Shown: positions 1 to 64,000 of the stretch, piece after piece
How the letters are laid out: every line of letters begins with the position of its first letter
Numbering within the stretch: the stretch's first letter is position 1
Source: an uncultured Pseudomonadota bacterium
GTDB lineage: Bacteria > Pseudomonadota > Alphaproteobacteria > Rs-D84
Reading direction: 5' to 3'
Assembly (NCBI GenBank): GCA_947303585.1
Contig: CAMYYT010000002.1
Span: 2,326 to 66,325, forward strand
Length of the DNA: 64,000 nucleotides
The notes under the pieces: generated by a model
What the model saw: the letters and a program-made list of their open reading frames with translations, nothing else
Databases searched by the model: none
Told to the model about the DNA's origin: nothing
Program-made: the position numbers and the translations under genes

Positions 1-1
1 G

Positions 2-778
2 TACAAGGCTGATACAACATTGGCACAATCACAATTATCATTAGAACGTGCAAAAAACAATCGCGAAATCGCTAAAGGAACGCTTTTAACTAAACTTTCT
101 TTTTCGGCAGACCAAGAAATTGTAATTGCGGATATGTCTTCAACTTTTGGAACCGAAGCAGAAAATGAAAACATAGATGAATTGATAAAGATTGCGCGCG
201 AAAAAAGACCTGATTTGTTAAAGGCTTCGGCGAACAAGGATGCGGCTTGGCATAAAAGAAATGCGGCGTTTTTGAAAAATTTGCCATCTATAAGTGCCAG
301 CGGTTCTGTGTCTTGGAACGATGAAAGATTGCCAGGTGTATTTGAACCTGATTCAAATCAAATAAACGGTTCGATTGGAATTCGTGCGTCTATGCCTTTG
401 TTTGCAGGTTTTGCAAATCTTTATGGACTTCGTGCTGCGGAATCAGACTATGACAGGGCAAAATATAATGAACAGCAAACCAGTAATACCGCAATGATGG
501 ATGTGTTTACTGCATATCAAAATTATAAAACAGCACAAACGGTGTTAAAGCACGCAGAAAGTCTTCTTAAATCGGCAACAGAAAACGAACGTGTTACATC
601 TGGTATGTACAAAGTAGGGCGTTCGACTATGCTTGATTGGCAGACGGCTCAATCAGAATTGATTAACGCACAAAAACAAAATAATGCTGCGAAATACGAT
701 TTGTATGTAAAACGTGCGGCGGTTGCGTTGGCTATCGGCGATATAAAATCAGAAATCGAAGGAATGAAAAATGACTGA
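2..778 (+). CDS. TolC-family outer membrane efflux protein (OEP), 5' partial; reading frame open to window edge
   Basis: No stop upstream in frame to position 2. Translation has the OEP repeat pattern (LLKASANKDAAWHKRNAAFL.., LDWQTAQSELINAQ). Followed by macA-macB-like genes. Confidence 0.75.
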   Translation, partial: YKADTTLAQSQLSLERAKNNREIAKGTLLTKLSFSADQEIVIADMSSTFGTEAENENIDELIKIAREKRPDLLKASANKDAAWHKRNAAFLKNLPSISASGSVSWNDERLPGVFEPDSNQINGSIGIRASMPLFAGFANLYGLRAAESDYDRAKYNEQQTSNTAMMDVFTAYQNYKTAQTVLKHAESLLKSATENERVTSGMYKVGRSTMLDWQTAQSELINAQKQNNAAKYDLYVKRAAVALAIGDIKSEIEGMKND

Positions 779-1946
779 TAAAAGAAATTGGTTTAAGCGC
801 CATAAATGGTGGACTGTGTTCGGTGTGGCTTTGATAGCAACTGTTGGTATAAGCGTTTTTGGCGCAAAAAAAATGGAAAAGAAAAATTATGTTACGATGG
901 ATATTACGCGCGGCGATATATCACAAACTGTTACGGCGACTGGTGAAATTATGCCGGTGAACACTGTAAGTGTTGGATCACAAGTATCGGGTACCATCGA
1001 AGAAATTTTCGTAGATTATAATTCTGTGGTGAAAAAAGGTGATAAATTATTAACCATAGAACCATCTGTTTTACAGGCTTCTGTTGATGAAGCCAAAGCG
1101 TCACTTGATAGTGCGATATCTCAACGCAATTATGCGAAAAATGAATATAACAGAAGTAAAACACTTTACCAAGATGATTATATCCCGCGCAGCGAAATGG
1201 AAAAAGCACAAACGACTTATGAACAAGCAGAGGCTGCTGTGGTTCGTGCGCAATCTCAATATGATAAAGCGGTCACAAATCTTAGTTATGCAACAATTGT
1301 GTCTCCTGTTGATGGAACTGTGATTTCAAGAAAAGTAGACAAAGGTCAAACTGTTGCGGCATCCTTTCAAACTCCAGACTTGTTTGAAATTGCCGAAGAT
1401 TTAACCAAAATGCAAATTGAAACATCTGTATCCGAAGCTGATATTGGAACCATTAAACAAGGTCAGCCAGTCACATTCACTGTTGACGCATATTCTTCAA
1501 ATGTATTCAAAGGCGAAGTCCGTCAAATTCGTTTGTCACCAACTACTACATCCAATGTTGTTGTTTATACAGTAGTAATTGATGTAGATAATGCGGATTT
1601 GAAATTGATGCCTGGGATGACTGCTTTTGTAACGATAGTAGTAGCCGAAGCCAAAGATGCATGGAAAGCACAAAATTCAGCGTTTTTAATCCGCAGTTTT
1701 GATGGTATTGTTGCGGTTAGTGATGAAAATATAACACCAAAAACACACCTTGCGATTAAACGCGGCGAAGAAATAAAATTGATTTCTTATACCAAAGGTT
1801 TGGCCACAGCCACAGAAACACAAATTATTTCTGATGAAATTATGGCTGGTGATAAAATCGTAATTGGTTATATGGGGCAAAAATCTAAAAAGTCAGGACA
1901 AAATAATGGTCGTGGCGGTATGATGGGTGGTCCTGGTCCGCGTTAA
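771..1946 (+). CDS. macA: Efflux pump periplasmic adaptor (HlyD/MacA family membrane fusion protein)
   Basis: N-terminal TM, biotin-lipoyl-like and beta-barrel regions (GEIMPVNTVSVGSQVSGTIEEI, VSPVDGTVISRKV). 8-nt overlap with upstream tolC-like ORF. Confidence 0.8.
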   Translation: MTDKRNWFKRHKWWTVFGVALIATVGISVFGAKKMEKKNYVTMDITRGDISQTVTATGEIMPVNTVSVGSQVSGTIEEIFVDYNSVVKKGDKLLTIEPSVLQASVDEAKASLDSAISQRNYAKNEYNRSKTLYQDDYIPRSEMEKAQTTYEQAEAAVVRAQSQYDKAVTNLSYATIVSPVDGTVISRKVDKGQTVAASFQTPDLFEIAEDLTKMQIETSVSEADIGTIKQGQPVTFTVDAYSSNVFKGEVRQIRLSPTTTSNVVVYTVVIDVDNADLKLMPGMTAFVTIVVAEAKDAWKAQNSAFLIRSFDGIVAVSDENITPKTHLAIKRGEEIKLISYTKGLATATETQIISDEIMAGDKIVIGYMGQKSKKSGQNNGRGGMMGGPGPR

Positions 1947-1959
1947 AGGTATAGAAAGC

Positions 1960-2706
1960 ATGAAACAAACGCCAATTATATCTATGAAGAAAATTTGTAA
2001 AGTCTTCCCATTGGAAGTGGGCGGAGAGCAACAAGTTTTGTTTGATGTTTCTTTCACAATAAATTCTGGTGAATTTGTTGCGATTATGGGACCATCAGGT
2101 TCTGGAAAATCAACTTGTATGAATATAATCGGTGCGCTTGATGGTGCGACCAGCGGCATTTATGAATTATATGGTAAAGATATTACGACGCTTTTGCCGG
2201 ACGAACTGGCAAAAATAAGAAACGAATATATCGGCTTTGTTTTTCAAAACTTTAATTTGTTACCCAAAAGAAATATATTAGACAATGTAATGTTGCCTTT
2301 GATGTATCGTGGCTTGCCAATGAGTGAGCGGCTTGAACGTGCGCGTGAAATGTTGCAATTGGTAAATTTGGAAAACTTTGAAACATATTTGCCGACACAA
2401 TTATCTGGTGGAATGAAACAAAGGGTTGCGATTGCGCGTGCCTTGGCGGGAAATCCTAAATTGATTTTGGCAGACGAACCGACTGGTGCGCTTGATTCAA
2501 AAATGGGAAACGAGATTTTAAAGTTTTTCAAAAAATTAAACAAAGAATTGGGAATAACGATAGTAATGATTACTCATGAATTTGAAATTGCACAATATGC
2601 CAATCGAGTAATTCATATTTACGACGGTCGTATAACTTATGATGGGCCTGTTCCCAAAAGTGAATCTGTGTTATTAAAATCAGAACAAAAGGCGCGCCAA
2701 AAATGA
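1960..2706 (+). CDS. macB: ABC transporter ATP-binding protein (MacB/LolD-like ATPase)
   Basis: Walker A GPSGSGKST, ABC signature LSGGMKQRVAIARAL, Walker B LILADEPTGALD. ATG at 1960 preferred over the GTG at 1927 that overlaps macA. Confidence 0.85.
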   Translation: MKQTPIISMKKICKVFPLEVGGEQQVLFDVSFTINSGEFVAIMGPSGSGKSTCMNIIGALDGATSGIYELYGKDITTLLPDELAKIRNEYIGFVFQNFNLLPKRNILDNVMLPLMYRGLPMSERLERAREMLQLVNLENFETYLPTQLSGGMKQRVAIARALAGNPKLILADEPTGALDSKMGNEILKFFKKLNKELGITIVMITHEFEIAQYANRVIHIYDGRITYDGPVPKSESVLLKSEQKARQK

Positions 2707-3920
2707 CATTTTACGACATTATGCATGAATCTTGGTTGTCTATCAGCGGAAATAAAATGCGTTCATTTTTGACGGTGTTAGGTATAGTAATTGGTATTAT
2801 GGCTGTGGTGATAATGGTTGCTGTGGGTGAAACGGTTCAACAATCTATCACAGATCAATTTTCATCGCTCGGCACAAATACGATTATGATACGCGCAGGT
2901 GCGGCGCAAAGCGCGGGTGTGCGCACCGGTAATCGTATGACATTAACAATGGACGATATACAATATATTTCTCAGTTGCCAGATGTTGCTGCGGTAACCC
3001 CGCAAGACACTTCAGGCGCCCAGGTTGTATATGGAAACAGAAACTGGTCTACATCTGTGGTTGGGGTGTATCCGGGGTATGCAACTGTTCAAAACATAGA
3101 AATGGAACACGGAACATTTATTGATATGTCTGCGGTCAGAAACGCTGCGACATACGCGGTTATTGGACCTGAAACAGCCGAAGAGTTGGGGTTGCCTAAA
3201 AATCCAATCGGTGAAATAATTCGTGTTCGTAATACGCCATTAACAATTATTGGGGTCACCAAAGCAAAGGGCAGTTCTGGCATGGGGTCACAAGACGATA
3301 TGATAATTGTGCCAATAACCACTTTGAAAAAAAGAATAACCGGTTCGCGTTTTCCTAATTCAGTATCTATGATAGCATTGAAATTATACCAAGATGCAGA
3401 CAACGATATCGCTACCGAACAAATAACATCTTTGTTGCGTCAAAGACATAAATTAAAAGACGGCGATGCAGATGATTTTCAAATAACTGATATGAAACAA
3501 GTTATGGAAACGATGGAAACAGTAACGGGTTATTTAACGCTTTTGTTAATTGCAATCGCGGCAGTATCATTGTTGGTGGGTTCCATAGGTATTATGAATA
3601 TGATGTTGGTATCAGTTGCAGAACGTACTCGTGAAATCGGTATAAGAAAAGCCATTGGCGCACAAGAAAGCACCATCATTACACAGTTTTTATCTGAATC
3701 AATATTGATATCGTTTATCGGGTCTATGTTTGGACTTGTCCTTGGGGTAGGTTTATCCCAAGGAGTGGGCAGATTAATATTGCATTACAACGTTCCATTT
3801 TCAATTTGGCCTGTTGTTGTGTCTGTGTCGGTCGCAGTAGTGGTGGGATTGGCATCTGGTGTAATGCCAGCAATCAAAGCCGCAAAATTAAACCCAATCG
3901 ATAGCCTAAGATACGAATAA
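2703..3920 (+). CDS. ABC transporter permease (MacB-type, FtsX family with large periplasmic domain)
   Basis: ATGA overlap with upstream ATPase. N-terminal TM, periplasmic domain, then C-terminal four-TM FtsX-like region. Confidence 0.8.
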   Translation: MTFYDIMHESWLSISGNKMRSFLTVLGIVIGIMAVVIMVAVGETVQQSITDQFSSLGTNTIMIRAGAAQSAGVRTGNRMTLTMDDIQYISQLPDVAAVTPQDTSGAQVVYGNRNWSTSVVGVYPGYATVQNIEMEHGTFIDMSAVRNAATYAVIGPETAEELGLPKNPIGEIIRVRNTPLTIIGVTKAKGSSGMGSQDDMIIVPITTLKKRITGSRFPNSVSMIALKLYQDADNDIATEQITSLLRQRHKLKDGDADDFQITDMKQVMETMETVTGYLTLLLIAIAAVSLLVGSIGIMNMMLVSVAERTREIGIRKAIGAQESTIITQFLSESILISFIGSMFGLVLGVGLSQGVGRLILHYNVPFSIWPVVVSVSVAVVVGLASGVMPAIKAAKLNPIDSLRYE

Positions 3921-3951
3921 AATTATATTTGAAATACAGTGAAAAAAACAA

Positions 3952-5199
3952 TTAACGAACGGATGCGCTAATATTTTGTGTGCTTTTACTTGTGGCGGAT
4001 GTTCCAGGATTTACGGTTTTAGGTTGTTCTGTCCTTATTCCACGAAGTCCCAATACACAATATTGAAAATCTTCTGGGTCGGTTTTAGACCAGCATTGTG
4101 AACCATTGTTGCCCATAACACCAAATCTTAATTGTTCTTCGCTTAATGTCACTGTGCACCTTTGGTAATTTGATGATGCACTGGTCCCAGTAAACGGACA
4201 ATCATATTGTCCTTGTTCAACAGAACTTTTCCAAAAGTTCCCCCCAGGACAGAATTTTTTTGGATTGCTGCATTTCTGTTGTTGAACACTATTTGCCGGC
4301 AAATAGTAACCCTTGGTAACTTTTATAGATGTTTCTACGCACTCCGTATGGTCAGCATTAGCTTTGGTTCCAATCGGGCATTTATCACACCCATCACCAT
4401 AACCATTTGCAACATAATGTTCATCATCAAAACCATGCTCACTTGTGCAGGCGTCTTTAGGTAAAAGCTTCCCTTGGTCTACGCCTGATGCTTTATGCCA
4501 ACCCCCAAGTTTTTCGGAACCCAAACAAACATATCCCGAAGGACAAGGTGCGCATTCTTCTGTGTCTGCAGGAAGGTACGAACCGGCTAAACATTTTATA
4601 GCTCTCTCAACACATTCTGTTTGAGCTGCGTTTGGTTCTGTCCCATCTGGACACGATTCCACACCCTGATCTTCATCTTTTGGTGTTACCTTTACTTTGG
4701 TTCCAGGGCAATAATAGTTTCTAAGAGCTGGGTCCGCTTTTTCGCAATCTAAACAAAAAACACTATCTTTACAGAACACACATTCACTTTTTCCCCTTGG
4801 TAAATAGGATCCTGGGTCGCATACCAACTCTTTATAGTAAACTTTATCATCAGTAAAAATTGATTTGTAATAACATTGATCCTTCCTGCTTGAGCCTGCA
4901 TCAGAATATGGAAAATCTGCAGGGCATAAACGCCAACCACCACCATGCGTACCCCAGCTAGGCCACCTGTTCGCGCATCCGTCTTCAAACTGGCCTATTG
5001 TAACAGCTTGGTTCCCCCCGCCCTCGCAATAACATCCCGGTTTACACATGTGCCGTTGAGTGTTTAGGCAGACATAACCCGCAGGTGCTTTTTTGTTATT
5101 GCTATTACAGTATGTTGCTGTTGCATACGATGGAACGACTTGTCCGGCCGACGCCATTGTTGCGATACCTAACATCAAAAATGTACGTTTTGTGAACAT
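3952..5199 (-). CDS. Secreted cysteine-rich repeat protein (furin/ephrin-receptor-like repeats); paralog of the giant protein at 41837-47821
   Basis: Signal peptide MFTKRTFLMLGIATMASA. Repeated C..G.YLP....C..CP.G..C modules and a CPADFPYSDAGSSRKDQCYYK motif also present in the 1994-aa protein. Confidence 0.7.
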   Translation of the reverse strand: MFTKRTFLMLGIATMASAGQVVPSYATATYCNSNNKKAPAGYVCLNTQRHMCKPGCYCEGGGNQAVTIGQFEDGCANRWPSWGTHGGGWRLCPADFPYSDAGSSRKDQCYYKSIFTDDKVYYKELVCDPGSYLPRGKSECVFCKDSVFCLDCEKADPALRNYYCPGTKVKVTPKDEDQGVESCPDGTEPNAAQTECVERAIKCLAGSYLPADTEECAPCPSGYVCLGSEKLGGWHKASGVDQGKLLPKDACTSEHGFDDEHYVANGYGDGCDKCPIGTKANADHTECVETSIKVTKGYYLPANSVQQQKCSNPKKFCPGGNFWKSSVEQGQYDCPFTGTSASSNYQRCTVTLSEEQLRFGVMGNNGSQCWSKTDPEDFQYCVLGLRGIRTEQPKTVNPGTSATSKSTQNISASVR

Positions 5200-5295
5200 G
5201 ACTATATAAAAATCCCGGTTCCTTTCTAATAAGTAAAATTATACTATCTTTCCCCGCTTTCCGCAAGGGGAAAATTAAACACAAAAAAATAATCG

Positions 5296-5313
5296 GCGCC
5301 CAGAAGGATTCCC
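5296..5313 (-). repeat. Partial copy of tRNA-Arg 3' end (ggcgcccagaaggattcc)
   Basis: Same 18-19 nt as the 3' acceptor/T-arm end of tRNA-Arg at 5634, about 340 bp away, same orientation. Confidence 0.6.
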
Positions 5314-5464
5314 TCGACACTTTGTGTCTGCGGGGCAACCGTAACGATTTGATTACACTGCGTTTATCAAATCTACTTGTTGTCGAACCTGGGTTCGAAC
5401 CATTATTGTGAACAATAATAAAAATAAAACACGACATAAAGCCGTGTTTAATTTTTATTCTGGC

Positions 5465-5484
5465 GCGCCCAGAAGGATTGTTTC
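5465..5484 (-). repeat. Second partial copy of tRNA-Arg 3' end (tggcgcgcccagaaggattg)
   Basis: Direct repeat of the tRNA-Arg 3' end, 169 bp below the intact tRNA. A hairpin-terminator (5606-5627) separates it from the tRNA. Confidence 0.6.
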
Positions 5485-5633
5485 GCTTCGCTTCACTCCC
5501 TTGGCTCATTCGCTATCGCTCACCGGCATACTGCCGTCTGCCTTTCGCCTGCGGGTCGAACCCTCTGGCCGGGTTCTCATCCTTTGGTAGCACCAGATAA
5601 ATTAAAAACCGGCAAAAGCCGGTTTTGAATTTA

Positions 5634-5710
5634 TGGCGCGCCCAGAAGGATTCGAACCCTCAACCTTCTGATCCGTAGTCAGATGCTCTATCCAATTGAG
5701 CCATGGGCGC
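5634..5710 (-). tRNA. tRNA-Arg (anticodon ACG)
   Basis: Reverse complement folds as a cloverleaf: acceptor GCGCCCA/TGGGCGC, anticodon stem TCTGA/TCAGA with loop CTACGGA, T-loop TTCGAAT, 3' CCA encoded. Confidence 0.85.
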
Positions 5711-5766
5711 AATACTCTGTTATTTTATACTCTTTTGTTTGAATTGCAAGAAAAATTACAACTTTT

Positions 5767-6384
5767 TTATTTGTGCTTGTTTTTTTCGTCATGCATATAT
5801 TTCAAAAGATTAAAATTTGGCAGTTTATAATATATCGAATTAAAATGTTGACGACATACAGATTTATATTGCGATGCGCCAACTTCAACTTGACTGCCAT
5901 CACGAATAACATTGCCGAATTCATCAAAACGCAAATGATGGCTGGCAGAATTAACGCATCCTGGCATTTCACAAACTGTTTCTATTTCGTGTTTTTCTGC
6001 GTTTGCTTCAAATAATCTTTTGGACGCAGGAAACATATTTCCATTGCTGTCCACAACCAACCCATAACAAATTATGGTTGTTTTTGAATTGTCTGCGATT
6101 TCAACCAATTTATCAATGTCTTTTGGCGAAAAAAATTGGACTTCGTCAATCAGTATAAATTGTGTGTCGCGCCGTGGTTTATAACTGTCAAGATTAGGTA
6201 TAGTGCGCGCATCAGTTGATAAACCAATTCTGGAAACAATTTTGCTGGTTGAATCGCGATTATCAACAGACGGTTTTATGACTTCAAATTTATTGCCTGT
6301 GCGTTTCAAGTTGTAAGCATTTATGCAAAGCAGAGCAGATTTAGAAGACGCCATAACCCCGTAATAAAAATGTAATTTTGCCAT
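5767..6384 (-). CDS. tdk: Thymidine kinase
   Basis: MAKLHFYYGVMASSKSALL.. P-loop and C-terminal zinc-ribbon cysteines typical of Tdk. Confidence 0.85.
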   Translation of the reverse strand: MAKLHFYYGVMASSKSALLCINAYNLKRTGNKFEVIKPSVDNRDSTSKIVSRIGLSTDARTIPNLDSYKPRRDTQFILIDEVQFFSPKDIDKLVEIADNSKTTIICYGLVVDSNGNMFPASKRLFEANAEKHEIETVCEMPGCVNSASHHLRFDEFGNVIRDGSQVEVGASQYKSVCRQHFNSIYYKLPNFNLLKYMHDEKNKHK

Positions 6385-6389
6385 GAATA

Positions 6390-6785
6390 TTATCCTTCCT
6401 TTGGTTTGTGAATTTTTATTTCAAAACTGCCGTTATTAATCGGTTTAAAAGAAATTATGTGTGGGCTGATTATGCTCTGTGTCATCCATTGTGGAAATTT
6501 TTGTTTTAATATTCCGCTGGCGCCAGTTATCACAGTCGCGCTTCGCGCCCCAGACATAACTGTTTCAATCAACATATTCCATGCTTCTTCTTCGGTATGT
6601 TGATGAAAATCAATTGTTATATGTTCTGGTGTTTTTTCAATTGGTTTCGGAACACGTGTTGATAAATGCAAAGACTGACGAACAGATTTTTTTACAGAAT
6701 TTTCATCTGTTATAAAATCTTCTCCAATCATATTTGCAATATCAGCATCACTTAATTGTTTCATATTATTCTGCCAAAGCCCCAA
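6390..6785 (-). CDS. Smr domain-containing protein
   Basis: C-terminal Smr-like segment (TIDFHQHTEEEAWNMLIE..ATVITGASGILKQKFPQWM). 20-nt overlap with the alaS end. Confidence 0.5.
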   Translation of the reverse strand: MGLWQNNMKQLSDADIANMIGEDFITDENSVKKSVRQSLHLSTRVPKPIEKTPEHITIDFHQHTEEEAWNMLIETVMSGARSATVITGASGILKQKFPQWMTQSIISPHIISFKPINNGSFEIKIHKPKEG

Positions 6786-8844
6786 CAGACATAGTTATAC
6801 GACGTATCCCAGAACTGATAGATTTTTCTTTGTTAATGCGTGCTTTGATAATTTCGCCAGTATGATAAACATGTGTTCCACCACATAATTCACAAGACAC
6901 ATCGCCCGCAGTTATTACACGAACACGGTCACCATACTTTTCGCCAAACAAAGCCATTGCACCGCGTTTTTTTGCAGATTCTATATCCATTTCTTCGTGT
7001 TTAACTGGCAAATCTTCGCTTATCCATTTGTTTACCAAATCTTCAACAGCTTGCTTTTCTTCGGCACTCATTGCGCGCCCAAAAGAAAAATCAAAACGTA
7101 CAGAATCAGGTGCAACCTTGGAACCGCGTTGTTCTACATCTTCGTTTAACACTTGACGAAGTGCAGCCTGTAATAAATGTGTCGCAGTATGTGCGCGTGC
7201 AGTTTGTTGACGAATTGTCTGATTAATTTCAGGCATAACTTTGTCGCCCACAGAAATAGATTCAGCTAGTGTCCCTTTGTGAATAACCACATTGCCAACG
7301 CGATTTGTTTCAGCAACATTCATTACAATTTTATCGCCGATTTTGAATACGCCCATATCGCCGACCTGTCCACCCTGAGTGCCATAGAAAGGTGTATGAT
7401 TTAATGCGATTTCAACTTCTGCATCGGCGTCAGCAGATTTTACAAATTCTTCACCACGTAATATTGATAGCACTTTCGCGGTTCTGTTTGTTTCTGCTTC
7501 GTATTTTTCAGAATCATCTGTTGCTGGCAAATCAGTTTGAGATTCCCATAATACGCGTGTTCCACGGGTGTCTGCACGAGAACGTTCTTTTTGTTCTTTC
7601 ATACATTTTTCGAACGAATCAACATCGACATCCATTTTTTTATCGCGCAAAATCATTTGAGTCAAATCAAGTGGAAATCCGTAAGTATCAAATAATTTGA
7701 AAGCGATATCCCCAGGCAATACATTGTTGTTTACTTTGGGTAATTCGCTTTCCAACAATTTCATGCCATTTTGCAACATATCAGCAAAAGAATTTTCTTC
7801 GTTTTTGATAATTTCTACAACATGCTTTTCTTGGGTTTTTAATTCAGGATAAGCATCGCCCATTTCTTTGACTAACGCAGGATACAACGCAGACAACAAT
7901 TCGCCACGATGCCCCAATATTTGTCCATGACGCATCGCACGACGTAAAATTCTACGAATTACATAACCACGGTCAGCATTACTTGGGATAACACCATCAG
8001 CAATTGCAAAACCCACAGCGCGTAAATGGTCAGTAATTATTTTAAAACTTGGTTTGTTTTCTTCTGTTTCTTTAACACCAGTCAAATCAGAAACTGCGCT
8101 TTTCAAATTTGCAAACAAATCAGTATCATAATTATCCAGTTTGTTTTGTAAAACCGCAGCCCATCTTTCCAGTCCTGCACCAGTATCAACATTTTGTTTA
8201 GGAAGAGGTGTTAAATTTCCATTAGCATCTCTGTCGTATTGCATAAATACATCGTTCCAAATTTCTACAAAACGTCCACCGTCTTCGTCAGGTGTTCCCG
8301 GCAATCCACCCGGAACATCTGGACCAAAATCATAATGCATTTCTGTGCATGGACCACAAGGACCAGTTTCCCCAGCAGACCACCAGTTATCTTTATCTAA
8401 TCTAATGGCGTCTTTGCCAGTAATTTTTTTCCAAATTTGTGTTGCTTCATCATCGCTTATGTGTGTTGTCACCACGATTCTGTTTGGGTCTAAACCAATA
8501 ACTTTGGTCAATAATTCCCAAGACATTTCAATAGCGCCTTCTTTGAAATAATCGCCAAAAGACCAATTCCCCAGCATTTCAAAGAAAGTATGATGACGAC
8601 CATCAAAACCAACATCTTCGAGGTCATTATGTTTTCCCCCCGCGCGAATACATTTTTGAACATTTGCAACACGTGGTGCAATTGGTTGTTCTGTGCCTTG
8701 GAATACGCCTTTCCATTGAACCATGCCAGCAACACTAAAAAGCAAAGTTGGGTCATTAGGAATCAAAGACGCAGACGGAACAATCTTGTGTCCGTGTTGT
8801 TCAAAATAACCTAAAAAAACTTTCCTTATATCATTGTATGTCAT
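6766..8844 (-). CDS. alaS: Alanine--tRNA ligase, short form lacking the C-Ala domain
   Basis: N-terminal class II catalytic motifs (FLGYFEQHGHKIVPSASLIPNDPTLLFSVAGM), editing-domain HxxxH..CGGTHV. ORF ends right after the editing domain at 692 aa. Confidence 0.85.
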   Translation of the reverse strand: MTYNDIRKVFLGYFEQHGHKIVPSASLIPNDPTLLFSVAGMVQWKGVFQGTEQPIAPRVANVQKCIRAGGKHNDLEDVGFDGRHHTFFEMLGNWSFGDYFKEGAIEMSWELLTKVIGLDPNRIVVTTHISDDEATQIWKKITGKDAIRLDKDNWWSAGETGPCGPCTEMHYDFGPDVPGGLPGTPDEDGGRFVEIWNDVFMQYDRDANGNLTPLPKQNVDTGAGLERWAAVLQNKLDNYDTDLFANLKSAVSDLTGVKETEENKPSFKIITDHLRAVGFAIADGVIPSNADRGYVIRRILRRAMRHGQILGHRGELLSALYPALVKEMGDAYPELKTQEKHVVEIIKNEENSFADMLQNGMKLLESELPKVNNNVLPGDIAFKLFDTYGFPLDLTQMILRDKKMDVDVDSFEKCMKEQKERSRADTRGTRVLWESQTDLPATDDSEKYEAETNRTAKVLSILRGEEFVKSADADAEVEIALNHTPFYGTQGGQVGDMGVFKIGDKIVMNVAETNRVGNVVIHKGTLAESISVGDKVMPEINQTIRQQTARAHTATHLLQAALRQVLNEDVEQRGSKVAPDSVRFDFSFGRAMSAEEKQAVEDLVNKWISEDLPVKHEEMDIESAKKRGAMALFGEKYGDRVRVITAGDVSCELCGGTHVYHTGEIIKARINKEKSISSGIRRITMSVGALAE

Positions 8845-8907
8845 AATGTGTTTCCTTTTTTTGTCACTTTATGATAAAATTAAAAATTATCAGATTCAAT
8901 CATAAAA

Positions 8908-8937
8908 TTGCAAAAAGGTTATATTTTGTGATATAAT
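8908..8937 (+). promoter_or_regulatory. Sigma70-like promoter TTGCAA-18-TATAAT with extended -10 (TGTGATATAATG)
   Basis: Near-consensus hexamers upstream of the 8961 CDS. Same TTTGTGATATAATG motif recurs at 58337 and 59717. Confidence 0.5.
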
Positions 8938-8960
8938 GTAAAACAACGGTGGGAATAAAT

Positions 8961-9461
8961 ATGAATAAAAAACCTGGTTTGCTTTTCGCGGTAGCTCTTT
9001 TTGCCATAATAATATTGGCAACATCTTTTCATATGGATTTTGGTGGAAATCCGCCGCTGGAATTAAGGTCGGGTGTGAATCCTGAAAATGTTTTATATGT
9101 TTGTCCTGTGACCAGTTCTGTATGGGAAACCATGTCACAGTCGCTGCATTACCTAGATAGATATGCGTCAGTATTCTTTGCTTTCATAGGAATTGTTTTA
9201 ACTTTCAGTTGGGGATGGGCAATATATCAAAACCTTTTAAAAGATAAGTTTAGTGAAGATGCATATAAAAATCCATGGGCTTTAACCAAAGCATTTTTCT
9301 GGTTGATAATAATTTTTACTATTTTGATAGCAACGCCAAATCGTTTCAGAACAGTTGGAATTCGCGACAATCATGGCAAAGTGGATTATAGTTGGGTGCT
9401 TTGTGATAACACTTCTGAAGGTGCTCAAGCGGTAAGTTATAAAAGAGTAGTTTCTCGTTAG
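8961..9461 (+). CDS. Hypothetical integral membrane protein
   Basis: N-terminal hydrophobic segment plus two more predicted TM helices. ATG at 8961 preceded by GGTGGGA. Confidence 0.5.
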   Translation: MNKKPGLLFAVALFAIIILATSFHMDFGGNPPLELRSGVNPENVLYVCPVTSSVWETMSQSLHYLDRYASVFFAFIGIVLTFSWGWAIYQNLLKDKFSEDAYKNPWALTKAFFWLIIIFTILIATPNRFRTVGIRDNHGKVDYSWVLCDNTSEGAQAVSYKRVVSR

Positions 9462-9507
9462 GTTTTTTGTCAAGAATTAAGTTTTTTGCGCCTTTGAAAT
9501 AATTGAC

Positions 9508-9536
9508 TTGACTTAAAGCGCCGTTTTCTCTACGAT
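9508..9536 (+). promoter_or_regulatory. Putative promoter TTGACT-17-TACGAT upstream of hupB
   Basis: Hexamer spacing read from the sequence. About 100-nt leader to the hupB RBS. Confidence 0.35.
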
Positions 9537-9644
9537 TCGGTTAAGCAGTGGAGGCAATGTCTTTGGAAACCAAGATATTGTTCCAAGGGCAAGGCCTTTG
9601 AAAACTGCCGGACAACCTTAAACTCTATATGAAAGGAGAAACAT

Positions 9645-9917
9645 ATGAACAAACAAGAATTGATTGAAGCAATTGCAAATGAAGTTGAAGTTACAAAAGC
9701 AACTGCAGCTGGTTGTTTGGATGCATTCATCAACACAGTAACAAAAGTATTAAAGAAAAAAGGCGAAGTTCGCTTGGTTGGTTTTGGTACTTTTGCAACA
9801 GCAAAACGTAAAGCAACAACAGGTCGTAACCCACAAACAGGTGCACCAATTAAAATTGCTGCTTCTACACAACCAAAGTTCCGTCCAGGAAAATCCTTGA
9901 AGGATGCTTTGAACTAA
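9645..9917 (+). CDS. hup: DNA-binding protein HU
   Basis: MNKQELIEAIA...GFGTF..RKATTGRNPQTGAPIKIAAS..KFRPGKSLKDALN. Strong RBS GAAAGGAGA. Confidence 0.9.
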   Translation: MNKQELIEAIANEVEVTKATAAGCLDAFINTVTKVLKKKGEVRLVGFGTFATAKRKATTGRNPQTGAPIKIAASTQPKFRPGKSLKDALN

Positions 9918-9941
9918 ACCAACGGTTTGTTTAGAAAGGTT

Positions 9942-9973
9942 AAAAACATCCGCAGATTTGCGGATGTTTTTTT
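9942..9973 (+). terminator. Rho-independent terminator
   Basis: AAAAACATCCGCAgatttGCGGATGTTTTTTT. Confidence 0.7.
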
Positions 9974-10053
9974 ATGTAATTTTTCCGCTGGACTTAATCT
10001 TGTAAATAGCTTAAAATAAATGCGTGTACAACAACAACAAAAGGAAGGATACG

Positions 10054-10503
10054 ATGCCAGCAAAAAAAACAACAAAAAAAATGTCAGTTAAAAAAACTGC
10101 TGTTAAACCAACGCCTGTAATAGAACACAAATGTGAATGCGGTGAAAATTGTCGTTGCCATTGTCATGGTGGGGCACACTTTATTAAACATTTGATTGTT
10201 TGGGCAATCATTTTTGCTTTGGGTATGGTGTGTGGTAAAATGATGTATTGTGGACATGGACCAAAACATATGAAAATGAAACACCCAGTATTTGTAAACG
10301 GATGTTTGGATATGTCTTCTATTGAATGCCCAATGATGAAGGAAAAATTGATGAATGCCGATGTAAATGGTGATAATTGCATTTCTGTTGAAGAATACAA
10401 AGTTGTAAAAAGAGAAATGAAAAAAGATATGCGTCATGCCAAAGGTTTTCATGAACCAAACATGCCAGAACCAATGCCAGAACCAGAAGTGAACAATCAA
10501 TAA
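10054..10503 (+). CDS. Small membrane-anchored Cys/His/Met-rich protein with a C-terminal EF-hand-like calcium-binding loop
   Basis: RBS AGGAAGGA before ATG 10054. N-terminal HKCECGENCRCHCHGGAH, one TM, then DVNGDNCISVEE matching the EF-hand loop pattern D-x-N-x-D-x-x-I-x-x-x-E. MxxM/MPEP motifs. Confidence 0.55.
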   Translation: MPAKKTTKKMSVKKTAVKPTPVIEHKCECGENCRCHCHGGAHFIKHLIVWAIIFALGMVCGKMMYCGHGPKHMKMKHPVFVNGCLDMSSIECPMMKEKLMNADVNGDNCISVEEYKVVKREMKKDMRHAKGFHEPNMPEPMPEPEVNNQ

Positions 10504-10513
10504 AATAGTGCGA

Positions 10514-10545
10514 TAAAAAAACCTGCTGAAAAGCAGGTTTTTTTA
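10514..10545. terminator. Bidirectional rho-independent terminator
   Basis: AAAAAAACCTGCTgaaaAGCAGGTTTTTTT between convergent genes. Confidence 0.7.
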
Positions 10546-11010
10546 ATGCTTTAAAATTCTAGATTTACTTCTTTCCCATTCACGTTGTTTAATAGTTTCG
10601 CGTTTGTCGATTTTGTTTTTACCATAACCGATACCAAGCAATACTTTTAATCTGCCACGATTATTAAAGTATAATTTTAATGGGACTATGGTTGCGCCTT
10701 TTTCTTGCAATTTACCAATCAAACGATTTATTTGGTTGCGGTGTAATAATAATTGTCGTTGGCGTCTTTCATCAAAATTGACTATGCGTGCCGCAGTGGG
10801 TAATTTTTGAATTTCGACCCCAGCTAAAAATAAATTATTCCCGCGTTTTTGAACAAAACCATCAACGATAGTTACTAATCCATAACGAATAGATTTTATT
10901 TCTGCCCCGGTCAATGAAATGCCTGCTTCAATAGTATCATCTATTGAATAAGCAAATCGCGCTTTGCGATTTTCAGAAACTTGACCAAATTTTATTATCT
11001 GACGTGACAT
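10543..11010 (-). CDS. smpB: SsrA-binding protein SmpB
   Basis: MSRQIIKFGQVSENRKARFAYSIDDTIEAGISLTGAEIKSIR.. ATG at 11010 preferred over the upstream TTG. Confidence 0.85.
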   Translation of the reverse strand: MSRQIIKFGQVSENRKARFAYSIDDTIEAGISLTGAEIKSIRYGLVTIVDGFVQKRGNNLFLAGVEIQKLPTAARIVNFDERRQRQLLLHRNQINRLIGKLQEKGATIVPLKLYFNNRGRLKVLLGIGYGKNKIDKRETIKQREWERSKSRILKH

Positions 11011-11057
11011 AGCACAGATTTTATACGATTTTTTCAGAAAATCCAATGTTTTTTTGT

Positions 11058-11810
11058 TTATAGAACTATCTTTGGATAGAGTTTTTTAGTGTTTTGTAAT
11101 AAAATATCTTCCAGCTCTTTTAATTCAATATTTTTGATTTGTGCTAACATTTTTGCTGTTTCAACAACAAACGCAGGTTCGCAAACTTTGCCGCGATGCG
11201 GTACAGGTGCGCAATACGGTGAATCAGTTTCAATTACAATTCTGTCTGTTGGAATTTTTGCAAAAGTTTCGCGTATAGATTCAGCGTTCTTAAAAGTTAT
11301 AATACCGCTGGCAGAAAAATAAAAACCGCGATCCAACATAACCTTTGCCAATTCCCAAGATGAAGTAAAACAATGCATAACGCCATGATATTTATCGGTT
11401 AAAATCGCAGCAGTATCTTCGTCTGCATCGCGCGTATGAATAGCCACAGGCATATTATATTTATACGCGATTCCCAGTTGTGTTTCGAATAGTTTTATTT
11501 GCGCGTCTCGTTTTTGTGGTTCGTAATGATAATCAAGCCCAATTTCACCAACCCCCAAAACCCGCGGATGATTCAAGATATTATCAGTTAAAAAATCGTT
11601 TGGATTCAAATCTGTGTGGTCCGGATGTATCCCAGTAGTCACAAAAATATTATCGTGCGTATTCGCAATTTGCAATGCGGTTTTTATATCTGTTCCTTCG
11701 GCAGTAGCACAAATCAAAGTTTTTACACCTGCTGCATCGGCGCGTTCAATAATTGTGTCAACACCACCATCATATTCATCCGTTAAATGGCAATGAGTAT
11801 CTATAAACAT
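11058..11810 (-). CDS. tatD: TatD-family metal-dependent DNase/hydrolase
   Basis: MFIDTHCHL.., conserved His/Asp/Glu ligands of TatD. Confidence 0.85.
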   Translation of the reverse strand: MFIDTHCHLTDEYDGGVDTIIERADAAGVKTLICATAEGTDIKTALQIANTHDNIFVTTGIHPDHTDLNPNDFLTDNILNHPRVLGVGEIGLDYHYEPQKRDAQIKLFETQLGIAYKYNMPVAIHTRDADEDTAAILTDKYHGVMHCFTSSWELAKVMLDRGFYFSASGIITFKNAESIRETFAKIPTDRIVIETDSPYCAPVPHRGKVCEPAFVVETAKMLAQIKNIELKELEDILLQNTKKLYPKIVL

Positions 11811-12703
11811 TTTTTAATCTCGGCTATTATTTTGAATATAGTTATATCGGCGCGCAGATTTAATCTGTTAATATCAGCGATAGTATTGCTGGCCATCGGA
11901 TACAAATCAGCCAAACCAAAATGAGCAATTGCATCTAATACAATGCCAAAAAGAGCAGGGTGTTCAGCTATCTTTGTTGCGACACTCATCATATCACTTG
12001 CGTTTGAATTTTTATCAGTTAATACATGTAATAATTCTTCATAGATAATATCGCCACCAGATGCTTTCAAATTGGCTATCTTGCCAAAACTACCATTTGC
12101 AAGTTTTAATATTTCAGAACTTATTTCTTCTTCGCCCATAAATTTAACGCATAATTCGCGAAGTTGAGAAATTGTAAGCGGACGCATTTTTTCAACGCGT
12201 GCGCGTGACCGCACTGTTGGCAATACATTAGATAATTGGTGTGTCACCAGTAAAAACAAAGTTTGTTGTGGTGGTTCTTCCAGTAATTTTAAAATCGCGT
12301 TTTCTGCGGCTGTGTTTAATTCATCAACAGAATCAATCAATATAACACGCCATTTGCCAGACATAGAAGACATTTGCATTTTTTCAATCATTGCGCGCAC
12401 AGTATGTACATAAATCTCTTTACCATCTGTTTTGGGTTTGCCGTCTTTGTCTATGTTGTTTTCCATATCGACTATAAAGAAATCACCGACATTACCATAT
12501 ACCATCTTTGCAATTTTATAAGCTAATGTTGCTTTGCCAATTCCGCGTGGACCACACAGCATCCATACGGGGTGTATCGGGTATTTATCGCGTTTATTCC
12601 ATGCATCTATAAAAGTTTTAAGAGTGTCTTCGTGTCCGATTAAACAGTCATTGTCTATGGGTTTTGGAAAATTAAATAAAACTTCTTTTTTCTTGGTGGC
12701 CAT
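11801..12703 (-). CDS. holB: DNA polymerase III subunit delta'
   Basis: AAA+ clamp-loader fold with CGPRGIGKATLAYKIAK and hydrophobic 'LIDSVDELNTAAENAILKLLEEPP'. Confidence 0.8.
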   Translation of the reverse strand: MATKKKEVLFNFPKPIDNDCLIGHEDTLKTFIDAWNKRDKYPIHPVWMLCGPRGIGKATLAYKIAKMVYGNVGDFFIVDMENNIDKDGKPKTDGKEIYVHTVRAMIEKMQMSSMSGKWRVILIDSVDELNTAAENAILKLLEEPPQQTLFLLVTHQLSNVLPTVRSRARVEKMRPLTISQLRELCVKFMGEEEISSEILKLANGSFGKIANLKASGGDIIYEELLHVLTDKNSNASDMMSVATKIAEHPALFGIVLDAIAHFGLADLYPMASNTIADINRLNLRADITIFKIIAEIKKCL

Positions 12704-12705
12704 AA

Positions 12706-13884
12706 CTATTTGCCCCCCAACATAACAGATATATTTTTGAATACGCGACCAAAGAATTGAATTTTTCTAATTCTCTCTTTGGCAACCAAAGGAATCCGTT
12801 TAACAATATCGCCGTTTTTTTCGATAACAACTTCACCGATGGTTTGTCCAGCCTTGATCGGCGCGGCAATTGGTTCTTCGTATCGCGCCAAAACACGAAT
12901 ATTTTTTAACGGATAATCTTTGGGCAAAGTTATCGCCACGTTTTCACCTGTGGTTGCTTCTATTTCTGCTTTGCGTCCATACCACACAGGTATTTTCAAA
13001 AGCGTATCACCTGTGCGATAAAATACTTTTGTATATGTATTTTTATACCCATAATTTAATAATTTTTTCATTTCTTCGGCTAAACCATCGTGTCCTTTGC
13101 CACGGAAACCGTTTATAACCCCAATTAGACGGCGTCCGCCCACTTTGGCACTAGCAACAACACCATAACCACCTTCGTCAGTATGTCCGGTTTTAAGACC
13201 GTCAGCCCCGGGCATCTGGAATAATAATTTGTTATAATTCATAGTATGAGATTTGTTCCAATCACGACACCAATCCGTTTTTGTGTCTGTAAATTCAAAA
13301 CGTTTTGTTGCAAACATTGGGTAAATATCAGGATATTCATCAATTATATATTTTGCCAATATTGCTAATTCTTTGGAAGTCATCAAATTGTTATCGTGTG
13401 GCAGACCGCTTGCATTACCAAAAGTCGATAGATTCATCCCAATTTCATGTGCTTTTTTTTGCATTAATTCTGTGAATTTAGATTCGTCCCCTGCTAATTT
13501 TTCTGCAACCGTCACAGAAGCGTCCCCTGCAGAAAGCACAATAATGCCCAATATTGCGTCTTTGACCGTTATTTGTTGCCCAGTGGTTAAACACATTTTG
13601 CTGGCTGGATACCATAGCGGATTTTTATAATCTGCATTTTCAGATACAGTCAACAAATCATCCATTTTCAAATCACCAGATTTAATCGCATCAAAAAGTA
13701 CAGTCAAAGTCATCAATTTTAACATGGAAGAGGGCGGCATCAAAACATCTGCGTTCTTGGAAACAATTTCGTGCCCGCTGTCGTAATCAATTAAATAAGC
13801 AGACTTAGCCTTGGTTTGAAAATCATCAGCATTGGCAAAGCCAATATTCAAACACATACATAAAATCAGGAACTTCTTCAACAT
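12706..13884 (-). CDS. D-alanyl-D-alanine carboxypeptidase (PBP5/6 family, S11 peptidase)
   Basis: Signal peptide, SMLKLMT (SxxK) and SGD, KTG motifs. Confidence 0.8.
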   Translation of the reverse strand: MLKKFLILCMCLNIGFANADDFQTKAKSAYLIDYDSGHEIVSKNADVLMPPSSMLKLMTLTVLFDAIKSGDLKMDDLLTVSENADYKNPLWYPASKMCLTTGQQITVKDAILGIIVLSAGDASVTVAEKLAGDESKFTELMQKKAHEIGMNLSTFGNASGLPHDNNLMTSKELAILAKYIIDEYPDIYPMFATKRFEFTDTKTDWCRDWNKSHTMNYNKLLFQMPGADGLKTGHTDEGGYGVVASAKVGGRRLIGVINGFRGKGHDGLAEEMKKLLNYGYKNTYTKVFYRTGDTLLKIPVWYGRKAEIEATTGENVAITLPKDYPLKNIRVLARYEEPIAAPIKAGQTIGEVVIEKNGDIVKRIPLVAKERIRKIQFFGRVFKNISVMLGGK

Positions 13885-13949
13885 TTCCTTGTGATAATAG
13901 CAACAATAATCACTAATGCCAATATTTTTTTATAAAAATAACAATAAAA

Positions 13950-14600
13950 TTACCTTGGATAACAAGAGGCTTTTGGTTGTTTGGGGGTTATAGATTTTTG
14001 AGCGATTTCCATTACAGAATAGATTTTAAATATAAATTCTGGGTTGCTTTCGGTATATCTTTCAATCACGCCAGTAATTTGAGAAACTGTTTTTCTAATA
14101 TTTTTAACAGTATGTGTGCGCGGTATGCGGAACGAAGAGCCGTCTATGTTTAATATATCTGAATCACGAATAATCTGTAAAATTGTCTTTTTTGTGTCGC
14201 CAGGCAGGGCATTAGAAACCCCATTTGCGACAATTTGTAAAGTTTTTGGATCTGCTAATACAGATTGGTATTGTTTAAGGGCAGGGTAGGCCCGCATTAC
14301 TTGGCGAATATAATTACGAACAATGTGTGAAGCGAAAGTATTTGCTTTTTTGTGTAAATTTATCAAATGCAAGATTATTAAAAGCGCAGAGATTAAAACC
14401 GCAGATACATCAATAACGCTGGTTTTAACCATTTCCTTTTTTGTTTCGGGCTTGTTGGCAGGATGATGATTCAAATTACATACGACAGCACAAAACGCCG
14501 TAGCGTACACGAGCATTATCAATAGTATAATCGACATATATCTGGCGCTGATTCTGTTTATAATAGGTTTTTTGTTCTTCGTCATATTCTTTACTAGCAA
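13950..14600 (-). CDS. Hypothetical membrane-anchored protein, paralog A of a tandem pair
   Basis: Same architecture as 14677-15378 (N-terminal TM, then ..ALKQYQSVLADPKTLQIVANGV.. versus ..ELKEFENVLSNPEALDKVAAYV..). Confidence 0.55.
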   Translation of the reverse strand: MLVKNMTKNKKPIINRISARYMSIILLIMLVYATAFCAVVCNLNHHPANKPETKKEMVKTSVIDVSAVLISALLIILHLINLHKKANTFASHIVRNYIRQVMRAYPALKQYQSVLADPKTLQIVANGVSNALPGDTKKTILQIIRDSDILNIDGSSFRIPRTHTVKNIRKTVSQITGVIERYTESNPEFIFKIYSVMEIAQKSITPKQPKASCYPR

Positions 14601-14639
14601 CGGCTATTTTAAACCTAAAAATCATATCGTCAACATTTT

Positions 14640-14669
14640 TATTAAGAAAAACCCCGCAAAAGCGGGGTA
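14640..14669 (-). terminator. Rho-independent terminator for the 14677-15378 gene
   Basis: On minus strand CCCCGCttttGCGGGG followed by TTTTTCTT. Confidence 0.65.
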
Positions 14670-14676
14670 TAACCAA

Positions 14677-15378
14677 TTAGATGTGCTTTACATTGATATT
14701 GGCTCGATTTTGTTCTGCCAGTTCATCTCTGTATATTTTATAATTTAATTCAAGCAACAAAGTTTTCAAGCCATTTCTAAATTCAGGATGGAATCTAGCG
14801 TGGTTTTCAACGACTTCAATAACACGGCCTTTCAATTTTTCTACTTCCGTAATACGTTTTACATCCAGTACGTCTGCTTTAGGGTCTAAGTTTTTAAGAT
14901 ATTGATTAATCATATGTGCCACCAAATAACTTTCTCCAAGTATATCGTGGATTTCTTGTTGTTCGCTTGGGCGCAAATTATTGAATACATAAGCGGCAAC
15001 TTTGTCCAAAGCTTCTGGATTAGACAAAACGTTTTCGAATTCTTTTAATTCAGGTTGGTTAACAAACAATTGTTTAAGGTATTTTAATGCTGTATTTGCA
15101 GCAGCTTTATCCAATTTTTTATTTACTTCTGACATAAATACGGCAATAAGCGCAACAATGCCAACCACAAAACCGCCTTCTAAAATATGTCCGCGTAATT
15201 GGATGTCGTCAGATCTGCCTTTGTTGGCAAATTCAATGAAACCACACGCACCGGCGCCAAAAGCGGTTCCTGCCAGTATCAATAATGATAATACATGTGC
15301 TTTGTAAAGCGCAGTGGCTTTGTTGATGTTAAAATTTCTAAATAAATCATTTATAGTGTGTTTTTTCATAATTTTCAC
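14677..15378 (-). CDS. Hypothetical membrane-anchored protein, paralog B of a tandem pair
   Basis: See paralog A. Several conserved stretches visible by eye. Confidence 0.55.
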   Translation of the reverse strand: MKIMKKHTINDLFRNFNINKATALYKAHVLSLLILAGTAFGAGACGFIEFANKGRSDDIQLRGHILEGGFVVGIVALIAVFMSEVNKKLDKAAANTALKYLKQLFVNQPELKEFENVLSNPEALDKVAAYVFNNLRPSEQQEIHDILGESYLVAHMINQYLKNLDPKADVLDVKRITEVEKLKGRVIEVVENHARFHPEFRNGLKTLLLELNYKIYRDELAEQNRANINVKHI

Positions 15379-15451
15379 CTTTTTTTCTTGTTTGATAAAG
15401 GTATTATAGACCTAAAAATTGTTTTGTCAAGTTTTAAATACGAATTTTTAT

Positions 15452-16288
15452 TTATCGTAATCTTTGCATTGCGTGTATATCTTCGCCCTGGTTTTGGCGT
15501 ACGCGTTTATATGCCCAAATTTGGTTTTTATTAATCATAAAACGGCAGTGGTTCGGGTCCATAAACAGATGTTCGGGCAAATAACAATAATGAAATGTTT
15601 CGAAATATATAACGCTGCCAACATGTGTATATTTCATCAATGACGCCAAAATTTTCAAACCATCAGGTTCTTTTATATAATCAATAATATTGGAAAGGTG
15701 CATAAAATCATAAGTTTTATCTAATTTTTCATGCAGCGACGCTATGTCAGACCAAATAAAATTAAAAGGTTCAGTAATAACTTCTCGCATTTTTTGGAAT
15801 TCTGTTAAATAAGGGACAGGTTTATTTGTACCTAAATAAGAATCAGGGTTCAGACCGTGATTGAACAATCTGCAATTGCGCATTGCAGCAATATACGCTT
15901 TTTCTTCGTATGGCAATTTTTCAATTATCTTTGGCATATTTTCGACGGATAATAAATCTTCGGCAAAATAGACAGCTTTCAAAAAGTTATAATATTCGGT
16001 ATGTTTTAATACTGGCAAAGCGGCCGTTTTGATATCCATAATTAATTTTGCGTTATAAGATAAATCAAAAGTATCGATATTTTTTGCGCCATATATTTTC
16101 ATAAACATAGGATGATCGCCAGACCCGGTAACAGTCAAAGCGTTTTCAGTGACCTTGGGCATAAATTTCATGGCGCTGCGTATATCTTCATTAGTCACAA
16201 CATACGCAGTAGAATATTTATCAAATTTGCCGTTAAACCCAATGTTTTTTAAAAGATACTCTTTCGCAGCATTAATATCTGGTGCCAT
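15452..16288 (-). CDS. Hypothetical protein (possible DUF3419/BtaA-like SAM-dependent transferase; weak)
   Basis: Long ORF with coding-like composition. LTVTGSGDHP resembles the SAM-binding motif of DUF3419 proteins, but assignment is uncertain. Confidence 0.45.
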   Translation of the reverse strand: MAPDINAAKEYLLKNIGFNGKFDKYSTAYVVTNEDIRSAMKFMPKVTENALTVTGSGDHPMFMKIYGAKNIDTFDLSYNAKLIMDIKTAALPVLKHTEYYNFLKAVYFAEDLLSVENMPKIIEKLPYEEKAYIAAMRNCRLFNHGLNPDSYLGTNKPVPYLTEFQKMREVITEPFNFIWSDIASLHEKLDKTYDFMHLSNIIDYIKEPDGLKILASLMKYTHVGSVIYFETFHYCYLPEHLFMDPNHCRFMINKNQIWAYKRVRQNQGEDIHAMQRLR

Positions 16289-16360
16289 TGTTCTGCCTTT
16301 TTTGTATTTATAATAATAATTAGCACAAAAAAACAGATTGTCAATATTTTTGTGGCGTTA

Positions 16361-16389
16361 TTGACTTTTGGTGTTTCGCTTGATATGCT
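16361..16389 (+). promoter_or_regulatory. Putative promoter TTGACT-17-TATGCT
   Basis: Good -35 and 17-nt spacer upstream of the hydrolase gene. Confidence 0.4.
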
Positions 16390-16411
16390 GATTGTATAAA
16401 GAGAAAAAAGT

Positions 16412-17251
16412 ATGCAATGGGAATATGTAGAAATTAAAACAGACCAAGACATATTTCTTAATGGTTTCTATGCTTCCAAGGGCAATAAATCTTGCGCGAT
16501 ATTTATTCCTGGCGTTTCTGGATGTTTTATTGAAAATAAATTTGCATGTGTGCTGGCACAAGATTGTGTGAAAAACAATATAGATTTTTTGTTTGCTCAT
16601 AATCAGGGGTCTTTTCAAATTATAAAATTGCCATGTTTAAAAGAAGAAGATAAATTATCCAGTAAGATGCTGGGGGCTGCATATGAACATTTTGATGATT
16701 GTGTCTATGATTTAGATGCTTGGTTCAGGTTTGTTTCTGGTTACGAAAATTTATATGTAATCGCACATAGTTTAGGTTGTAATAAATTGTTACATTATTT
16801 ACAGAAACATAAAATATCTAATCTGAAAAAAATCGTATTACTAGCCCCCGAAGATTTGGCAAACTTTATAAATATACCTGAACACAGTGGTATGCTGACA
16901 GAAGCAGAAACAAACCTTGCTGCAAATCAGCCAGATAAAATTTTATCTAAAAAATTCTTGGGTTATTGCGTGATATCCAGTCAAACTTATTATGATTTTG
17001 TTAATAACAAGAATATTAATAACATCCCATATAAAACACCATATGGTGATATGTCTGCATTAAAAAACATAGATTGCCCATTGTTTGCTGTTATCGGTGC
17101 CAAAGAAGACGAAAGGGCGACTGAATATATGCAAAAAATAGCAGACGTTGTTAAATATGGTAAATCTGCAGTGATTTCAGATGCTAATCACGTATTCAAG
17201 AATCAAGAAAAGATATTATCTTTGACTGTTATGGAATTTTTAATAAATTAA
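16412..17251 (+). CDS. Alpha/beta-fold hydrolase (esterase/lipase-like)
   Basis: Nucleophile elbow VIAHSLGCN (GxSxG), oxyanion region IFIPGVSG. Confidence 0.6.
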   Translation: MQWEYVEIKTDQDIFLNGFYASKGNKSCAIFIPGVSGCFIENKFACVLAQDCVKNNIDFLFAHNQGSFQIIKLPCLKEEDKLSSKMLGAAYEHFDDCVYDLDAWFRFVSGYENLYVIAHSLGCNKLLHYLQKHKISNLKKIVLLAPEDLANFINIPEHSGMLTEAETNLAANQPDKILSKKFLGYCVISSQTYYDFVNNKNINNIPYKTPYGDMSALKNIDCPLFAVIGAKEDERATEYMQKIADVVKYGKSAVISDANHVFKNQEKILSLTVMEFLIN

Positions 17252-17353
17252 ACAACGGGTGTGTATATGAACGATAAATTTTATGATTTAATGATATGGT
17301 CTAAATTGCATAGTGATTATTTAAAAGAACAAAAATGAAAACAAGATTTTAAT

Positions 17354-17370
17354 TTGGCGGAGACGAATTC
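17354..17370 (-). repeat. Partial direct copy of tRNA-Ser 3' end (tggcggagacgaa..)
   Basis: 13-nt identity with the 3' end of tRNA-Ser about 196 bp away. An inverted partial copy (atcccttcgtcccgcca) lies at 17484-17500. Confidence 0.5.
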
Positions 17371-17549
17371 CTGTCTTGATAAACAATAATAAAAATTATA
17401 AAAATCTCGTAAACTTCAATTTTTGAAAATTTTTCTAATTGTTTATCTGCGGATTCGCCATGCGCGCCTTTGCACTCTGGCGCATCCCTTCGTCCCGCCA
17501 GTTAAAATCAAAAAAACCACCGTTGGTGGTTTTTTAAAATTTTAATCCC

Positions 17550-17640
17550 TGGCGGAGACGAAGGGATTCGAACCCTTGATACCCTTGCGAGTATACCACA
17601 TTTCCAATGTGGCGCACTAGACCAACTATGCGACGTCTCC
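17550..17640 (-). tRNA. tRNA-Ser (anticodon GGA)
   Basis: Class II tRNA: acceptor GGAGACG/CGTCTCC, discriminator G, anticodon stem CCACA/TGTGG with loop TTGGAAA, long variable arm, T-loop TTCGAAT, CCA encoded. Confidence 0.85.
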
Positions 17641-17652
17641 GGATTGTTTTTA

Positions 17653-18036
17653 TTATTCTTCGTCTTCGCCTTCGTCTGGTGTATCGTCCCCAGCGTCAGC
17701 GATTCCATCTGTGGTATCATCAACCAAAGAATTTTCCAATTCTGCGTCAATTTCGCGCAACATAGGATCTTCACTGGTGATTTCCAAAGCAGCATCTTCA
17801 TCAACCACGGCAGGTGTATCTTTGTAAGATTCTACAAATTCGTGACGCACTTGATTCACATCCAATTTACCACTGGCAATTTCCCGCAAAGCAACGACAG
17901 TCAATTTATCGTTTTCTTTGTCAACCACCGCTTCGGCGCCACCGTTCAAATCACGAACGCGTTGCGAAGCCAACATTCCCAGTTCATATCTGCTTTCTAC
18001 AAAAGGTAAAGTGTCAGAATTTGTTACACGTGCCAT
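17653..18036 (-). CDS. rpoZ: DNA-directed RNA polymerase subunit omega (long alphaproteobacterial-type with acidic tail)
   Basis: MARVTNSDTLPFVESRYELGMLASQRVRDL...ENDKLTVVALREIASGKL matches RpoZ N-terminus. Confidence 0.85.
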   Translation of the reverse strand: MARVTNSDTLPFVESRYELGMLASQRVRDLNGGAEAVVDKENDKLTVVALREIASGKLDVNQVRHEFVESYKDTPAVVDEDAALEITSEDPMLREIDAELENSLVDDTTDGIADAGDDTPDEGEDEE

Positions 18037-18109
18037 AATAAAATCCTTTGTTGAAATCGTTTTTAACTACGATATAATGCATTAAGAAGTCTAAAAAATC
18101 AAGCAGAAA

Positions 18110-19342
18110 ATGCAAAAAAAGAACATAAGAACTTTATCTTTCGGTTGCCGGCTTAATGCTCTGGAATGCGAAAAAATCTCTCGCATGTTGGCAGACGTGG
18201 TTGATTCAGCAATATTGATTAACACTTGTTCTGTCACAGCAGAAGCAGAGCGCCAATGTGCACAAACATTGCGTCGGTTGTCGCGCGAAAACCCAGATGC
18301 GATTATTTTTGTAACTGGTTGTGGCGCCACACGAAACAGGGCTTTGTTTCAATCTGTGTCACGCGCATTGGTTGTTGATAATACTGAAAAAATGAATTTG
18401 TCAGCGTATGTAAACGCGTTAAAAAGCGCGGATTTTGATTTGTCTTGTTCGAAAATAGAAAAATTCAAAGACAGCGAAGATAAACTGTCTAAGAAATTTA
18501 TTCAGGTCCAAAACGGCTGTAATCATGATTGCACATATTGTGTGACACGTCTTTTGCGCGGAAAAAATATATCTTTCCCATACGAAGATGTTTTAGCAGA
18601 CGTACGTGCGGCAGTTCAAAACGGATTTCATGAAATAGTTTTAACAGGTGTAGATACGGCGTCTTACCTGATTCAGCGCGACGGAAAACCGTTTTTATTG
18701 GCTGATTTATGTGAAAATTTGCTGACAGATGTTCCGGAAATAAAGCATTTGCGTCTGTCGTCTGTTGACCCGGCATCACCCGAAGTTCCAAAGATAATCG
18801 CCCTGATGAATCAAAATTCAAGATTTATGCCACATTTGCATCTTTCGATGCAGTCGGGTTCAGATACAATTTTGCGTGCGATGCGCCGCCGTCATGATTC
18901 AAAAAAATTGATGGATTTGGTAAAATTGGCAAATGGTGCGGTTTCTTCTAGTGCAGATATAATCTGTGGCTTTCCTGGCGAAACTGAAGATTTATTCCAA
19001 GAAACATTGCAAATGGTACACGATATGAATTTGATACATGTCCATGCTTTTCCGTATTCTCCGCGTCCAAATACAGTCGCTGCGACAATGCCAAATCAGG
19101 TTCCGCGTAATATTTCAAAACAGCGCGTTCAACAGATTATAGAAATCGCAAATCAAAACCGTGAAAAGTTTATGCAAAAACAAATCGGAAAAACAGTTTC
19201 TGTCTTGGTGGAACAAAATAATATTGGTCGTACCCCAGATGATATAGATATAAAAATAGTCGGCACCCCAATCAAAGAAAAAACAATCTGTGATGTTACA
19301 ATAACAGGCACAGAAAATAATATGTTTATAGGCATGCTTTAA
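18110..19342 (+). CDS. mtaB: Radical-SAM tRNA methylthiotransferase (MiaB-like, MtaB family)
   Basis: N-terminal MTTase domain (TLSFGCRLNALECE), radical SAM CNHDCTYC, C-terminal TRAM-like region. Confidence 0.7.
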   Translation: MQKKNIRTLSFGCRLNALECEKISRMLADVVDSAILINTCSVTAEAERQCAQTLRRLSRENPDAIIFVTGCGATRNRALFQSVSRALVVDNTEKMNLSAYVNALKSADFDLSCSKIEKFKDSEDKLSKKFIQVQNGCNHDCTYCVTRLLRGKNISFPYEDVLADVRAAVQNGFHEIVLTGVDTASYLIQRDGKPFLLADLCENLLTDVPEIKHLRLSSVDPASPEVPKIIALMNQNSRFMPHLHLSMQSGSDTILRAMRRRHDSKKLMDLVKLANGAVSSSADIICGFPGETEDLFQETLQMVHDMNLIHVHAFPYSPRPNTVAATMPNQVPRNISKQRVQQIIEIANQNREKFMQKQIGKTVSVLVEQNNIGRTPDDIDIKIVGTPIKEKTICDVTITGTENNMFIGML

Positions 19343-20298
19343 ACAACTTCGGTAACAGCGCGCAACGTGCCTTCGCGGGATAATTGGACCACACGAATTT
19401 TCTTTTTCATTTCAGCAATTAAATCTGTCCTGTTATACGCAGGCTGTGTATGTAATATACGATCTGCAAACGCAGCATATGCAGCCTCTGCATTTTCTGC
19501 GTGGATAGTAGTATAAAAATGGTCGTGTCCAGTTCCCAACATTTCCCAAAGAACCGCGGCATTATCAGTTGATATTTCCCCACCAATAATCACGTCAGGA
19601 GTCATACGAACCACTAAATCAAGCAATCTTGCATAATTAAAATCATTGTTTTGTTCTGTTCTTGACAACACGAAATGAACACGATTTTTTTGAGGAACAC
19701 GAATTTCACGGGCGTCTTCAACAGTAATCACACGGCTGTTTTGGTCAATCAAAGTCAACATATGATTAAGAAATGTTGTCTTACCAGTTGATGTCGCTCC
19801 GCTTATCAAAATAGGACTGCCGTCGTTAATTGCAGACATTAATCTGTCGTATGGGTCATCAGGTCGTATCGATTCGCGCGGTTTTACTTTTAACAACTTT
19901 TTGCCGTGTTCAAGATGATAATTGCTAAAACTTGTTTCTTTGACACCACCCCCACGAATATTCAATGCAACACCACCAGTTACATCGCGTTCATCATATT
20001 GAACATTTGGTCCCGCTATGGCAGAAAACCTATGGTTGCCAGGCAAGGTAGCATACACCACAGGGATTCCGTGTATTGGGTCAAAAGGTCTTTCATAGAT
20101 GTTAGCCACAGTATATATCAAATCGACCAAATATTGTTTCGATAAAACTTCGCTGTTATAAGAAACCCAAGGAACCTTGCCACCATTAAGACGCATCCAA
20201 ACTTCGCCTTCGTGATTTATCGCAATTTCTTCTACGAACGAAGGCGAATAAAATTCTTCCAATGGTTTTAGTAAAGATTCAAGAACTACATTTGTCAT
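19339..20298 (-). CDS. virB11: Type IV secretion system ATPase VirB11
   Basis: EEIAINHEGEVW N-domain, Walker A ISGATSTGKTT, His-box region. No other vir genes adjacent. Confidence 0.8.
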   Translation of the reverse strand: MTNVVLESLLKPLEEFYSPSFVEEIAINHEGEVWMRLNGGKVPWVSYNSEVLSKQYLVDLIYTVANIYERPFDPIHGIPVVYATLPGNHRFSAIAGPNVQYDERDVTGGVALNIRGGGVKETSFSNYHLEHGKKLLKVKPRESIRPDDPYDRLMSAINDGSPILISGATSTGKTTFLNHMLTLIDQNSRVITVEDAREIRVPQKNRVHFVLSRTEQNNDFNYARLLDLVVRMTPDVIIGGEISTDNAAVLWEMLGTGHDHFYTTIHAENAEAAYAAFADRILHTQPAYNRTDLIAEMKKKIRVVQLSREGTLRAVTEVV

Positions 20299-20380
20299 TA
20301 TTTATAATTTTATCATAAATCGAGTCTTGAATCAAAAAAATTTATTTGCTAGAATGATTTCGAACAAAAGAGAAAAAGAA

Positions 20381-20923
20381 ATGAAAAAATCTATATTTTA
20401 CTTTTTGTGTGCGGGGCTGTTGCTTACCGCGTGCGCTTCAGATAATGGCGGATTTTACGGTGAAAACGGTGACGAAGTTTACACGGAAAGAACCGCTCAA
20501 TATATAACAAACGAAAATGAATATGCTGAAATCGATTCGTATCAACCACGAACAATGGCTGAACGCGAAGCGGCGGCGAAAAAATGGAATACTGCGCGCA
20601 AAGAAACCAGATGGCAAGAATACAAAGGCACGATGATTCGCGTTGAGATACTTCTTGGCGATACAGAGGTTCGTGAAATGCGTCTTCGTTTGATGCAAAA
20701 TGCCGATGGAACGGATATTGATGCAGATGTAAAAACTGTGTTGTCACGCGTCGCTGATTACGAAATGAAACGCGTATGTGGTCGTAATGCTGAAAGTGTG
20801 GTAATCGTTTATGATCAACCATCTTTTGATGTAATGCGTCCAACATCATTCTTTGATTATCGCGTTGAATCCGAAGGCGCGACAATGCGAGAATATGGAT
20901 TTAGATGCGTTTATAATAAATAA
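20381..20923 (+). CDS. Hypothetical lipoprotein
   Basis: Signal peptide with lipobox LLTAC. Divergent from virB11. Confidence 0.55.
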
Positions 20924-20952
20924 AACTAACCAAAAAAACAAAGGAGCATAAA

Positions 20953-21273
20953 ATGAAAAAAATTATGGGTATAATGGCATTATGTGGAGCAGTAATGGTT
21001 GCTGGCTGTGACAAGGGTGCAAAAAACGGCGATACAGTTGTTATTGATTTCGCTGGCTTTTTGGGCGAAGAACAATTCGCAGGTGGCACGGCAGCTAATT
21101 ATCCTTTGAAATTGGGTAGCGGTGTTTTCGTTCCGGGATTTGAAGAACAACTGGTTGGTGCGAAAGTTGGTGAAACACGTGAAGTAAAAATCACTTTCCC
21201 AACAGAATACACTCCGGAATTGGCTGGCAAAGATGTAGTATTCAAAGTTACAGTCAAAGAAATCAAAAAATAA
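20953..21273 (+). CDS. FKBP-type peptidyl-prolyl cis-trans isomerase lipoprotein
   Basis: Lipobox VAGC. FKBP core [32 protein letters not shown]. Confidence 0.75.
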
Positions 21274-21290
21274 TAAATGTCATTAAATTT

Positions 21291-21316
21291 AAAACCGCCG
21301 TTTGTGGCGGTTTTTT
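21291..21316. terminator. Bidirectional terminator
   Basis: AAAACCGCCGtttgtGGCGGTTTTTT between convergent FKBP and lpxI genes. Confidence 0.7.
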
Positions 21317-22133
21317 ATATTGCTTTGATAAATATTTTTGCTTTGTTTGCAGCATCTAATACCGCCTTTTTATCAATTACAAAACAAGTTTTTGCATTCA
21401 CGATAATCCCGTGTAATTTTGCAGCAGAAACCGCGCGAACAGTATCAACACCAATCGCTGGAATATCTATGCGTAAATCTTGCCCGGGCTTAGTCATTTT
21501 TGCAAACACCCCACCGCTTTTTCTTTTGCCTTTGCGCATTTCTATCACGCGATCCAACATGCGCGCAGTACCTTCGGCAGCTTCCACCGCAACCACTTGC
21601 TTATCAACAACCACAGACGCACCGATATCTTCAGTTCCGATTGTGTGCGATACGCTTATTGCACGTTCTATGTCGCGCAAATCAGATTTAGATGGTTTAA
21701 CCTTGGTTTGAATACCACTTTTCTCAAAAGTTAATTCTGGTGCCAAATCTTGAGCAGCAACAATTTCATATCCGCGTTTTTCCAACGCCTTGTTAAATGC
21801 AACAGCCATAGAATCATATCCTTTTTGATGTTTTAAAACGCTTAACAATACAGATACAGACCATAAATCAGGTCGTATATCACTTAAATTCACATGCCCC
21901 AAAGCCCCAACAAAGACAAGCTTTGAGATGCCGCGCTTTTTGCATTCGCGTGCAGCGGTTCCCCCAGCCCCCAATCGAATAACCAAGTCTGGATTTAATT
22001 TTGGGTCATAAAAGTTTTTAAGCCCGATAACAAAAACTTCCCATCCGCGTTTACGCAATGCATCGCGCGTCAAAAAAGGCAACGATAATGCGCCTGCAAA
22101 TAAAGCAACTTTTTTTTCTGTATTTTTTTTCAT
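21315..22133 (-). CDS. lpxI: UDP-2,3-diacylglucosamine hydrolase LpxI (DUF1009)
   Basis: MKKNTEKKVALFAGALSLP.. and overall DUF1009 pattern. Start moved to ATG 22133 (273 aa) instead of the far-upstream alternative start. Confidence 0.7.
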   Translation of the reverse strand: MKKNTEKKVALFAGALSLPFLTRDALRKRGWEVFVIGLKNFYDPKLNPDLVIRLGAGGTAARECKKRGISKLVFVGALGHVNLSDIRPDLWSVSVLLSVLKHQKGYDSMAVAFNKALEKRGYEIVAAQDLAPELTFEKSGIQTKVKPSKSDLRDIERAISVSHTIGTEDIGASVVVDKQVVAVEAAEGTARMLDRVIEMRKGKRKSGGVFAKMTKPGQDLRIDIPAIGVDTVRAVSAAKLHGIIVNAKTCFVIDKKAVLDAANKAKIFIKAI

Positions 22134-22195
22134 ATTGTATATAATAGTTTCAAAACAAATTGGAATCAAGACAGAATTTATGTTAATATAAAAAT

Positions 22196-23131
22196 ATGAC
22201 AACAAACAAATGTCCTTTTTTGAATCTTTGCGGCGGATGCAAATATGATTGGAGCGATGCACAATATCGTGAATCTAAATTGGCAGATTTACCAAAACTA
22301 GATTTTACAAACGAACCTGTTTGGGGAACGGGCGGAACGCGTCGGCGCGCAGATTTTGCTTTTGCTGACGGACATTTTGGTTTTTATAAAAAACAAAGTA
22401 AAGACATTGTTGATATTAAGAACTGTCCAAATTTATGCGAAGAAATAAATTCTGTATTACCAAAGATTGCTGGGCTTTCGTGGGTCGGCGCTGGCAGCGT
22501 TTTAATTACAAAATGCGAAAACGGAATAGATGTTGCTGTCAAAGCAGATATTCCGTATTTTAACGCGGTTTTCAAAGAAAGTGTTGAAAAATTACCACCT
22601 CAAATAATTCGTTTTGTTTGGAACGATAAAATTGTTCGAAAATATAACGAACCAGAAATCAAATTCAATGATAAAATAATTAAATACCCGCCTTTTGCAT
22701 TTTTGCAACCCACAATCGAAACAGAACAAATTTTGCGTGATTTGGTTGTAAAATACACAAATGGTGCTAAAAAAGTTGCTGATTTGTTTTGTGGACTTGG
22801 AAATTTTACTTATGCTACAAATGCAACAGGGTTTGATGTGTTTGGCAATGAAATAGAACGCGACTTGTTTAAAAAGCCTTTGACGACACAGAATCTTAAC
22901 CAATACGATGTCGTTATAATGGATCCGCCGCGTGCTGGCGCAGAAAAACAATCAAAAGAAATTGCAAAATCTAATGTTAAGCGCGTAATTTATGTGTCTT
23001 GTAATCCAACTACTTTTGTGCGAGACAAACGGATACTAGAGCGTGGCGGATATAAAATGACTGTCTCAATACCAATAGACCAATTCGTTGGCTCTGCGCA
23101 CTGGGAAATATTTGCTGTGTTTGAAAAATAA
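22196..23131 (+). CDS. Class I SAM-dependent RNA (uracil-5) methyltransferase, RlmD/TrmA family (short form)
   Basis: N-terminal Cys cluster CPFLNLCGGC, C-terminal VIMDPPRAG...YVSCNPTTFVRD motifs. Confidence 0.7.
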   Translation: MTTNKCPFLNLCGGCKYDWSDAQYRESKLADLPKLDFTNEPVWGTGGTRRRADFAFADGHFGFYKKQSKDIVDIKNCPNLCEEINSVLPKIAGLSWVGAGSVLITKCENGIDVAVKADIPYFNAVFKESVEKLPPQIIRFVWNDKIVRKYNEPEIKFNDKIIKYPPFAFLQPTIETEQILRDLVVKYTNGAKKVADLFCGLGNFTYATNATGFDVFGNEIERDLFKKPLTTQNLNQYDVVIMDPPRAGAEKQSKEIAKSNVKRVIYVSCNPTTFVRDKRILERGGYKMTVSIPIDQFVGSAHWEIFAVFEK

Positions 23132-23232
23132 TTTTTATTAGTTTATAAAACAATATTTCCAATAATGATTTTGTATTACGTCTGATAATATTTTGTAAAT
23201 AAAAAACACCGCCGTTGCCGGCGGTATTTTCC

Positions 23233-23357
23233 GGATGCCCTGAAAGGAAGGAAAGGAGAAAAAGAAATGGGCATCCTAAACTGTCGTTTGAGCCCAAAGT
23301 CCAGAGGAGAGAGAATGTAGGAGGGAGTCTGAAAACTCTGGGCTCGATATAGTCAAA
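23233..23357 (+). ncRNA. Structured purine-rich element (two hairpins with GGA-rich loops); candidate small RNA or cis-regulatory RNA
   Basis: Perfect 8-bp stem GGATGCCC/GGGCATCC enclosing a 28-nt loop gaaaggaaggaaaggagaaaaagaaat. Second nested stem CGTTTGAGCCC../..GGGCTC..TCAAACG with GGAGGGAG loop. Lies between a terminator and the next promoter. Confidence 0.3.
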
Positions 23358-23546
23358 CGATTTTCATCCTTTGACGAATCGAAATATAATACACAAAAAA
23401 GCATTTGTCAAGTATTTTGTCAAAAAAATTTTTTTTGTATATTTTTTTGCTTTTTAACCTAGGAAAACAAACTATTCAACAAAATGTGAAAAATAGCGTA
23501 TTATCAAAGCGTTGAATTGGAAAACCAAGTATAGGAGAAAAAGAAA

Positions 23547-23789
23547 ATGACACACGAAGATGTATGGCGCGCAATAGAAAAATTTGCGACAGAACATCAT
23601 ATGTCTTGTTCTGGACTCGCAAAATGCAGCGGTTTAGATCCAACGACTTTCAACAAAAGTAAACGTTGGTCCAAAGAAGGACAACCAAGATGGCCTTCTA
23701 CTAACAGTATTTCTAAAATATTGGCTTCAACAGGGGCATCACTCGAAGATTTTACTAAATTTATCCCTTCTCGTGAAAATAGTTTATAA
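23547..23789 (+). CDS. HTH DNA-binding protein resembling the N-terminal domain of alphaproteobacterial S24-family (CI/LexA-like) repressors, without the peptidase domain
   Basis: ..SGLAKCSGLDPTTFNKSKRWSKEGQPRWPSTNSISKILASTGASLEDF.. RBS AGGAGA. Direct repeats TTGTCAA..TTGTCAA upstream at 23404-23425. Confidence 0.55.
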   Translation: MTHEDVWRAIEKFATEHHMSCSGLAKCSGLDPTTFNKSKRWSKEGQPRWPSTNSISKILASTGASLEDFTKFIPSRENSL

Positions 23790-23799
23790 ATAAATTAAT

Positions 23800-24258
23800 A
23801 TGTTGCACAATATCTGTTTTTCGGGTATTGTGCAACTGATGCTAGAAAATATAAAGATTTATTCTTCTGATAAGTATTGGCAGCATATTTTTGCTGATTT
23901 GGGTGCAATTGTTGTCGATAATCAAAATATGGCAGACGTGGTCTTTGATGATATTGCAACAAATACGCCGGTTTCGGTTGATGATTTAAAAAAGCTGATT
24001 TTTGATTGTTTGGATAACCAAGATATAATCACGAATATTTTTGGTCGGTATATTATTTTACCAAATTTGCAACGCAAGGTCATAGTTTCACTGTATAAAA
24101 ACCCAAATATATCTATGCGAGAATTAAAAGAAAACCTTGGCTTTTTGCCAGACGTAACCACTCACACAGTTGAAAACGCGATTTATCAGTTAAGAAAAAA
24201 TTACGGACACGATTTTATACAAAACGACAACAGAAAATACAAAATTGGACACTTATAA
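23800..24258 (+). CDS. Putative transcriptional regulator with C-terminal OmpR/PhoB-type winged-helix domain
   Basis: LQRKVIVSLYKNPNISMRELKENLG...TTHTVENAIYQLRKNYG fits the trans_reg_C pattern. No receiver domain. Confidence 0.45.
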   Translation: MLHNICFSGIVQLMLENIKIYSSDKYWQHIFADLGAIVVDNQNMADVVFDDIATNTPVSVDDLKKLIFDCLDNQDIITNIFGRYIILPNLQRKVIVSLYKNPNISMRELKENLGFLPDVTTHTVENAIYQLRKNYGHDFIQNDNRKYKIGHL

Positions 24259-24913
24259 ATTATTATCTTTTGATAAAATCTCCAGCACCCAAGATTTGGC
24301 GCATGATTTAATCGCGCATGGAACTGCAACTAATAAAACTGTGGTTATGGCTTTGGCACAAAGTGCGGGGCGCGGCAGATACAGACGAACTTGGGTTTCT
24401 CATCATGGTAATTTATATGCTTCATTTATTTATAAAATATATGAGCGTGACCCAAAATTATCTTATGCTATCGCGGTGGCAATCGCAGAAACTTTGATTT
24501 CTTTTGGGATGGTGCCACAGATTAAATGGCCTAATGATGTATTAATAGACGGAAAAAAAATCAGCGGCGTTTTAATAGAATATTCTCAAAATTTTGTAAT
24601 TGTAGGAATTGGGATAAACATAAAAACTTGTCCGACTGTCAAAGAATACAAAACTACGAAAATACATAAATACAATCAAAATGTCGATACCAAAGATGTG
24701 TTAAATACTCTGATGAAAAAAATAGACAAATGGCGTAATGCAAATTTTTCTGTCGTTCGAGAACGTTGGATGGAACTAGCCGCAGGTCTTAATAAAACGA
24801 TACAATATCATGGTAAACCGGCAGAATTAATAGGTCTTAATGAAGATGGGGCTTTGGTGTTGCGCGAAAATACCAGATATATTTTAACATATGGTGATGA
24901 AATCAGTATTTAA
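24245..24913 (+). CDS. birA: Biotin--[acetyl-CoA-carboxylase] ligase (BirA, group I without HTH)
   Basis: SSTQDLA..ALAQSAGRGRYRRTWVSHHGNLYASF. Likely TTG start overlapping upstream gene. Confidence 0.8.
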   Translation: MDTYKLLSFDKISSTQDLAHDLIAHGTATNKTVVMALAQSAGRGRYRRTWVSHHGNLYASFIYKIYERDPKLSYAIAVAIAETLISFGMVPQIKWPNDVLIDGKKISGVLIEYSQNFVIVGIGINIKTCPTVKEYKTTKIHKYNQNVDTKDVLNTLMKKIDKWRNANFSVVRERWMELAAGLNKTIQYHGKPAELIGLNEDGALVLRENTRYILTYGDEISI

Positions 24914-24975
24914 AAGCGCTTGACTTTGATACGAATTTATGATATTACATAACACATCAAGAATGAAAATTCTGT

Positions 24976-24998
24976 CCGCCATCAAGGGCGGTTTTTTT
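24976..24998 (+). terminator. Rho-independent terminator after birA
   Basis: CCGCCatcaagGGCGG + TTTTTTT. Confidence 0.65.
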
Positions 24999-25065
24999 AT
25001 TCTTGTTTTTTGTTGCCGCGCGAATTGTCGTGCGGTTTTTTTTATTAACTAACACAGGTAAAATC

Positions 25066-25476
25066 ATGCAACTAGTTTTAATAAAAAATCCAGACGATAC
25101 ACAAAACATATCGTATAAATTAGCGCGAATCATATTTGCTGAAACCAAAGGTGTCTCTTTGCAATCTGTCGAAGCGATGGCTGCGATGATACATAATATT
25201 CATATTAAATATGGCAAATCTTTTGAAGACATTGCAACAGATAAAAATATTTTCGACTCTTTAAATCATTTTTCTCCGCGAAAAAAATTTTTATCTGTAG
25301 ATATAAACGACAGAAAATTTCAAATGTGTTTGCGAGTTGTTAAAACTATGTTGCATGGCCATTTGCGTGATTGTGTGTTTGGTGCGACTAAATTTCATCA
25401 CACAGATACGATGCCACAATGGGCAATTGCGCGCGGTTATATTTTTGAATGTGAAGACATACTTTATTATTTATAA
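25066..25476 (+). CDS. Cell wall hydrolase, SleB/Hydrolase_2 family (possible phage-derived endolysin)
   Basis: LARIIFAETKGVSLQSVEAMAAMIHN and C-terminal HHTDTMPQWAIARGYIFECEDILYY. RBS AGGTAA before ATG 25066. Confidence 0.65.
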   Translation: MQLVLIKNPDDTQNISYKLARIIFAETKGVSLQSVEAMAAMIHNIHIKYGKSFEDIATDKNIFDSLNHFSPRKKFLSVDINDRKFQMCLRVVKTMLHGHLRDCVFGATKFHHTDTMPQWAIARGYIFECEDILYYL

Positions 25477-25493
25477 ACAACAAAAGGAAAATT

Positions 25494-25685
25494 ATGAACA
25501 AAATAATCAAAGGCGGTTATTTACAAAATCGAAAAACTTATGTTGTATCAACAGTTGGTATTGTGTCTGCAATTGGTGCGTATCTGGTGGGCGATGCAGA
25601 TATATTCACAATGTTGCAAACTATATTTACATTGGGTGGTATCTATTTTCTTAAACAAGAATCTTCAACCAAAGGAAAAAAATAA
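25494..25685 (+). CDS. Small two-TM membrane protein (holin-like candidate)
   Basis: RBS AAAAGGAAA. Two hydrophobic helices, basic C-terminus. Immediately downstream of the cell wall hydrolase. Confidence 0.4.
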   Translation: MNKIIKGGYLQNRKTYVVSTVGIVSAIGAYLVGDADIFTMLQTIFTLGGIYFLKQESSTKGKK

Positions 25686-26341
25686 TGGAACAAATTCCAG
25701 AAAAATTTCTAGATGACAAAGGCGAATTAAATACATCGGCTTTGGTTAAATCATATTGCGAACTTGAAAAAAAGATGAGTAATATGATTCCTTTGCCAAA
25801 CGATGAAAGCGACGAAGCAACAAAACAAAAATTTAATCATGCAATTGGTGTGCCTGATAATGCAACAGATTATCCAACGAATCCGTTGTTCGAAGACGAA
25901 TCGGTTCGTGAAAAATTTCATGAAATTGGTTTGACTTCAAAACAAGTTGAACAAATTTATGCAATCGCTGAAGAATTTTTACAACCAACATTAAAAAATT
26001 TATTTCAACTACAAAATCAAACAAATGCGACAAATGAATTGAAAAAATTTTTTGGTGATGAAGAAAAAATGAATGATGCATTACGTGAAATAAATTCGTT
26101 TGGTGAAAAATATTTACCAAAAGATGCGTTTGATGAATTATGTGCTACACCCCAGGGAATCCAAGGCATATACAAGATGATGCAATCTCTAGAACCTGAT
26201 GTTTTAACCAATAAAAACACAACAGAAATTTTAAGTGATGATGTTTTGCGTGATATGATGCGTAATCCAAAATATTGGCGAGATCATGATCCAGAATATG
26301 TAAGAAAAATTGAAAATGGTTTTAAAAAATTATACTCATAA
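25685..26341 (+). CDS. Hypothetical acidic protein (possibly phage scaffold-like)
   Basis: ATG overlaps upstream stop (taATGg). No recognisable catalytic motif. Confidence 0.45.
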   Translation: MEQIPEKFLDDKGELNTSALVKSYCELEKKMSNMIPLPNDESDEATKQKFNHAIGVPDNATDYPTNPLFEDESVREKFHEIGLTSKQVEQIYAIAEEFLQPTLKNLFQLQNQTNATNELKKFFGDEEKMNDALREINSFGEKYLPKDAFDELCATPQGIQGIYKMMQSLEPDVLTNKNTTEILSDDVLRDMMRNPKYWRDHDPEYVRKIENGFKKLYS

Positions 26342-26440
26342 TTAATTTTTATTCTTTACTATTTGTTTTCTTTCGTATAAAATATAAAACAAGAACAAAA
26401 AAAATTTTGTTCTATCCGAAAACATAGAAAGGAGAGAATT

Positions 26441-26734
26441 ATGTTCGGCTTAAAGAAAAAATGTGGTTGCACAAAAACAGCTGCTAAACCAGCTGCTGCA
26501 AAAAAACCAGTTGCTAAAAAAGCACCTGCAAAAAAACCAGCTGCGAAAAAAGTAGCTGCAAAAAAACCAGTTGCAAAAAAACCAGCTGCAAAAAAAGTAG
26601 TTGCAAAAAAACCAGCTGCTAAAAAAGTAGTTGCAAAAAAACCAGTTGCTAAAAAAGCACCTGCAAAAAAACCAGTTGCTAAAAAAGCACCTGCAAAAAA
26701 AACAGCTGCTAAAAAAGTAGTAAAGAAAAAATAA
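26441..26734 (+). CDS. Histone H1-like lysine/alanine-rich nucleoid protein
   Basis: 13 or more AKKPAAKK-type repeats. Strong RBS GAAAGGAGAGAA. Terminator follows. Confidence 0.75.
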
Positions 26735-26756
26735 TAAATAATTAATTGATTATTTG

Positions 26757-26788
26757 TCCCCAAAATCAAAGGTTTTGGGGATTTTTTT
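26757..26788 (+). terminator. Rho-independent terminator
   Basis: CCCCAAAAtcaaaggTTTTGGGG + TTTTTTTT. Confidence 0.7.
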
Positions 26789-27110
26789 TATGATAAATTT
26801 TTCAGTTAGATGAATTATCAAGTCTAACTGAATTTTTTATTGGATAATCCATTTTTGTGGACCCGAATTAAGATTTTGTTTTTTTGGCGCATTTATTTTG
26901 CATAACCATTAATCAAAATTAAGGCTTTTATTTTTAACTTAAACAAAAAGGATTTCTTATGTCTATGTCTGTAGACCAAGTGTTTATAAAACAATTTGAA
27001 GCAGATGTCCATTTGGCATATCAACAGTTTAATATATAACAAGATTATTTTTAAAAATAAAAATTTATTTGTGATCGTATTCAAATTTAATTATTTGCGA
27101 AGATTTATAA

Positions 27111-27248
27111 ATGCTAAACGCCTGCGATACCCAACGAATCAATCTGCGAGAAAGATTACGAGAACTAGATTTTATTCTTTCCCCCCATGGTTCTATGATT
27201 TATATAGGAACACCGCACACAAAAGATACTATATATAAAACAAATTAA
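27111..27248 (+). pseudogene. Remnant of the terminase large-subunit ATPase domain (coupling-motif region)
   Basis: 45-codon ORF ..DFILSPHGSMIYIGTPHTKDTIYKTN resembles T4 gp17 ..KIIITTTPNGLNHFYDIW. The matching C-terminal nuclease domain lies at 30529. Confidence 0.35.
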
Positions 27249-27886
27249 TCTTCGGATGTTAAGAACGTTCGCAATTTGTTAAGAACATCTTTGCCTTGTT
27301 CTCCGAACATTGGTAAAAATGTTTCATATTCTGGCATATCTGCTTGAATTTGGGCGCGATTGCGTTCGGTTAATGTTTCCGATAATAATTCTTTTGCGGA
27401 ATACCAAATTTGATAAGCCTTGTCTGCCCTGATAACATCTTGCCATTTTGCAGACAGTTCAGCATCAGAAGTCAATGCTGCCTTTATATCTCTTGCCCAA
27501 TCGTTGCCAAACTTTTGTACAAAAGGTAATTTTTTTATTGCGATCAAACTTTCTTGTGTCGGTTCAAATTTATCCAAAGCTGCTTTTAGTTTGGAAATTT
27601 CGTCAGCGGTCAAAGAGAAAACCACTTCTTGATCAGACATTGTTCCGCCATAAGGCAATAAATCTTTATCAATAGTATTTATTGGGGTTTTGCCAGAACG
27701 TAAATTATTTATATGAGCGACCAATTTCTTTCCCGTAGGAAGATTTTCAAGTTCTGTTATAATCTGTTCGCTGTTGGCTTCTTCCAAAAATACTTTGTTA
27801 ACAGCAGTCCACCCGCCGTCAATTACGTGTTCTTGGCGGTAAAGGTTTAATAACCGTTGTGCTACTATGTGTGCTTGTTGTGGCAT
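27245..27886 (-). CDS. Hypothetical protein
   Basis: 213-aa ORF, first gene of the minus-strand block inserted between terminase fragments. Confidence 0.45.
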   Translation of the reverse strand: MPQQAHIVAQRLLNLYRQEHVIDGGWTAVNKVFLEEANSEQIITELENLPTGKKLVAHINNLRSGKTPINTIDKDLLPYGGTMSDQEVVFSLTADEISKLKAALDKFEPTQESLIAIKKLPFVQKFGNDWARDIKAALTSDAELSAKWQDVIRADKAYQIWYSAKELLSETLTERNRAQIQADMPEYETFLPMFGEQGKDVLNKLRTFLTSED

Positions 27887-27910
27887 GGTTCTCTCTCCTG
27901 CATTTAACGA

Positions 27911-28918
27911 TTATTGCATGACAATCATAACAACCTTGTGCATTGTTTTGCCAGTAATTTTTTCTTCTGGGTTAGATATATGACCATATATTTTACCACG
28001 AGAATCTTGGCGAACAACGACAATTTGTGCTTCTGTTGTGTCATCGGATTTCATCTTTGAAAAATCTGCATCTATACATACAGCCAAATCACCAACCTTA
28101 GGTTCTATATTAGCATCAACAAAGATGTATGCAGATTCTGGGATAAAACCAGATAATCTTTTAGAATTTGGTATCACGGCATAAACCCCGCTGCGTCCTT
28201 CTAATGCAGCAGGCGCAACAATCATAGTTTCGTCAGATTTCTTTAATTTCAAGCCTTTGTCCAAAGGTTTGCCAAACACAGGAACCAATTTTTTACGCGC
28301 ATTATCATACAATTGCGCGCCATATAAACCGCCGTGTATATCCAACCCGGATACAGGGTTCCCAGGTTCCAATACAGACTTTACGCGTTCTGTGACTTTG
28401 TTTATTTGTTTAGTTAATTCACCAGCATTATACAATTTGGTGATTTCGTCGAACAGTTGCGAAGAAGTATATCCAAAAGCCTTGGCCAAAACATCAATTT
28501 CATCTTCGTAAACTTCGCGTTGTCCGACTTCGATTTTATGGTACACAGACAAAGTCATATTTGCAGCTTTTGCGGCATCTGCAATAGTTTTTTCACAACG
28601 TTGACGTATTTTACGCAACCCAGAACCAAAAATCTTTAAACCGCTATCCTCATTGTCATTCAAACGGCGTTTAATTTCGTTTTGCCAATTTTGAGCAACC
28701 GCATCAGATTCATGAATAAATATGTCTGATAATTTGCATCCCAGTATGGTGCACACATTTAACAGTTGTTTCTGGTTAAGACGGCGAACGCCTTTTTCTA
28801 TCTTGGAAACCGCAGACAAGGATAAATTAGCGCGTCTAGCCAGTTCAGTCATTTTCATCCCTTTCGCAGCACGAATGTTACGAATGTTATTAGGAAAAAT
28901 GATTTCTTCTTGTGCCAT
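27911..28918 (-). CDS. Dual-HTH (XRE-type) transcriptional repressor with C-terminal S24 LexA/CI-like peptidase domain
   Basis: Two HTH_XRE units (MTELARRANLSLSAVSKIEKG.. and IADAAKAANMTLSVYHKIEVG..) then S24-like fold (VPVFGKPLDKG..SGFIPESAYIFVD..GDLAVC..IVVVRQDSRGKIYG). Confidence 0.7.
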   Translation of the reverse strand: MAQEEIIFPNNIRNIRAAKGMKMTELARRANLSLSAVSKIEKGVRRLNQKQLLNVCTILGCKLSDIFIHESDAVAQNWQNEIKRRLNDNEDSGLKIFGSGLRKIRQRCEKTIADAAKAANMTLSVYHKIEVGQREVYEDEIDVLAKAFGYTSSQLFDEITKLYNAGELTKQINKVTERVKSVLEPGNPVSGLDIHGGLYGAQLYDNARKKLVPVFGKPLDKGLKLKKSDETMIVAPAALEGRSGVYAVIPNSKRLSGFIPESAYIFVDANIEPKVGDLAVCIDADFSKMKSDDTTEAQIVVVRQDSRGKIYGHISNPEEKITGKTMHKVVMIVMQ

Positions 28919-28985
28919 AATTGAACTCCTTGAAATCTATGTTGACAAAATCTTAGTCAATTTTTTGAATCTTGGCAAGAAAAAA

Positions 28986-30530
28986 TTATAAAATGTCATC
29001 AGGAATATCATTTATGTCCACCACACCTTGTGTCAAAGTGTCATTCGGTGTGGCAAATTCAGATGTACTTTCAGAATCAGGAGATTGAGGATAATGTTGT
29101 AAATTATCAAATAATGAATATTCACCAAAGAAGCTTAAATGAACGCTTTCTGGTTTGCCATGACGGTTCTTTGCGATAATAACATCTGCTTTGTTTCGGG
29201 CAGCGTCCATACGTTTTTGCCAAGTCTGCATTGCATTATCAGAAGTCAAACCTGACAAACGTTTGTCAGGAGAATGTCCTTCAAGATAATATTCTTCGCG
29301 GTATGTAAACATAACAATATCCGCATCTTGTTCAATAGACCCAGATTCACGTAAATCGGACAAGATTGGGCGTTTATCGTCGCGTTCTTCAACCTTACGA
29401 GAAAGCTGGGACAGAACGACAACAGGCACATCAAGTTCTTTTGCCAAGATTTTAAGCCCGCGGGTAATTTCTGATAATTCTTGAACGCGATTATCGTTGC
29501 GTTTGCCACCAGGAACAGTCATTAACTGTAAATAGTCAATAACGATAAGAGCGATTCCGCCAAATTGACGCGCGATACGGCGTGCACGTGTTTTAACCCC
29601 TGGAACAGACATTTCAGAAGTGTCGTCGATAACAATAGGTACTTTGGACAAAGCATCTGTGTATTGAGACATTTTCATAAAATCTTCATCAGTCAAATTA
29701 CTGCCTTCGCGCATACGGGAAGAAGGTATCTTTGATTGTGATGACAATATACGAGCCGCTAATTGAGGATAGGACATTTCCAAACTAAAGAAAGCAACCG
29801 CTCCTTTGTATTGCTGGTTTGCGCGCCCGTTTAATATTGCGTTAGCGGCATTGAAAGCGATATTAAGCGCCAATGTCGTTTTACCCATAGCGGGACGTCC
29901 AGCAAGAATTATTAAATCAGAACGATGCAAACCGCTGATAGATTTGTCTAAATCATCAAGCCCCGTTGTTAAACCAGATAATTTTCCGTCTGCTTTGTAA
30001 GCGATTTCCGCTTCTTGCAAGGCGCTTTTTAGCGCATCAGCCAATGTTACTACATTGCGTTCGGTTTGCCCAATAGACGCCAAATTAAATAATTTTTGTT
30101 CGGCGGATTCTATTTGGGTGTTCACAGGTTTGTCTAAATCTTCGGTATATGCATCATCAATAATACTTTGTCCCAGATTTATCAAATCACGGCGACGCGC
30201 ATTATCAAAAACAATACGACCATAATGTTCAACATTTACAACCGTAGCCCCTGCCGCAGTTAATTTAGATAAATATTCAACGCCACCAACATTATCCAAA
30301 ATACCTTGCTGTTCAAGATATGTCTTTGCAGTAATTATATCAAAAGGTATTCCAATTGCGAATTGGCGCAGAGCCAATTTATAAATTTCTTGGTGTGCCA
30401 CATGTGAAAAATGTTCGGGTAACAAAAAATCGGATACGGATTCCAATGCACGATTATTAAGTAACACCGCAGCCAGAACAGCTTGTTCTGCTTCTAAATT
30501 CACAGGTAAAGATTTAGGGGTAAAATCCAT
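28986..30530 (-). CDS. dnaB: Replicative DNA helicase DnaB
   Basis: N-terminal DnaB domain (LPVNLEAEQAVLAAVLLNN..), Walker A AGRPAMGKTTLALNIA, RecA-like core, acidic C-tail. Confidence 0.85.
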   Translation of the reverse strand: MDFTPKSLPVNLEAEQAVLAAVLLNNRALESVSDFLLPEHFSHVAHQEIYKLALRQFAIGIPFDIITAKTYLEQQGILDNVGGVEYLSKLTAAGATVVNVEHYGRIVFDNARRRDLINLGQSIIDDAYTEDLDKPVNTQIESAEQKLFNLASIGQTERNVVTLADALKSALQEAEIAYKADGKLSGLTTGLDDLDKSISGLHRSDLIILAGRPAMGKTTLALNIAFNAANAILNGRANQQYKGAVAFFSLEMSYPQLAARILSSQSKIPSSRMREGSNLTDEDFMKMSQYTDALSKVPIVIDDTSEMSVPGVKTRARRIARQFGGIALIVIDYLQLMTVPGGKRNDNRVQELSEITRGLKILAKELDVPVVVLSQLSRKVEERDDKRPILSDLRESGSIEQDADIVMFTYREEYYLEGHSPDKRLSGLTSDNAMQTWQKRMDAARNKADVIIAKNRHGKPESVHLSFFGEYSLFDNLQHYPQSPDSESTSEFATPNDTLTQGVVDINDIPDDIL

Positions 30531-31377
30531 GTCTCTAAGATTAAACGAAAATTTTGATAATTCAACACCTTTTTTAAGCGGGTATAAACAATTAACAATA
30601 CCAATTATGGATAAGGCCGGAAATCCGGCATGGCCAGAAATGTTTCCGCTTGAAAAAATACACGAACTTGAAAAAGTTGTGGGAAATAGACATTTTTCTG
30701 CTCAAATGATGTTGGAATATATCCCAGAAGAGCGTATACATCTTGATCCCGGAGCAATCAGCTTTTATCGCGATGATTTTGACAGGCGTTTATGTCGAAT
30801 CGGTAACCACATTATAACAGGTGTCAGTTTTTATTGGGATCCGTCATCTGGACGACAAAAATCAGATGGCAGCGTCTGTGCGCTGGTTTATCGTGATGAT
30901 AAAAACAGAACAGTATTCGTTCACGATGTTTTGTATATGTCTGTTATGGACGACGATTTATATCCGTTGGCTAATCAATGCGATACAGTTCTAGATTTTA
31001 TGCAAAAACATAACTTGGTAAGAATAGGAATTGAAATAAACGGACTCGGTAATGCTTTACCAGAAATTATCAGAACCAAAGCACAACAAAAACAACTTTC
31101 GATAAACATAGTTCAAATATCAAATCACACTAAAAAAGAAACAAGAATATTAAACGCCATAGAACCAGTTTTGACTACAGGCCATCTTTATATGCACGAA
31201 AAAATCAAAAAAACGATGTTGTTGTCAGAAATGTTGGCATGGACGCCACTTGGTTCCAAAGAACACGATGACGGTCTAGATGCTGTGTCTGGTGCATTGA
31301 CTATGGATACATATCCAATCAGACCGTTGAATCAATATACGAAACAGATTCGTGCAAACACAGAATTTAACATATAA
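30529..31377 (+). pseudogene. Phage terminase large subunit, C-terminal nuclease domain only (T4 gp17-like; N-terminal ATPase domain missing)
   Basis: ..GNRHFSAQMMLEYIP.. then RNaseH-like nuclease region VSFYWDPSSGRQKSDGSVCALV...EHDDGLDAVSGAL aligns with T4 gp17 residues about 330-580. Confidence 0.6.
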
Positions 31378-31393
31378 CCAAAAGGAAAAATAA

Positions 31394-32623
31394 ATGCAAA
31401 AAAATCTTATGCAATTATATAAACGCGCATTAAATGAACGCGAAGTATGGATGAGCAGATGGAAATCAGCTATGCGATATACGATTCCCGCGGACGACGC
31501 AGATATCGCAACACTTTTTGATGCTACTGCGTCAGACGCTGTTGATAATTTGGCTGCGTCTATGTATTCATTGCTGACGCCCCCAGAATCTTTGTGGATA
31601 AATTTAGTCCGTGAAAGTGATTTATCACCAAATGCTGAAATTGCGACATCTGTTTTGCGGGCGCATTTGAATGATTCTAATTTTTATACAAGCATTCATC
31701 AATGTTATATAGATTTAGTAGTTCTTGGGACAGCGTGTTTGTTTATGGCAGAAAATCCGATAGGCTCTTCATCTGCGTTTTCTTTTACTGCAATCCCAAT
31801 GACAGATATCGCTATATTACCAGGTGCAATCTTCCATACAACTTCGTTGCCAGCCTGTGATTTGATGGAAAAATATCCTAATATAACCTTGCCGTCGCAT
31901 ATGAAAGATACAATAAAAAACAATCCCGAAACCCCAATCAGATTAGTTCAATCTTTGATAGGTAAAGATTTTACAGCTTGGATAGATGTAGGTGGTGATT
32001 TTGAAAACAATATTGTAGCGCGTGGAACATTTGAAACCAATCCATATATAATCTTTCGTTGGTCTTTGGTAAGCGGTGAATTATACGGTCGCGGCCCGGT
32101 ATTGCGCGCGCTGCCAGATATAAAAACAGCAAACAAAGTTGTAGAATTAGTTTTGAAAAATGCAACTATCGCAGTTAGCGGAATTTGGCAAGCTGATGAT
32201 GATGGCGTTATTAATTTATCTAATATAAATTTAACACCTGGCGCAATAATACCAAAAGCGGTAGGCAGTTCTGGTTTAACACCGCTAGCAAGTGGCGCTG
32301 ATTTTGATGTGTCGCAAATAGTGTTGCGTGATTTACGAGACAGAATAAGACATACTTTATTGGCAGACCGGCTAGGTCTTTTGTCAGACAAAGAAATGAC
32401 TGCCACAGAAATATTGGCTCGCAATTCTGATATGGTTCGAATTTTGGGGGCAACATATGGACGCCTTTTGCACGAATTTATAAGACCTTTGTGTGAACGC
32501 GGACTTCAAATATTATCTCGTCGTGGATTGATAGACAAAATATCTTTACATAGCGATGCAGAATTAAAGTATATCGCACCAATTGCACAAATGGCGCGTG
32601 AAGAAATGTTAATAGAAGGATAA
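31394..32623 (+). CDS. Phage portal protein
   Basis: Immediately downstream of the terminase fragment. 409 aa with length and composition typical of HK97/GTA-type portals. Assignment by context plus weak similarity. Confidence 0.5.
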   Translation: MQKNLMQLYKRALNEREVWMSRWKSAMRYTIPADDADIATLFDATASDAVDNLAASMYSLLTPPESLWINLVRESDLSPNAEIATSVLRAHLNDSNFYTSIHQCYIDLVVLGTACLFMAENPIGSSSAFSFTAIPMTDIAILPGAIFHTTSLPACDLMEKYPNITLPSHMKDTIKNNPETPIRLVQSLIGKDFTAWIDVGGDFENNIVARGTFETNPYIIFRWSLVSGELYGRGPVLRALPDIKTANKVVELVLKNATIAVSGIWQADDDGVINLSNINLTPGAIIPKAVGSSGLTPLASGADFDVSQIVLRDLRDRIRHTLLADRLGLLSDKEMTATEILARNSDMVRILGATYGRLLHEFIRPLCERGLQILSRRGLIDKISLHSDAELKYIAPIAQMAREEMLIEG

Positions 32624-32628
32624 TTATT

Positions 32629-32829
32629 ATGACTGAAATTGAAAAACAATATGCACGAACTTTCACATGCAATAGCGGTAAACAGGTTTGGGCTCATTTG
32701 CGAGGTTTGACCATAGAACGCGTTATAGGTCCAAATGTATCAGATAATGAATTGCGTTGGTGGGCTGCACAAAATGCGCTGGTGCATCAAATAGAAAAAT
32801 TTATAAAAAGGGGCAATAATCCAACATGA
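32629..32829 (+). CDS. Small hypothetical protein (phage-region)
   Basis: 66-aa ORF 5 nt after the portal stop. Confidence 0.3.
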   Translation: MTEIEKQYARTFTCNSGKQVWAHLRGLTIERVIGPNVSDNELRWWAAQNALVHQIEKFIKRGNNPT

Positions 32830-32866
32830 TATGTATATAGGTTTATGGTAAATTATTGATAAAAAT

Positions 32867-33127
32867 ATGTCAAAACAACAAAGTTTTTTTAATATCATAG
32901 ACATCTTGCGAGACAGCTGGTTTTTGCTAGCTTTTATTGCTGGTCTAATTTATTGGGTTGCCCGTCAAGATTCGTCTTTGACGGAAATAGAACGACAAGA
33001 ACAACGCATTACGGCACTTGAAAACAGAACAACTGTTTTAGAATCTGGTATAGGTCAATTACAATTAAAAATAGATGGAATCAAAGAAGATGTGACTTTG
33101 ATAAAAAGTGCTGTTATAAAAAATTAA
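32867..33127 (+). CDS. Small membrane/coiled-coil protein (phage-region)
   Basis: One TM helix then coiled-coil heptads. Confidence 0.35.
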   Translation: MSKQQSFFNIIDILRDSWFLLAFIAGLIYWVARQDSSLTEIERQEQRITALENRTTVLESGIGQLQLKIDGIKEDVTLIKSAVIKN

Positions 33128-33480
33128 ATAGAATTTTTAGCCCAATATATTTTATGACCACAAACAACAATAACATCAAATCTGGCATCTCCTTTCCATT
33201 GATGTTGAATTAAATAAGTTTCTGCGGCACGACGCAAACGTACTGATTGTATTGGGGTAATTGCTTCCCAGACCGCAGAAATATTTTTGCGATATTTCAC
33301 TTCTACAAAAACGATAGTATTTTTATGTTTTGCGATAATATCTATTTCTGCACGATTTGTATTTTTGCCGGTCACATATCTGCTTTTTAAAATTTTATAT
33401 CCATGTAATCTCAGATACATTCTTGCCAAGAATTCGGAAAACAATCCAGTCTGATAAGATGTTTTTGTTTTAAAAAGCAT
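33124..33480 (-). CDS. yraN: YraN-family (UPF0102) endonuclease
   Basis: GEFLARMYLRLHGYKILKSRY...EIDIIAKHKNTIVFVEVKYR. Confidence 0.75.
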   Translation of the reverse strand: MLFKTKTSYQTGLFSEFLARMYLRLHGYKILKSRYVTGKNTNRAEIDIIAKHKNTIVFVEVKYRKNISAVWEAITPIQSVRLRRAAETYLIQHQWKGDARFDVIVVCGHKIYWAKNSI

Positions 33481-34285
33481 ATGGTTTTGCCTGGAAATTT
33501 TCTTTGGCTTTCAATACGTTTTCAGAAATATCTGTTGTATGTAATCCTTCATCAACCAAGACAAGCTTTCCATAAAAAGCTTGTAACATTGGGGCATATT
33601 CATTTTCTTCGGAAATCCATTTGTCTTCCCCAGAATTAGGTTGACCGTATTTATCAATGACGCCTTGCCAGAAAGCAAGAAGTTTTTTTTCGCGCTGATT
33701 AGAAAATTTACCGTTTGATTCATTATCAACGCCATCTAAATCATCTGCGTCATTTGTGTATTCGACTTTCCATACCACATTGTCAGTAGCATTACTGGTA
33801 AAAAATATATCAACTTTTTCACCAGTAAAATCTCTTTCCAAATGAATTTCGGACACATAAAGCAAGCCACGTTGTTTGGCTAACGAATAAATACATCTTT
33901 CCAGTTTTTCTGGAATAAAAACATTGTTTTGGCGGCATTCGTAATCAAGATTGTATTTCCATTCTTTGTCTATGCCGTAAACAACACTATTTTTCTTGCG
34001 TGGTGCGTAAAGATTAGAACCCGTGAAAAAAAGCTCATTAATTTCATCATAATTCATCCCTAACATTACACCTGCGATATCGAAATGGTTTACATCAACA
34101 AAGCTGCCGTTCGCATCCAAAGAAACTGTTTCTGGAACAGAATAGTCATCTTCATCAGTCACATCTATTTCAGCAAAATTATCAAAATCCAAAGGGTCTG
34201 TTTCATCAGCAAAAGAAGCAATCGACAAAAATGTGCCAAAACAAAAATATACGCACAATAAAAATTTTTTCATTTTTATCACCAT
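33470..34285 (-). CDS. Hypothetical secreted acidic protein (last gene of four-gene envelope operon)
   Basis: Signal peptide MKKFLLCVYFCFGTFLSIASFA. ATGA overlap with upstream gene. Confidence 0.5.
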   Translation of the reverse strand: MVIKMKKFLLCVYFCFGTFLSIASFADETDPLDFDNFAEIDVTDEDDYSVPETVSLDANGSFVDVNHFDIAGVMLGMNYDEINELFFTGSNLYAPRKKNSVVYGIDKEWKYNLDYECRQNNVFIPEKLERCIYSLAKQRGLLYVSEIHLERDFTGEKVDIFFTSNATDNVVWKVEYTNDADDLDGVDNESNGKFSNQREKKLLAFWQGVIDKYGQPNSGEDKWISEENEYAPMLQAFYGKLVLVDEGLHTTDISENVLKAKENFQAKPYAF

Positions 34286-34977
34286 TATTCTTCCTTGTTT
34301 TTTATAGCTTCGTTATTTATATCTAATACATAAAATACAAACAACCCTGCGGGATTGCTGCCCGTTTTCAAATCTTTGACAAGTCTTTCTGCACTAAGTG
34401 TATGATTCTCAGAATCCTTTTTTCGTAATCCTGGTTCAAACACAACTTCCATGAAAATAGTTTTATCTTCTCGCACTGGTTGTGATTCTATCATATTTGG
34501 TTCAAGCCATGTAAGTGTGTGATATTTGACCTTGTAATAACCATTGGTAGTATTGCCATAAGATGCAGTAAAATTTTGATTGGTTATGCTGTCAACGCGC
34601 AGCAAACGCAACATGTTCTGACCAGACATTTCTAATATCAAAGGTTGTTCTTCTGTTAACCATTTTGTTTTTACAGACGAACTTGATTGATTTTCCAGAA
34701 TGTCCCTTTTTGCCAAAGCATTTTTTTCGCCTGGAATAACTTTGAAATATTCGGATAAATATTTTTCTATTAATTTATCGCGCAAGCTATCAGCAGGAAT
34801 AGATTTTATGTCATACACTTGACTAATTCGTTGATCTGGGTTGTTGCCAGTTTGAAAAAAATAAGTTTTGATAGAAGAACGTTCTTTGGCAATATAAATC
34901 AATGCCACCAACACCAACATAGCGCAAATCGTTATCAAAACAATAACCCCAGTAAAAAATGATTTTATTCTATTCAT
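34285..34977 (-). CDS. Bitopic membrane protein with VirB8-like features (N-terminal TM, periplasmic domain, C-terminal NPxG motif)
   Basis: TM helix residues 8-30. C-terminal ..TGSNPAGLFVFYVLD resembles the VirB8/TrbF NPLG motif. Size (230 aa) matches VirB8. Confidence 0.4.
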   Translation of the reverse strand: MNRIKSFFTGVIVLITICAMLVLVALIYIAKERSSIKTYFFQTGNNPDQRISQVYDIKSIPADSLRDKLIEKYLSEYFKVIPGEKNALAKRDILENQSSSSVKTKWLTEEQPLILEMSGQNMLRLLRVDSITNQNFTASYGNTTNGYYKVKYHTLTWLEPNMIESQPVREDKTIFMEVVFEPGLRKKDSENHTLSAERLVKDLKTGSNPAGLFVFYVLDINNEAIKNKEE

Positions 34978-35669
34978 TTTGAAATCCGATATGTATAAAA
35001 TTCGTTAATATAATACCCAAATGTAGCAGGATAAAGCAAAGAATCACGCGCAACAGTTATAAAAAACAAAACCTTAAAACTTTCATTGTTTGAAGTGTTT
35101 ACAGATACAGTGCCACGCCAAAAACTGCCGTTTTCATCAATTTTACCAGGGACAACTTGTGGTCGTTCCGGTTTCCAAAATTCCGCATTTTCAGCTATTT
35201 TTGTTCTATAAACAGGCAACACATTATCAACAAATTCTTGATATAAATTCCTGGATGATTTGCAAGCCAACGCGCATGTTATGTTTATTGGACTAAATAT
35301 CTCAGGTTTGCTACAATCTTCTTTTACTTCGCAATTCTTCCATCTTGCTTCGTTGGTTGCTTCGTTCGTAGATATAGTAAACCAATTAGTGATGTAATCA
35401 TGAACAAGTTTTTCTTGAATAACTTGGTAGCGATTGACTGTTTCTGCTTCTTTATCTGGGTAAGCAATAACTTTCCATTCATTGGTTGTTGGATTAATTG
35501 ATATTAATACAGGGTATTGTTTTGTAAAATGTTGGCAAAACAGGATAAAACCACAAACAACGACAATCATAAAAAAGGTTATTGCTGTCCATATAGACAT
35601 AATACGAGACAGGGCAATTGATTTGCCCGCTCGAAAAGTTTTTATATCAAATCCATTTGGGTAATCCAA
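34974..35669 (-). CDS. Bitopic membrane protein (short cytoplasmic tail, TM, periplasmic domain with 4 Cys); possible second VirB8-like paralog
   Basis: Topology from hydrophobicity. 4-nt overlap with next gene. Confidence 0.4.
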   Translation of the reverse strand: MDYPNGFDIKTFRAGKSIALSRIMSIWTAITFFMIVVVCGFILFCQHFTKQYPVLISINPTTNEWKVIAYPDKEAETVNRYQVIQEKLVHDYITNWFTISTNEATNEARWKNCEVKEDCSKPEIFSPINITCALACKSSRNLYQEFVDNVLPVYRTKIAENAEFWKPERPQVVPGKIDENGSFWRGTVSVNTSNNESFKVLFFITVARDSLLYPATFGYYINEFYTYRISK

Positions 35670-35698
35670 TCAATCCCCCCATGTGTTTATAAAGAAAA

Positions 35699-35854
35699 CT
35701 AGGCCTGATATACCAAAATGCAAGCACAAGGGCTAAGTTTTAATTCGTTATTGTCATAACCAATACTAACAGGTTCGCTGTCGTATATCTGACCACATCC
35801 AGACATCGATAAACCAGCAATCGCCAATGTGCAAATTACAAGAATTTTTTTCAT
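35699..35854 (-). CDS. Small lipoprotein (51 aa; VirB7-like by size, position and lipobox)
   Basis: Strong RBS GAAAGGAGAATAC before ATG. MKKILVICTLAIAGLSMSGC.. lipobox. Not in the ORF track (under 60 aa). Lies 30 nt upstream of the next gene. Confidence 0.45.
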   Translation of the reverse strand: MKKILVICTLAIAGLSMSGCGQIYDSEPVSIGYDNNELKLSPCACILVYQA

Positions 35855-35916
35855 GTATTCTCCTTTCTTTTTCAAAATTATAAGAAAAATTCATCCCCCC
35901 AGTCAAGACAAAACAA

Positions 35917-38196
35917 TCAGAACTGTGTTGCAAAAGACAACAAGAATCTGCGTTCATCATCGTATTTGTTAACTTTTAACGGCCATCCCCATGAAAAGTT
36001 CATAGGTCCCATAGTTGTATTCCAATAAATTCCTATACCCACAGATGTTCGCCAATCTTCATCAATATGAACATTCTGGGTTGTGGTACTTAAATTTTTC
36101 ATTGGCGGTTTACCCAAAATGCCATAGTCTGCAAATACGAAACCTTTGATTTGATATTCATCAGGAATAAATATCGGGAAGTTTAACTGAGTTGACCCAT
36201 TTGTGCGCCACAATCCACCCAAAGAATAAGAACCAAATCTGGAACCAACACCCGCGACATCAAAACCACGCAATGATTCACCACCCAAGAAATAACGATA
36301 CACACGTGGGATATAATCATCGCTGTCCAAAGATTGTAAATAACCAAATTCCCATGAAGATTTCAATTGCCATCTGTCATCAAAGAATTTAAGTAAACCT
36401 GTGATATCCGCACTATATCGCATAAATGTATTTGTTCCACCAAAACCAGTGTACGCAGCGCCAATATTACCAACTATACCAGTGTGCGTATTTTGTTGAA
36501 AATTAGTATTCAAATTGTAATAACGCAAATTTGTCCCCAAAGTATAAAGATTTGATTTATGCCAACCACCCAATTGTAAATCATAGTTTTGATCAAAAGT
36601 GGCAGATAAACGCATAGTTTGTGTCCAATGGTCTGTCAAGCGCCAACCCAATCTGCCCGCTACCATGAAAGAATCACGATCATAACCATAACCCCCAAGA
36701 CTTGAATATTTATATTGTGTATAAGATACATCAACACCACCAGACAGTTCACGATTGAATAAAAATGGTTCTGTAAAACTAAACAAAGCTTGTCTTTGAT
36801 ATTGTGCAATAGAACCTTTGATTTGAACTATTTGTCCGCGTCCCATAAAGTTATTTTCCGTAATTCCCGCATCAACCATAAATCCATTAATAGTAGACCA
36901 ACCCAAACCACCAGATAATTCGCCAGTTGGCTGTTCTTCAACTTTTACATCTAAATTCATCATATTTGCGTCAGCCAATCGCGTAGGAACCATTTGAACA
37001 TCTTTGAAATAACGCGTGTGCATTAAATTTTGACGACCTGTTTCAATCGTTTGTAGTGAAAAAGGGTCTCCTTCGCGCATAGGTAAATGATGTTCAATTA
37101 CATTATCAAAAGTGCGCACATTACCCAACAAGTTTATGCTGTTGATATAAATACGATTAGTCTTTTTAATTTCAAATTTGATGTCCACTGTTCGTGTATC
37201 ATCATGTTTTTCCGTTATCGGTTCAACACTTATAAAAGCATAACCATGGTCTGCAACTTTGCCACGAATTGCATTTATTGTTGCATCTATTTCATCGATG
37301 TTGTAAATGTCTTTTTTAGATATGGTCAAAGCTTTCTTTAATTCTTTGTCAGGCACATCATCAAAAGGATTGATTATAGAAATATCGCCAATTCTGTATT
37401 GTTCGCCTTCGTCCAAGGTATATTTCACAGAATAATATTCGCGTGATTCTGTAAAGTTCCCTTTGACATCAGTTATACGAAAATCAAGAAAACCATTGCG
37501 CATATAGAATTGATTTAACAATTGTTGGTCGTATTGAATTCTGTCTTCGTCATAAACATCGAATTGTGTCATAAAACGCCACCAAGCATGTTCGCGCGAC
37601 AGCAATTCTCCGCGCAAAGTCCGCGAACGAAACTTTTTGTTGTTTTCAAAATCTATATTTTCAATATAAGTAGGATGACCTTCTTTGATTTCATAAACAA
37701 CATTTACGCGATTGTTATCTAAATCAATTTTTTTTGGGTTTATTTTTGTTCCAAAAAAGCCTTTGCGTTGATACAAAGTTAATATGCGTTGAACATCGCC
37801 ACCAATCACAGATTTATCATATGAAGAGCGTTCTTTGGTTTTTATCTCTTTCTTTAAATCATCAGTATCAATTTCATCATTACCTTCGACTGTCACCATG
37901 TTCACAATCGGGGATTCGTCTACTTTGATTTTAAGAATATTACCGCTAAGAGACGCGTTCACAGATGAAAAATATCCGCTTGATTGCAATTTTTTTGCAA
38001 CATCATTAACAGTTTCTGAATTGATATTGTCGCCAACTTTGACTTCGGATAAAATGCGGATAGATTCATCGTCCATACGTTGATTACCGCTTACATCAAT
38101 GCGCGACACCACAGCTGCGTTCGCATTTGCAGAAAGCGCGATTGCGAACATACTTAATAAAGATATAAACCAATTTTTATTCATTGTGTTCTTCAA
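35917..38196 (-). CDS. bamA: Outer membrane protein assembly factor BamA
   Basis: Signal peptide, five POTRA-like repeats, C-terminal 16-strand barrel ending ..FATQF. Confidence 0.9.
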   Translation of the reverse strand: MKNTMNKNWFISLLSMFAIALSANANAAVVSRIDVSGNQRMDDESIRILSEVKVGDNINSETVNDVAKKLQSSGYFSSVNASLSGNILKIKVDESPIVNMVTVEGNDEIDTDDLKKEIKTKERSSYDKSVIGGDVQRILTLYQRKGFFGTKINPKKIDLDNNRVNVVYEIKEGHPTYIENIDFENNKKFRSRTLRGELLSREHAWWRFMTQFDVYDEDRIQYDQQLLNQFYMRNGFLDFRITDVKGNFTESREYYSVKYTLDEGEQYRIGDISIINPFDDVPDKELKKALTISKKDIYNIDEIDATINAIRGKVADHGYAFISVEPITEKHDDTRTVDIKFEIKKTNRIYINSINLLGNVRTFDNVIEHHLPMREGDPFSLQTIETGRQNLMHTRYFKDVQMVPTRLADANMMNLDVKVEEQPTGELSGGLGWSTINGFMVDAGITENNFMGRGQIVQIKGSIAQYQRQALFSFTEPFLFNRELSGGVDVSYTQYKYSSLGGYGYDRDSFMVAGRLGWRLTDHWTQTMRLSATFDQNYDLQLGGWHKSNLYTLGTNLRYYNLNTNFQQNTHTGIVGNIGAAYTGFGGTNTFMRYSADITGLLKFFDDRWQLKSSWEFGYLQSLDSDDYIPRVYRYFLGGESLRGFDVAGVGSRFGSYSLGGLWRTNGSTQLNFPIFIPDEYQIKGFVFADYGILGKPPMKNLSTTTQNVHIDEDWRTSVGIGIYWNTTMGPMNFSWGWPLKVNKYDDERRFLLSFATQF

Positions 38197-38420
38197 TTTT
38201 GTTGCTGTCTTAGGTTTATAAAACGAATATAATTGCGTAAATTCATTTTTTCATAAAGTTCTGAAACGACTGTACCCATAACGGAATCTTTATTTACAAA
38301 AGTAACAACATCGCCAAAGACCAGCATAACATCTTCATTTATTTGTTTTGCTAAATTAATCCCAGCTTGTATTTCTTGATGCGGTCTTTTGGTGCATGCA
38401 GAAATTTGTTTTGTTATCAT
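38193..38420 (-). CDS. Small hypothetical protein between rseP and bamA
   Basis: 75-aa ORF, 4-nt overlap with the bamA start. Confidence 0.3.
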   Translation of the reverse strand: MITKQISACTKRPHQEIQAGINLAKQINEDVMLVFGDVVTFVNKDSVMGTVVSELYEKMNLRNYIRFINLRQQQN

Positions 38421-38435
38421 GACAGGCTCCTTTGG

Positions 38436-39494
38436 TTAGTTTAATCCGAATACTCTTGCGATGTCGTTCCACATTGTGAACGCAAACAACAGCGCAATTA
38501 AAATCCAGCCAACTATAATAGTTATTTCCATAGCTTTGCCACCAAGTTTGCGATGGATGATTGCTTCAATGATTAAAATGAGCAAATACCCCCCATCCAA
38601 GACCGGCAAAGGCAGCAAGTTTATGACGCCTAAATTAACAGAAAGCAGGGCGATTATAGATAGAAATACAAAGAATCCTGCTTCCAAAGCGTGACCTGAT
38701 ACTTGGGCAATAGTAATAAATGAACCTAATTGCTTTGAAGAACGTTCGCCAGTTATGATTTGTTTTAATACAATCAACAATGTTTTTGATTGATGATATG
38801 TTTCGCGCAGCCCCCAATACCAAGCATTAAAAAATCCTTTCTTGCTGGTCGCAGTTTTACTGCCATCGGCAATCAGCCCCCACCGTTCTGCAGGAGCCAA
38901 AGTCACATTGACCAAATCACCATTGCGCGAAACCAACACATTTGCATTGTGTTTATCTGCTAATTCTTTTGCGATAATCAGTTCGCCCCAATTAGCAATA
39001 TGGGAATTATCGATTTTAACAATAATGTCGCCAGCCTTTACACCTGCATTAAAAGCGACGCTGTCGCGTACAACCTGACCAATAACGGGTAATTGAATAG
39101 TTCTTGAACGGAACATAAAATCAGCAGAATATATAGTCCATGCCAACATAAAATTCATAAATACCCCAGCAGCAATAATTATAAATTGCTTCCATGCAGG
39201 AACAGATAAATAATGCCCAATCTTTTTTGCTTTTGGCAGTGCAGCATATTTTTTACGATTGAACATATCTTCTTGACCGTATATAGAAACATATCCGCCA
39301 AGTGGTAAACAACACAATTTCCAAACGGTGTTATGTTTGTCTTTCCATTTAACTATTGCGGGTCCAAAGCCAATCGAAAAAGCATCTACACGAACGCCCG
39401 CCCAGCGAGCTGCCAAAAAATGTCCAGCTTCGTGAATAAAAACTACTACGCCTAAAACGATTAGCAAAGCGACAATTGTTATAATGGTATGCAT
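38436..39494 (-). CDS. rseP: RIP metalloprotease RseP (site-2 protease)
   Basis: HEAGHFLAAR zinc motif, PDZ domain, LDGG motif. Confidence 0.85.
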   Translation of the reverse strand: MHTIITIVALLIVLGVVVFIHEAGHFLAARWAGVRVDAFSIGFGPAIVKWKDKHNTVWKLCCLPLGGYVSIYGQEDMFNRKKYAALPKAKKIGHYLSVPAWKQFIIIAAGVFMNFMLAWTIYSADFMFRSRTIQLPVIGQVVRDSVAFNAGVKAGDIIVKIDNSHIANWGELIIAKELADKHNANVLVSRNGDLVNVTLAPAERWGLIADGSKTATSKKGFFNAWYWGLRETYHQSKTLLIVLKQIITGERSSKQLGSFITIAQVSGHALEAGFFVFLSIIALLSVNLGVINLLPLPVLDGGYLLILIIEAIIHRKLGGKAMEITIIVGWILIALLFAFTMWNDIARVFGLN

Positions 39495-39522
39495 CTTCCT
39501 TTTTCCTTATCTTTACCGTTAT

Positions 39523-40191
39523 TTAAATAAAAAACCACATGAAAGGCAAGACATAAATCCAGCCGTCAAATCTGTCAAGTATCCCGCCATGCCCAGGTAA
39601 CATATTTCCAAAATCTTTTATGCCCAAACACCTTTTGATAAAACTGGCAGTCAAATCACCATACTGCGACATCAGCGCGATAGAACAACCAAACAATACT
39701 GCGAACAAGCAATTTGTATCAAATGGTCTGTATTGCAGGAAATAAAGCAAAGACATCCCGGTCCCGCAGATTATACCACCAATTTGCCCCGCCCAAGTTT
39801 TTTTTGCAGATAATCTTTCCCACAATTTGTCGCCACCAAAAATGAGTCCAAAAAGCCACCCACCAACATCAGCTCCAACAATAATCAATAACAACCAGAG
39901 CATAATGCGTGGGCGCGCCCCGACAAAATATACAGCCACCAACATCAAAAACAGCCACAATAAAAAACTAATAAAATAGAATGAATTTTTATTAAAGGTT
40001 TCAGAATCTGTGGCATTTAGACACTTGAACATTTCAGCAATTGCACCAACCATAATTAAAACGCCAGCCCATCGCGCAGCATGCCAAGCAGGGAAGTTTA
40101 CTTCCAAAGCAATAATGCCAATCAAAGCCACCAGCATCCCAGCAGCCGACACAAATCTTAACACAGTATTAGATAAATCGCTTATTTTCAT
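39523..40191 (-). CDS. cdsA: Phosphatidate cytidylyltransferase
   Basis: Multi-TM protein with C-terminal CTP-transferase signature ..GDLTASFIKRCLGIKDFGNMLPGHGGILDRFD. Confidence 0.8.
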   Translation of the reverse strand: MKISDLSNTVLRFVSAAGMLVALIGIIALEVNFPAWHAARWAGVLIMVGAIAEMFKCLNATDSETFNKNSFYFISFLLWLFLMLVAVYFVGARPRIMLWLLLIIVGADVGGWLFGLIFGGDKLWERLSAKKTWAGQIGGIICGTGMSLLYFLQYRPFDTNCLFAVLFGCSIALMSQYGDLTASFIKRCLGIKDFGNMLPGHGGILDRFDGWIYVLPFMWFFI

Positions 40192-40949
40192 TTTTGTTTT
40201 CCTGAATAATTTTTCTTTTTACCACCACCAAAACGGCGATCGCGTTTTTGATATTCTTCTAAAACATGTTGCCACAATTTTTCAGATCTGATTAAATCAG
40301 GCCAATGTTCTGGAATAAATAACAATTCTGCATAGGCTAATTTCCAAAGCAAGAAATTAGAAATTCTGTTTTCGTTACTTGTCCGAACCATCAAATCTAC
40401 AGGCAACAATTCGCCAGTATCTAAATAAGTCTCAAAAGATTCTTTTGTCACAGGCTTGCCATCTTCAATCGCAGCATTTACTGCGCGCACAATTTCATCT
40501 TGTCCACCGTAATTCAAAGCGAAAGCAACTGTTCCGCCAGTGTTTTCTGCGGACTTTTCTTCCAATTCATCACAAAGTTTAGCCAACTTTTTTGGCAATC
40601 TCTCGCGAGAACCCACAACACGATAGCGCAGATTTTTTTCTGTGGCGTGTTTAATGTTTTTTTCAAGTTCTGTACAAAACAAATCCATCAAGAAATTAAC
40701 TTCTTCATCTGAACGATTCCAATTTTCCGTGGAAAACAGATAGAAAGTTACTGTAGAAACACCGTGTCCAATAAACCAATCAACCATATTTTCAAAATTA
40801 GAAATACCTGCACGATGACCTTCTAATGGTGGCAAACCGCGCATCTCGGCCCATCTGCGATTTCCATCGCAAATAAAAGCAATATGTTGAGGTATTTTCT
40901 TCAAAGTCTTTTCTGATTCTTGGGTGTGTTTTTTGAAAAATTTTAGCAT
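40188..40949 (-). CDS. uppS: Undecaprenyl diphosphate synthase (isoprenyl transferase)
   Basis: HIAFICDGNRRWA.., ..GGQDEIV.. ATG 40949 chosen (253 aa) over the far-upstream alternative start. Confidence 0.85.
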   Translation of the reverse strand: MLKFFKKHTQESEKTLKKIPQHIAFICDGNRRWAEMRGLPPLEGHRAGISNFENMVDWFIGHGVSTVTFYLFSTENWNRSDEEVNFLMDLFCTELEKNIKHATEKNLRYRVVGSRERLPKKLAKLCDELEEKSAENTGGTVAFALNYGGQDEIVRAVNAAIEDGKPVTKESFETYLDTGELLPVDLMVRTSNENRISNFLLWKLAYAELLFIPEHWPDLIRSEKLWQHVLEEYQKRDRRFGGGKKKNYSGKQK

Positions 40950-40992
40950 TTTTGAAATCCCTTTATATAAAATGTTAAGTTTTATATCTTTG

Positions 40993-41553
40993 TTATACAG
41001 ACATAATATCTGCTTCTTTTTGTTTAAGCATCGCATCAACTTCGCCAGCGCGTGCATCGAATACTTTCTGAATATCTTCTTCGTATTTGCGTTGGTCGTC
41101 TTCGGAAATTTCTTTGTCGGTTACAGCGCGTTTAATTTTGCCCATAGCATCTTGGCGAATATTGCGCATAGAAATCTTAGCTTCTTCAGCGTATTTTCCA
41201 GCGACTTTTGTTAATTCGCGTCTGCGTTCTTCTGTCAAAGGCGGCATATTAAGACGGATAACACCACCAGCAGTCATTGGATTTAATCCCAACCCCGAAT
41301 CGCGAATCGCTTTTTCAACCAATGGTGCGTTTGTAATGTCCCATACGGTCACAGACAAAGTCTGATTATCAGGTGTTGATACAGTAGCAACTTGATTCAA
41401 TGGAATTTCAGACCCGTATGCAGGCACTTTGACGCCGTCCAACAAATGCACAGAAGCACGACCTGTGCGCAATCCAGCAAATTCATTTTGTAAAACTTCT
41501 AATGTTTGAGCCGTCTTTTGTTCGGCTTCGGATTTAAGAGAAGAATAATCCAT
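40993..41553 (-). CDS. frr: Ribosome recycling factor
   Basis: MDYSSLKSEAEQKTAQTLEVLQNEFAGLRTGRAS.. RBS AAGGAG before ATG 41553 (186 aa). Confidence 0.85.
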   Translation of the reverse strand: MDYSSLKSEAEQKTAQTLEVLQNEFAGLRTGRASVHLLDGVKVPAYGSEIPLNQVATVSTPDNQTLSVTVWDITNAPLVEKAIRDSGLGLNPMTAGGVIRLNMPPLTEERRRELTKVAGKYAEEAKISMRNIRQDAMGKIKRAVTDKEISEDDQRKYEEDIQKVFDARAGEVDAMLKQKEADIMSV

Positions 41554-41643
41554 AAAATACTCCTTAAGATATAACCTAAGACAAAGGTTAGCAAAATGAT
41601 TTGACTTTTTGCAAGAAGAAATATAAAATAAGTTTCGCCGCAT

Positions 41644-41719
41644 GGGGTTGTAGCTCAGTTGGTAGAGCACTTGCATGGCATGCAAGGGGTCGTCAGTTCG
41701 AGTCTGATCAGCTCCACCA
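41644..41719 (+). tRNA. tRNA-Ala (anticodon GGC)
   Basis: GGGGTTG acceptor with G3:U70, anticodon loop ATGGCAT, T-loop TTCGAGT, CCA encoded. Confidence 0.85.
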
Positions 41720-41728
41720 AAAAGTTAT

Positions 41729-41806
41729 GGCGGGTGTAGCTCAGTTGGTTAGAGCGTCGGTTTGTGGTACCGAATGTCGCCAGTTCGAATCTGGTCACCC
41801 GCCCCA
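41729..41806 (+). tRNA. tRNA-His (anticodon GTG)
   Basis: Extra G-1 before GCGGGTG acceptor, anticodon loop TTGTGGT, discriminator C, CCA encoded. Confidence 0.85.
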
Positions 41807-41812
41807 TAAATA

Positions 41813-41838
41813 AAAATCGCCCATTTGGGCGATTTTTT
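41813..41838. terminator. Bidirectional rho-independent terminator
   Basis: AAAATCGCCCAtttgGGCGATTTTTT. Also overlaps the stop of the giant minus-strand gene. Confidence 0.7.
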
Positions 41839-44800
41839 AATTACCAGTTCGTATTTGCCATTTGATTTTATAACCTGTCCGGGCAGTTGCGCTGCTTGGT
41901 ATAGTCAAATGTTCATCATAATAACATTGATTGGTTTCCAGATTATTATTTCCATCATACCAAGTAATGCTGTAAGAATTCGGATTGCAAGGTGGTGCAG
42001 AATTTGGACCATAACTTCCAAACAAAGCGGTTTCGTATTCGCCATTTGAATTTTCTGGTTGGAAAAGAACTTGTATGCACCGTTCTGTGCAAGTTGTCGC
42101 ACAGCTGTTTTGGTCTCCAAAAGCATCCCAATACACCCAATTTGTATCACTGACACTCACTGCAGACGAACCATTAAGATGATATCCGGTCATATTGCAC
42201 CAACATTCTTTGCCAACGCTTAATGTATTAAATGTTCCATTGGTTTTCGGTTCAAACAAATCACCAGATGTAGAATTGCATGACGAACGTCCTTGGATTT
42301 TTGTTCCATTACTGTACACCAATTCAAAAGTTCCTTTGTTCAAACTCGTTGCATCGCCACCAAAGAATTCACCCGTTCCGCTTTGGGTTGAACTATCATT
42401 AGATTTAAATTTGGTTGCAGACAAATTCAAATTTCTAGATGCGTTTATGTAATTAACCAACGGACCATCTGACCAGGGGGTTGTTGCAGTATAACCAGCA
42501 TTGCAGGTAAATGAAGATATAGCACATGCGCCGATTGATTCTGTTTGGGCAACTGTTCCTGGATCGTATATTCTGGTTGCGGCAGTACTGTTTGCATATG
42601 TCACATTCGCACCACGCACAGGATTTATTACCGAACATAAAAGTGTCGCAGGAGATCTGTAGCAGAAAGCAACATCCCTGCTGCCAGCGTCAGAATATGG
42701 GAATTCGCTTGGGCAATCAGATAAACCTTGGGCAAAACTTACTTTTTCCCAAGTTCCGCCAGGGCACCAATGGTTTTGGGGACATGTTGCACACACTGTT
42801 GCATTTGCCGGTAAATATTCACCAGGTGCGCAAGTATACGTTGGTACCGGTGCACCACAAGATTTATTCATCCCAAATGAACCAAATTCGGGTGCTAAGG
42901 CAAGCTGCATGGCACATGCGTTTGCACATTTTTTTTCACAGATACTTATATCAATAAAGTCAGTTTTGAATAGTCTTTCTGCGGGATTTACGGATACTGT
43001 ATTGCCGCTGCCAATTTTATAACTTGTTAAATCGCAATTACAATCATATTTTCCGTTGGCATTAACAGCACACGAAGCGGTTCCGGTAATATCCAATTCA
43101 TTCCAATATACTAACCTGAATGTTCCATTTGTCATGCCGGTTGAATCTCCATAATTCCCGTTAGCACCGCTGCTGTTGTCACTACTGCCATCTATTGCAC
43201 GGTAATAAATATTATGGTTAGAAGTCGAGCTTGGCATACCATACAATGGCGATTCATAATTTGCCAAAGGTCCATCAGTTCCAACTAAAACTTCGCCTGC
43301 ATTACTGCAAGTTGCACCAGTCACCGCACAACCACCAAATGGGGTAACCACACTTCCGCCACCATAATAGTTTCTTTGTGTCACAGGACTGTTCGCATAA
43401 GATACAGATGTCGTATTTAATATTTTCACAAGCGTCGAACAGTCTACGCCTGTTTTATCGTAATAACAAAATGTAACATCTGTCGTTCCTGCATCAGAAG
43501 AAGGATGGTCATCAGGACAAGATTCTCTGCCGTAAGGTTTGTTGGCTGAGATATTGCTGGCAGGTACATCGGTAAAGCCTGGACAATAATAACCAGCCTC
43601 ACAAAGTGTACAAGTTGTTGAATTTGCCGGAAAATAATACCCGGGATCGCAAGAATAGGTTTGTTCTACGCATGCCATCTGTTCACCGTATTCCCCAATA
43701 ATATTGGTTCTGACCGTAGTGTTAGACATAAAATAGGCAACGCATTGTTCTGCGCAATTATCTGTGCAAGTAGCCGGGGACCGTATTGGTACATACACAG
43801 AATTCGCATCGTTAACAGACGTGCTGCCATTACCAATGTCATAACCCGTCATTTGACACCAGCAATACGTATCTGTGCCACCGGCTTTTGCCCCCCCAGA
43901 ATTACCAGATTTAGTTTTGGGAGTGGCTTCTTTATATTCACCAGCGCTGGTACCAGCTGTTGAATTACATGTGGCATCAAGATATATTTGGGTACCATCA
44001 CTCCACGTGATAACGGCAGTTCCATCTGTCATACCGGTTGAATCGCCAAATCCGTTTGCAACACCACTGTTTGCGCCACTGTTACCACTTGCTGCCCTAT
44101 AAAGAGTGCTACTCTTTGAAATACTGTGTGCCTGGTTGACATAGTTTGCCAATGGGCCATTTGATGATGGTTCTTTGACATATCCAGTATCACAAGACAA
44201 ACTGATAATTTCACATGCGCCAATATCTTCCGTTTCTCGACCGGCGTCACTATAAGTGATAGAGCCACTTGATGAATTTGCATAAGTCGCTGTCCCGTTT
44301 GATACAGGATTTATTTTGGAACAAGAATAACTTCCGCTGGTCGAATAACATTGTTGTAGAAAACTTGAACCTGCGTCAGAGTTTGGATATTTAACATTAC
44401 ACGCGATTTTGCCTTGATCATCACTGTCGTTATATGGATAAATTCCACCCGGACAATAGTAGTTTGCCGGACATCCGATGCAGGATGTTGCGTTTTTCGG
44501 TAAATATTGCCCCGCAGGACAAATTATTTGCATAGTTGCCGAACATTCGCCAGAACTGGCCGTCCCAGGTAAAGAATATGGTGTAGAAGTCGGACAAGGG
44601 TACAAACCTTGGTCATCGTCTTCGTCCAGTTCAACATCTGTGACACCTGGGCAATAATAATCTGATGGACAAAGCGCGCAATCTTCGGAATCAGCAGGTA
44701 AATAATAACCTGCATCACAACTGTATGTGAATCCTTGGGGACCTTTGGCACCGTATTTAAAATTACCACCATTACAAGATTTCGCCTTTGGGCAAGATTG

Positions 44801-47800
44801 ACATTTTGTACTTTTTTCTGGCAAATATTCGCCTGCCTCACATTTCGCAGCATAACAATCATCGGCACTTTTTGCACCCAAATCAGACAAAGGGTTGTTT
44901 GAATCTACTTTGGAACATTCGGACAGTCCTTGGTCTTCTTTGTCGTTAAAAGATAATCCTTTGGCACCACTGCAAAAATACCCTTCCCAACAAGGGTCAC
45001 ATTGTGTGCTGCCAGCTTTTAAAAGTTCACCTTCGGCACAATTAATTGTTGCGCTGCATTGTGTGGACGAAGTGGCACCCGCCGGTGAAAACGGTGTTGA
45101 TGTATCGCATTTCGTTATACCTTGGGTTGAAGTGTTATTGGTAAATGTCCCCCCAACACAATAATTTCCCGACGGGCATATGCTGCATACAAATGTTCCG
45201 CCCCCCAGATACGTTCCTGCCAAACAAACAAGGTTTGCCTTGCAATCGCTGCTATCGTCAGAACCAGATTCCGAGAACGGGCTTGTTGTTGGGCATTTTT
45301 CTATACCTTGGTCGTTTGTTTCGCTATATGAATATTTCCCCCCTTTGCAATAAGAACCGGATGGACAAATGTCGCATTTATCAAAGCCCATTGGCAAATA
45401 ATACCCAGTCTCGCAATCAATAGTGTCTGTCTTGGCATAACAATCACTTTCGCCTTTTGCACCCGGGTTTGAATAAGGTGCTGTTGTTGGGCATTGGCTT
45501 AAGCCCTGATCTTTATCCTGACCTTTGTAAAATCCGCCACCTTTGCAATAATATCCTCCCAAACATTCTGCGCATTCATAATCTTTATCTTTTGGCAGAT
45601 ATTCCCCAGCGTTGCAAGTGATGTCGTATATCGTGGCATAACAATCACTTTCACTTTTTGCACCCGGGTTTGAATAAGGTGCTGTTGTTGGGCATTGGTC
45701 TAAGCCATGTTCTTTGTCATCTGGGGTCCATGTGCCACCTTTGCAGTAATATTTTATCCAACATGTTTCACATTTATTGTCCTTGGATAAAAATTCCCCA
45801 GCGCTGCAAGTGATGTCGGTTGTCTTGGCATAACAATCACCATCGCCTTTTGCACCTTTATCAGAATAAGGTTTGTCATCTGGGCATTGGGTTAAACCTT
45901 GGTGGTTTTTATCGTCATACGAATAAGGGCTTTTTGTTCCATCACAATAATAGCCTTCCCAACAAGATTCACAATCTGTTTTTTCTACGGGCAAAAATTC
46001 ACCTTCGGCACAATTAATTGTTGCACTGCATTGTGTGGACGAAGTGGCACCCGCCGGTGAAAACGGTGTTGATGTATCGCATTTCGTTATACCTTGGGTT
46101 GAAGTGTTATTGGTAAATGTCCCCCCAACACAATAATTTCCCGACGGGCATATGCTGCATACAAATGTTCCGCCCCCCAGATACGTTCCTGCCAAACAAA
46201 CAAGGTTTGCCTTGCAATCGCTGCTATCGTCAGAACCAGATTCCGAGAACGGGCTTGTTGTTGGGCATTTTTCTATACCTTGGTCGTTTGTTTCGCTATA
46301 TGGATATTTTCCCCCTTTGCAATAAGAACCAGCAGGACAAGTTCTACAATCGGAGTATGAAAAGGCCGGCAAAAATTCACCCGCTTTACATGTGACCGTG
46401 TCAAAGCAAGAATTTTCATCCGAAGCGCCGATTTTTGAGTAAGGTGCTGTTGTTGGACATTTTTCTATACCTTGATCTTTGGTATTATCAACCGTAACAC
46501 CCTTAATACCACTGCAATAAGAACCAATCGGACAAATGACGCATTTGTTATCGCCTTTGGGTAAATAAGACCCAGTGTCACAACCAATAGTGTCTGTCTT
46601 GGCATAACAATCACCTTTGCCTTTTGCACCTTTATCAGAATAAGGTGTTGCCTCTGGACATTGGTTTAAGCCATGTTCTTTGTCATCTGGGGTCCACGTG
46701 CCACCTTTGCAGTAATAATTTGCCCAACATGTTTCACATTTATTGTCCTTGGATAAAAATTCCCCCGCACCGCAAGTGATGTCGGTTGTCTTGCCATAAC
46801 AATCACCTTCGCCTTTCGCACCTTTATCAGAATAAGGTGCTGTTGTTGGGCATTGGGTTAAACCTTGGTCGTTTTTATCATCATACGAATAAGGGCTTTT
46901 TGTTCCATCACAAAAATATCCTTCCTGACAATCTGTGCACTGAATACCACCTTTCGCCAAAAATACACCGGCACCACAATCAATTGTCGCGCTGCATTGT
47001 GTGGACGAAGTAGCGCCGTCCGGTGAAAACGGTGTCGCGGTATCGCATTTCGTCATACCTTGGGTTGCGGTGTTATTGGTAAATGTTCCGCCACTGCACC
47101 AATAACCAGCCGGACAAGTTGAACAGGTTAGCATGCTTTCCCCCAGATACGTTCCTGCCAAACAAACAAGGTTTGCCTTGCAATCGCTGCTATCGTCAGA
47201 ACCAGATTCCGAGAACGGGCTTGTTGTTGGACATTGTTCTATACCTTGGTCGCCTGTTTCACTATATGGGTATTTTCCCCCTTTGCAATAAGAACCTGCA
47301 GGACAAGTTTTACAATCAGAGTATGAAAAGGCCGGCAAAAATTCACCATTCTTACATGTGGTCGTGTCAAAGCAAGAATTTTCATCTGAAGAGCCGATTT
47401 TTGAGTAAGGTGCTGTTGTTGGGCATTTTTCTATACCTTGGTCTTTGGTATTATCAACCGTAACACCCTTAATACCACTGCAATAAGAACCAATCGGACA
47501 AATGACGCATTTGTTATCGCCTTTGGGTAAATAAGACCCAGTGTCACAACCAATAGTGTCTGTCTTGGCATAACAATCACCTTTGCCTTTTGCACCTTTA
47601 TCAGAATAAGGTGTTGCCTCTGGACATTGGTTTAAGCCATGTTCTTTGTCATCTGGGGTCCACGTGCCACCTTTGCAGTAATAATTTTCCCGACACGTTT
47701 CGCATCCGCCTTCTTTACTTAAAAATTCCCCCGCGTCACAAGTGATGTCGGCACCAAATGCATTAAATGTAAACAAACTAAACAAAGCCAAAAGTGGCGT

Positions 47801-47821
47801 TAACAGTATGATTTTACGCAT
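41837..47821 (-). CDS. Giant secreted cysteine-rich repeat protein (1994 aa), with furin-like/ephrin-receptor-like (GCC2_GCC3-type) repeats in the N-terminal half and CWC-motif modules in the C-terminal half
   Basis: Signal peptide MRKIILLTPLLALFSLFTFNAFGA. Dozens of C..G.Y(L/C)....C..CP.G.YC.GG and QG(I/L).(Q/K)CP...P(Y/F)S..G modules. Three about 322-aa super-repeats. Confidence 0.8.
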   Translation of the reverse strand: MRKIILLTPLLALFSLFTFNAFGADITCDAGEFLSKEGGCETCRENYYCKGGTWTPDDKEHGLNQCPEATPYSDKGAKGKGDCYAKTDTIGCDTGSYLPKGDNKCVICPIGSYCSGIKGVTVDNTKDQGIEKCPTTAPYSKIGSSDENSCFDTTTCKNGEFLPAFSYSDCKTCPAGSYCKGGKYPYSETGDQGIEQCPTTSPFSESGSDDSSDCKANLVCLAGTYLGESMLTCSTCPAGYWCSGGTFTNNTATQGMTKCDTATPFSPDGATSSTQCSATIDCGAGVFLAKGGIQCTDCQEGYFCDGTKSPYSYDDKNDQGLTQCPTTAPYSDKGAKGEGDCYGKTTDITCGAGEFLSKDNKCETCWANYYCKGGTWTPDDKEHGLNQCPEATPYSDKGAKGKGDCYAKTDTIGCDTGSYLPKGDNKCVICPIGSYCSGIKGVTVDNTKDQGIEKCPTTAPYSKIGASDENSCFDTVTCKAGEFLPAFSYSDCRTCPAGSYCKGGKYPYSETNDQGIEKCPTTSPFSESGSDDSSDCKANLVCLAGTYLGGGTFVCSICPSGNYCVGGTFTNNTSTQGITKCDTSTPFSPAGATSSTQCSATINCAEGEFLPVEKTDCESCWEGYYCDGTKSPYSYDDKNHQGLTQCPDDKPYSDKGAKGDGDCYAKTTDITCSAGEFLSKDNKCETCWIKYYCKGGTWTPDDKEHGLDQCPTTAPYSNPGAKSESDCYATIYDITCNAGEYLPKDKDYECAECLGGYYCKGGGFYKGQDKDQGLSQCPTTAPYSNPGAKGESDCYAKTDTIDCETGYYLPMGFDKCDICPSGSYCKGGKYSYSETNDQGIEKCPTTSPFSESGSDDSSDCKANLVCLAGTYLGGGTFVCSICPSGNYCVGGTFTNNTSTQGITKCDTSTPFSPAGATSSTQCSATINCAEGELLKAGSTQCDPCWEGYFCSGAKGLSFNDKEDQGLSECSKVDSNNPLSDLGAKSADDCYAAKCEAGEYLPEKSTKCQSCPKAKSCNGGNFKYGAKGPQGFTYSCDAGYYLPADSEDCALCPSDYYCPGVTDVELDEDDDQGLYPCPTSTPYSLPGTASSGECSATMQIICPAGQYLPKNATSCIGCPANYYCPGGIYPYNDSDDQGKIACNVKYPNSDAGSSFLQQCYSTSGSYSCSKINPVSNGTATYANSSSGSITYSDAGRETEDIGACEIISLSCDTGYVKEPSSNGPLANYVNQAHSISKSSTLYRAASGNSGANSGVANGFGDSTGMTDGTAVITWSDGTQIYLDATCNSTAGTSAGEYKEATPKTKSGNSGGAKAGGTDTYCWCQMTGYDIGNGSTSVNDANSVYVPIRSPATCTDNCAEQCVAYFMSNTTVRTNIIGEYGEQMACVEQTYSCDPGYYFPANSTTCTLCEAGYYCPGFTDVPASNISANKPYGRESCPDDHPSSDAGTTDVTFCYYDKTGVDCSTLVKILNTTSVSYANSPVTQRNYYGGGSVVTPFGGCAVTGATCSNAGEVLVGTDGPLANYESPLYGMPSSTSNHNIYYRAIDGSSDNSSGANGNYGDSTGMTNGTFRLVYWNELDITGTASCAVNANGKYDCNCDLTSYKIGSGNTVSVNPAERLFKTDFIDISICEKKCANACAMQLALAPEFGSFGMNKSCGAPVPTYTCAPGEYLPANATVCATCPQNHWCPGGTWEKVSFAQGLSDCPSEFPYSDAGSRDVAFCYRSPATLLCSVINPVRGANVTYANSTAATRIYDPGTVAQTESIGACAISSFTCNAGYTATTPWSDGPLVNYINASRNLNLSATKFKSNDSSTQSGTGEFFGGDATSLNKGTFELVYSNGTKIQGRSSCNSTSGDLFEPKTNGTFNTLSVGKECWCNMTGYHLNGSSAVSVSDTNWVYWDAFGDQNSCATTCTERCIQVLFQPENSNGEYETALFGSYGPNSAPPCNPNSYSITWYDGNNNLETNQCYYDEHLTIPSSATARTGYKIKWQIRTGN
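44900..47760. repeat. About 970-bp near-identical tandem repeats (about 3 copies) inside the giant gene
   Basis: Opposite-strand ORF fragments beginning 45145 and 46117 encode identical 62-aa peptides. A third copy sits near 47137. Period 966-972 bp. Confidence 0.8.
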
Positions 47822-47981
47822 TTTTTTCTCTTTCCTTCGTGTTTAAAACAGTATTACTTTGTTTTAAGTGTAGAAAATTTTTTATTATTTGCGCAAGTAT
47901 TTTTTTCTATTTTTATTTCTTGCTTTTGTTTTTTTTCAAATCTATAATCACGGCATCTATTTATATGAAAGGGGGCGAAGA

Positions 47982-48728
47982 ATGAAATTATCTGAAAAGT
48001 TTAAAAATTTACCAACAATTTGGGTTGTGATTTTGGCTTTTGGTGTTGCGCTGGGTGGTTTTTTTATTGGTAATGGTGTTTATAAATCTTTGGCGCGTCG
48101 TACTGTTACGGTCAAGGGTTTGGCTGAAATGGATGTAATCGCTGATACTGCCATTTGGAATATAAAATTCAATCGTGTTGGTGGTGATCTGGTCAAGGTT
48201 CAATCTGCTGTGGATGAAGACCTTAATAAAACACATAAATTCTTAACTGATAACGGATTTGAAGAAAACGAAATTCAAAATTTGCGCGTGACAGTGCGTG
48301 ATAAATATGCGGGGTATAGTGATGCCCAACGCAAAGATGCTGACAGTAATGACAGATATGTTATCGAAACTGGTGTTATGGTGCGTTCAAATTCTGTAAA
48401 TTTGGTTGATGGTGTTTCGCGCAAAATGGGTGATTTAGTGCGCCAAGGTGTGACTGTGACCGAAGATTATGCGGGACCAATTTATGTCTTTAATGGACTT
48501 AATGATATTAAAATAAAAATGATAGAAGAAGCAACGAAAAACGCAACTGCCGCGGGGGAACAGTTCGCCAAAGACGCTAATGCAAAATTGGGTAAGATTC
48601 AATCTGCTAACCAAGGATTGTTCAGCATAACTGCGCGCGACCAAACAGATGCTTGGTCTGATAATGAAAAGCAATCTATTAATAAACGCGTCCGCGTGGT
48701 ATCTACAATTACATTTTATTTAAGATAA
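47982..48728 (+). CDS. SIMPL-domain periplasmic protein (DUF541; BP26/Omp28-like)
   Basis: RBS GAAAGGGGG before ATG 47982. N-terminal TM anchor, DUF541-like core. Confidence 0.65.
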   Translation: MKLSEKFKNLPTIWVVILAFGVALGGFFIGNGVYKSLARRTVTVKGLAEMDVIADTAIWNIKFNRVGGDLVKVQSAVDEDLNKTHKFLTDNGFEENEIQNLRVTVRDKYAGYSDAQRKDADSNDRYVIETGVMVRSNSVNLVDGVSRKMGDLVRQGVTVTEDYAGPIYVFNGLNDIKIKMIEEATKNATAAGEQFAKDANAKLGKIQSANQGLFSITARDQTDAWSDNEKQSINKRVRVVSTITFYLR

Positions 48729-48733
48729 TAATT

Positions 48734-48760
48734 CCCCGCTTGATGCGGGGTATTTTTTTT
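48734..48760 (+). terminator. Rho-independent terminator
   Basis: CCCCGCttgatGCGGGG + TATTTTTTTT. Confidence 0.7.
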
Positions 48761-48782
48761 CACTAATTAACCCTTGCACTAA

Positions 48783-50792
<2,010 letters not shown>

Positions 50793-50803
50793 AAGGAAAG
50801 GGT

Positions 50804-52575
50804 ATGCACAAAGATACAAAAGAAAAAGATTTACAAACCACAGAGCCAAAGAAAAAGCGTTCTTTGAAATCACGTTTGTTAATCTTTTTTGTTAATCTGT
50901 TTTTAGTGTTGGTTGCTTGTATTGGTCTGTATGTTTTATTTGTATTTTTACAAATGCCATCATTGGATGCAATATTACATGAAACACGTGAACCTGCGAT
51001 AGTCTTTTTGGACAAAAACGGACGCGAAATTCGCGCAGATGGTCGCATTATGGGGCGGCGGTAAGTGTTGATAATTTACCTCCGCACGTCTGGCAGGCTA
51101 TTGTTGCTATTGAAGATAAAAGATTTTTTGAACACGGTGCTATATCTTATCGTGGCACTTTTCGCGCAGTAGTATTAAATATGTTTCATGGACGATTTGC
51201 AGCAGGCGGTTCTACTATAACACAACAAACAGCCAAGAATATATTTTTGTCTCGTGACAAGAAAGTGTCGCGTAAGATTCAAGAATTAATATTGTCAATG
51301 TGGTTGGAAAACAGGTTTACAAAAAATCAAATTCTTGATTTATATATGAACAGAATTTCTTTGGTGGGTGGACATCGTGGTATTGACGCGGCGGCTACAA
51401 ATCTGTTTGGGCATGGCGCGCGAGAATTGACTTTGGCAGAATCAGCACAAATTGCGGCTATGTTAAAGGCTCCGACGCTTTATAGTCCTTTGAAAAACCC
51501 AGAAAGGAATATTTTACGGGCCAAGGTCATTTTGAAAGAAATGGAAAGACAAGGGTATATCAGTGAAAAAGAAATGCAATTGGCTTTTCAAAATTTGAAA
51601 CCAGCACCAGAAAACCCTGATAAGAATATCTATCGTTATTGGACAGATTTTGTTCGTGATGAAATAGAATCTCGAATTGGCAGCATAGATAAAGATTTGT
51701 ATGTATATACCACCATAGACACAGGTCTACAAAAACGGGTTGCCGCATCTGTGCGCGCAGGTATTGGCGAATACGAAGGTGCAGCTGTCGCTGTTTCTCG
51801 CGATGGCGCAATACTTGCTATGGTTGGTGGGGATGATTATCAAACCAGCCAATTTAATCGTGCAACTGCGTTGCGTCAACCAGGGTCTGCGTTTAAACCA
51901 GTGGTATATCTGGTAGCTTTGGAAAACGGTATGACACCAGATGCTTATGTAAATGATTCTCCGTTTTCGATTGGTGATTATAATCCAAAAAATTACGACG
52001 AACGTTATTATGGTGGTATAACTTTGGCAACAGCATTTGCCAAAAGTGTAAATTCTGTACCGTTGAAACTAACCAAAGAATATGGTATTGATTCTGTGTT
52101 GAATATGGCGGCACGCTTGGGGGTTGGGGCAAATCTTAAACGCGAATATTCAACGGTTTTAGGTGCTTCGGAAATGAGTTTGTTGGATTTAACAACAATA
52201 TACGCAGTAATTTGGAACGACGGAAATTCTGTTCATCCATATTCAATAACAAAGATAACTGATGCATATGGCAATTTTATCTATGCGCGCAATCCATCAG
52301 AAACGATTACAATATTGCAACCGCAAACGGTCGAATATATGCAAGATTTATTGCACGAAGTTGTTACACACGGCACAGGTAAACGTGCAAACGCTGAAAA
52401 TGTATTAGGCGGAAAAACAGGAACCAGTAATGACAACAGGGATGCTTGGTTTGTTGGTGCGACGCCTGAGTTTGTAATGGGAATTTGGGTTGGTCGTGAT
52501 GATAATACACCAATGTCTTCCAAAGTCACAGGTGGTACAATTCCGGCCACAATTTTCCACGAAATTGTGAAATAA
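50804..52575 (+). pseudogene. mrcA: Penicillin-binding protein 1A (bifunctional transglycosylase/transpeptidase), interrupted by a frameshift near 51052-51064
   Basis: TM + start of GT51 domain in frame 2 ends at TAA 51062. GT51 continues in frame 1 (AVSVDNLPPHVWQAIVAIEDKRFFEHG...) into the 464-aa ORF. Junction at GGGGCGGCGG run. Confidence 0.6.
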
Positions 52576-52682
52576 ATTTCTTGATTTGATTAATAATCTG
52601 TCTGTTGAGAAAGGTAAACACTATAATTTATGGAAAATGCAAAGCGGTGGTTTTTTCCAAGAAAAATAAACAGAAAAACAAA

Positions 52683-52703
52683 AAAGCCCCAAAAAGGGGC
52701 TTT
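52683..52703. terminator. Bidirectional terminator
   Basis: AAAGCCCCaaaaaGGGGCTTT flanked by U-tracts on both strands. Confidence 0.65.
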
Positions 52704-52715
52704 GTTACAGTTTTA

Positions 52716-53753
52716 TTACAATGTTGGTGTTAAAATATCTTGCATCTTTTTTATTTCTGCTGCGTTTTTGTTAAATAGACCTGTTGTTTTCATTTTTGCC
52801 AGTTCTATTTTTAATTGCTTTAACATCGTGCTTTGTTTGTCGTTTGTTGCTTGCAAACGATTCATTTCTTCAACCAATTTTTCGTTTTTATATTGAAGTT
52901 CTTCTTTCTCTTTACTCGTTTCGTCTAACATATTGTTGTATTGGTTGCTAATAGAGTCTTTTTCACGTGTTATTTCTTCTATACTATTACGAGCTGTTTG
53001 TAATTGTTGTTTTGTTTCTACAAGCTCTTCTTCCAAGGATTTTTGTGTGTTCGCCATGTATTCCGGGATGTTGGCAGACAAAATTTTATTAATATCAAAT
53101 TCTTTTTTTATTAGTTTTACATAATCTGGTTCTGATTCATCCAAAGGCTGTATTGCAAATTTTGCACTATCAGAAATGTTTTTCAAATTTTCAGGATTTG
53201 GAAAATCTTTGTGCATTTCTTTATCTAATTCTTGTTTACACATTTCGATTACTGTACGAATAAGGTTTTTATCACGAGAGTTCAAAGCAAGTTGAGACTT
53301 GAAACTTAGTGGCGCCAAAGGATTATTAATAATTAAAGTGCTGACAATTTTTGCATTTTTTTCACCAATTCTTTTTGAATCTGGTGTAATTTGTCGCAAA
53401 ATACTATATTGATTTTTTTCATCAAACATAGGCAGTTTGTTTAATACCAGCAATACAGAATTTTCATCGGGTTTTTCATCAAAGATACATTTAATAAAAT
53501 TCCAATAAGCCTTGAAATCTTGGGCATATTGTGATTCTGGGTTTTTATAGCAATTATATATATGTTTCCAAATATTGTTATATGTCGCATCTTGCGTATC
53601 CGTGTAACGTTCTAGTTCTTTTTCGTTCGACGGACCGTTATATGCATTTTTTCTGAATAATTCATCAATATATTCAACAAAACCTAAGGTGCGGTCAGTA
53701 CCAAATAAATCTTTGGTAAACTTATTTTTATCAAAAGTTACTTCCTGTGTCAT
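52716..53753 (-). CDS. Hypothetical protein with C-terminal coiled-coil (no signal peptide)
   Basis: 345-aa ORF. C-terminal about 90 aa heptad-rich (LEEELVETKQQLQTARNSIEEITREKD...). Confidence 0.5.
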   Translation of the reverse strand: MTQEVTFDKNKFTKDLFGTDRTLGFVEYIDELFRKNAYNGPSNEKELERYTDTQDATYNNIWKHIYNCYKNPESQYAQDFKAYWNFIKCIFDEKPDENSVLLVLNKLPMFDEKNQYSILRQITPDSKRIGEKNAKIVSTLIINNPLAPLSFKSQLALNSRDKNLIRTVIEMCKQELDKEMHKDFPNPENLKNISDSAKFAIQPLDESEPDYVKLIKKEFDINKILSANIPEYMANTQKSLEEELVETKQQLQTARNSIEEITREKDSISNQYNNMLDETSKEKEELQYKNEKLVEEMNRLQATNDKQSTMLKQLKIELAKMKTTGLFNKNAAEIKKMQDILTPTL

Positions 53754-53875
53754 AAAAACTCCTTTCTTTTATTATTTATTCATTTTATCATTTTTTTTCG
53801 TTAATTCAAACCATAATTTATTTGATTTGCTTTTTGTTTTGGTAAGTGATATGCTACCTTCCGCAAGAGATAAAA

Positions 53876-54889
53876 ATGTCAGTAAAAACGAAACGTTTTT
53901 TAAAGAAACTTATCAGTTATGCAGGCGTATTCTTTTTCATAGTTGCAGCAGGAATGCTTTATTGGCAACTTCGCAATTATTCATTAATGGATATCGCACG
54001 TGCATTATGGCACATACCATTTACTAATCTGGTTTTGGCGTGCATAGCATGCTTTTTCGGATACTTGGCGTTGTCGCTTTATGATTATTTAGCGTTGGAT
54101 TATGTCGGACGCAAAGTGTCTTGGTGGAAATGGATGTTGGCTGGAATGTTGGGCTTTGCAATCAGCAATAATGCTGGGCATGCGGTGGTAAGTGGTGGCG
54201 CGATAAGATATCGTTTGTATACTCGTTGGCGGGTTCCTGGCGGCGATATTATAAAAATGTTGACTTTTTCTGGTTTTACATTTTTTCTTGGCTATGCCGC
54301 AATAGCGGTTATTGGTTATTTCTTAGTGCCAAATGATATGTTTGCGCATTCTGCAGGGGCATCATTTGGCGTGAACGGGTTGTTTATTGTGTGTGCGTCT
54401 GTTTTGTTGGCGTATTATGCGATATCAATCATGTTCAAAAATAAAAGTATTCGTATCGGCGAAATAAAGTTCCATATACCATCTTTCGGGGTGTCTATGG
54501 TCCAAACTATTTTGGGTATAATGGATGCGCTTTGCGCGGGTTTGGTTCTTTATTTCTGTATAATCCCATACATAGATTTGCCGTTCGGCGTATTTATTGG
54601 GTTATACGTGATAGCGATGGTGGCTGGGGTATTTAGTCAAGTCCCCGGCGGCATAGGTGTATTTGAATCTGTGTTTATGGTGGCGTTGCCAGAAACGGCT
54701 GACAAAGCCAGTATATTCGGTGCATTATTGGCATACAGAATAATTTATTATGTTTTGCCTTTGATAGGAGTAGGGGGATTGTTCTTTATCTATGAACGCT
54801 GGTTGCGTGCGCGTATGAAGCGTTGGCTGGAAGAAGCAAAACAAAAAATTCCTCATATCCAATTGCCACATAAAAAACATGAAGACTAA
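53876..54889 (+). CDS. UPF0104-family integral membrane protein (lysylphosphatidylglycerol-synthase TM-region / flippase-like)
   Basis: About 8 TM helices, conserved R/W-rich loop (IRYRLYTRWRVPGGD). ATG 53876 in frame with the GTG at 53846. Confidence 0.55.
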   Translation: MSVKTKRFLKKLISYAGVFFFIVAAGMLYWQLRNYSLMDIARALWHIPFTNLVLACIACFFGYLALSLYDYLALDYVGRKVSWWKWMLAGMLGFAISNNAGHAVVSGGAIRYRLYTRWRVPGGDIIKMLTFSGFTFFLGYAAIAVIGYFLVPNDMFAHSAGASFGVNGLFIVCASVLLAYYAISIMFKNKSIRIGEIKFHIPSFGVSMVQTILGIMDALCAGLVLYFCIIPYIDLPFGVFIGLYVIAMVAGVFSQVPGGIGVFESVFMVALPETADKASIFGALLAYRIIYYVLPLIGVGGLFFIYERWLRARMKRWLEEAKQKIPHIQLPHKKHED

Positions 54890-55099
54890 GATAAAAACAC
54901 CTTGCCTTTGAAAAACGCCTTTGCTATTCTTTACGATGTTGTATTTAATGGGGTAGAAAAGTGTTAGTATTGTCGCTTTTTACAAATGTTCGAATTGCGC
55001 TTATGGGTATCGTGGCGTGTTTCCTTGGCATGGGCGGGGTTGCCCCACAGGAACGGACTTTGTCCATTTTATACACCCACAACACAAAAGGATTAATAA

Positions 55100-56899
55100 A
55101 TGTCAAAAAAGATATATGTGGATGGTGTTCATCCCGAAGAAACACGGGTGGTGGTGGTAGATACTGTTACGAATCGTGTGTCTGATTTTGATGTTGAAAC
55201 AACGACCAAGCCCCAGATAAAAGGGAACATCTATCTGGCCAAGGTTATTCGTGTCGAACCATCACTTCAGGCAGCATTTGTAGATTATGGAACTGGGAAA
55301 AACGGCTTTTTGCCATTTTCTGAAATTCATCCAGATTATTACCAGGTTACACCTGAACAAAAGAAAAAATTATTGGAATTAGCGCATGCTAATATCGTTG
55401 ACGACGATGATGACCCTGATGACGAAGCGGACGAAGTTGCAGATTACGATGATCACAGCGCGGGCGAAGATAACAAAGAGTTTCTTAAACGTGCACATGA
55501 ATTCAAAATTCAAGATGTGATTAAACCAAAGCAAATCTTGCTTATCCAAGGTGTCAAAGAAGAACGCGGACAAAAGGGCGCTTCTATGACAACATATTTG
55601 TCTTTGGCTGGTCGTTTTGCGGTTTTAATGCCTAATTCCAGAAAACGCAACAGTTACGGTATTTCAAAGAAAATATCTGACAAAGCAGAACGTGCGCGTT
55701 TGCGCGAAATATTGCACAGCCTTAAAATACCAAAGGGTATGACGGTTGTGTTAAGAACTGCTGCAATGGGCGCCAATGCTGACGATATAACCAAAGATTA
55801 TGAATATTTGACTTCACTTTGGAACGATATTCGTAAAACAACCCTGGAATCTGTTGCACCGGTAATAATTCATACCGAAGATTCATTACTTCGTCGTGTT
55901 GTCCGTGATTTTATTTCTGACAAAGACGATATTATGTATGTCCAAGGGGCAGAGGCATTTGATGAAGCAAAAACATATTTTCAGCAAATGTATGGTCGTG
56001 CGCCGCGTAAACAATTGGTTCAATACAAAGATGCTGCTGTGCCTTTGATGACCAAAGCGGGTGTTGAAAAACAATTGGAAGGATTACACGGTCCATACGT
56101 GGTATTGCCTTCTGGTGGTTCTATTGTTATCAATCAAACGGAAGCTATGGTAACAATCGATGTTAATTCTTCGCGTGCTATCAAAGAAAAAGATATTGAA
56201 CAAACTGCGTTGAATACTAATTTGGAAGCGGCGGAAGAAATCGCACTTCAATTGCGCTTGCGTGATTTGGCTGGTATTGTTGCGATTGACTTTATTGATA
56301 TGGAAGAAGAAAAGAACAATCGTAAACTTGAACAAAAAATGCGCGAAGTTATGAAACACGACCGCGCACGAACCCAAGTTGCAAAAATCAACGCATTTGG
56401 TGTTTTGATGCTGTCGCGTCAAAGATTGCGCAGTTCGTTTATAGAATCTTCGTATGTTGCTTGCCCGCATTGTATGGGGGCTGGCGTTGTGCCAAGTATT
56501 CAAACAGCATCTATTATTTTGTTCCGTCATTTACAAGAAAAACTTTTGGCGAAGCCAGCTCAAAAGATAATAATGACGGTTCCAAGTGATGTTGCAATTT
56601 ATCTGTTGAATCAAAAACGCGCAGAATTAGCTGCGATGGAAAAAGAATTCGAAACAGAAATTGTAATTGTTGGTGACGACAGTTTAATGAATATTGATCA
56701 ATATTCAATACAACGTGTTGCGGCGGAAAATGTCAAAACAGACGATGTCTTGAACGCGCACGAACCTTCTACGGACGCGAAAAAGAAAAATGCACAACAT
56801 GTAGAAGCTAAAAAAGTAACTACAACTGCACCGCGTCATCGCAAACCAATTAAAAAGCAACAAAAGAAAAAGTCTTTATGGAAAAAATTGGTTGGATAA
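55100..56899 (+). CDS. Ribonuclease E/G family endoribonuclease
   Basis: S1 domain and catalytic core (..LDIEVNLTRAAN-like region, DxxxD..), acidic insert, basic C-tail. Confidence 0.8.
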   Translation: MSKKIYVDGVHPEETRVVVVDTVTNRVSDFDVETTTKPQIKGNIYLAKVIRVEPSLQAAFVDYGTGKNGFLPFSEIHPDYYQVTPEQKKKLLELAHANIVDDDDDPDDEADEVADYDDHSAGEDNKEFLKRAHEFKIQDVIKPKQILLIQGVKEERGQKGASMTTYLSLAGRFAVLMPNSRKRNSYGISKKISDKAERARLREILHSLKIPKGMTVVLRTAAMGANADDITKDYEYLTSLWNDIRKTTLESVAPVIIHTEDSLLRRVVRDFISDKDDIMYVQGAEAFDEAKTYFQQMYGRAPRKQLVQYKDAAVPLMTKAGVEKQLEGLHGPYVVLPSGGSIVINQTEAMVTIDVNSSRAIKEKDIEQTALNTNLEAAEEIALQLRLRDLAGIVAIDFIDMEEEKNNRKLEQKMREVMKHDRARTQVAKINAFGVLMLSRQRLRSSFIESSYVACPHCMGAGVVPSIQTASIILFRHLQEKLLAKPAQKIIMTVPSDVAIYLLNQKRAELAAMEKEFETEIVIVGDDSLMNIDQYSIQRVAAENVKTDDVLNAHEPSTDAKKKNAQHVEAKKVTTTAPRHRKPIKKQQKKKSLWKKLVG

Positions 56900-56904
56900 A
56901 CAAA

Positions 56905-56930
56905 AAGCACCGCATCCGCGGTGTTTTTTT
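56905..56930 (+). terminator. Rho-independent terminator
   Basis: CACCGCatcCGCGGTG + TTTTTTT. Confidence 0.65.
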
Positions 56931-57020
56931 AAAGTAAAAAAATTCCTAAATATCAATTTTAGTTGTTGCAAAAAAAATTGCATATCATTATAATTACAAA
57001 AGTAAGAGAGAAAAAGAACG

Positions 57021-58226
57021 TTGATGAAAGTGCTTTTTACATCGATTTTTGCGCTGTTCTTGGCGACTTCAGCGTGGGCCACAGGCGAATTATCGGCGCC
57101 TGCCACTTGTAATACCACGGATCTAGGGGTCAGTTCTGGTACATTAAATGTAGATTTGGTATGGGAAGCAAACAGAATAAACACATCGTGGTATACTGGA
57201 TACGGCGATAATACACAAATAACGGGTGCAAACATCCCAACTTCTTGTAATTACGATTCGGCAATATCTTTGCCTGCTGCGCCATCGCGTCCAGGGTATA
57301 ATTTTGTTGGTTGGACATTAAAATGTTCTTTGCCACCGTTAGATTCGTCAGATACGGGAACAGATTACGGTTATATAAATGGGGACAGCCCGGAACCTTA
57401 TGCAGATAATGCACAAACATATGGGTTAACACAGCCACAAACTTGGGGTGCGACGTTTGTACCTGGAAAAATGACGGGAAGTGCGATGTGCAGTGCTTAC
57501 GCTGGAAATAATCATAATTATGCATGGGGCGGAACATCTTCTGATTGGACGGCAGATACAGCAACTTTGACTGGGACTAGTGGAAGTGCTACCTATTGTT
57601 GGTGTCGCGTTGATGCCTTTACACCAACCAGTGGGCAATGGTGTGATTTTTCACCACAAAAATGGGTGTTTAACCACGGGTTTAATTCGACAACGGGCTG
57701 TTCAGAGGCTTGCGCATCAGAATGCACACAATCATTGCGTGGTATATTAGAATTCCGTGCCGCAGTATACGCCGCCGCTACGCCTGTTTCTGTATGTCGG
57801 ATACCTGCTGCAGTCGCGGCACAAGATATAGGTACTGCAATGGCAGCTAAAAGCTTTTTGGGTGACGCATATAACAATACCTATGGTGGTGCGACACCTG
57901 AAACATATGGTCTGACTCAGGCTGGGCAATGGGGTGTGTCGTGGCAGACTGGTGACAAAGTTGTAGGAGAAGCAATGTGTAGTGCTTCTTCAAGTGGGGT
58001 TCCTGTTGCTTCTACTGGAAATGAAGCTGCGAATTGTTGGTGTAAAGCAACTGGTTATATTTCCGCGAGTAATTCACAGTGTTCTTTTTCTGATTCTTCT
58101 TGGGTCTTGATAAATAATAATGGTGCGGAATATTGTTTACAATGGTGTACATATGAGTGTGCTAACTATGTTAGAACATGGGAAGATATTCGTGTGATGA
58201 TATTAAACGGTCTTTTTGCTCAATAA
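57021..58226 (+). CDS. Secreted cysteine-rich protein sharing the CWC module with the C-terminal half of the giant protein
   Basis: Signal peptide MMKVLFTSIFALFLATSAWA. Motifs ATYCWCRVDAF...QWCDFSPQKWV and AANCWCKATGYIS...CSFSDSSWV parallel TYCWCQMTGYDIG / ECWCNMTGYHLNG in the giant protein. Confidence 0.65.
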   Translation: MMKVLFTSIFALFLATSAWATGELSAPATCNTTDLGVSSGTLNVDLVWEANRINTSWYTGYGDNTQITGANIPTSCNYDSAISLPAAPSRPGYNFVGWTLKCSLPPLDSSDTGTDYGYINGDSPEPYADNAQTYGLTQPQTWGATFVPGKMTGSAMCSAYAGNNHNYAWGGTSSDWTADTATLTGTSGSATYCWCRVDAFTPTSGQWCDFSPQKWVFNHGFNSTTGCSEACASECTQSLRGILEFRAAVYAAATPVSVCRIPAAVAAQDIGTAMAAKSFLGDAYNNTYGGATPETYGLTQAGQWGVSWQTGDKVVGEAMCSASSSGVPVASTGNEAANCWCKATGYISASNSQCSFSDSSWVLINNNGAEYCLQWCTYECANYVRTWEDIRVMILNGLFAQ

Positions 58227-58321
58227 GATAGTTTTTTAATTGTATTTTTACCATAAAATTAAGATTTTATCCGTTCGAAATCACGGGTAAGAATATCCCA
58301 TAAAAAAATTGAAAGAAATTT

Positions 58322-58349
58322 TTGCTTATTGAAAAATTTGTGATATAAT
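58322..58349 (+). promoter_or_regulatory. Promoter TTGCTT-16-TATAAT with extended -10 (TTTGTGATATAATG)
   Basis: No ORF downstream. Transcript would end at the terminator at 58464-58488. Confidence 0.45.
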
Positions 58350-58355
58350 GAAAGT

Positions 58356-58488
58356 GTGAAAGGGTAAAAAGGTATAAAAAATCATCCCGAAAACCCAACA
58401 AGATTGGTGCCGAAAGCACTTCATAAAAGATTTGGTTTTTTCCCTTCCTTAACCAAATAAATGCACCCCATACGGGGTGTTTTTTTTA
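58356..58488 (+). ncRNA. Candidate small RNA (about 130 nt) bounded by a strong promoter and an intrinsic terminator
   Basis: No ORF of 60 aa or more. Internal hairpins (AAAACCCAAC..TTGGTTTT; GGTGCcgaaaGCAC). Terminator CACCCCatacGGGGTG + TTTTTTTTT. Confidence 0.35.
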
Positions 58489-58522
58489 AATTCTCCCCAC
58501 GGGGGGCGCAGGGCGATGGGGG

Positions 58523-59671
58523 TTATCCCGCATTTTTTCCTGCGACAAAACCGCTGCTGAATGCCCACTGAATATTAAAACCACCCAAATCGCCAGTTAT
58601 ATCCATAACTTCGCCTGCAAAAAACAAACCGGGGCAAATCTTTGATTCCATTGTTTTTGATGATATTTTATCGACAGACACTCCGCCCATCATTACTTCT
58701 GCGCTTGTGAATCCAATCGCTGTACCATCCATAATTTCAAAATGATTTATCCTTGTAGCAATTTGTTTTAATTCGCCGTCTTTTAAATCTGCGATGTTTC
58801 GTGTGTCATTGCAAAAAAAGTGCGCCAATTTATTTGGCAAAATTTCAGCCACCACATTTGCCACAGATTTCTTGCCGTTCGTTTGTTTTGTGCTTTTCAA
58901 TAATTCAAAAACGTTTTTGTTCGGTGCAAAATTTATAATCATTTCTTTTGGGTTTATCAAAGTTGCACGATAAGCCGCCGGTCCACCAATACCAAAATGA
59001 GTAAACAATAAATCATCAACAATTTTATGTTTATCAACGATAATTTCTGCTTTCAAAGATATGCCAGAAAGCTCGGAATCAAATGCCTTGGTTTTAATCG
59101 CACACAGTGCAGGACGCACCGGTTCGATTTTATGACCGAATTTTTTAGCAATCGTTTGTCCGGTACTTGATACCAGTAAGTGCGGGTACGAAATGCCACC
59201 TGTTGCAACGATAACAGATTGCGAATAAAAATCGCCATTGGTTGTTTTTATCGTGAAAAAATCGTTTTCTTTTTCAATATCAATTACATTAGTATTGTAT
59301 TTTATCAGGGTGTTTTTTAGGTCACTTAAAAGTGCGTTTAAAATATCTTTGGCACCATCGCGACAAAAATATCGTCCTGGTTCTTTTTCAATATATTTTA
59401 TATTGTGTGCTTTTGCCCAATTTAATGTATCGTGTGGCGAAAACTGTGTAAGAGCTGACATAACAAACCGCGGGTTTTTACCAAAATAGTGTGAAAAATC
59501 CGCCTTTGAATTCGTAAAATTGCAATTGCCACCACCAGAAACAGCAACTTTGCGAGCAGGTTCGTTTCCCATATCAAGAATTAATACGGCTTTTTTGCGC
59601 CTTAACAATTGTGCTGCCGCCATTAATCCGGCCGCACCTGCACCAATAATAACAGTATCAAATATTTTCAT
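58523..59671 (-). CDS. HI0933-like FAD-dependent flavoprotein (BaiN/aminoacetone oxidase family)
   Basis: N-terminal Rossmann GAGAAG (VIIGAGAAGLMAA), family-typical C-terminal region. Confidence 0.75.
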   Translation of the reverse strand: MKIFDTVIIGAGAAGLMAAAQLLRRKKAVLILDMGNEPARKVAVSGGGNCNFTNSKADFSHYFGKNPRFVMSALTQFSPHDTLNWAKAHNIKYIEKEPGRYFCRDGAKDILNALLSDLKNTLIKYNTNVIDIEKENDFFTIKTTNGDFYSQSVIVATGGISYPHLLVSSTGQTIAKKFGHKIEPVRPALCAIKTKAFDSELSGISLKAEIIVDKHKIVDDLLFTHFGIGGPAAYRATLINPKEMIINFAPNKNVFELLKSTKQTNGKKSVANVVAEILPNKLAHFFCNDTRNIADLKDGELKQIATRINHFEIMDGTAIGFTSAEVMMGGVSVDKISSKTMESKICPGLFFAGEVMDITGDLGGFNIQWAFSSGFVAGKNAG

Positions 59672-59712
59672 AAGATTAATTTTATCGCACCAATAAAAAA
59701 TATCAAATAAAT

Positions 59713-59731
59713 TTGCGTTTTGTGATATAAT
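59713..59731 (+). promoter_or_regulatory. Extended -10 promoter element (TTTTGTGATATAATG) upstream of deaminase gene
   Basis: Third copy of the shared motif. RBS AAGGAAAAAG before ATG 59756. Confidence 0.4.
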
Positions 59732-59755
59732 GTTTGTAAAAATAAGGAAAAAGAT

Positions 59756-60220
59756 ATGAATATATATATGGAAAGTGCAAAAAAATTAGCAGAAAAAAAT
59801 CTTAAAACACACAATGGCGGACCTTTTGGTGCAGTTGTTGTTAAAAATGGCAAAATAATCGGTCGTGCATCAAATTGTGTTATAAAAAATAATGACCCAA
59901 CGGCACATGCAGAAATAATGGCTATACGTGCGGCATGTGCAAAGATTAAATCTTATGATTTAAGTGGGTGTGAATTATACACTTCGTGTTATCCTTGTCC
60001 GATGTGTTTGTCTGCAATTATGTGGGCGAATATAAAAACTGTTTATTATGGAAATACAAAACAAGACGCTGCAAATATTGGTTTTCGTGATGATTTTATG
60101 TATGAATATCTAAAAAATTTGAAAAATACCAAAGTGTTAAAATTAAAGCCTTTGAATCGCAAAGAAACAATAAAAACATTTGATGATTTTACAAAACAAA
60201 AAAACAAGATAATATATTAA
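59756..60220 (+). CDS. Nucleoside deaminase of the CDA/dCMP-deaminase fold (guanine deaminase GuaD-like)
   Basis: GGPFGAVVV..., zinc motifs HAE and PCPMC (..DPTAHAEIMAIRAAC.. LYTSCYPCPMCLSAIMWA..). Confidence 0.75.
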   Translation: MNIYMESAKKLAEKNLKTHNGGPFGAVVVKNGKIIGRASNCVIKNNDPTAHAEIMAIRAACAKIKSYDLSGCELYTSCYPCPMCLSAIMWANIKTVYYGNTKQDAANIGFRDDFMYEYLKNLKNTKVLKLKPLNRKETIKTFDDFTKQKNKIIY

Positions 60221-60226
60221 TCAAAT

Positions 60227-60257
60227 AAAAAAGCCGTCCAAAGACGGTTTTTTTGCA
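60227..60257. terminator. Bidirectional terminator between deaminase gene and tRNA-Met
   Basis: AAAAAGCCGTCcaaaGACGGTTTTTTT. Confidence 0.7.
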
Positions 60258-60287
60258 CCTATCGCGTCTTTGTATTAACAAAAACGG

Positions 60288-60364
60288 ATGGTGGGTTAGG
60301 TAGGACTCGAACCCACGACCAAAGCGTTATGAGCGCTCCGCTCTAACCAACTGAGCTACTAACC
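60288..60364 (-). tRNA. tRNA-Met (anticodon CAT; elongator type, or tRNA-Ile2)
   Basis: Acceptor GGGTTAG/CTAACCC, discriminator A, anticodon loop CTCATAA, T-loop TTCGAGT, CCA encoded. G1:C72 argues against initiator. Confidence 0.8.
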
Positions 60365-60458
60365 CACAGCGAAAGTAATTATATATTTTTTTTATTGTCT
60401 TGCAAGTTAAAAATTAACATATCTTGCATTTTATATCAAATTATGCCACCATAGCGGT

Positions 60459-61730
60459 ATGCCTGATATTGTTCCAATATTAAATAAAAATCAAATGGAT
60501 GCGTTTAATACGATTGAACGCACGCATTCTAATATTTTAATTTTGGGGCAGGCGGGAACAGGAAAATCTACTTTTGTACAATATTTGAAATCGGCGTCCA
60601 GCAAACGCATAGTTTGCGCGTGTCCAACGGCGGTTTCAGCATTAAATATCGGCGGACAGACGATACATTCGCTGTTTCAAATTCAGCCACGTGATTTTAT
60701 TATGCCTGAATTGTTGAAATTAAAGGCCAAACCCCGCAATATCTTAAATGCCACAGATGTTTTGGTGATTGATGAAATATCTATGGTTGCACCTGATTTG
60801 TTGGACGCGATTGATATTTTGGCACGTCAAGCGCGTCATAACAATGAACCTTTTGGTGGTATCCAAGTGGTTGCTATTGGTGATATGTTTCAATTACCTC
60901 CAGTAATAACCCGCGAATCCGAACATTATTACGAAGAAGCATACGAATATAAAAACGCTTATTTTTTTGATTCTAATGTGTATAAACGTGCTAATTTTAT
61001 AAAATATGATTTCAATACAGTTTATCGTCAAAGCGACACTGATTTACTGCAAAATCTTGTAAAATTGCGCGATAATGATGCATCTGCCATAGATTTCTTT
61101 AATCATTGTCGCATAGACGATGAAAATATTCGTAAAAACGCCGTTATAATTACACCTTTTCGTGCTGTGGCAGAAAAAATAAATACAGACAAATTAAACC
61201 AGATTAATGCGCCAGAAATGGTTTATACAGGGGCTATTTCTGGGAATTTTAATACGAACGATGTGCCGGCCCCCATGGAATTAAAGTTAAAGCAGGGGGC
61301 ACTGGTTATGTTTGTGAAAAATGGCGATAAATGGCATAACGGTTCTGTGGGGATTGTGGAAAATCTTGGCGCCAAAGAAATCATAATTCAATTATTAGAC
61401 GATAATAAAAACGATATTGTTGTTGTGAAACCTGAAAAATGGGAGAAAATAGAATATTCTCGTGATGAAAACGATAGGATAATCGAAAATGAAATCGGTT
61501 CTTATAAACAGTTCCCGTTAATGTTGGGGTATGCAATGACGATACATAAATCTCAGGGTAAGACATTGGGCAAGGTTGTCATAGATATTTCGCGCGGCGC
61601 ATTTGCACATGGACAAACTTATGTTGCTTTGTCGCGCACGCGTTCGGCAAAAGATATGCATATTGTTAAACCTTTGGGTGCGCGCGATATTATCTTTGAT
61701 CAAAGAATTCTGGATTTTGTTAGCGAATAG
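60459..61730 (+). CDS. SF1B DNA helicase, PIF1/RecD-like (AAA_30 + C-terminal UvrD-like domain)
   Basis: Walker A GQAGTGKST, Walker B VLVIDEISMV, Q/motif III IGDMFQLPPV, C-terminal ..YAMTIHKSQG.. Confidence 0.75.
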   Translation: MPDIVPILNKNQMDAFNTIERTHSNILILGQAGTGKSTFVQYLKSASSKRIVCACPTAVSALNIGGQTIHSLFQIQPRDFIMPELLKLKAKPRNILNATDVLVIDEISMVAPDLLDAIDILARQARHNNEPFGGIQVVAIGDMFQLPPVITRESEHYYEEAYEYKNAYFFDSNVYKRANFIKYDFNTVYRQSDTDLLQNLVKLRDNDASAIDFFNHCRIDDENIRKNAVIITPFRAVAEKINTDKLNQINAPEMVYTGAISGNFNTNDVPAPMELKLKQGALVMFVKNGDKWHNGSVGIVENLGAKEIIIQLLDDNKNDIVVVKPEKWEKIEYSRDENDRIIENEIGSYKQFPLMLGYAMTIHKSQGKTLGKVVIDISRGAFAHGQTYVALSRTRSAKDMHIVKPLGARDIIFDQRILDFVSE

Positions 61731-62106
61731 TAACTTTCATATTTCGAATTTGTTTTATCGCAGGGCATCTTATATACACAGGATGGACATAACGATAAAT
61801 TGATTTTAATTGTTTGCCAAACATGCTTTCGAACACATGTAAAATTTTAGATATTGGACCGTTGTGACTATGTGCATAAAGAGAATAATACAAATGGTGA
61901 GCATAAAACGGATTTTTTTTACCATTAAATGTGTCTGTTAAATTAGTGTCTTCTAGCAGCGCTTGGAAAATAATTTCCATCTCTTTGGATGAAATTACAG
62001 TATCAGGAGTGATGTATTTTTTGTGTTCTTTCCACCCTGGCATTTTTCCAAGTTTATCTTTTGCAACATCAAAAAGTTGTGTTTCATAAACATATCTTCG
62101 TGGCAT
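61720..62106 (-). CDS. Hypothetical protein
   Basis: 128-aa ORF convergent with helicase gene. Confidence 0.35.
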   Translation of the reverse strand: MPRRYVYETQLFDVAKDKLGKMPGWKEHKKYITPDTVISSKEMEIIFQALLEDTNLTDTFNGKKNPFYAHHLYYSLYAHSHNGPISKILHVFESMFGKQLKSIYRYVHPVYIRCPAIKQIRNMKVTIR

Positions 62107-62178
62107 ATTTTAATCCATTTTTTATTCGTGTATATAGTAGCAGTAAAAAATAATTTGTCAACAAATTTATTGAGTAAA

Positions 62179-62565
62179 TTAGATGTCTTTTGACATTAAA
62201 ATTGCGTCCACACCATCATAGTATTTAGGGCGTAAACCGGCCCGAACGAACCCAGAATTTTCGTATAATTTCTGTGCGGCTATATTGTTTGAAGCAACTT
62301 CTAAAAATATTTTTTTAACACCTTGATTTTTGAGTGTTTTTTCAATAATTCCAATCATAGCGGATGCAATACCATTGCGCCGCATTTCGGGGTTCACACC
62401 AATGGTTATTATCTCTGCTTCGTCCACCACAATTCGATATACAATAAACCCATTTTCAGACATAATAATTTCGCATCCAGAATTTTTCAAATCGCGAAAA
62501 TCATCTGCCGACCATGGCTTGTTTGGAAAACATTTTTTATGAAGATTTGCGAGTTCAATAAACAT
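62179..62565 (-). CDS. rimI: GNAT acetyltransferase, ribosomal-protein-alanine N-acetyltransferase RimI-like
   Basis: GNAT motif A (..GVNPEMRRNGIASAMI..), located near tsaB as usual for rimI. Confidence 0.7.
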   Translation of the reverse strand: MFIELANLHKKCFPNKPWSADDFRDLKNSGCEIIMSENGFIVYRIVVDEAEIITIGVNPEMRRNGIASAMIGIIEKTLKNQGVKKIFLEVASNNIAAQKLYENSGFVRAGLRPKYYDGVDAILMSKDI

Positions 62566-62568
62566 TGT

Positions 62569-62895
62569 TTAACGATGTTGATTATTGTATAATTGTTCCA
62601 TGTAAAGAAAAATTTTTTCTGCCAATTTTGTGTTTGCTTGGTTAAGAATAACTCTGTTGTTGCTACGCATCCATAAAGACACAAAATGAAAAACATTTTT
62701 TTCAACCACAACGTCTACTGTACTGCTTTTTATTTTAAATGGGTACTCTGTATAAAAAGTATGTTCTTCTAGATTGAATTGAATGTTTTTGCTGTATGTA
62801 TCAAGTATTATATACAAAGCATTTTCGGAAAAGCCTGTGTTCAAAATTTTTTTGGCCTTTATCAGTTTTTTTGTTTGTTTTGTGTTTAATATCAT
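62569..62895 (-). CDS. Hypothetical protein between rimI and tsaB
   Basis: 108-aa ORF, tight spacing on both sides. Confidence 0.3.
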   Translation of the reverse strand: MILNTKQTKKLIKAKKILNTGFSENALYIILDTYSKNIQFNLEEHTFYTEYPFKIKSSTVDVVVEKNVFHFVSLWMRSNNRVILNQANTKLAEKIFLYMEQLYNNQHR

Positions 62896-62924
62896 AATTT
62901 GATACCTTTTGTGGGGTTTTGTTG

Positions 62925-63455
62925 TTATTTTTCAGCATAACTTGGTCGTAAATACATCGGTATCGCAGGTTGCAAATCACCGTTTTTAATTTTGTTTTCA
63001 ACGATGTTTTTTGCGAACATTAAATTGTATGGTTTGTGTCCAACTGTCATTGGACATTTCATTTGTTCTGTTTCTACTTCGTCGATAGTCATCGTTCCTG
63101 GTTCGTGTATTTTTGAAGCAACAAAGAAATCGCCACGACCAGAATCAATTGCCACAAAAGCATCAGGGTTTTCATAAAGGTATAATTCAAACAGGTTAAC
63201 AGGTATTACTGGGATATTCAATCCGATACCCAAACCTTTGGCGTATGCGATACCCATACGAATACCGGTAAAAGATCCCGGTCCCACAATAACGCCAATG
63301 GCTGTTAAATCTTTCATGTCTGTGTTATTCTGTTTCATGAAATCGTTAACAGCGTTCGGCAAACCGATGGCTTGCTTTTTTGCATCCATATGCATAAGCT
63401 TGTCGCCCAACACTAAATCTATACCGTTTTCCGAAGTGTTAATGATTAAAATCAT
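62925..63455 (-). CDS. tsaB: tRNA threonylcarbamoyladenosine biosynthesis protein TsaB (YeaZ), short form
   Basis: ..VIVGPGSFTGIRMGIAYAKGLGIGLNIPVIPVNLFELY. Confidence 0.75.
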   Translation of the reverse strand: MILIINTSENGIDLVLGDKLMHMDAKKQAIGLPNAVNDFMKQNNTDMKDLTAIGVIVGPGSFTGIRMGIAYAKGLGIGLNIPVIPVNLFELYLYENPDAFVAIDSGRGDFFVASKIHEPGTMTIDEVETEQMKCPMTVGHKPYNLMFAKNIVENKIKNGDLQPAIPMYLRPSYAEK

Positions 63456-63469
63456 TTATACAACCCTTT

Positions 63470-64000
63470 TTATAATCTTGCGCTGAAGCCAATTTTATTT
63501 GTCATATTGGCGTTCTGGTGAACGGATAATAGTTCGTCTATTTTATCAATTGTAAAATCTGTTTTTACATCCATTCCGTCATTTTGTAATAAACTGCGGC
63601 GCAAAAGCGAAGCAATTTCGCGTTGTAATTCGCGAACGCCTTGTTCGCTGGTAAAATTACGAATGATATACCTTATGCCGTCATCGGTAATATTGATATT
63701 ATTCATATCCCAGCCAGTATCTTCTGCAGCGCGTTTAATCAAATGTTCGCGGGCGATTTTAACTTTTTCTTCTTCGCTATATCCGGGAATTTCAATGATT
63801 TCCATACGGTCTTTTAATGCCGAAGACATATTCAAAGAATTCGAAGTTGCAATAAACAAAACATTAGACAAATCAAAATCTACTTCCAGATAATGATCGC
63901 GGAAAGTTTTATTTTGTTCTGGATCCAATATCTCTAACAAAGCAGATTCAGGGTCTCCGCGCCAATCGCGTCCCATTTTATCAATTTCATCCAACACAAT
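63470..64000 (-). CDS. lon: Lon protease, AAA+ module fragment (N-terminus outside window); ORF terminates before any protease domain
   Basis: Walker B/sensor region LDEIDKMGRDWRGDPESALLEILDPEQN..VLFIATSN..GVRELQREIASLLRR then stop. tsaB starts 15 nt downstream. Confidence 0.7.
   Translation of the reverse strand: MVLDEIDKMGRDWRGDPESALLEILDPEQNKTFRDHYLEVDFDLSNVLFIATSNSLNMSSALKDRMEIIEIPGYSEEEKVKIAREHLIKRAAEDTGWDMNNINITDDGIRYIIRNFTSEQGVRELQREIASLLRRSLLQNDGMDVKTDFTIDKIDELLSVHQNANMTNKIGFSARL

Follow-up and report, generated by a model that had tools for sequence, protein, structure and literature searches.

In the order Rs-D84 ('Ca. Enterousia' and relatives), gut Alphaproteobacteria with genomes smaller than 1 Mb, the large terminase (TerL) of a phage-derived gene cluster is encoded as two separate ORFs, and a dnaB–HTH335–hyp213 operon lies between them on the opposite strand. 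To judge from its distribution, this arrangement, in which each half is an intact ORF, is ancestral and has been conserved throughout the order. We think it fairly probable that the cluster has been domesticated, as a candidate gene-transfer-agent-like element whose terminase has two subunits, and that it is defective in the genome analyzed here. The window, a stretch of 64,000 nucleotides, comes from the chromosome of one such bacterium. An earlier note on it had observed the interrupted terminase and considered, as one of two options, a decayed element; the observation is partly confirmed and the interpretation partly supported.

The divided terminase gene and its surroundings

The Rs-D84 cluster is podovirus-derived, spans ~9.5 kb and occupies a fixed chromosomal site between birA and yraN/bamA, with housekeeping genes on its flanks. 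When intact it codes for proteins of lysis, head, short tail and packaging, in the order endolysin, holin-like protein, scaffold, capsid, tail tube A and B, short fibre and TerL-ATPase, followed by the dnaB operon and then by TerL-nuclease, portal and a Bbp19-like protein. In the window, the following features were assigned (L numbers denote loci of other genomes).

25003–25476, plus strand: cell-wall hydrolase or endolysin-like protein, first gene of the cluster (phrog_938 endolysin, 1e-7; weak PF07486; syntenic in relatives)
25494–25685, plus strand: small hydrophobic protein, 63 aa (beside the hydrolase in nearly all loci as a 62–80-aa ORF)
25685–26341, plus strand: T7-type capsid assembly (scaffold) protein, 218 aa (PF05396, 1.7e-8; phrog_3742, 1.6e-16)
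26441–26734, plus strand: Lys/Ala-rich histone H1/HC2-like DNA-binding protein, between scaffold and capsid (NF038052, 1.2e-12)
26793–26958, plus strand: conserved structured leader upstream of the capsid gene (49-locus alignment)
26959–27039, plus strand: remnant of the major capsid gene, its first 23–25 codons and then a stop, at the left deletion edge (identity with L001 and L003 capsids)
27027–27084: AT-rich filler of ~58 bp at the deletion junction (blastn against L084 and L086; sequence reading)
27081–27248, plus strand: TerL-N, pseudogenised 3' remnant of the ATPase-domain gene (tblastn, TerL-N residues 146–201)
27245–27886, minus strand: hyp213, all-alpha, last gene of the dnaB operon (in all loci)
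27911–28918, minus strand: HTH335, two XRE-type HTH domains and a beta-rich C-terminal domain (PF01381 in two stretches, 4e-19)
28986–30530, minus strand: dnaB, cellular-type replicative DNA helicase, 514 aa (NF006606, TIGR00665, PF00772, PF03796)
30528–30531: CATG, the start codons of dnaB (minus) and TerL-nuclease (plus) overlapping head-to-head (ORF coordinates)
30529–31377, plus strand: TerL-C, intact stand-alone terminase nuclease domain, 282 aa (profile matches, homologues, conserved residues)
31394–32623, plus strand: T7-type portal (head-tail connector), 409 aa, intact (PF12236, 3.5e-78; phrog_332, 6e-67)
32629–32829, plus strand: Bbp19-like small phage protein, 66 aa (PF25181, 3.9e-4, under the Pfam cut-off)
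32867–33127, plus strand: orf86, N-terminal hydrophobic segment and coiled coil, last cluster gene (weak XhlA and Rz-like spanin matches)

The ORF at 30529–31377 encodes a terminase RNase-H-like nuclease domain and lacks an ATPase domain, as had been proposed. It matches PF22530 (1e-8), PF17289 (1e-6), NF033889 termin_lrg_T7 (1.7e-28) and positions 469–703 of phrog_38 (1.4e-39). Its D-E-D nuclease residues (D104, E169 and D247/D248) are invariant, nearly all of its more than 600 homologues are 256–283 aa long, and its dN/dS is 0.10–0.14. The type given to it, T4 gp17-like, needs correction; the enzyme is a T7 gp19-type large terminase. The short ORF at 27111–27248, claimed as a piece of the ATPase, does show terminase similarity. 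It comprises the last 43 residues of the TerL-ATPase ORF, holds the coupling motif IGTPHT, matches phrog_38 positions 421–459 (E 1.2e-3), the segment directly adjoining the nuclease match, and is 80% identical to the C-termini of relatives' intact ATPase ORFs (199–202 aa). Intact TerL-N (~200 aa) conserves Walker A and Walker B and matches phrog_38 positions 276–459 (3e-45) and NF033889 positions 5–190 (9e-67). In an alignment with fused homologues, the break coincides exactly with the linker that joins the ATPase and nuclease domains. Of the few residues that the note took to be missing at the junction, none is absent; TerL-C has ~12 extra N-terminal residues instead.

The 3.3-kb opposite-strand module that interrupts TerL between its two domains (27245–30530, minus strand) holds a hypothetical protein (hyp213), a two-HTH protein and a full-length DnaB, as reported; the S24 peptidase domain assigned to the second of these found no support. 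HTH335 gave no S24 match in Pfam, NCBIfam or a PDB sequence profile, hhalign found no similarity to the genuine S24 protein of outgroup L082, and the positions proposed as the S24 Ser and Lys are not conserved; a fold model of the C-terminal domain is ambiguous as to S24. HTH335 has 334–339 aa in all loci (dN/dS 0.07). For hyp213, which has 211–237 aa across loci (dN/dS 0.12), no family match and no fold match were found.

Is the helicase cellular or viral? DnaB scores as a cellular alphaproteobacterial protein, above the curated cut-offs of NF006606 (598.6 bits, cut-off 540) and TIGR00665 (494, cut-off 385) and below that of phage_DnaB TIGR03600 (402.7 versus 498.65), with dN/dS of 0.03–0.07. 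The note's second option was phage-derived cargo; on this view helicase and repressor would stem from the ancestral phage, from its early region, and would have taken the place of the host dnaB. DnaB-type helicases and CI-type repressors are indeed common in temperate phages, HTH335 matches PHROG repressor families, a true S24 repressor adjoins the L082 cluster, and DnaB also reaches 1.9e-120 on TIGR03600, with one database copy labelled Caudoviricetes. That label, however, arises because virus-mining tools call this chromosomal region viral, and the outgroup clusters with a fused TerL ORF (L082, 477 aa; L083, 484 aa) lack dnaB. With these observations, the DnaB scores and the dissimilarity of HTH335 and the L082 S24 protein, a phage origin of the module is highly improbable. 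The note's first option, the cell's helicase inside a decayed prophage or gene transfer agent, survives as to a cellular DnaB within the element, but the architecture itself is not one of decay.

Loss of the capsid-to-ATPase block

The window's copy has a 4.7-kb deletion that runs from capsid codon 24 to ATPase residue ~145 (blastn against L084 and L086). Over residues 1–23 the capsid remnant does not differ from the capsid proteins of L001 and L003 (PF19821, 275 aa), and blastn homology to L084 stops at position 27026. The deletion removed the rest of the capsid gene, orf76, tube A, tube B, orf115, the fibre-like gene (182 aa) and TerL-ATPase residues 1 to ~145, including the catalytic part. 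It left 23 codons of the capsid gene and a 57-codon pseudogene of the ATPase, whose frame translation has a degenerate Walker B, an in-frame stop and a 2-codon deletion. Most of the ATPase is missing from the window through this separate event, and not through the dnaB insert. In L086, whose TerL-C is 97% identical to that of the window, orf115, the fibre gene and an intact TerL-N are still present; dN/dS between the two is 0.10 for TerL-C and 0.05 for the portal. The deletion is recent and unrelated to the dnaB insertion; in principle, a variant of the assembly or of the population might also explain it. The window's genome would no longer be able to make particles, and its remaining cluster genes probably appear intact only because the loss is recent.

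The capsid-to-ATPase block is missing from three lineages (the window, L024 and L021) and is therefore dispensable, at least sometimes. These three independent deletions spare at least the last 45 codons of TerL-N and leave TerL-C untouched; the portal, scaffold and lysis genes are likewise intact in the capsid-less genomes. Homology of the endolysin-like gene with relatives begins at 25066. The 63-aa protein, which has no family match, is probably holin-like from its position and sequence, and orf86 (78–90 aa across loci, dN/dS 0.05) is a putative holin/spanin-like protein. The scaffold has 217–221 aa in all loci, the portal is 72–91% identical between loci (dN/dS 0.05), and the Bbp19-like gene is syntenic in relatives and in L082. 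The HC2-like gene has a counterpart in L001 that matches PF07382 and is followed on its 3' side by a strong predicted terminator (26756–26782); in L082 the scaffold–capsid gap is too small for it.

Inheritance, selection and function

The locus was compared in L001–L003, 80 GTDB species loci and IMG/VR loci, and all have the same gene order, with dnaB between TerL-N and TerL-C. All 12 core ORFs are intact, at near-constant lengths, in 52 of the 56 species-level Rs-D84 loci that span scaffold to portal, and in distant relatives TerL is fused. Inheritance of the cluster follows the chromosome, and purifying selection on it matches in strength that on housekeeping genes: dN/dS is 0.05–0.17 for cluster genes versus 0.04–0.13 for BamA, RseP, CdsA and UppS, capsids are 78–94% identical between loci, and pairwise distances of capsid, portal and TerL track those of DnaB and BamA (Spearman 0.5–0.8; RseP-versus-BamA control, 0.74). 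The split is not local decay, as both halves are intact ORFs under purifying selection across the order and only the window's copy is degraded.

An inert prophage remnant, with phage genes that have no function of their own, could persist because the promoter, ribosome-binding site and terminator of the essential dnaB operon are embedded in the terminase halves, so that selection would act against deletions. There is no intergenic DNA at either junction. The dnaB and TerL-C start codons overlap by 2 nt (of 80 loci with minus-strand dnaB, 61 have the CATG arrangement, and GTCCATGTC is invariant there in a 20-locus alignment), and the stop codons of hyp213 and TerL-N overlap (TTAA). The sparing of the TerL ends by all three deletions and the loss of the block between them also fit. 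Such entanglement, however, could shield a few hundred bases beside dnaB, not 9.5 kb of ORFs. Capsid, portal, tube and scaffold keep their length, with dN/dS of 0.05–0.15, in at least 50 species, the catalytic motifs of both TerL halves are conserved, and the cluster is kept in small genomes that otherwise shed DNA. A remnant is thus very unlikely, although the 5' end of TerL-C and the 3' end of TerL-N may be kept in part for the dnaB-operon signals that they overlap and not for what they do themselves.

An active temperate phage or satellite at a hot spot, whose terminase is restored by excision of the insert, inversion or splicing, would account for the 223 relatives found in IMG/VR as viral contigs (~10 kb). 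Split genes restored by excision of an element are known from the sigK skin element and comK prophages. Here, however, the cluster sits at the same site and co-diverges with its host, the 20-kb loci contain no integrase or replication genes, and excision would lose the essential dnaB. The module boundaries lack direct or inverted repeats, each TerL half has a conserved stop or start codon of its own, TerL-N ends at the domain boundary without an N-intein, TerL-C has only its short N-terminal extension, and an Rfam search found no intron family. We give this possibility hardly any credence.

The same conservation evidence would fit domestication for a different role, such as that of a particle or portal-nuclease machine serving to release or take up DNA, to kill competitors or to interact with a partner cell. 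Neither a small terminase nor T7-type internal core or ejection proteins were recognized among the cluster genes (orf115 has faint similarity to internal virion proteins), the fibre is minimal and absent from some lineages (L001 and L003), and TerL-C, portal, scaffold and lysis genes persist where the capsid is lost. Rs-D84 organisms are also metabolically dependent, with reduced genomes. Against this, scaffold, capsid, portal, terminase, tail tube and endolysin are what a DNA-filled tailed particle needs, the intact genes in deletion lineages may reflect recent loss, and no positive evidence favors any particular alternative. We consider such a role unlikely, and the candidate gene-transfer-agent-like element remains our preferred explanation.

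Known systems and transcription of the cluster

Compact clusters in other Alphaproteobacteria (L082, L146–L166) have the same gene set (portal, Bbp19, scaffold, capsid, orf76, tube A and B, TerL, hydrolase) in ~9–12 kb, embedded among housekeeping genes in L082, but their TerL is fused (477–488 aa) and lacks dnaB. In L149 the genes are ordered as in Rs-D84 and TerL is divided at the same point of the linker, with only ~270 nt between the halves containing a consensus promoter and a hairpin. Nuclease-only homologues (272–300 aa) also occur outside Rs-D84, and the two-ORF state may therefore predate the dnaB insertion. The same protein families are found in Pelagibacter podophages (e.g. EXVC031P 'Hodr') with T7 gp19-type TerL, whose genomes, in contrast, are 32–45 kb and include replication genes. 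Compared with the nearest isolated phage, identity is 43% for the capsid and 34% for the portal, TerL identity to T7-like phages is 24–28%, and among the matches listed from the phage collection TerL is a single contiguous piece in every case.

Alphaproteobacterial gene transfer agents, classed as viriforms, show similar vertical inheritance across a bacterial order, purifying selection and an attached lysis function. RcGTA of Rhodobacter capsulatus and relatives is likewise chromosomal, comprises head, tail and packaging genes and has none for replication or integration, but it is HK97/siphovirus-like with one contiguous TerL, whereas the Rs-D84 cluster is T7/podovirus-like (PF12236 portal, PF05396 scaffold, tube A and B), with a TerL in two ORFs and an essential host operon nested between them. 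BaGTA of Bartonella is a domesticated phage particle system of a host-associated alphaproteobacterium that is also physically linked to replication functions. There the link is a phage-derived origin that amplifies neighboring DNA by run-off replication, and that of Rs-D84 is a host replicative helicase gene inside the terminase gene. FpGTA, a GTA-like element of Faecalibacterium, is described as the first with podovirus-like morphology and the first from the human gut microbiome (PMC12946183). It too belongs to a gut bacterium, but of another phylum; it shows no sign of a split terminase and is supported by packaged-DNA evidence (PMC12946183).

A literature search found no paper linking Rs-D84 to phage or GTA genes and no system in which trans-acting ATPase and nuclease halves package DNA. 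The packaging ATPase gp16 of phi29 works without an active nuclease in the same chain (PMC7672431), a precedent for the ATPase half. In contrast to Rs-D84, where an apparently active nuclease is a separate protein, gp16 still carries, in cis, a vestigial domain of nuclease fold, and the DNA that it packages is unit-length and protein-primed.

Elements of the capsid leader are a hairpin that has a T-run, a hairpin between GGAYAAT and CCC, a stem of the form NGG-CGCR..YGC-AYAA-CCN and, as ribosome-binding site, AAAGGA. RNAalifold on the 49-locus alignment gave 10 pairs, 9 with compensatory changes; an Rfam search of the leader returned no family, and a promoter scan gave no result above shuffled sequence. 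A terminator-like hairpin precedes the capsid gene in 62 of 64 loci, in most as the covarying CAGTCAGA/TCTGACTG hairpin and in some as the HC2-gene terminator further upstream.

Where it is intact, the cluster would make a small T7-like particle of the gene-transfer-agent kind, with ATPase and nuclease acting at the portal as separate subunits. Since the nuclease–portal operon has no upstream intergenic DNA, its promoter would lie inside dnaB or it would be reached by read-through from the capsid operon, running antisense across the dnaB operon. Expression of the particle genes and of the helicase would therefore be physically coupled, and probably antagonistic.

The divided terminase and its gene order

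Profile searches identify the plus-strand ORF at 30529-31377 (282 aa; TerL-C) as the nuclease domain of a large terminase without its ATPase domain, as the earlier note had proposed. It exceeds the cut-offs of PF22530 (35.8 bits versus 27) and PF17289 (29.2 versus 22.6) and matches positions 469-703 of the large-terminase profile phrog_38 (E 1.4e-39), as well as NF033889 (termin_lrg_T7). The acidic triad of an RNase-H-like nuclease is present, with D104, E169, and D247/D248 invariant in 20 sequences. The terminase similarity claimed for the fragment at 27111-27248 is also borne out: this 45-aa ORF matches phrog_38 positions 421-459 (E 1.2e-3), abutting the TerL-C stretch in the profile, and is 80% identical to the last 43 residues of the ATPase ORF (TerL-N) of relatives. 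What is left of TerL-N in the window runs from about residue 146 to 202, so that Walker A, and with it an ASCE ATPase, is gone; the remnant (27081-27248) carries an in-frame stop, a two-codon deletion, and a degenerate Walker B. Position 26959 opens a 26-codon ORF that is the N-terminus of the major capsid protein. The minus strand between the halves encodes a family-less 213-aa protein (hyp213), a 335-aa protein with two XRE-type HTH domains (HTH335), and a 514-aa DnaB.

A homology search with TerL-C gave more than 600 matches. The best 120, from MAGs of gut and rumen Alphaproteobacteria and 'Ca. Enterousia', are nearly all 256-283 aa long (66-97% identity), and the stand-alone nuclease is thus the conserved state. 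Gene order, read from three contigs (L001-L003) and 80 GTDB species loci (283 relatives confirmed), is as follows.

Gene order of the podovirus-like particle gene set (the cluster) around the dnaB operon in relatives
Left flank: birA
Plus-strand block 1, first part: hydrolase, 63-aa ORF, T7 scaffold, HC2-like histone, capsid (PF19821), orf76
Plus-strand block 1, second part: tail tube A, tail tube B, orf115, usually a 182-aa ORF resembling the T7 fibre N-terminus, TerL ATPase ORF of ~200 aa
Minus-strand block: hyp213, HTH335, DnaB
Plus-strand block 2: 282-aa nuclease, portal, Bbp19-like ORF, orf86
Right flank: yraN, bamA, rseP, cdsA, uppS, frr

TerL-N of the relatives matches phrog_38 positions 276-459 (3e-45) and NF033889 positions 5-190 (225.9 bits, cut-off 150), and it keeps AFRHSGKS in 69 of 73 sequences, plus DLIICDDVE and GTPHT. 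In all Rs-D84 loci the terminase is not a single polypeptide; its halves are two ORFs, the first closed by its own stop codon and the second opened by its own start codon. Two outgroups have one TerL ORF, of 477 aa (L082) and 484 aa (L083), TerL of the IMG/VR loci L146-L166 was matched as a single contiguous piece, and the phage-collection matches listed are all contiguous, at no more than 28% identity. By capsid (43%) and portal (34%), the nearest isolated phage is a Pelagibacter podophage. Alignment to fused homologues places the Rs-D84 break within the interdomain linker, where the fused form reads ..GTPHTyeTIYdts-ssgFLkhw..IP and the split form reads ..GTPHTkdTIYKTE (stop), then MSiRLNENFdNStPFLrGY..IP. 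The earlier suggestion that a few residues are missing at this junction does not hold, as none is lost and TerL-C gains about 12; Walker A/B and the coupling motif are kept, as are the acidic residues of the nuclease. Rejoining of the halves by excision, inversion, an intein, or an intron is rejected: the nested module has no boundary repeats, and the loci show no recombinase, intein-sized extension, or Rfam intron. In the literature searched, nothing was found on a natural terminase whose two parts lie on either side of a host gene, and searches for a split terminase or a T7-like GTA gave nothing relevant.

In the IMG/VR contig L149, gene order is that of Rs-D84 and TerL is cut at the same point; this is the sole locus found with a split TerL without dnaB. 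Its halves lie ~270 nt apart (8788-9056). Within this stretch, a perfect TTGACA-17-TATAAT promoter precedes a long hairpin with T-run, an arrangement that resembles a small RNA gene and has no Rfam match. The gene downstream of its nuclease is an ABC-F ATPase rather than the portal, and a metagenome scan found no relatives of this locus. Among 1.8 billion cluster representatives, at least a dozen homologues from outside the clade consist of the nuclease by itself (272-300 aa); for one (P0366), the contig supplies 204 nt of upstream sequence, all of it non-coding. Given this contig and these nucleases, the two-ORF terminase may be older than the arrival of dnaB.

The outgroup L082 (778-1446 and 2578-11563) comes from a more distantly related alphaproteobacterial MAG. 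Its 9-kb structural-only cluster, with fused TerL, has a true Peptidase_S24 repressor gene on one side and housekeeping genes on the other (rsmB, rlmE, and a ccrM-like methylase). The same gene set occurs in four high-GC IMG/VR loci (L150, L155, L160, and L164), and such compact clusters may represent a wider domesticated family.

The nested dnaB operon

The earlier note offered two origins for the nested helicase, the cell's replicative gene inside a prophage or GTA, or phage-derived cargo. The protein has both the N-terminal PF00772 and C-terminal PF03796 domains, passes the curated cut-offs of NF006606 (598.6 bits, cut-off 540) and TIGR00665 (494, cut-off 385.25), and falls below that of phage_DnaB, which argues for the first origin, in a GTA-like cluster, and against the second. 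Its dN/dS is 0.03-0.07. The gene annotations of the 64-kb window contain no second dnaB; the best 120 DnaB homologues listed are all 70-93% identical, consistent with orthologues, and the four that were checked (L003, L084, L085, and L086) are all at this locus. An exact-sequence look-up with the window DnaB gave no match.

More than 200 "viral contigs" of ~10 kb in viral catalogues, the IMG/VR loci L087-L145 among them, correspond to this chromosomal cluster and enclose the host dnaB, and one DnaB copy in nr (P0236) is labelled Caudoviricetes sp. A probably essential host gene is systematically mislabelled as viral, and virus-mining pipelines that tag this chromosomal region, dnaB included, contaminate viral catalogues.

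The other contents of the insert agree with the earlier description (an opposite-strand hypothetical protein and a two-HTH protein beside DnaB) but for the S24 peptidase domain assigned to the latter, which no sequence method detects. HTH335 has no PF00717 match at E up to 0.1 and no NCBIfam match, its PDB profile finds HTH proteins only, and an hhalign comparison with L082's true S24 protein has a probability of 0.85%. A Ser-Lys dyad is not conserved among 20 orthologues, the candidate Ser being S/T/G/V and the Lys R/K/E/H/D. The structural evidence is ambiguous: the AF2 model (mean pLDDT 60) has beta strands at 245-333, and its weak full-length Foldseek matches are HTH-cupin enzymes and lambda cI (3bdn; E 2.6e-3, TM 0.24). 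For hyp213, no family was found in Pfam (19 orthologues), PHROGs, NCBIfam, or the PDB profile, and a confident single-sequence model (pLDDT 80.6) has no Foldseek match at E <0.5.

The operon fits tightly between the terminase halves. The dnaB and nuclease ATG codons share two bases in the palindrome CATG (window 30528-31), around which GTCCATGTC is invariant in a 20-locus alignment; at the opposite end, the TerL-N stop overlaps the hyp213 stop. The CATG arrangement occurs in 61 of 80 loci, and in the others the two starts are mostly within 46 nt, with exceptions in L020 (~290 nt) and L070 (~2.2 kb). A promoter scan around dnaB and TerL-C did no better than shuffles. In L027 (8388-9899) and L067 (8390-9895), dnaB alone is inverted to the plus strand, co-directional with and 77-96 nt upstream of the nuclease gene, and the orientation of hyp213 and HTH335 is unchanged. 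Five loci (L020, L024, L025, L028, and L033) have 260-920 nt extra between nuclease and portal, where most have 15-30 nt.

Conservation of the cluster and its loss in the window

The cluster was earlier taken for a decayed prophage or GTA. This does not describe the family: ORF lengths are almost constant over species, and all 12 core ORFs are intact in 52 of the 56 species loci that span scaffold to portal, and of the four exceptions one is due to a contig end and another to a run of N. In the nine closest genomes, Nei-Gojobori dN/dS is 0.05 for capsid and portal, 0.06 for TerL-N, and 0.14 for TerL-C and tube B, beside 0.06 for BamA, 0.04 for RseP, and 0.13 for CdsA. The capsid (78-94% identity) is better conserved than DnaB (62-85%), and cluster-protein distances track those of DnaB and BamA about as RseP tracks BamA. 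A fixed locus, co-divergence with the host, and dN/dS of 0.05-0.17 together amount to vertical inheritance under purifying selection, as in GTAs. GTA-like too is the presence in intact relatives of chromosomal structural, packaging, and lysis genes without replication or integration genes (in the window, the capsid, tail, and ATPase genes are deleted); no 20-kb locus contains an integrase or replication gene. From the conserved lengths, selection, co-divergence, and absence of these genes, the cluster looks, by its sequence, like a domesticated element rather than a decaying or mobile prophage. No small terminase or ejection proteins are recognisable in it, the fibre is very short and missing from some lineages, and some lineages have lost the capsid-to-ATPase block entirely.

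The window belongs to the last group, and degradation is seen there as a 4.7-kb loss. Against L084, whose cluster is intact and whose DnaB is 93% identical, blastn aligns the window at 24001-27026 and 27133-34000; in place of ~4.7 kb, the window has an AT-rich filler of roughly 58 bp. The deletion is recent because L086 (nuclease 97% identical, 93% nucleotide identity) retains part of the block, namely orf115, the fibre gene, and an intact TerL-N; dN/dS between the two (0.10 for the nuclease, 0.05 for the portal) is consistent with recent loss. The same block was lost independently in L024 and L021. A single shared deletion is rejected, as the left breakpoints lie at capsid codon 24, in the capsid leader, and at capsid codon 160 in the window, L024, and L021, respectively. 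All three deletions leave the TerL-N 3' end next to hyp213 in place. The right breakpoints of the window (27081-27110) and L024 (6490-6530) are nearly identical, just 5' of the Walker B codons (DLIICDD) of TerL-N, and the window filler contains a degenerate second Walker B copy, ATTTATTTGTGATCGTA; this coincidence may reflect microhomology or a recombination-prone site.

A structured leader upstream of the capsid (26793-26958, with an equivalent in ~60 loci) is kept in the window though the capsid is gone. Of 64 loci, 62 have a terminator-like hairpin with T-run 5' of the capsid gene, in most cases the covarying CAGTCAGA/TCTGACTG hairpin. Downstream of it come GGAYAAT, which does not vary, another covarying hairpin that ends in CCC, and then a third stem, NGG-CGCR..YGC-AYAA-CCN. 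Of the 10 base pairs found by RNAalifold, 9 show compensatory changes, U-G pairs on the sense strand included. The leader has no Rfam family and may be an antitermination or regulator-binding element of the particle genes.

Between scaffold and capsid, Rs-D84 loci also carry an HC2/H1-like, Lys/Ala-rich histone gene (26441-26734) followed by a strong terminator of its own. This is the second insertion in the cluster that does not look like a phage gene, and its product may be either a nucleoid protein or a DNA-condensing protein that is packaged; in L082 the space between scaffold and capsid is too small to hold the gene. Elsewhere in the window, three consecutive minus-strand ORFs of 271, 230, and 231 aa (33470-35669) between yraN and bamA have no Pfam family and are syntenic and fast-evolving in the clade (27-76% identity). 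Outside the cluster, a 1994-aa minus-strand ORF (41837-47821) adjoins tRNA-Ala and tRNA-His, its sole Pfam match being a faint DUF7631.

A possible gene-transfer particle coupled to replication

Because the gene set corresponds to a small particle plus lysis, without genes for viral propagation, the most economical reading is that the cluster is GTA-like and would yield a small, DNA-filled, podovirus-like particle. It would work as alphaproteobacterial GTAs do, but it is of T7 rather than HK97 type. The only podovirus-like GTA-like element that we found reported is FpGTA of Faecalibacterium.

If the cluster is GTA-like, the terminase ATPase and nuclease would act as separate subunits. With no intergenic DNA ahead of it, the nuclease-portal operon would be transcribed either from a start inside dnaB or by read-through from the capsid operon, antisense to the dnaB operon; by either route, helicase and particle expression would be coupled. 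A fuller proposal, which we consider rather improbable, is that Rs-D84 make a T7-like gene-transfer particle with a split motor, the late operon of which, head-to-head with and antisense to dnaB, forms a hard-wired switch between replication and packaging. Turning particle production on would then turn off the replicative helicase and its co-transcribed regulator, and vice versa, and the switch would have arisen as an essential host operon came to lie within a domesticated viral gene.

Rs-D84 is an order with genomes mostly below 1 Mb, and the description published for it is silent on phage genes. Retention of ~1% of the DNA for the cluster in such genomes implies a real benefit. The locus is a natural experiment on whether the two terminase domains, ATPase and nuclease, can work in trans, and the interlocking of a probably essential replication gene with a viral packaging gene through overlapping start codons is a testable case of possible regulatory coupling. 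A GTA-like role would add a podovirus/T7-type lineage, in a widespread uncultured gut and rumen order, to the few domesticated phage-particle systems known.

Follow-up and report, generated by a model that had tools for sequence, protein, structure and literature searches.

What is encoded by four genes that stand directly behind bamA, where skp, lpxD and fabZ are usually found, in a gut bacterium with a very small genome? Widespread in gut and rumen, the lineage Candidatus Enterousia (order Rs-D84) has genomes smaller than 1 Mb. It lacks most biosynthesis and the standard transporters and appears to rely on partner cells, and the genomic study of the lineage makes no mention of secretion systems (PMC12306168). 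Our literature search on Rs-D84 and type IV secretion systems (T4SS) gave no report of T4SS-derived genes in the clade. The locus analyzed here lies in a stretch of 64 kb (hereafter, the window), which represents ~7% of the genome, and was compared with 24 related loci, 19 of which are distinct Candidatus Enterousia species.

Gene order and transcription behind bamA

A sequence-only reading of the window had described four open reading frames at 33470-35854, encoding a lipoprotein, two bitopic proteins and an acidic secreted protein (g1 to g4), and all four were confirmed on the minus strand. Specifically, g1 (35699-35854) encodes 51 amino acids with the lipobox LSMSG/C, its ATG being preceded at a distance of 7 nt by the ribosome-binding site AAAGGAG, while g2 (34974-35669) encodes 231 amino acids from a TTG start. 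The product of g3 (34285-34977) comprises 230 amino acids, with one transmembrane segment at about residues 8-30 and the C-terminus SNPAGLFVFYVLD, and that of g4 (33470-34285) is an acidic secreted protein of 271 amino acids (267 from the ATG at 34273) carrying a signal peptide. Directly upstream of g1 on the same strand is bamA (35917-38196), identified in Pfam by five POTRA domains and an Omp85 domain; skp, lpxD and fabZ are absent downstream of it, as had been noticed. The unit ends with yraN (33124-33480, minus strand), coding a UPF0102 endonuclease-like protein (Pfam UPF0102, E = 3e-20).

The g1-g4 order is identical in all 24 related loci, which also keep the longer arrangement rseP-bamA-g1-g2-g3-g4-yraN, with yraN following g4 every time, indicating that the arrangement of the four genes is not due to chance. 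At the protein level, g1 (73-100% identity) and g4 (59-70%) are the two most conserved products, g2 and g3 share 32-51% identity with the window proteins, and BamA is 79-90% identical across the loci. We found dN/dS of ~0.1 for g2, g3 and g4 in unsaturated pairs; these three genes are under purifying selection. The g2 and g3 alleles are unusually divergent and may have arisen either by recombination or by acceleration; the window and the loci closest to it are saturated in dS.

Overlapping starts and stops had been noted, and the operon had been described as translationally coupled. The 4-nt ATGA overlap between g2 and g3 (34974-34977) is correct and g4 does overlap yraN, by 11 nt, whereas the junction of g3 and g4 at 34285 is a 1-nt TAATG overlap and not ATGA. 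The same kind of overlap joins g4 to the unrelated yraN, which shows that overlapping ends at this locus stem from compaction of the genome and are no evidence of a common function. The 62-nt spacer between bamA and g1 contains a putative sigma-70-like promoter (35877-35906, minus strand; TTGACT-18 nt-TATAAT) that matches 11 of 12 consensus positions in the window, and the elements TTGAC-N18-TATA[A/C]T and AAAGGAG are conserved in 24/24 related loci. Therefore, g1-g4 and yraN probably form a transcription unit of their own, as judged from this conserved promoter-like element, and not the tail of a bamA operon.

Relationship of g1, g2 and g3 to VirB proteins

Across species, the g1 lipobox follows the pattern G[ILMF][AS]G/C, and hardly any variation is seen in the 31 residues of the mature peptide. 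The only matches to the g1 profile are small open reading frames that directly precede virB8 in the T4SS clusters of three plasmids, namely Microvirga sp. VF16 pMVF16-3 (NZ_CP069357.1; 45.7 bits), the Erythrobacter aureus YH-07 plasmid (NZ_CP031358.1; 24.1 bits) and Sphingosinicella sp. BN140058 p1 (NZ_CP035502.1; 24.0 bits). The motif N.LK.[ST]PCAC is common to g1 and the plasmid lipoproteins, the latter having PN where g1 has NN. No family in Pfam, NCBIfam or PHROG covers g1, VirB7 and TrbH models included, and the canonical VirB7 motif P[ILV]NK is absent from it. Overall, these comparisons point to g1 as the lipoprotein of the VirB7 position and not a canonical VirB7, predicted to be of the outer-membrane type. 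The proposal that g1 is a VirB7-like small lipoprotein is supported by this placement of its homologs, all three plasmid clusters being bona fide T4SS. VirB9, the usual partner of VirB7, is missing from its expected position.

The window g2 alone has no Pfam match at E ≤ 1, and neither it nor g3 reaches any Pfam threshold. Scanning the single g1-g4 sequences against Pfam, NCBIfam and PHROG yielded no useful match, and VirB8 emerged only when whole families and profiles were used. At the family level, VirB8 (PF04335) was matched by 29 of 62 g2 orthologs, one of them above the gathering score (P0233, 29.2 bits against 23.2). The g2 profile scored 32.9, 28.2 and 15.6 bits against the VirB8 proteins of the three plasmid clusters, and in the reverse search the plasmid VirB8 proteins picked only g2 orthologs among 7816 open reading frames. 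An hhalign comparison of g2 with four VirB8 sequences gave a probability of 79% (E = 1.6e-5), with VirB8 residues 20-130 aligning to the N-terminus, the transmembrane segment and the first periplasmic segment of g2. The topology is bitopic, as in the VirB8/TrbF family, with one hydrophobic stretch near residues 26-46. Four periplasmic cysteines are invariant; an insert rich in Cys lies in the C-terminal half of g2, whose ending, YPATFGYY..F..YR, bears only a loose resemblance to NPxG...YR. We thus read g2 as a divergent VirB8-family member, an assignment made through the family and not through the single window sequence, in line with the earlier suggestion of a VirB8-like bitopic protein.

For g3, the resemblance lies mainly in the fold. 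The AlphaFold2 model (mean pLDDT 73, ~90 in the core at about residues 100-130) is NTF2-like, and its top Foldseek match in the PDB is CagV (6iqt; E = 8e-4, TM 0.72 on the target), the other best matches being Brucella VirB8, TraE, TrwG, PrgL, TraM (3wz3), DotI (3wz4/3wz5), TcpC and ARC6/PARC6. The best matches are VirB8-family structures, in support of the earlier suggestion of a VirB8-like bitopic protein. The intermembrane-space domains of the plastid division proteins ARC6/PARC6, which are also NTF2-like and borne on a bitopic protein, score about as well as VirB8 against the model, so that the fold alone is not specific. They are eukaryotic or cyanobacterial division proteins with 5-8% identity to g3, and the genomic context gives no support for a relationship; their likeness to g3 is one of shared fold only. 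The NPxG-type motif that had been noticed at the g3 C-terminus is present in the form [ND]-P-x-G-L-F-x-F-x-V, with an invariant Pro and with Gly in most sequences. Sequence matches to VirB8 are weak (PF04335 in 2 of 29 g3 orthologs, best E = 1.4e-4; hhalign probability 33%), and when the profiles of g2 and g3 were compared with each other, significant paralogy was not seen outside one helix. Searched against PDB sequences, both the single proteins g2, g3 and g4 and their profiles returned only chance matches (antibodies and a fucosyltransferase). Taken together, the moderate-confidence model in the main suggests that g3 is a second, more divergent VirB8-like paralog, and its fold, position and weak VirB8 matches indicate that it probably arose from an old duplication.

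Neighboring paralogous bitopic proteins with VirB8-like NTF2 domains also occur in the type IVB system of Legionella (DotI/DotJ, or IcmL/IcmM) and in R64 (TraM). DotJ lacks a periplasmic domain, whereas g2 and g3 are both full length. By sequence, the affinities of g1, g2 and VirB11 are with the type IVA (VirB-like) systems rather than with Dot/Icm, and no other dot/icm genes were seen.

The solitary VirB11 homolog and the periplasmic protein g4

The sequence-only reading had also pointed to an orphan virB11 about 15 kb away. This gene (19339-20298) lies on the same strand, 14-15 kb from the operon, and its product is a VirB11 homolog with a full-length match to TIGR02788, the best NCBIfam family for it, at 148 bits, below the curated cut-off of 250. 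It shares 38-41% identity with the VirB11 proteins of the three plasmid clusters that have the g1-type lipoprotein, against 29% with a canonical VirB11 compared directly (Shinella). A search for its exact sequence found no record. Within the genus it is 86-95% identical (80 metagenome loci), indicating very strong constraint, and it is solitary in 81 of 81 copies and again in a distant relative, L109 (54% identity). By its sequence, the window VirB11 appears to descend from the same plasmid T4SS subtype as g1 and g2.

The VirB4-family ATPase is described as the one ubiquitous T4SS protein (PMC4027160). We detected no VirB4, VirB6, VirB9, VirB10 or VirD4 in the window, nor in ~1.3 Mb of related loci, all of which cover the same two regions. 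With the VirB2-B11/D4 proteins of four plasmid clusters as queries, tblastn and phmmer recovered only g1, g2 and VirB11 from the window and the full set of loci.

The three alphaproteobacterial plasmid clusters, which are of the conjugative P-type (VirB/Trb-like), have a homologous lipoprotein immediately before virB8, as at the window locus, and they hold the closest VirB8 to g2 as well as the closest VirB11 to the window ATPase. They are contiguous (B2-B3-B4-B5-B6-lipoprotein-B8-B9-B10-B11-D4), with a MobA/MobL relaxase annotated nearby in two of the three. In Enterousia, by contrast, lipoprotein-B8-B8' is followed by an unrelated periplasmic protein, B11 stands apart at a distance of 15 kb and the window and related loci yielded no further component; the genes are chromosomal, fixed behind bamA and far more divergent. 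The rvh T4SS of Rickettsiales offers another comparison, its genes being scattered in a reduced-genome alphaproteobacterium, with divergent VirB8 paralogs and a small VirB7 beside them. Enterousia resembles it in being a reduced-genome alphaproteobacterium with T4SS genes at more than one chromosomal site and a probably duplicated, divergent VirB8 adjoined by a small gene in the VirB7 position. The rvh virB8 genes, however, are linked to virB9-virB10-virB11-virD4 and recognizable by standard profiles, whereas in Enterousia virB11 is solitary, no virB9 or virB10 follows and the VirB8-like genes mostly escape Pfam.

The protein at the end of the operon, g4, was considered as VirB9/CagX/TrbG (PF03524) and rejected, because it has no Pfam match, its predicted model is alpha/beta and not all-beta with two domains, and its relatives elsewhere stand alone; the suggestion of a VirB9/CagX-like component is thus not borne out. 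The mature protein has a pI of 4.3 and ends in an invariant aromatic-x-Phe. Its relatives occur in other uncultured Alphaproteobacteria, one of them fairly close (278 bits), beside varied housekeeping genes, in one case near lptF/G and asmA, and never beside bamA. As relatives in related lineages lack g1-g3 neighbors, g4 has a function of its own. We assign it, on sequence grounds, to an unnamed periplasmic family that appears restricted to uncultured Alphaproteobacteria. Both g1 and g4 carry conserved cysteine pairs, which could form disulfides.

Explanations of the locus

In g1-g3, known parts take on a new arrangement within a hitherto unstudied lineage. By a narrow measure, we lean towards these genes being components (VirB7-position lipoprotein, VirB8 and VirB8') of a dispersed T4SS. 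They and VirB11 would then descend from a rare P-type (VirB/Trb-like) T4SS subtype that is also seen on Sphingomonadales/Hyphomicrobiales plasmids. The ancestral virB cluster would have been broken up in Candidatus Enterousia, as in Rickettsiales, and its B7-B8-B8' piece would have come to lie behind bamA, under its own promoter. The g2 and g3 proteins would sit in the inner membrane with their NTF2-like domains forming a periplasmic scaffold (the 'arches' of the R388 structure), g1 would anchor the outer-membrane side and VirB11 would work at the cytoplasmic face, while g4 and yraN would be passengers of the same transcript. We infer both that these parts assemble into a working T4SS and that VirB4, VirB6, VirB9, VirB10 and VirD4 are encoded elsewhere in the genome. 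Such a dispersed system might be used by a partner-dependent, reduced-genome cell to interact with other cells. Counting against this reading are the failure to detect those five components in the window and the related loci, the solitary virB11, the window g2 and g3 staying below every Pfam threshold, the ARC6/PARC6 matches of the g3 model, the lack of the canonical VirB7 motif in g1 and the silence of the genomic study on secretion systems.

The same genes could also be a repurposed remnant, in which VirB4/6/9/10/D4 were lost, the VirB7-like, the two VirB8-like proteins and VirB11 were kept and g4 replaced VirB9 in a new envelope-spanning complex; its function would differ from classical type IV secretion and might be to attach cells to each other, say, or to take up material from a partner. 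We regard this as possible if rather doubtful. No other T4SS gene is near either locus in ~105 loci, nor in the window, and the genes are maintained at the low dN/dS given above although these genomes are extremely reduced; the scope of the inventory is two small genome regions, however, and among reduced Alphaproteobacteria it is normal for T4SS genes to be scattered. That g4 occupies exactly the virB9 place of the plasmid clusters, is translationally coupled to g3 and ranks with g1 as most conserved, both with their Cys pairs, would fit a common complex, yet such coupling joins g4 to the unrelated yraN as well, and its relatives manage without g1-g3 beside them. We know of no functional VirB8/VirB11-only system. 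It seems unlikely that Enterousia has no complete T4SS and instead operates a minimal T4SS-derived envelope-spanning machine made of the lipoprotein, two VirB8-like proteins, VirB11 and g4 at the former VirB9 place. If true, this previously unknown machine, kept under strong selection, would perhaps let the transporter-poor cells fasten to a partner cell or obtain metabolites from it.

Two further explanations take the neighbors of the operon as their starting point. The four proteins might form a BamA-linked outer-membrane biogenesis module replacing Skp and other periplasmic factors, given their place directly downstream of bamA in 24/24 loci, where skp-lpxD-fabZ usually lie, the g4 ending, which is reminiscent of the C-terminal signal of outer-membrane proteins, and the g4 relative near lptF/G and asmA. 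The whole 20-kb region is syntenic within one genus, so that adjacency to bamA carries little information. Outside Candidatus Enterousia, no relatives of g1-g4 adjoin bamA; those of g1 and g2 are in T4SS clusters. Together with the unit's own promoter, this leaves no evidence for the functional tie to BamA that had been put forward as an alternative. In addition, g4 is acidic whereas Skp is a basic protein, no match to Skp (OmpH), BamB-E or SurA was found by sequence or fold, and no structural match reaches significance; we hold a BamA module to be very improbable. A conserved T7-like gene set (portal, terminase nuclease, scaffold-like and endolysin-like genes) of a phage-derived element begins ~0.3 kb beyond yraN, and phage spanins too combine a small lipoprotein with a bitopic protein, so g1-g4 might belong to this element, with a lysis (spanin-like) or exclusion role, or be decaying relics. 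However, transcription of the operon runs towards the phage genes, from which yraN separates it, and g2 and g3 have an NTF2-like or VirB8-like character, unlike coiled-coil spanins. A spanin or phage origin was rejected because g1-g4 have no PHROG match and the ~10-kb IMG/VR proviral calls, one end of which lies ~0.2 kb from the portal, do not appear to extend as far as yraN and the operon. Decay is excluded by the low dN/dS and by intact reading frames in 24 loci, and we give the explanation as a whole next to no credence.

Returning to the dispersed T4SS and the remnant, the choice between them is a yes/no question, namely whether the system is dispersed but complete or a remnant with another use. 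Two protein families without a database model emerge from the locus, the N.LK.[ST]PCAC lipoprotein, which takes the VirB7 place in a rare T4SS subtype of plasmids, and the periplasmic domain of g4 with its invariant C-terminal Phe. Here, T4SS-derived genes under strong purifying selection provide a concrete candidate for the machinery by which Enterousia interacts with its partners.

Gene organization and conservation behind bamA

Region 33470-35854 contains four consecutive minus-strand ORFs (g1 to g4) immediately downstream of bamA (38196..35917, minus strand; five Pfam POTRA domains plus Omp85). g1 (35854..35699) encodes 51 aa with a lipoprotein signal ending in LSMSG/C and has AAAGGAG 7 nt before its ATG. 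g2 (35669..34974; 231 aa, TTG start) and g3 (34977..34285; 230 aa) each encode a protein with a single hydrophobic segment, while the g4 product (34285..33470; 271 aa, or 267 aa from the ATG at 34273) carries a signal peptide and has a mature pI of 4.3. The sequence-only reading described this region accurately except at one junction: g2 and g3 overlap by ATGA, but the ATGA reported between g3 and g4 is actually TAATG, a one-base overlap. Nor can such overlaps be taken as a sign of shared function, because g4 likewise overlaps the unrelated yraN (UPF0102) by 11 nt.

A scan with the g4 alignment, using one genome per species, yielded 19 loci. All come from rumen and gut MAGs that carry the label Candidatus Enterousia or uncultured Alphaproteobacteria. 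Enterousia is a member of order Rs-D84; its 0.75-1.0 Mb genomes are without most biosynthesis, respiration and standard transporters, and its dependence on partner cells is presumed (PMC12306168). Synteny downstream of bamA holds among relatives, with the order rseP-bamA-g1-g2-g3-g4-yraN kept in 24 of the 24 Enterousia-type loci examined. Identity to the window across these loci was 73-100% for g1, 37-51% for g2, 32-44% for g3, 59-70% for g4 and 79-90% for BamA. For pairs with unsaturated dS, dN/dS was ~0.1 in g2, g3 and g4, indicating that all three are functional genes. In the 62-nt bamA-g1 spacer lies a sigma-70-like promoter that agrees with the consensus at 11 of 12 positions; the TTGAC-N18-TATA(A/C)T core and the RBS are conserved in every locus. 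The g1-g4 unit is thus probably its own transcription unit, read from this predicted promoter.

We noticed that g2 and g3 evolve at heterogeneous rates. Compared with its nearest relatives (loci L006 and L009), the window is only 47% (g2) and 44% (g3) identical, against 94% for rseP, 90% for bamA and 98-100% for g1; dN reaches 0.44-0.50 in g2/g3 versus 0.07 in bamA, with dS saturated. Between L006 and L009 themselves, g2 and g3 diverge by just 15%. Episodic fast evolution, or recombination replacing g2-g3 alleles, could account for the divergence in the window.

Type IV secretion homologs among g1-g3 and a solitary VirB11 homolog

Single-sequence searches of g1-g4 returned nothing; family-level evidence did yield matches. 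At E ≤ 1, 29 of the 62 g2 orthologs hit Pfam VirB8 (PF04335), and one of these, P0233, exceeds the gathering score (29.2 versus 23.2 bits). The g2 profile also matches VirB8 of the T4SS clusters of Microvirga pMVF16-3 and of Erythrobacter aureus and Sphingosinicella plasmids (15.6-32.9 bits), and in the reverse search these plasmid VirB8 proteins pick only g2 orthologs among 7816 ORFs. Combined with an hhalign probability of 79% between g2 and VirB8, this bears out the VirB8 resemblance proposed earlier for g2.

The same proposal for g3 stands in structure more than in sequence. In the AlphaFold2 model of g3 (pLDDT 73), a TM helix leads into a helix-helix-four-strand domain; the best PDB matches of the model are the VirB8-family proteins CagV, Brucella VirB8, TraE, TrwG, PrgL, TraM, DotI and TcpC, although ARC6/PARC6 structures match it likewise. 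The NPxG-type motif attributed to g3 is real: [ND]-P-x-G-L-F-x-F-x-V, with an invariant Pro among orthologs, precedes the last strand. By sequence, g3 is linked to VirB8 weakly (PF04335 matches in 2 of 29 orthologs; hhalign 33%). g2 and g3 have no detectable similarity to each other.

The suggestion that g1 resembles VirB7 is upheld by position and homology. Its profile matches the small ORF directly upstream of virB8 in all three plasmid clusters (45.7, 24.1 and 24.0 bits), sharing the motif N.LK.[ST]PCAC. Since these clusters are ordered B2-B3-B4-B5-B6-[lipoprotein]-B8-B9-B10-B11-D4, the lipoprotein occupies the VirB7 position. The canonical P[ILV]NK motif is absent from g1, and profile scans found no Pfam or NCBIfam model covering the protein. 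The unnamed VirB7-position family was found in only 3 of 72,556 plasmids. In the three alphaproteobacterial plasmid clusters (L025, 3479-3655; L112, about 11940-12144; L113, 11935-12141), the lipoprotein upstream of virB8 carries PN.LK.[ST]PCAC, matches no Pfam family and is annotated as hypothetical, the Sphingosinicella copy being without any annotation.

The orphan virB11 noted 15 kb away (19339-20298, minus strand) is a VirB11 homolog, matching TIGR02788 over its full length, though below the cut-off (148 versus 250 bits). It is 40.7% identical to the ATPase of Microvirga pMVF16-3, whose cluster was located via this ORF, compared with ~25-29% for ordinary VirB11. Across 80 metagenome loci (L027-L106) the ATPase keeps 86-95% identity, against 54% in a distant alphaproteobacterium of low GC content (28%; L109, 4082-5047); it is always solitary, with no other T4SS gene adjoining it in any locus, L109 included. 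Its constraint matches or exceeds that of the housekeeping proteins compared, without an adjoining partner gene. Within the window, which covers ~7% of the genome, no other T4SS parts were found by Pfam among essentially all ORFs of at least 110 aa, nor by phmmer with VirB2-B11/D4 queries against ORFs of at least 40 aa.

The g4 family and other features of the window

The idea that g4 might be VirB9 was rejected: g4 has no family match, and its profile misses VirB9 in all four plasmid clusters compared. The g4 model has an alpha/beta core (pLDDT 62 overall, 80-93 in the core) with no significant structural neighbour. A full HMMER search recovered only 146 relatives from 1.84 billion representatives, and every named one is a hypothetical protein from uncultured Alphaproteobacteria. 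Many are 320-520 aa long, with the g4 domain at the C-terminus behind a low-complexity N-terminal part that is often long, acidic or proline-rich. Conservation is complete or almost complete at two Cys and at the C-terminal Phe, and all members end in aromatic-x-Phe. Neighbouring genes vary (tatABC; lptF/G and asmA; chpT-like and che genes; suf genes; rplM), and none near any relative examined resembles g1-g3, so that g4 has its own function. g4 (33470-34285) defines an unnamed, predicted periplasmic domain family of ~200 aa restricted to uncultured Alphaproteobacteria (P0254-P0399; loci L107-L111, L114 and L115), which joined T4SS-derived genes only in Enterousia.

Beyond yraN, all 24 loci carry a T7-like gene set and dnaB. 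In the window, the phage genes span 25003-33127, at the same site as in L001-L024, amid the housekeeping genes dnaB and a biotin/lipoate-protein ligase family gene. They include endolysin-like (25003-25476), scaffold-like (25685-26341), terminase nuclease (30529-31377), portal (31394-32623) and Bbp19-like (32629-32829) genes and an 86-aa ORF (32867-33127). Portal identity between species is 88-94%, higher than for BamA or DnaB, and the 'terminase' comprises the C-terminal nuclease domain only (positions 469-703 of a 760-position PHROG profile). Many proviral calls of ~10 kb in IMG/VR carry this portal (73-93% identity), and in more distant ones the identity is 44-47%. The set looks like a domesticated podovirus-derived element, perhaps akin to a gene transfer agent, in a <1 Mb genome.

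A 1994-aa ORF (41837-47821, minus strand), flanked by frr and a SIMPL-domain gene, gives no informative domain match: only a short stretch of DUF7631 and, weakly, a MiiA surface-protein motif are hit. L004 has a 2254-aa counterpart in the same position. The product may be a giant protein of surface or effector-like type. A short plus-strand ORF (20953-21273) aligns over 91 aa, at 47% identity, with part of the trigger factor of a related MAG (L114, 10154-11455); it could be a tig fragment or frameshifted tig adjoining the divergent 198-aa ORF 20327-20923.

Alternative readings and significance

The evidence best supports g1-g3 and VirB11 as parts of a VirB-type T4SS belonging to a rare alphaproteobacterial subtype; its cluster would have been broken up in the course of genome reduction. 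The two VirB8-like proteins would be expected to form a periplasmic scaffold anchored in the inner membrane, with the outer-membrane side served by lipoprotein g1 and the cytoplasmic base by VirB11. We prefer to place the remaining parts elsewhere in the genome, as a dispersed complete system; they may instead be gone, leaving a repurposed remnant in which g4 perhaps fills VirB9's place. The functional tie to BamA raised as an alternative in the sequence-only reading is weak, since g1-g4 have their own predicted promoter, the synteny is informative within one genus only, and in other organisms the relatives of each gene have other locations. Descent of g1-g4 from phage genes or spanins was rejected.

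VirB8, the VirB7-position lipoprotein and VirB11 are known kinds of parts. What is new is that they occur in Rs-D84, that a B7-B8-B8' arrangement with a foreign fourth gene follows bamA, that VirB11 is solitary and extremely conserved, and that two of the protein families lack any database model. Should it prove true that complete genomes miss the rest of the T4SS, the finding would become considerably more interesting.

Follow-up and report, generated by a model that had tools for sequence, protein, structure and literature searches.

What would a rumen bacterium do with a giant secreted protein whose cysteine-rich repeats resemble those of eukaryotic receptors? We addressed this question for a gene located in a 64,000-nucleotide stretch of alphaproteobacterial DNA (hereafter the window), which an earlier note, made from the letters alone, had singled out.

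An intact and compositionally native gene

The gene is a single open reading frame (ORF) with its stop codon inside the coordinates given in Table 1, and the ORF is free of the interruption that the earlier note had named as a possible refutation. The signal peptide that it had claimed was borne out by inspection, as the N-terminus (MRKIILLTPLLALFSLFTFNAFG followed by AD) has the n, h, and c regions of a Sec signal peptide, and by conservation in the orthologs P0002, P0004, P0009, and L001. Upstream, the Shine-Dalgarno-like site AAGGAAAGAG lies 6 nt from the ATG with its GGA core about 11 nt away, and a candidate sigma-70-like promoter was identified in a region where the count of such matches is not above that in shuffles. 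A terminator-like hairpin, which was read by eye and is absent from the list of the automatic scan, adjoins tRNA-His.

The third-position GC content (GC3) of the gene is 0.32, equal to that of its neighbours, and its codon use matches theirs. The gene is thus compositionally native with no sign of recent transfer. The description "eukaryote-like" holds for the fold and has precedent in the literature, where Ephrin_rec_like modules are treated as eukaryotic (PMC6993872), but does not extend to a recent eukaryotic origin. The host association that had been proposed agrees with the source of the sequences, which are metagenome-assembled genomes (MAGs) of rumen Alphaproteobacteria. There is no indication of an endosymbiont, the lifestyle to which a restriction of the orthologs was to be checked, since the genome retains BamA, LpxI, PBPs, and a MacAB-TolC-type pump; the BamA, LpxI, and TolC-like genes point to a diderm envelope.

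Table 1. Features of the giant cysteine-rich gene and of related genes in the window
Feature	Position	Strand	Basis
Complete ORF, giant Cys-rich protein	41837..47821	-	1994 aa, 100% identity to database protein P0001
Signal peptide, aa 1-23 (MRKIILLTPLLALFSLFTFNAFG), putative cleavage between AFG and AD	47753..47821	-	By inspection
Shine-Dalgarno-like AAGGAAAGAG	47828..47837	-	Direct sequence reading
Candidate sigma-70-like promoter, TTGGTA-17-GATAAT	47987..48015	-	Consensus match only
Intrinsic-terminator-like hairpin, TCGCCC-AAAT-GGGCGA then TTTTTATTT	41808..41832	-	Direct sequence reading
Stalk, aa 28-1166, 17 full + one half tandem six-Cys modules	44324..47740	-	Cys spacing, module HMM
5-module higher-order repeat, first copy, aa 28-349 (322 aa, 966 nt)	46775..47740	-	
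5-module higher-order repeat, second copy, aa 350-671	45809..46774	-	
CWC domain 1, aa 1158-1387	43661..44350	-	hmmsearch with A4 profile, i-Evalue 7e-78; alignment
Six-Cys module heading unit 2, aa 1391-1457	43451..43651	-	Module HMM
CWC domain 2, aa 1452-1658	42848..43468	-	A4 profile, i-Evalue 1.5e-63
Six-Cys module heading unit 3, aa 1664-1729	42635..42832	-	Module HMM
CWC domain 3, aa 1720-1948	41978..42664	-	A4 profile, i-Evalue 2e-77
Partial Listeria-Bacteroides (Flg_new)-like repeat, aa 1943-1994 (52 aa)	41840..41995	-	Similarity to tail of P0024
Small paralog, 415 aa, signal peptide + about five degenerate six-Cys modules	3952..5199	-	Module HMM, E 5e-26
Related gene, 401 aa, signal peptide + Flg_new repeat + two C-terminal CWC halves	57021..58226	+	

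A putative stalk of tandem six-cysteine modules

The protein contains 149 cysteines (7.5%) and is also rich in Thr, Ser, and Gly. Its cysteines follow a strictly repeating spacing, C-x12/13-C-x2-C-x5-C-x16-19-C-x16-C, which defines 19 full modules and one half module of 62-68 aa across the whole protein, rather than the dozens of modules of about 45 aa that had been described. A module HMM recovered 17 copies in aa 28-1100, with i-Evalues of 1e-8 to 1e-14 for full copies and 6e-6 for the half module, and a further copy heading each of three C-terminal units. The earlier consensus (C..G.Y......C..CP.G.YC.GG // QG..QCP...PYS..G......CY) agrees with that of our alignment, and the periodicity is well beyond chance, with 139 cysteine pairs spaced 62-68 residues apart against 75.7 +/- 8.2 in shuffled sequences (n=2000, maximum 105). 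Cysteine number is even throughout (six in each full module, four in the half module, and 10 in each CWC domain) apart from one unpaired cysteine in the tail.

We also identified a higher-order repeat of five modules (966-972 nt), the second copy of which is 72-97% identical to the first per module. Identity at the DNA level reaches 99-100% over 300 nt, and direct repeats of this kind are a substrate for recombination.

Fold and family membership of the modules

The modules had been assigned to furin, TNFR, or ephrin-receptor repeats, and this assignment appears right for the last two at the level of fold, not as Pfam membership. An AlphaFold2 (AF2) model of three modules (aa 92-281; pLDDT 95.2) consists of short hairpins and loops instead of the beta-solenoid that had been raised as a possibility. 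Its best Foldseek match was the disulfide ladder of MST1 (E 9e-4, probability 0.99, 222 columns at 21% identity); TNFRs, whose matches are weak, ELAPOR1, and EphA2 came next. Matches to EphA2 and EphB have E > 0.2, agreeing in fold class with low scores because the module is small, and the low TM-scores against MST1 (0.28) are expected of flexible rods. A search of the PDB with the module profile likewise returned ELAPOR1 at E 0.002. Taken at the level of these models and profiles, the modules appear to belong to the TNFR/ephrin-receptor-CRD fold class.

A putative homology chain to the Ephrin_rec_like family PF07699 passes through two proteins with true PF07699 repeats, P0017 and P0012. P0017, a distant match of the query protein (E 7e-12), carries PF07699 at 288 bits over 15 stretches, and hhalign aligned it with the module profile at 86% probability (E 4.9e-6), although the central loop has to be bridged by a gap of 13 columns (11-12 residues). 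The Pfam models themselves fall short on the giant protein. PF07699 has no match at E <= 1 on the full protein and reaches 10.3-15.1 bits (E 0.02-0.64) on five single modules, against a gathering threshold of 23.1 bits; TNFR_c6 (PF00020) reaches at best 11.8 bits (E 0.35) on one module, against a threshold of 29.4 bits; and Furin-like and VSP gave nothing at E <= 1 on the full protein or at E <= 10 on single modules. The sole curated model above threshold was DUF7631 (PF24634; 35 versus 27 bits, E 2e-8, three stretches), whose best stretch covers only profile positions 4-18 of 50 (about 15), the CxxCPxGxYCxGG core. DUF7631, which also matches the orthologs and P0012, is an uncharacterised family without a paper mentioning it in the literature searched, in keeping with the earlier view that no characterised bacterial family corresponds.

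PF07699 domains are likewise small, disulfide-laddered hairpin modules with a C-x2-G-x-Y ... C-x2-C-P-x-G-x-Y motif. The module described here is longer, with a second half (QG..CP..PYS..G......C) for which PF07699 has no counterpart, and, unlike PF07699 systems, it occurs in a bacterial host as an uninterrupted array of 17.5 units. The best structural match, MST1 of the Chlamydomonas mastigoneme (PDB 8wa2, 8tx1), is an extracellular filament whose tandem cysteine-rich domains have been described as Eph-CRD-like; their disulfides, spaced at about 11 A, form a ladder that gives the filament robustness (PMC10602792). MST1, however, is a glycoprotein of a eukaryote, contains nine Ig domains as well as a polyproline helix, and forms polymers on cilia, and we found neither an Ig nor a hydroxyproline region in the bacterial protein.

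C-terminal units and the CWC domain

The C-terminal part of about 900 aa in which CWC modules had been recognised corresponds to about 890 aa arranged as three units, each a six-cysteine module followed by a domain of about 220 aa with a CWC/C-x-C motif. An AF2 model of a whole unit has a pLDDT of 84.4; residues 1-60, the head module of unit 3, were modelled at 91-97, CWC domain 3 is predicted to be beta-rich with two C-terminal helices (about 85-97), and confidence is low in the Flg_new-like tail. Judged from sequence and structure comparison, the CWC domain is an undescribed domain, both new and widespread: it is present in 561 representative protein clusters, yet has no described function, no solved relative found in structure searches, and no match in the copies of Pfam and NCBIfam searched. 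Carriers are often small secreted proteins with Flg_new repeats, and the named clusters that were looked up all come from Alphaproteobacteria MAGs.

The tail of the giant protein shares 42% identity (E 2e-14) with that of P0024, which is Flg_new-positive, and is therefore read as a divergent partial repeat, though Flg_new (PF09479) itself has no match on the giant protein at the threshold of 27 bits. Flg_new surface proteins thus have tails homologous to its C-terminal 52 aa, but differ in that the giant protein has one partial, divergent repeat below the Pfam threshold. Taken together, the protein probably forms a stiff rod of 20 receptor-like cysteine modules, braced by disulfides, with a three-copy CWC end.

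The proposed multi-gene family was supported by two further related genes within the window. The small paralog has no Pfam match, and the gene on the opposite strand matches Pfam Flg_new (27.5 bits) and the CWC profile (E 2.7e-22, two stretches). CWC domains and Flg_new repeats are also combined in members of the wider family.

A hypervariable gene at a conserved locus

The gene order ligA-SIMPL-gene-tRNAs-frr-uppS-bamA is conserved in four or more rumen assemblies, with the same locus in the window, L001, L002, and L006/L007. Flanking proteins are 85-98.6% identical between assemblies. The gene itself is hypervariable between these otherwise near-identical genomes, with a length of 1601, 1994, 2494, or 2730 aa in short-read metagenome assemblies, where repeats could distort copy number. 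It is also a mosaic with 31-75% identity: its N-terminal part shares 74% identity with one ortholog type, while its C-terminal part shares 61-75% with a second type and only 31-34% with the first. The domains on either side of the breakpoint are each well preserved in other assemblies. Such hypervariability is in line with surface-contact proteins under strong selection.

Small ORFs 3' of the gene also vary, with a GIY-YIG ORF in L002 and a 194-aa ORF in L006/L007.

Possible roles of the giant protein

With a probability of roughly 0.55, we infer that the protein functions as a hypervariable surface fibril or adhesin secreted by a rumen alphaproteobacterium. The Sec signal peptide would bring the chain into the periplasm, where 148 of the 149 cysteines could pair to form about 74 disulfides. 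The N-terminal 1140 residues would then fold into 17.5 tandem six-cysteine mini-domains of TNFR/ephrin-receptor-CRD type, together forming a long, rigid, protease-resistant disulfide-ladder rod that serves as a stalk. The C-terminal 890 residues, comprising the three six-cysteine and CWC units and the partial Flg_new repeat, would be the likely contact part, binding a ligand or the cell envelope, and diversifying selection by the host, protist grazers, phages, or competitors may act on the mosaic locus. Passage through the outer membrane, and with it the export route, the anchored end, the binding function, and disulfide formation are all elements that we infer.

Bacterial fibrillar adhesins share with this protein a signal peptide, a very long tandem-repeat stalk with distinct terminal domains, a repeat number that varies between strains, and near-identical internal DNA repeats. 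Their known stalks, in contrast, lack disulfides and are made of beta-sandwich domains of Ig-like, cadherin-like, or similar type, and this protein has none of their known anchors (LPXTG, T1SS retention module, autotransporter barrel). Pfam, NCBIfam, and inspection of the signal peptide revealed no autotransporter barrel, TPS domain, RTX/T1SS signal, LPXTG, lipobox, or other recognisable surface anchor or export module, and the protein showed no adhesive or lectin domain of a known kind. These absences count against the reading as an adhesin, as do the strongly reducing rumen, which is awkward for a protein relying on about 74 disulfides, and the lack of a Dsb gene among about 40 of the window's 55 ORFs of at least 150 aa that were scanned. 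We tentatively suggest that it might represent a previously undescribed class, although this is a doubtful step further, in which a disulfide-ladder stalk and CWC tip are encoded at a recombination-hotspot locus. A single hotspot of this type would reshuffle stalk length and head type within the species, and the fibril would attach specifically to a rumen ciliate or the host epithelium, or evade such a partner.

It seems unlikely that the protein is instead a protective, antigenically variable coat, in which a dense layer of disulfide-rich rods would resist proteases, grazers, phages, and secretory antibodies and variation would serve evasion rather than binding. In the gut protist Giardia, cysteine-rich variant surface proteins are thought to shield the cell. 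The mosaic, hypervariable locus, the several family members per genome, the Cys-, Thr-, Ser-, and Gly-rich composition, and the gut habitat would all suit such a coat, but the Pfam model of Giardia VSPs has no match, a transmembrane or lipid anchor is absent, and no switching mechanism is visible, the locus having one gene and no invertible promoter that we could see. The three distinct C-terminal domains also suggest a specific interaction.

A role in contact-dependent competition, in which the stalk of a polymorphic-toxin-like protein delivers a variable C-terminal effector to neighbouring cells, is improbable. Among orthologs, the C-terminal region does swap on a retained type of N-terminal stalk, and the small variable ORFs after the gene in some loci could be read in the same way. 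No toxin, Rhs, PT-TG, TPS, or pre-toxin domain was found with Pfam or NCBIfam, however, and the CWC domain occurs three times internally and in small stand-alone secreted proteins, unlike a toxin tip. In the window, moreover, the gene is followed directly by tRNA genes, and an immunity-like ORF is absent there.

More improbable still is a sink for metal or thiols, periplasmic or extracellular, in which the cysteines bind Zn or Fe or buffer redox. The protein has 20 CxxC motifs, the habitat is anaerobic (nrdD/nrdG adjoin a paralog), the rumen is reducing, and no Dsb gene was seen in the scanned part of the window. Against this, the confident models match disulfide-stabilised folds (TNFR, Eph CRD, MST1), the cysteine spacing and even number per module fit nested disulfide modules, and the His/Cys ligand pattern of Zn ribbons is absent. 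An artefact, either a piece of eukaryotic (rumen-protist) DNA wrongly joined to a bacterial contig or an assembly chimera caused by the repeats, is scarcely credible despite the eukaryote-like modules, the near-identical 300-nt repeats in a short-read MAG, and the N- and C-terminal mosaic, given the bacterial housekeeping genes flanking an always intact gene in four or more independent assemblies, the bacterial ribosome-binding site and terminator, the native composition, and a breakpoint between well-conserved domains.

If the reading as a surface fibril or adhesin is true, giant bacterial surface proteins can use receptor-type disulfide-ladder rods instead of Ig-like beta-sandwiches, and a strict anaerobe of the gut makes an investment of about 74 disulfides outside its cytoplasm. 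The extreme within-clade variation beside conserved housekeeping genes makes the locus a handle on strain-level rumen interactions with grazers, phages, the host, and particles. The protein also bears on the question of whether Ephrin_rec_like-type modules are truly eukaryotic inventions. Elsewhere, the TNFR/ephrin-receptor-like disulfide-ladder design is known in receptors of eukaryotes and in filaments of protists.

The giant gene and its cysteine-rich stalk

The giant Cys-rich gene is an uninterrupted ORF, and the observation made in the earlier note holds. A purine-rich, Shine-Dalgarno-like sequence (AAGGAAAGAG) lies 6 nt upstream of its ATG, and a GC-rich hairpin with a trailing T-tract lies downstream, abutting tRNA-His. 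This hairpin, missing from the output of the automatic terminator scan, may serve as a terminator for both the giant-gene and the tRNA-His transcripts. A search for RNA elements around the gene found two tRNAs only. The gene has a G+C content of 0.43 compared with about 0.38-0.40, an excess that comes wholly from second codon positions (GC2 0.54), while its GC3 of 0.32 equals that of its neighbours and its codon choice is similar to theirs. Recent horizontal transfer is rejected on GC3 and codon use, which also give no sign of eukaryotic contamination.

Features of the window discussed in the text
Feature	Position	Strand	Description
Tripartite pump genes	20-3920	+	TolC-like outer-membrane factor (cut by window start), HlyD-family adaptor, ABC ATPase, MacB-type permease
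Cys-rich paralog, 415 aa	3952..5199	-	Signal peptide and about five degenerate six-Cys modules; module HMM E 5e-26
Secretion ATPase ORF	19339-20298	-	Type II/IV secretion ATPase domain (T2SSE, E 3e-22)
Low-GC stretch	24000-28000		32-35% G+C
Double-HTH regulator	27911-28918
Portal ORF	31394-32623	+	Strong match to phage head-to-tail connector (portal) family PF12236, E 3.5e-78
Terminator hairpin	41808-41832		A-run on one side, T-run on the other; touches 3' end of opposite-strand tRNA-His
Giant Cys-rich protein ORF	41837..47821	-	1994 aa, no interruption
Coiled-coil-like ORF	52716-53753	-	345 aa, Lys/Glu/Asn-rich, no Pfam match; in 33% G+C stretch between PBP gene and LPG_synthase_TM-family gene
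Related secreted protein, 401 aa	57021..58226	+	Signal peptide, one Flg_new repeat, two C-terminal CWC half-domains; E 2.7e-22

The N-terminus of the protein (MRK / IILLTPLLALFSLFTF / NAFG|AD) resembles a Sec signal peptide in form and is kept in relatives, in agreement with the signal peptide noted previously. The protein contains 149 Cys (7.5%), with Gly, Ser and Thr also abundant, and the spacing C-x12/13-C-x2-C-x5-C-x16-19-C-x16-C recurs almost exactly along it. Segmentation by this spacing gave 19 full six-Cys modules and one half module; an HMM built from the repeats found each full stalk copy (i-Evalue 1e-8 to 1e-14) as well as the half module (6e-6). The periodicity is well beyond chance, with 139 Cys pairs lying 62-68 residues apart compared with 75.7 +/- 8.2 in 2000 shuffles. 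The module consensus described earlier thus stands, but its unit is 62-68 rather than about 45 aa and its copies fall short of "dozens". At a higher order, sets of five modules (322 aa, 966-972 nt) recur about three times, with 300-nt stretches that are 99-100% identical.

Two further related genes in the window bear out the multi-member family that had been proposed; the gene for the 401-aa protein has an unusually high GC2 (0.57), as does the giant gene. A further paralog, of the P0007 type, occupies a separate locus in other assemblies (L003/L004, 12012-17898), adjoining nrdD/nrdG, which encode anaerobic ribonucleotide reductase, and more Flg_new-repeat proteins. The former agree with an anaerobic lifestyle and the latter with a clustering of surface-protein genes.

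Fold class of the six-Cys module

When the whole protein and its individual modules were scanned against Pfam and NCBIfam, the sole model above threshold was DUF7631 (PF24634; 35 bits, cut-off 27), whose match is confined to the CxxCPxGxYCxGG core. Single modules scored 10.3-15.1 bits against Ephrin_rec_like (PF07699; cut-off 23.1) and 11.8 bits against TNFR_c6 (cut-off 29.4), and the Furin-like and VSP models were absent from the Pfam scans. Weak matches to DOMON, MiiA-motif, YDG and AP205 were taken as noise. On these scores, formal membership of PF07699 is not supported.

Other comparisons consistently support assignment to the TNFR / Eph-CRD fold class. Among PDB sequences, phmmer with the whole protein found no match; the module profile matched ELAPOR1 (E 0.002). 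Among distant homologs, P0017 carries 15 true PF07699 repeats (288 bits) and aligns with the module profile in hhalign (probability 86%, E 4.9e-6), and P0012 combines DUF7631 with PF07699. AlphaFold modelling of three modules in a row gave a pLDDT of 95.2, and the top solved match of this model was MST1, a mastigoneme protein of Chlamydomonas (E 9e-4, probability 0.99), followed by TNFR2, TNFR1, RANK, CrmE, ELAPOR1 and EphA2. The ephrin-receptor-like label given previously is thus supported as a fold class, not as a match to the named families. A beta-solenoid, the prediction of which had been suggested as a check, is rejected on the secondary structure of the AlphaFold models. The Cys-rich tandem of MST1 is reported to resemble the Eph receptor CRD closely and to form a disulfide ladder, with rungs about 11 A apart, that makes the extracellular filament robust (PMC10602792).

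C-terminal units and the CWC domain

Residues 1101-1950 comprise three homologous units, each a six-Cys module followed by a CWC domain of about 220 aa with ten conserved Cys, among them a C-W-C / C-x-C motif; the earlier note had described CWC/W-containing modules in the C-terminal 900 or so residues. Modelling of aa 1664-1994 gave a confident structure (pLDDT 84.4, pTM 0.77), poor in the tail only, with a chiefly beta domain ending in two helices. Foldseek returned no match with E < 0.5 among solved structures, the scope of this comparison, and thus no solved relative was detected. The domain has no match in the Pfam copy of 2025 or NCBIfam 20; PF27842, which that Pfam copy lacks and which the precomputed annotation gives for P0001, a database protein of identical sequence, may already describe it.

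A word-indexed search with the CWC profile found only 3 proteins, and an exhaustive search of 1.84 billion representatives was required to recover 561 clusters at E <= 1e-3 (146 at E <= 1e-10). Small secreted proteins (130-450 aa) are numerous among them, and many members align only to the C-terminal half of the profile, as a unit of about 110-130 aa with the motif GL..G.W.V....G.V.G.A.CS...CWCKMT.Y...WVF...C...CA..C...FR.A.FG. All named members looked up come from "Alphaproteobacteria bacterium" MAGs. Flg_new repeats occur in several members. The last 52 residues of the giant protein are 42% identical (E 2e-14) to the tail of P0024, which exceeds the threshold of Pfam Flg_new (Listeria-Bacteroides repeat); in the giant protein the repeat is partial and sub-threshold.

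Four distant homologs (P0011, P0013, P0014 and P0015) have similar six-Cys modules and all end in another Cys-rich domain, conserved among them (...CG.C.N.Y..NGE..VSS....C.I.SC...G.L..L..N.C...C....DETG...W......C...C..GY..W), that the giant protein lacks.

Giant repetitive surface proteins are a known kind in bacteria. Our literature search found no description of a stalk of TNFR / Eph-CRD-like six-Cys modules or of the CWC domain, and no mention of DUF7631, PF24634 or PF27842. The view that no characterised bacterial family matches is borne out, the module core being already catalogued by Pfam as a DUF. Literature on PF07699 is nearly all eukaryotic, and Ephrin_rec_like has been regarded as invented in eukaryotes, its rare occurrences in bacteria being put down to transfer (PMC6993872).

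A mosaic and hypervariable locus

The window shares with loci from other assemblies (L001, L002 with P0002, and L006/L007 with P0006) the order PBP, ligA, SIMPL, giant gene, optional small ORF, tRNA-His/Ala, frr, uppS, cdsA, rseP, bamA. Flanking proteins share 85-98.6% identity with their counterparts in the window (LigA: 97% in L006, 93% in L001, 89% in L002), reaching 96-99% in the P0006 genome. The giant gene, in contrast, encodes 1994 aa in the window and 2494, 2730 or 1601 aa at other loci, with about 12 to over 40 stalk modules. Identity is also split within the protein: aa 1-349 are 74% identical to the L001 / P0004 type and about 40% to the P0005 / P0006 type, whereas the three C-terminal units are 31-34% identical to the former and 52-75% to the latter (61-75% for the better of the two). 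The gene is thus a recombinant mosaic, at a locus evolving far faster than its surroundings, and its near-identical internal repeats could plausibly serve as the substrate for this. This hypervariable locus and the uncharacterised CWC domain are the most useful leads.

The window lacks the small ORF that other genomes have between the giant gene and the two tRNA genes. It is represented in L002 (14354-14918) by a GIY-YIG nuclease fragment and a 119-aa ORF, and in L006 (11033-11617) and L007 (6018-6602) by a 194-aa ORF, and is a further sign of rearrangement at the locus.

Proposed role of the giant protein

The best-supported reading is that the protein is exported by Sec as a disulfide-braced rod bearing three terminal contact domains, displayed on the cell or released from it. 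Rod geometry and disulfide pairing are suggested by the fold class and the even number of Cys per module, and surface exposure by architecture and variability. Such a rod would serve as a fibrillar adhesin or as part of a coat, with selection favouring its diversification. As to passage across the outer membrane and anchoring, Pfam/NCBIfam scans and inspection of the N-terminus found no autotransporter, TPS, RTX, LPXTG or lipobox features. A protective coat resembling Giardia VSPs is less likely, and so is a delivery protein akin to polymorphic toxins. A metal or thiol sink is likewise less probable than this displayed or released rod, and so is an assembly or contamination artefact, the gene order being common to several assemblies.

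Host and neighbouring genes

On one side of the giant gene lie bamA, rseP, cdsA, uppS and tRNA-Ala/His, probably with frr, given synteny with L002/L007; on the other lie a SIMPL-family gene, ligA and a class A PBP gene. With lpxI and a TolC / HlyD / MacB-type pump elsewhere in the window, the bacterium is a diderm that has both LPS and peptidoglycan, and it lacks the look of a reduced endosymbiont, a habit that the earlier note had suggested testing. Its probable host association is supported: the closest genome match is the sheep-rumen Alphaproteobacteria MAG RGIG6783, and assemblies from cattle rumen and ruminant gut supply further relatives.

The pump genes are convergent with the 415-aa paralog, with 32 nt between them. 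MacAB-TolC pumps are known to carry peptides from the periplasm through the outer membrane; that this pump has any part in exporting the Cys-rich family is pure speculation. Also in the window are the secretion ATPase and coiled-coil-like ORFs (see table), and the portal ORF, which, with the low-GC region and double-HTH regulator nearby, probably marks a prophage or prophage remnant.

Follow-up and report, generated by a model that had tools for sequence, protein, structure and literature searches.

A cysteine-rich super-repeat array in a giant gene of Candidatus Enterousia is probably old and patched by intragenic recombination

Three tandem super-repeats, U1 to U3, form the N-terminal stalk of a secreted, cysteine-rich protein encoded in the 64,000-nucleotide stretch of DNA analysed here (the window), and we consider it rather likely that they represent an old array that has been patched by intragenic recombination between misaligned units. 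The host, Candidatus Enterousia, is an uncultured alphaproteobacterium of the gut and rumen with a reduced genome (order Rs-D84). The repeat has two levels: modules of about 64 aa with six cysteines each are grouped, five at a time, as A-B-C-D-E into a super-repeat of 966-972 bp, which occurs three times in the assembled contig. Identity between the copies is mosaic, synonymous divergence is heterogeneous from module to module, and proteins at the same syntenic locus in related genomes differ in length by module-sized blocks.

Gene and protein layout

The repeats lie in a minus-strand ORF that is unbroken over 5985 nt, with every repeat unit in frame, and the identical protein is recorded in NCBI/ENA (68.2-kb contig). 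From its N-terminus, the protein consists of a signal peptide, about 17 Cys-rich modules, three repeats of a module plus a ~225-aa domain, and a short tail. The features are as follows.

41837..47821, minus strand: whole gene, 1994 aa, 7.5% Cys (intact ORF, composition)
47753..47821, minus strand: signal peptide MRKIILLTPLLALFSLFTFNAFG (from sequence; cleavage after AFG judged by eye)
46775-47740, minus strand: unit U1, aa 28-349, 322 aa, modules A1 B1 C1 D1 E1
45809-46774, minus strand: unit U2, aa 350-671, 322 aa, modules A2 B2 C2 D2 E2
44837-45808, minus strand: unit U3, aa 672-995, 324 aa
44351..44836, minus strand: degenerate further Cys-rich modules, aa 996-1157, with sub-threshold Ephrin_rec_like and NCD3G matches
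43670..44350, minus strand: C-terminal domain copy 1, aa 1158-1384
42857..43468, minus strand: C-terminal domain copy 2, aa 1452-1655
41987..42664, minus strand: C-terminal domain copy 3, aa 1720-1945

The signal peptide carries no lipobox cysteine; the first 27 aa, comprising it and four further residues, are 100% identical to those at a related locus (L004) and 96% identical to those of the homologue P0009. Judging from this signal peptide, the 1994-aa protein is probably surface-exposed. Domain searches found in it neither a known outer-membrane anchor nor a known secretion domain, LPXTG and lipoprotein anchors are absent, and neither a transmembrane segment nor a cytoplasmic tail was noticed on reading the sequence by eye. 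Copy 3 of the C-terminal domain was modelled by AF2 with a pLDDT of 88.5, and a Foldseek search of the PDB with it found no fold match. As modelled, the ~225-aa domain, present three times, is without a detectable relative among solved structures. Separately, a promoter and terminator scan was uninformative, with 14.8 ± 4.4 promoter-like sites expected by chance and 22 found.

Anatomy of the super-repeats

An earlier note on this DNA had pointed to identical 62-aa peptides on the opposite strand, 972 bp apart, and to a diverged third copy. All three are present, the first two in the following ORFs and the third within ORF 47083-47463 (plus strand).

45145-45423, plus strand: antisense ORF, 92 aa, first 62 aa identical to those of its twin
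46117-46395, plus strand: twin antisense ORF, also 92 aa

We read these plus-strand ORFs as non-coding, arising antisense to gene 41837-47821 on the minus strand, because they lie entirely within its 1994-aa frame and homologues of that frame are conserved. The dotplot proposed with that note gave perfect windows (200/200) at offsets of 966 and 972, and 169/200 at 1938, and the ~322-aa in-frame super-repeats described there in one long gene are found at 322, 322 and 324 aa. The description of the copies as near-identical and of ~970 bp held for their size (966/966/972 nt, spaced 966/972 bp in a repeat search) and for patches of sequence, but not for whole units: nucleotide identity is 88% for U1/U2, 78% for U2/U3 and 71% for U1/U3, and varies from 49% to 100% per 60-nt window.

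Unit U3 is composed differently from the other two, namely of A3, an extra A-like module (X3), a module H3, D3 and E3. Here D3 equals D2, E3 is strongly diverged, and H3 is 96% identical to C2 in its 3′ part and divergent in its 5′ part. The beginning of the unit also forms a local array, an instance of duplication on the scale of one module.

45428..45856, minus strand: array of 201-bp period, 2.2 copies, 77% identity, reaching across A3 and X3 into the first part of H3

Two further readings of U3 were considered and dropped. An origin of H3 as a clean B/C crossover product is not established, its 5′ part preferring B weakly (72% versus 65-68% for C). An opening with two A-like modules as a trait common to the homologue P0002 was given up because X3 best matches the first module of P0002, not the twelfth.

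The patches of complete identity between units are listed below.

47442..47687, minus strand: exact 246-nt tract, U1 copy, covering the larger part of A and the first part of B
46476..46721, minus strand: exact 246-nt tract, U2 copy, partner of 47442..47687
46026..46302, minus strand: exact 277-nt tract, U2 copy, running from the 3′ part of C through almost the whole of D
45054..45330, minus strand: exact 277-nt tract, U3 copy, partner of the preceding one, containing the stretch first noticed
47140..47230, 46174-46264, 45202-45292, minus strand: 91-nt stretch shared without differences by U1, U2 and U3

When the differences between units were shuffled 20,000 times as a control for chance, the observed identical runs of 246, 277 and 91 nt were never reached, the shuffle maxima being 104, 58 and 42 nt, respectively. 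Exact tracts of these lengths, in units that are 71-88% identical overall, provide enough sequence identity for RecA-type recombination. An assembler that merged near-identical repeats and walked the merged stretch twice would likewise yield exactly identical tracts, and collapse at the array is plausible; the tracts exceed short-read k-mers. The three-unit count and the exact tracts are given here as assembled, and should be treated as unverified.

Divergence and age of the array

Per-module dS, for which single values are noisy at ~40 synonymous sites per module, ranges from 0.02 to 1.58 within one unit pair. Thus, dS is 0.02 for D2/D3, 0.07 for B1/B2, 0.64 for D1/D2 and 1.6 for B2/B3. The reading of the array as a recent expansion, put forward in the earlier note, is not supported by these values: along the unit, dS between copies spans a range of more than 50-fold, and D1 is equally far from D2 and from the D modules of the P0002 allele (0.57-0.72). 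Similarly, A3 is closer to module m11 of P0002 (dS 0.21) than to A1 (0.62). P0002 is likewise built of three ~960-bp units and has a homogenised pair of its own (B modules 2 and 13, dS 0.00); super-repeats in P0002 and L004 are spaced ~957-963 bp, those of P0002 extending to ~1155 bp. Because some portions of U1 to U3 differ among themselves as much as they differ from units in other alleles, we call the array old, and the pattern fits one locally homogenised by recombination rather than newly expanded.

A different history would be a single recent tandem triplication of the 966-bp unit, after which the copies diverged fast and in patches, as they might under positive selection on exposed loops. 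Consistent with it, modules A-C of U1 and U2 are young (dS 0.07-0.21), module E of the same pair shows a dN/dS of about 0.8, and the differences between units are concentrated in the C1-C4 half of the modules. However, protein-level selection leaves the 50-fold synonymous spread unexplained, and the equal distances of D1, the affinity of A3 to P0002 m11, the deviating module composition of U3 and the three-unit layout common to P0002 all speak against a triplication, which we regard as distinctly unlikely.

Under the favoured reading of an old, patched array, homologous recombination between misaligned units would continue to act on it. Non-reciprocal gene conversion would overwrite stretches of one unit with another, leaving the exact 246-nt (U1=U2) and 277-nt (U2=U3) tracts; the tracts end inside modules, and the 277-nt one also starts inside one. 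Unequal crossing-over would add or remove whole modules or units, such that stalk lengths come to differ among lineages. These events may in turn vary stalk length, epitopes or partner binding.

Variation of this kind could also be programmed: silent copies could serve as donors for cassette-type gene conversion, or the repeats could be the target of a diversity-generating retroelement. The mosaic pattern at a hypervariable locus is the sole lead in that direction, and nothing direct was seen. On both strands of the 64-kb window, repeat segments of the gene have no copy elsewhere (0), one further ORF alone carries modules and encodes an intact, separate 415-aa protein (3952-5199), and no template-repeat/variable-repeat pair was seen. 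As regards a reverse transcriptase, the protein-family scan covered the ORFs of 35.9-54.9 kb. Programmed variation is therefore, in our view, highly improbable.

Locus, relatives and length variation

The gene occupies a slot between a SIMPL-domain gene and frr, both in the window and at six related loci (L001-L003 and L078-L080); of these, the window, L001, L079 and L080 include frr itself. At L004 the giant gene adjoins the SIMPL-domain gene, and the contig stops before frr. The homologues P0002-P0011 share modules, signal peptide and locus, and the same-slot proteins in related Enterousia contigs are 1601-2730 aa long. The earlier suggestion that the locus is a hotspot for length variation is supported, as same-slot genes in related genomes differ by blocks fitting whole modules. 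Thus, P0005 and P0006 are 80.6% identical with a single 251-aa gap, equal to four modules of 62-63 aa, and the 703-aa length difference between P0002 and P0009 corresponds to about 11 modules. Repeat arrays can be impossible to align even where the flanking sequences are ~95% identical: the flanks of L002 are 95.5% identical in nucleotides to those of the window, positions 44239-47745 of the window have no nucleotide match in L002, and the C-terminal part is 74% identical.

The next relative of the window protein is 58% identical, and no strain with the same allele was present among the relatives found. Scanning JGI metagenomes with the entire protein gave 15 matching pattern stretches, of which 0 were relatives. 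The N-terminal and C-terminal halves of the window gene each resemble a different allele class, and these sequence comparisons suggest that whole-segment exchange between lineages occurs at the gene.

A chimeric gene of this sort might also come from the assembly. Short reads from a mixed Enterousia population could have been assembled with a wrong unit number or order, with falsely identical tracts, or with two allele types joined. The 246- and 277-nt exact repeats are longer than the k-mers normally used and than roughly two reads, and two allele types do co-occur in one sample, ERZ27257298, which contains both P0005 and P0009. As circumstantial support, exact repeats are never longer than 67 nt on contigs named k141_, presumably MEGAHIT output, versus 277 nt in the window and 191 nt in the scaffold-named L001. 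On the other side, the 5985-nt ORF is intact with all units in frame, similar ~960-bp super-repeats were independently assembled in L001 and L004, and neither half of the gene is close to any known allele (60-77% aa identity). Furthermore, both flanks are syntenic and of one genome type, so that an artefact would require two compensating misjoins. We therefore judge a partial assembly artefact unlikely. Whatever the case for this contig, k-mer-limited assemblies probably contain too few of the alleles that have long exact repeats.

Module fold and family

The module, with its motif CxxGxY...CxxC and six cysteines, was modelled by AF2 with a pLDDT of 96.4. A module profile matches ELAPOR1 in the PDB (E = 4.5e-7) and also retrieves giant repeat proteins of Chromosphaera and Kipferlia and a PCSK5-like protein of Mya. 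The best Foldseek matches of the module are a Chlamydomonas mastigoneme protein, TNFR CRDs, Elapor1 and the EphA2 CRD, with the CaSR CRD among the neighbours; these agree in theme, every match having E of at least 0.04 and TM of at most 0.40. On profile and model together, the modules, confidently modelled as they are, probably fold as TNFR/ephrin-receptor-like cysteine-rich units.

Family assignment is less direct. Scores against PF07699 (Ephrin_rec_like/GCC2_GCC3) are 14.7 bits for U2 and 17.0 bits for aa 996-1157, below the threshold of 23.1 bits; the distant homologues P0012 and P0017 carry a precomputed match to this family. DUF7631 (PF24634), with a cutoff of 27 bits, is matched by the whole protein (35 bits) and by U2 (37.9 bits), the best stretch spanning profile positions 4-18 of 50 only. 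Among the closest known relatives are DUF7631 and uncharacterised giant proteins of Rs-D84/Alphaproteobacteria MAGs, some of which NCBI names 'InlB B-repeat-containing protein'. The Flg_new/InlB B-repeat family (PF09479) gave no hmmscan match in the protein, C-terminal tail included, at E up to 1; records of it are confined to the homologues P0002-P0004, P0009, P0013 and P0016. Two sub-threshold candidates were set aside, an NCBIfam MiiA-motif match (14.7 bits versus a cutoff of 24) and a DOMON match (14-18 bits versus 32.7). A literature search found no papers on "DUF7631" and nothing relevant on "MiiA".

Discussion

Size-variable tandem-repeat surface proteins are known from several bacteria, among them alpha C/Rib of group B Streptococcus, SasG/Aap of staphylococci and Vlp/Vsa of Mycoplasma. 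In these, homologous recombination changes the repeat number and with it the protein length, and conversion keeps the copies alike. The present gene looks like a size-variable surface protein of this ordinary kind, with long tandem repeats lying head to tail and in frame inside one ORF for a secreted protein, and it may serve as a variable-length surface stalk or adhesin. Several differences were found nevertheless. First, repeats in the known systems are usually more than 95% identical and single-domain, whereas here the unit has five modules and is 71-88% identical with exact tracts. Second, the fold is probably a disulfide-rich, TNFR/ephrin-receptor-like one. Third, the host is a diderm alphaproteobacterium. 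The locus offers a clean case of patchwise concerted evolution on a two-level repeat.

The six-Cys module is also like the furin-like, ephrin-receptor-like and TNFR repeats of eukaryotes, as in ELAPOR1, PCSK5, SCUBE, Mst1 and the Cys-rich surface proteins of Giardia and Kipferlia; unlike those, the protein here is bacterial, and its modules have ~64 aa versus the 48 positions of the PF07699 model. Going further, Candidatus Enterousia might keep a hypervariable, eukaryote-like Cys-rich surface protein in order to vary or mimic the surface facing its host or partner. Intragenic gene conversion, unequal crossing-over and inter-lineage exchange at the SIMPL-frr slot would then continually reshuffle its modules, and the protein would parallel, in a bacterium, the cysteine-rich variant surface proteins known from Giardia-like protists. 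We offer this as a tentative idea, possible though doubtful.

Enterousia genomes are smaller than 1 Mb and metabolically dependent (PMC12306168), and Candidatus Enterousia probably depends on partner organisms. Since the slot's neighbours are 95% identical while the gene itself is unalignable, the gene is marked as a likely interface with an attachment partner, and a search for the partner or host of Candidatus Enterousia would therefore do well to begin with it. By itself the gene accounts for roughly 0.6-0.7% of a genome of less than 1 Mb.

Super-repeats within the giant gene

The following features of the giant gene, which encodes a Cys-rich, probably secreted protein, are used below.

41837-47821, minus strand: giant gene, a single uninterrupted ORF of 1994 aa
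46775-47740, minus strand: super-repeat unit U1, aa 28-349
45809-46774, minus strand: super-repeat unit U2, aa 350-671
44837-45808, minus strand: super-repeat unit U3, aa 672-995
47442-47687 = 46476-46721, minus strand: exact 246-nt tract, U1 = U2
46026-46302 = 45054-45330, minus strand: exact 277-nt tract, U2 = U3, elsewhere in the unit than the 246-nt tract
45145-45423, plus strand: antisense ORF inside the giant gene
46117-46395, plus strand: antisense ORF inside the giant gene
within 47083-47463, plus strand: antisense ORF with a diverged third copy, inside the giant gene

The earlier note had read a ~970-bp tandem repeat from identical 62-aa peptides 972 bp apart and a diverged third copy. 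These peptides are indeed present: residues 1-62 of the ORFs at 45145-45423 and 46117-46395 are identical at a spacing of 972 bp, and the third copy lies within 47083-47463. Because all three ORFs fall inside the uninterrupted minus-strand ORF, they are antisense shadows of the giant gene. The repeat itself is real. Self-comparison gave off-diagonals with fully identical 200-nt windows at offsets of 966 and 972 (169/200 at offset 1938), so the refuting outcome named in the note, a dotplot empty at ~970 bp, did not occur. A repeat search returned three copies spaced 972/966. TRF reported a nested 201-bp period at 45428-45856 and, its longest period being 500, missed the ~970-bp units. No copy of any repeat segment was found elsewhere in the 64-kb window.

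The protein starts with a signal peptide-like N-terminus, followed by ~64-aa modules that each carry six Cys in the pattern C-x(9-13)-CxxC-x(4-5)-[YWF]C...QG...C...C. The modules can be sorted into five types (A to E), which together make up one super-repeat (a digit denotes the unit). U3 is rearranged into A3, an extra A-like module, a C2-like module, D3 and E3; the third of these is 96% identical to C2 in its 3' part and divergent in its 5' part, D3 and D2 are identical, and E3 has diverged strongly. Downstream (3') of U3 lie a few degenerate modules, followed by a block of one module plus a ~225-aa cysteine-containing domain that occurs three times.

Mosaic units and the age of the array

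The units are mosaics, as opposed to near-identical copies. Their nucleotide identity is 88% for U1/U2, 78% for U2/U3 and 71% for U1/U3, and ranges from 49% to 100% per 60-nt window. Besides the two exact tracts, a 91-nt stretch is common to all three units; in 20,000 shuffles of the differences, the longest runs were 104, 58 and 42 nt, versus the observed 246, 277 and 91 nt.

Synonymous divergence (dS) per module; each value rests on ~40 synonymous sites, so that single values are noisy while the overall pattern is consistent
U1/U2: A 0.21, B 0.07, C 0.18, D ~0.64-0.65, E 0.27
U2/U3: A 0.37, B 1.58, C 0.41, D 0.02, E 0.91

With such a spread within one unit pair, no single duplication date can account for the units. 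The simple version of a recent expansion, as first proposed, is therefore not borne out: dS runs from 0.02 to 1.58 along the unit, and D1 is equally distant from D2 (0.64) and from the D modules (0.57-0.72) of P0002, a homologous protein, or 'allele', encoded by the related Enterousia contig L001. Likewise, A3 is nearer to P0002 module 11 (0.21) than to A1 (0.62), and P0002 has a freshly homogenised pair of its own (B modules 2 and 13, dS 0.00). From these module-by-module matrices, the array looks older than the split between the alleles. L001 also has three super-repeats, at a spacing of 957-1155 bp and 72-94% identity. An array that looks old, with recent identity tracts particular to each lineage, is the hallmark of concerted evolution, whether through gene conversion or through unequal exchange.

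A chimeric allele

On sequence comparison, the giant gene is a chimera that joins two allele classes. Its residues 1-1157 are like the P0002/P0004/L004 class, with 60-73% aa identity over U1-U3, 46-49% over aa 996-1157 and 100% identity to L004 in the first 27 aa. Residues 1158-1994 resemble the P0005/P0006 class, with best matches of 64-77% per segment. Both flanks are of the L002/L078/L079 genome type (93-96.5% nucleotide identity), and the breakpoints lie near 47745 and near 44350. Either real recombination between lineages or, with lower probability, two assembly misjoins could have produced the chimera.

The earlier note had also marked the array as a spot for assembly collapse, and such a risk is plausible. 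Exact internal repeats reach 277 nt in the window and 191 nt in the scaffold-named L001, and do not exceed 67 nt in any of the four k141_ contigs. This naming we take to denote MEGAHIT with k = 141; circumstantially, assemblies of this type would break on alleles with longer exact repeats. An assembler that merged near-identical repeats and passed the merged stretch twice would make the tracts artificially perfect. Three units should be taken as a minimum, and 100% tract identity as 'at least very high'. A wholesale artefact is opposed by three findings: the reading frame is intact, ~960-bp repeats occur independently in L001 and L004, and the flanks are syntenic.

Length variation in a variable slot

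The gene occupies a slot (41686-47981 in the window) bordered by a SIMPL-domain gene (beyond which lie ligA and a PBP gene) and frr-uppS-cdsA-rseP-bamA. Eight genes were placed there, from the window, L001 (P0002), L002/L003 (P0005), L078/L079 (P0006), L080 (P0009) and L004; contigs L002, L003, L004 and L078 stop before frr.

Module strings of the alleles
Window: ABCDE ABCDE A a C D e
P0002: abCDE ABCDE A A bcde ...
P0003: ... E BCDE A A bcde ...
P0004: ABCDE BC B cde ...
P0009: ABC d ...

The proposed hotspot for length variation holds at this locus: the strings differ, and the slot alleles encode 1601 to 2730 aa. P0005 and P0006 are 80.6% identical with one 251-aa gap, equal to four modules of a 186/189-bp array, and the 703 aa by which P0002 and P0009 differ correspond to about eleven modules. 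L002 is 95.5% identical to the window in its flanks and 74% in the C-terminal part of the giant gene, and has no nucleotide match to 44239-47745 (U1-U3 plus ~0.6 kb beyond).

Of 74 Enterousia genomes that each represent a species, L004 alone carries the giant gene in the slot. The SIMPL-to-frr distance is 0.5-5.9 kb in 23 others, and the varied ORFs of the longer gaps show no similarity to it. Across the species of Candidatus Enterousia, the slot is a variable island, and the giant gene is accessory.

Two further features were seen in the slot. L002, with flanks ~95% identical to the window, shows a different expansion at 7477-8685, where one 186/189-bp module occurs six times (66-88% identity); its relative P0006 has four modules fewer. 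On the frr side of the giant gene, L001 (14354-14918) and L080 (7255-7693) carry a small ORF and a GIY-YIG/T5orf172 gene before frr, neither of which is present in the window.

Module fold and possible function

In a Pfam scan of the protein, DUF7631 alone was above threshold, with Ephrin_rec_like below it. An AF2 model of a module pair, from a 74-sequence alignment of such pairs, reached pLDDT 96.4. The module profile matched ELAPOR1 in the PDB (E = 4.5e-7), and the Foldseek neighbours, all weak (E >=0.04), were a Chlamydomonas mastigoneme protein, Elapor1, and the cysteine-rich domains of TNFR, EphA2 and CaSR. Against 1.84 billion representatives, the profile hit 2704 proteins at E <=0.001 and 166 at <=1e-30. 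Ten top matches were looked up; two were named Alphaproteobacteria MAG proteins and three eukaryotic repeat proteins, namely two giants (>6000 aa) from Chromosphaera and Kipferlia and a 1836-aa PCSK5-like protein from Mya. The ~225-aa C-terminal domain was modelled confidently (pLDDT 88.5), and Foldseek found no PDB neighbour for it (best E 0.9, TM <=0.16).

We infer that the protein may be a secreted, disulfide-stabilised rod on which either the C-terminal domains or the modules are presented at a variable distance. It would be a putative adhesin or exposed antigen; its surface display is equally putative, as are a binding partner and any selection that a host or partner would exert. Candidatus Enterousia (order Rs-D84) has genomes <1 Mb without TCA cycle and respiration, and dependence on its surroundings has been proposed (PMC12306168). 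The phenomenon is of a familiar kind, namely concerted evolution in a repeat-variable surface protein. Here it is met in an uncharacterised family of an uncultured gut bacterium with a reduced genome; the two-level repeat is unusual, and the modules are eukaryote-like.

Other features of the window

3952-5199, minus strand: 415-aa protein with an N-terminal hydrophobic leader and CxxGxYLP...CxxC cysteine-rich modules as in the giant gene
26441-26734, plus strand: 97-aa ORF, almost entirely a 15-bp repeat in about 17 copies
52716-53753, minus strand: 345-aa ORF between the PBP gene and an LPG_synthase_TM gene

Given the first of these, the genome carries a small family of such module proteins. 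The second encodes AKKPAAKK-type Lys/Ala-rich repeats; its product is small, very basic and of low complexity, resembling histone H1 or AlgP. The third has ~30% GC (38% for the window) and no Pfam match, and looks like a strain-specific insertion, since it is absent from L002 with flanks ~95% identical on both sides.
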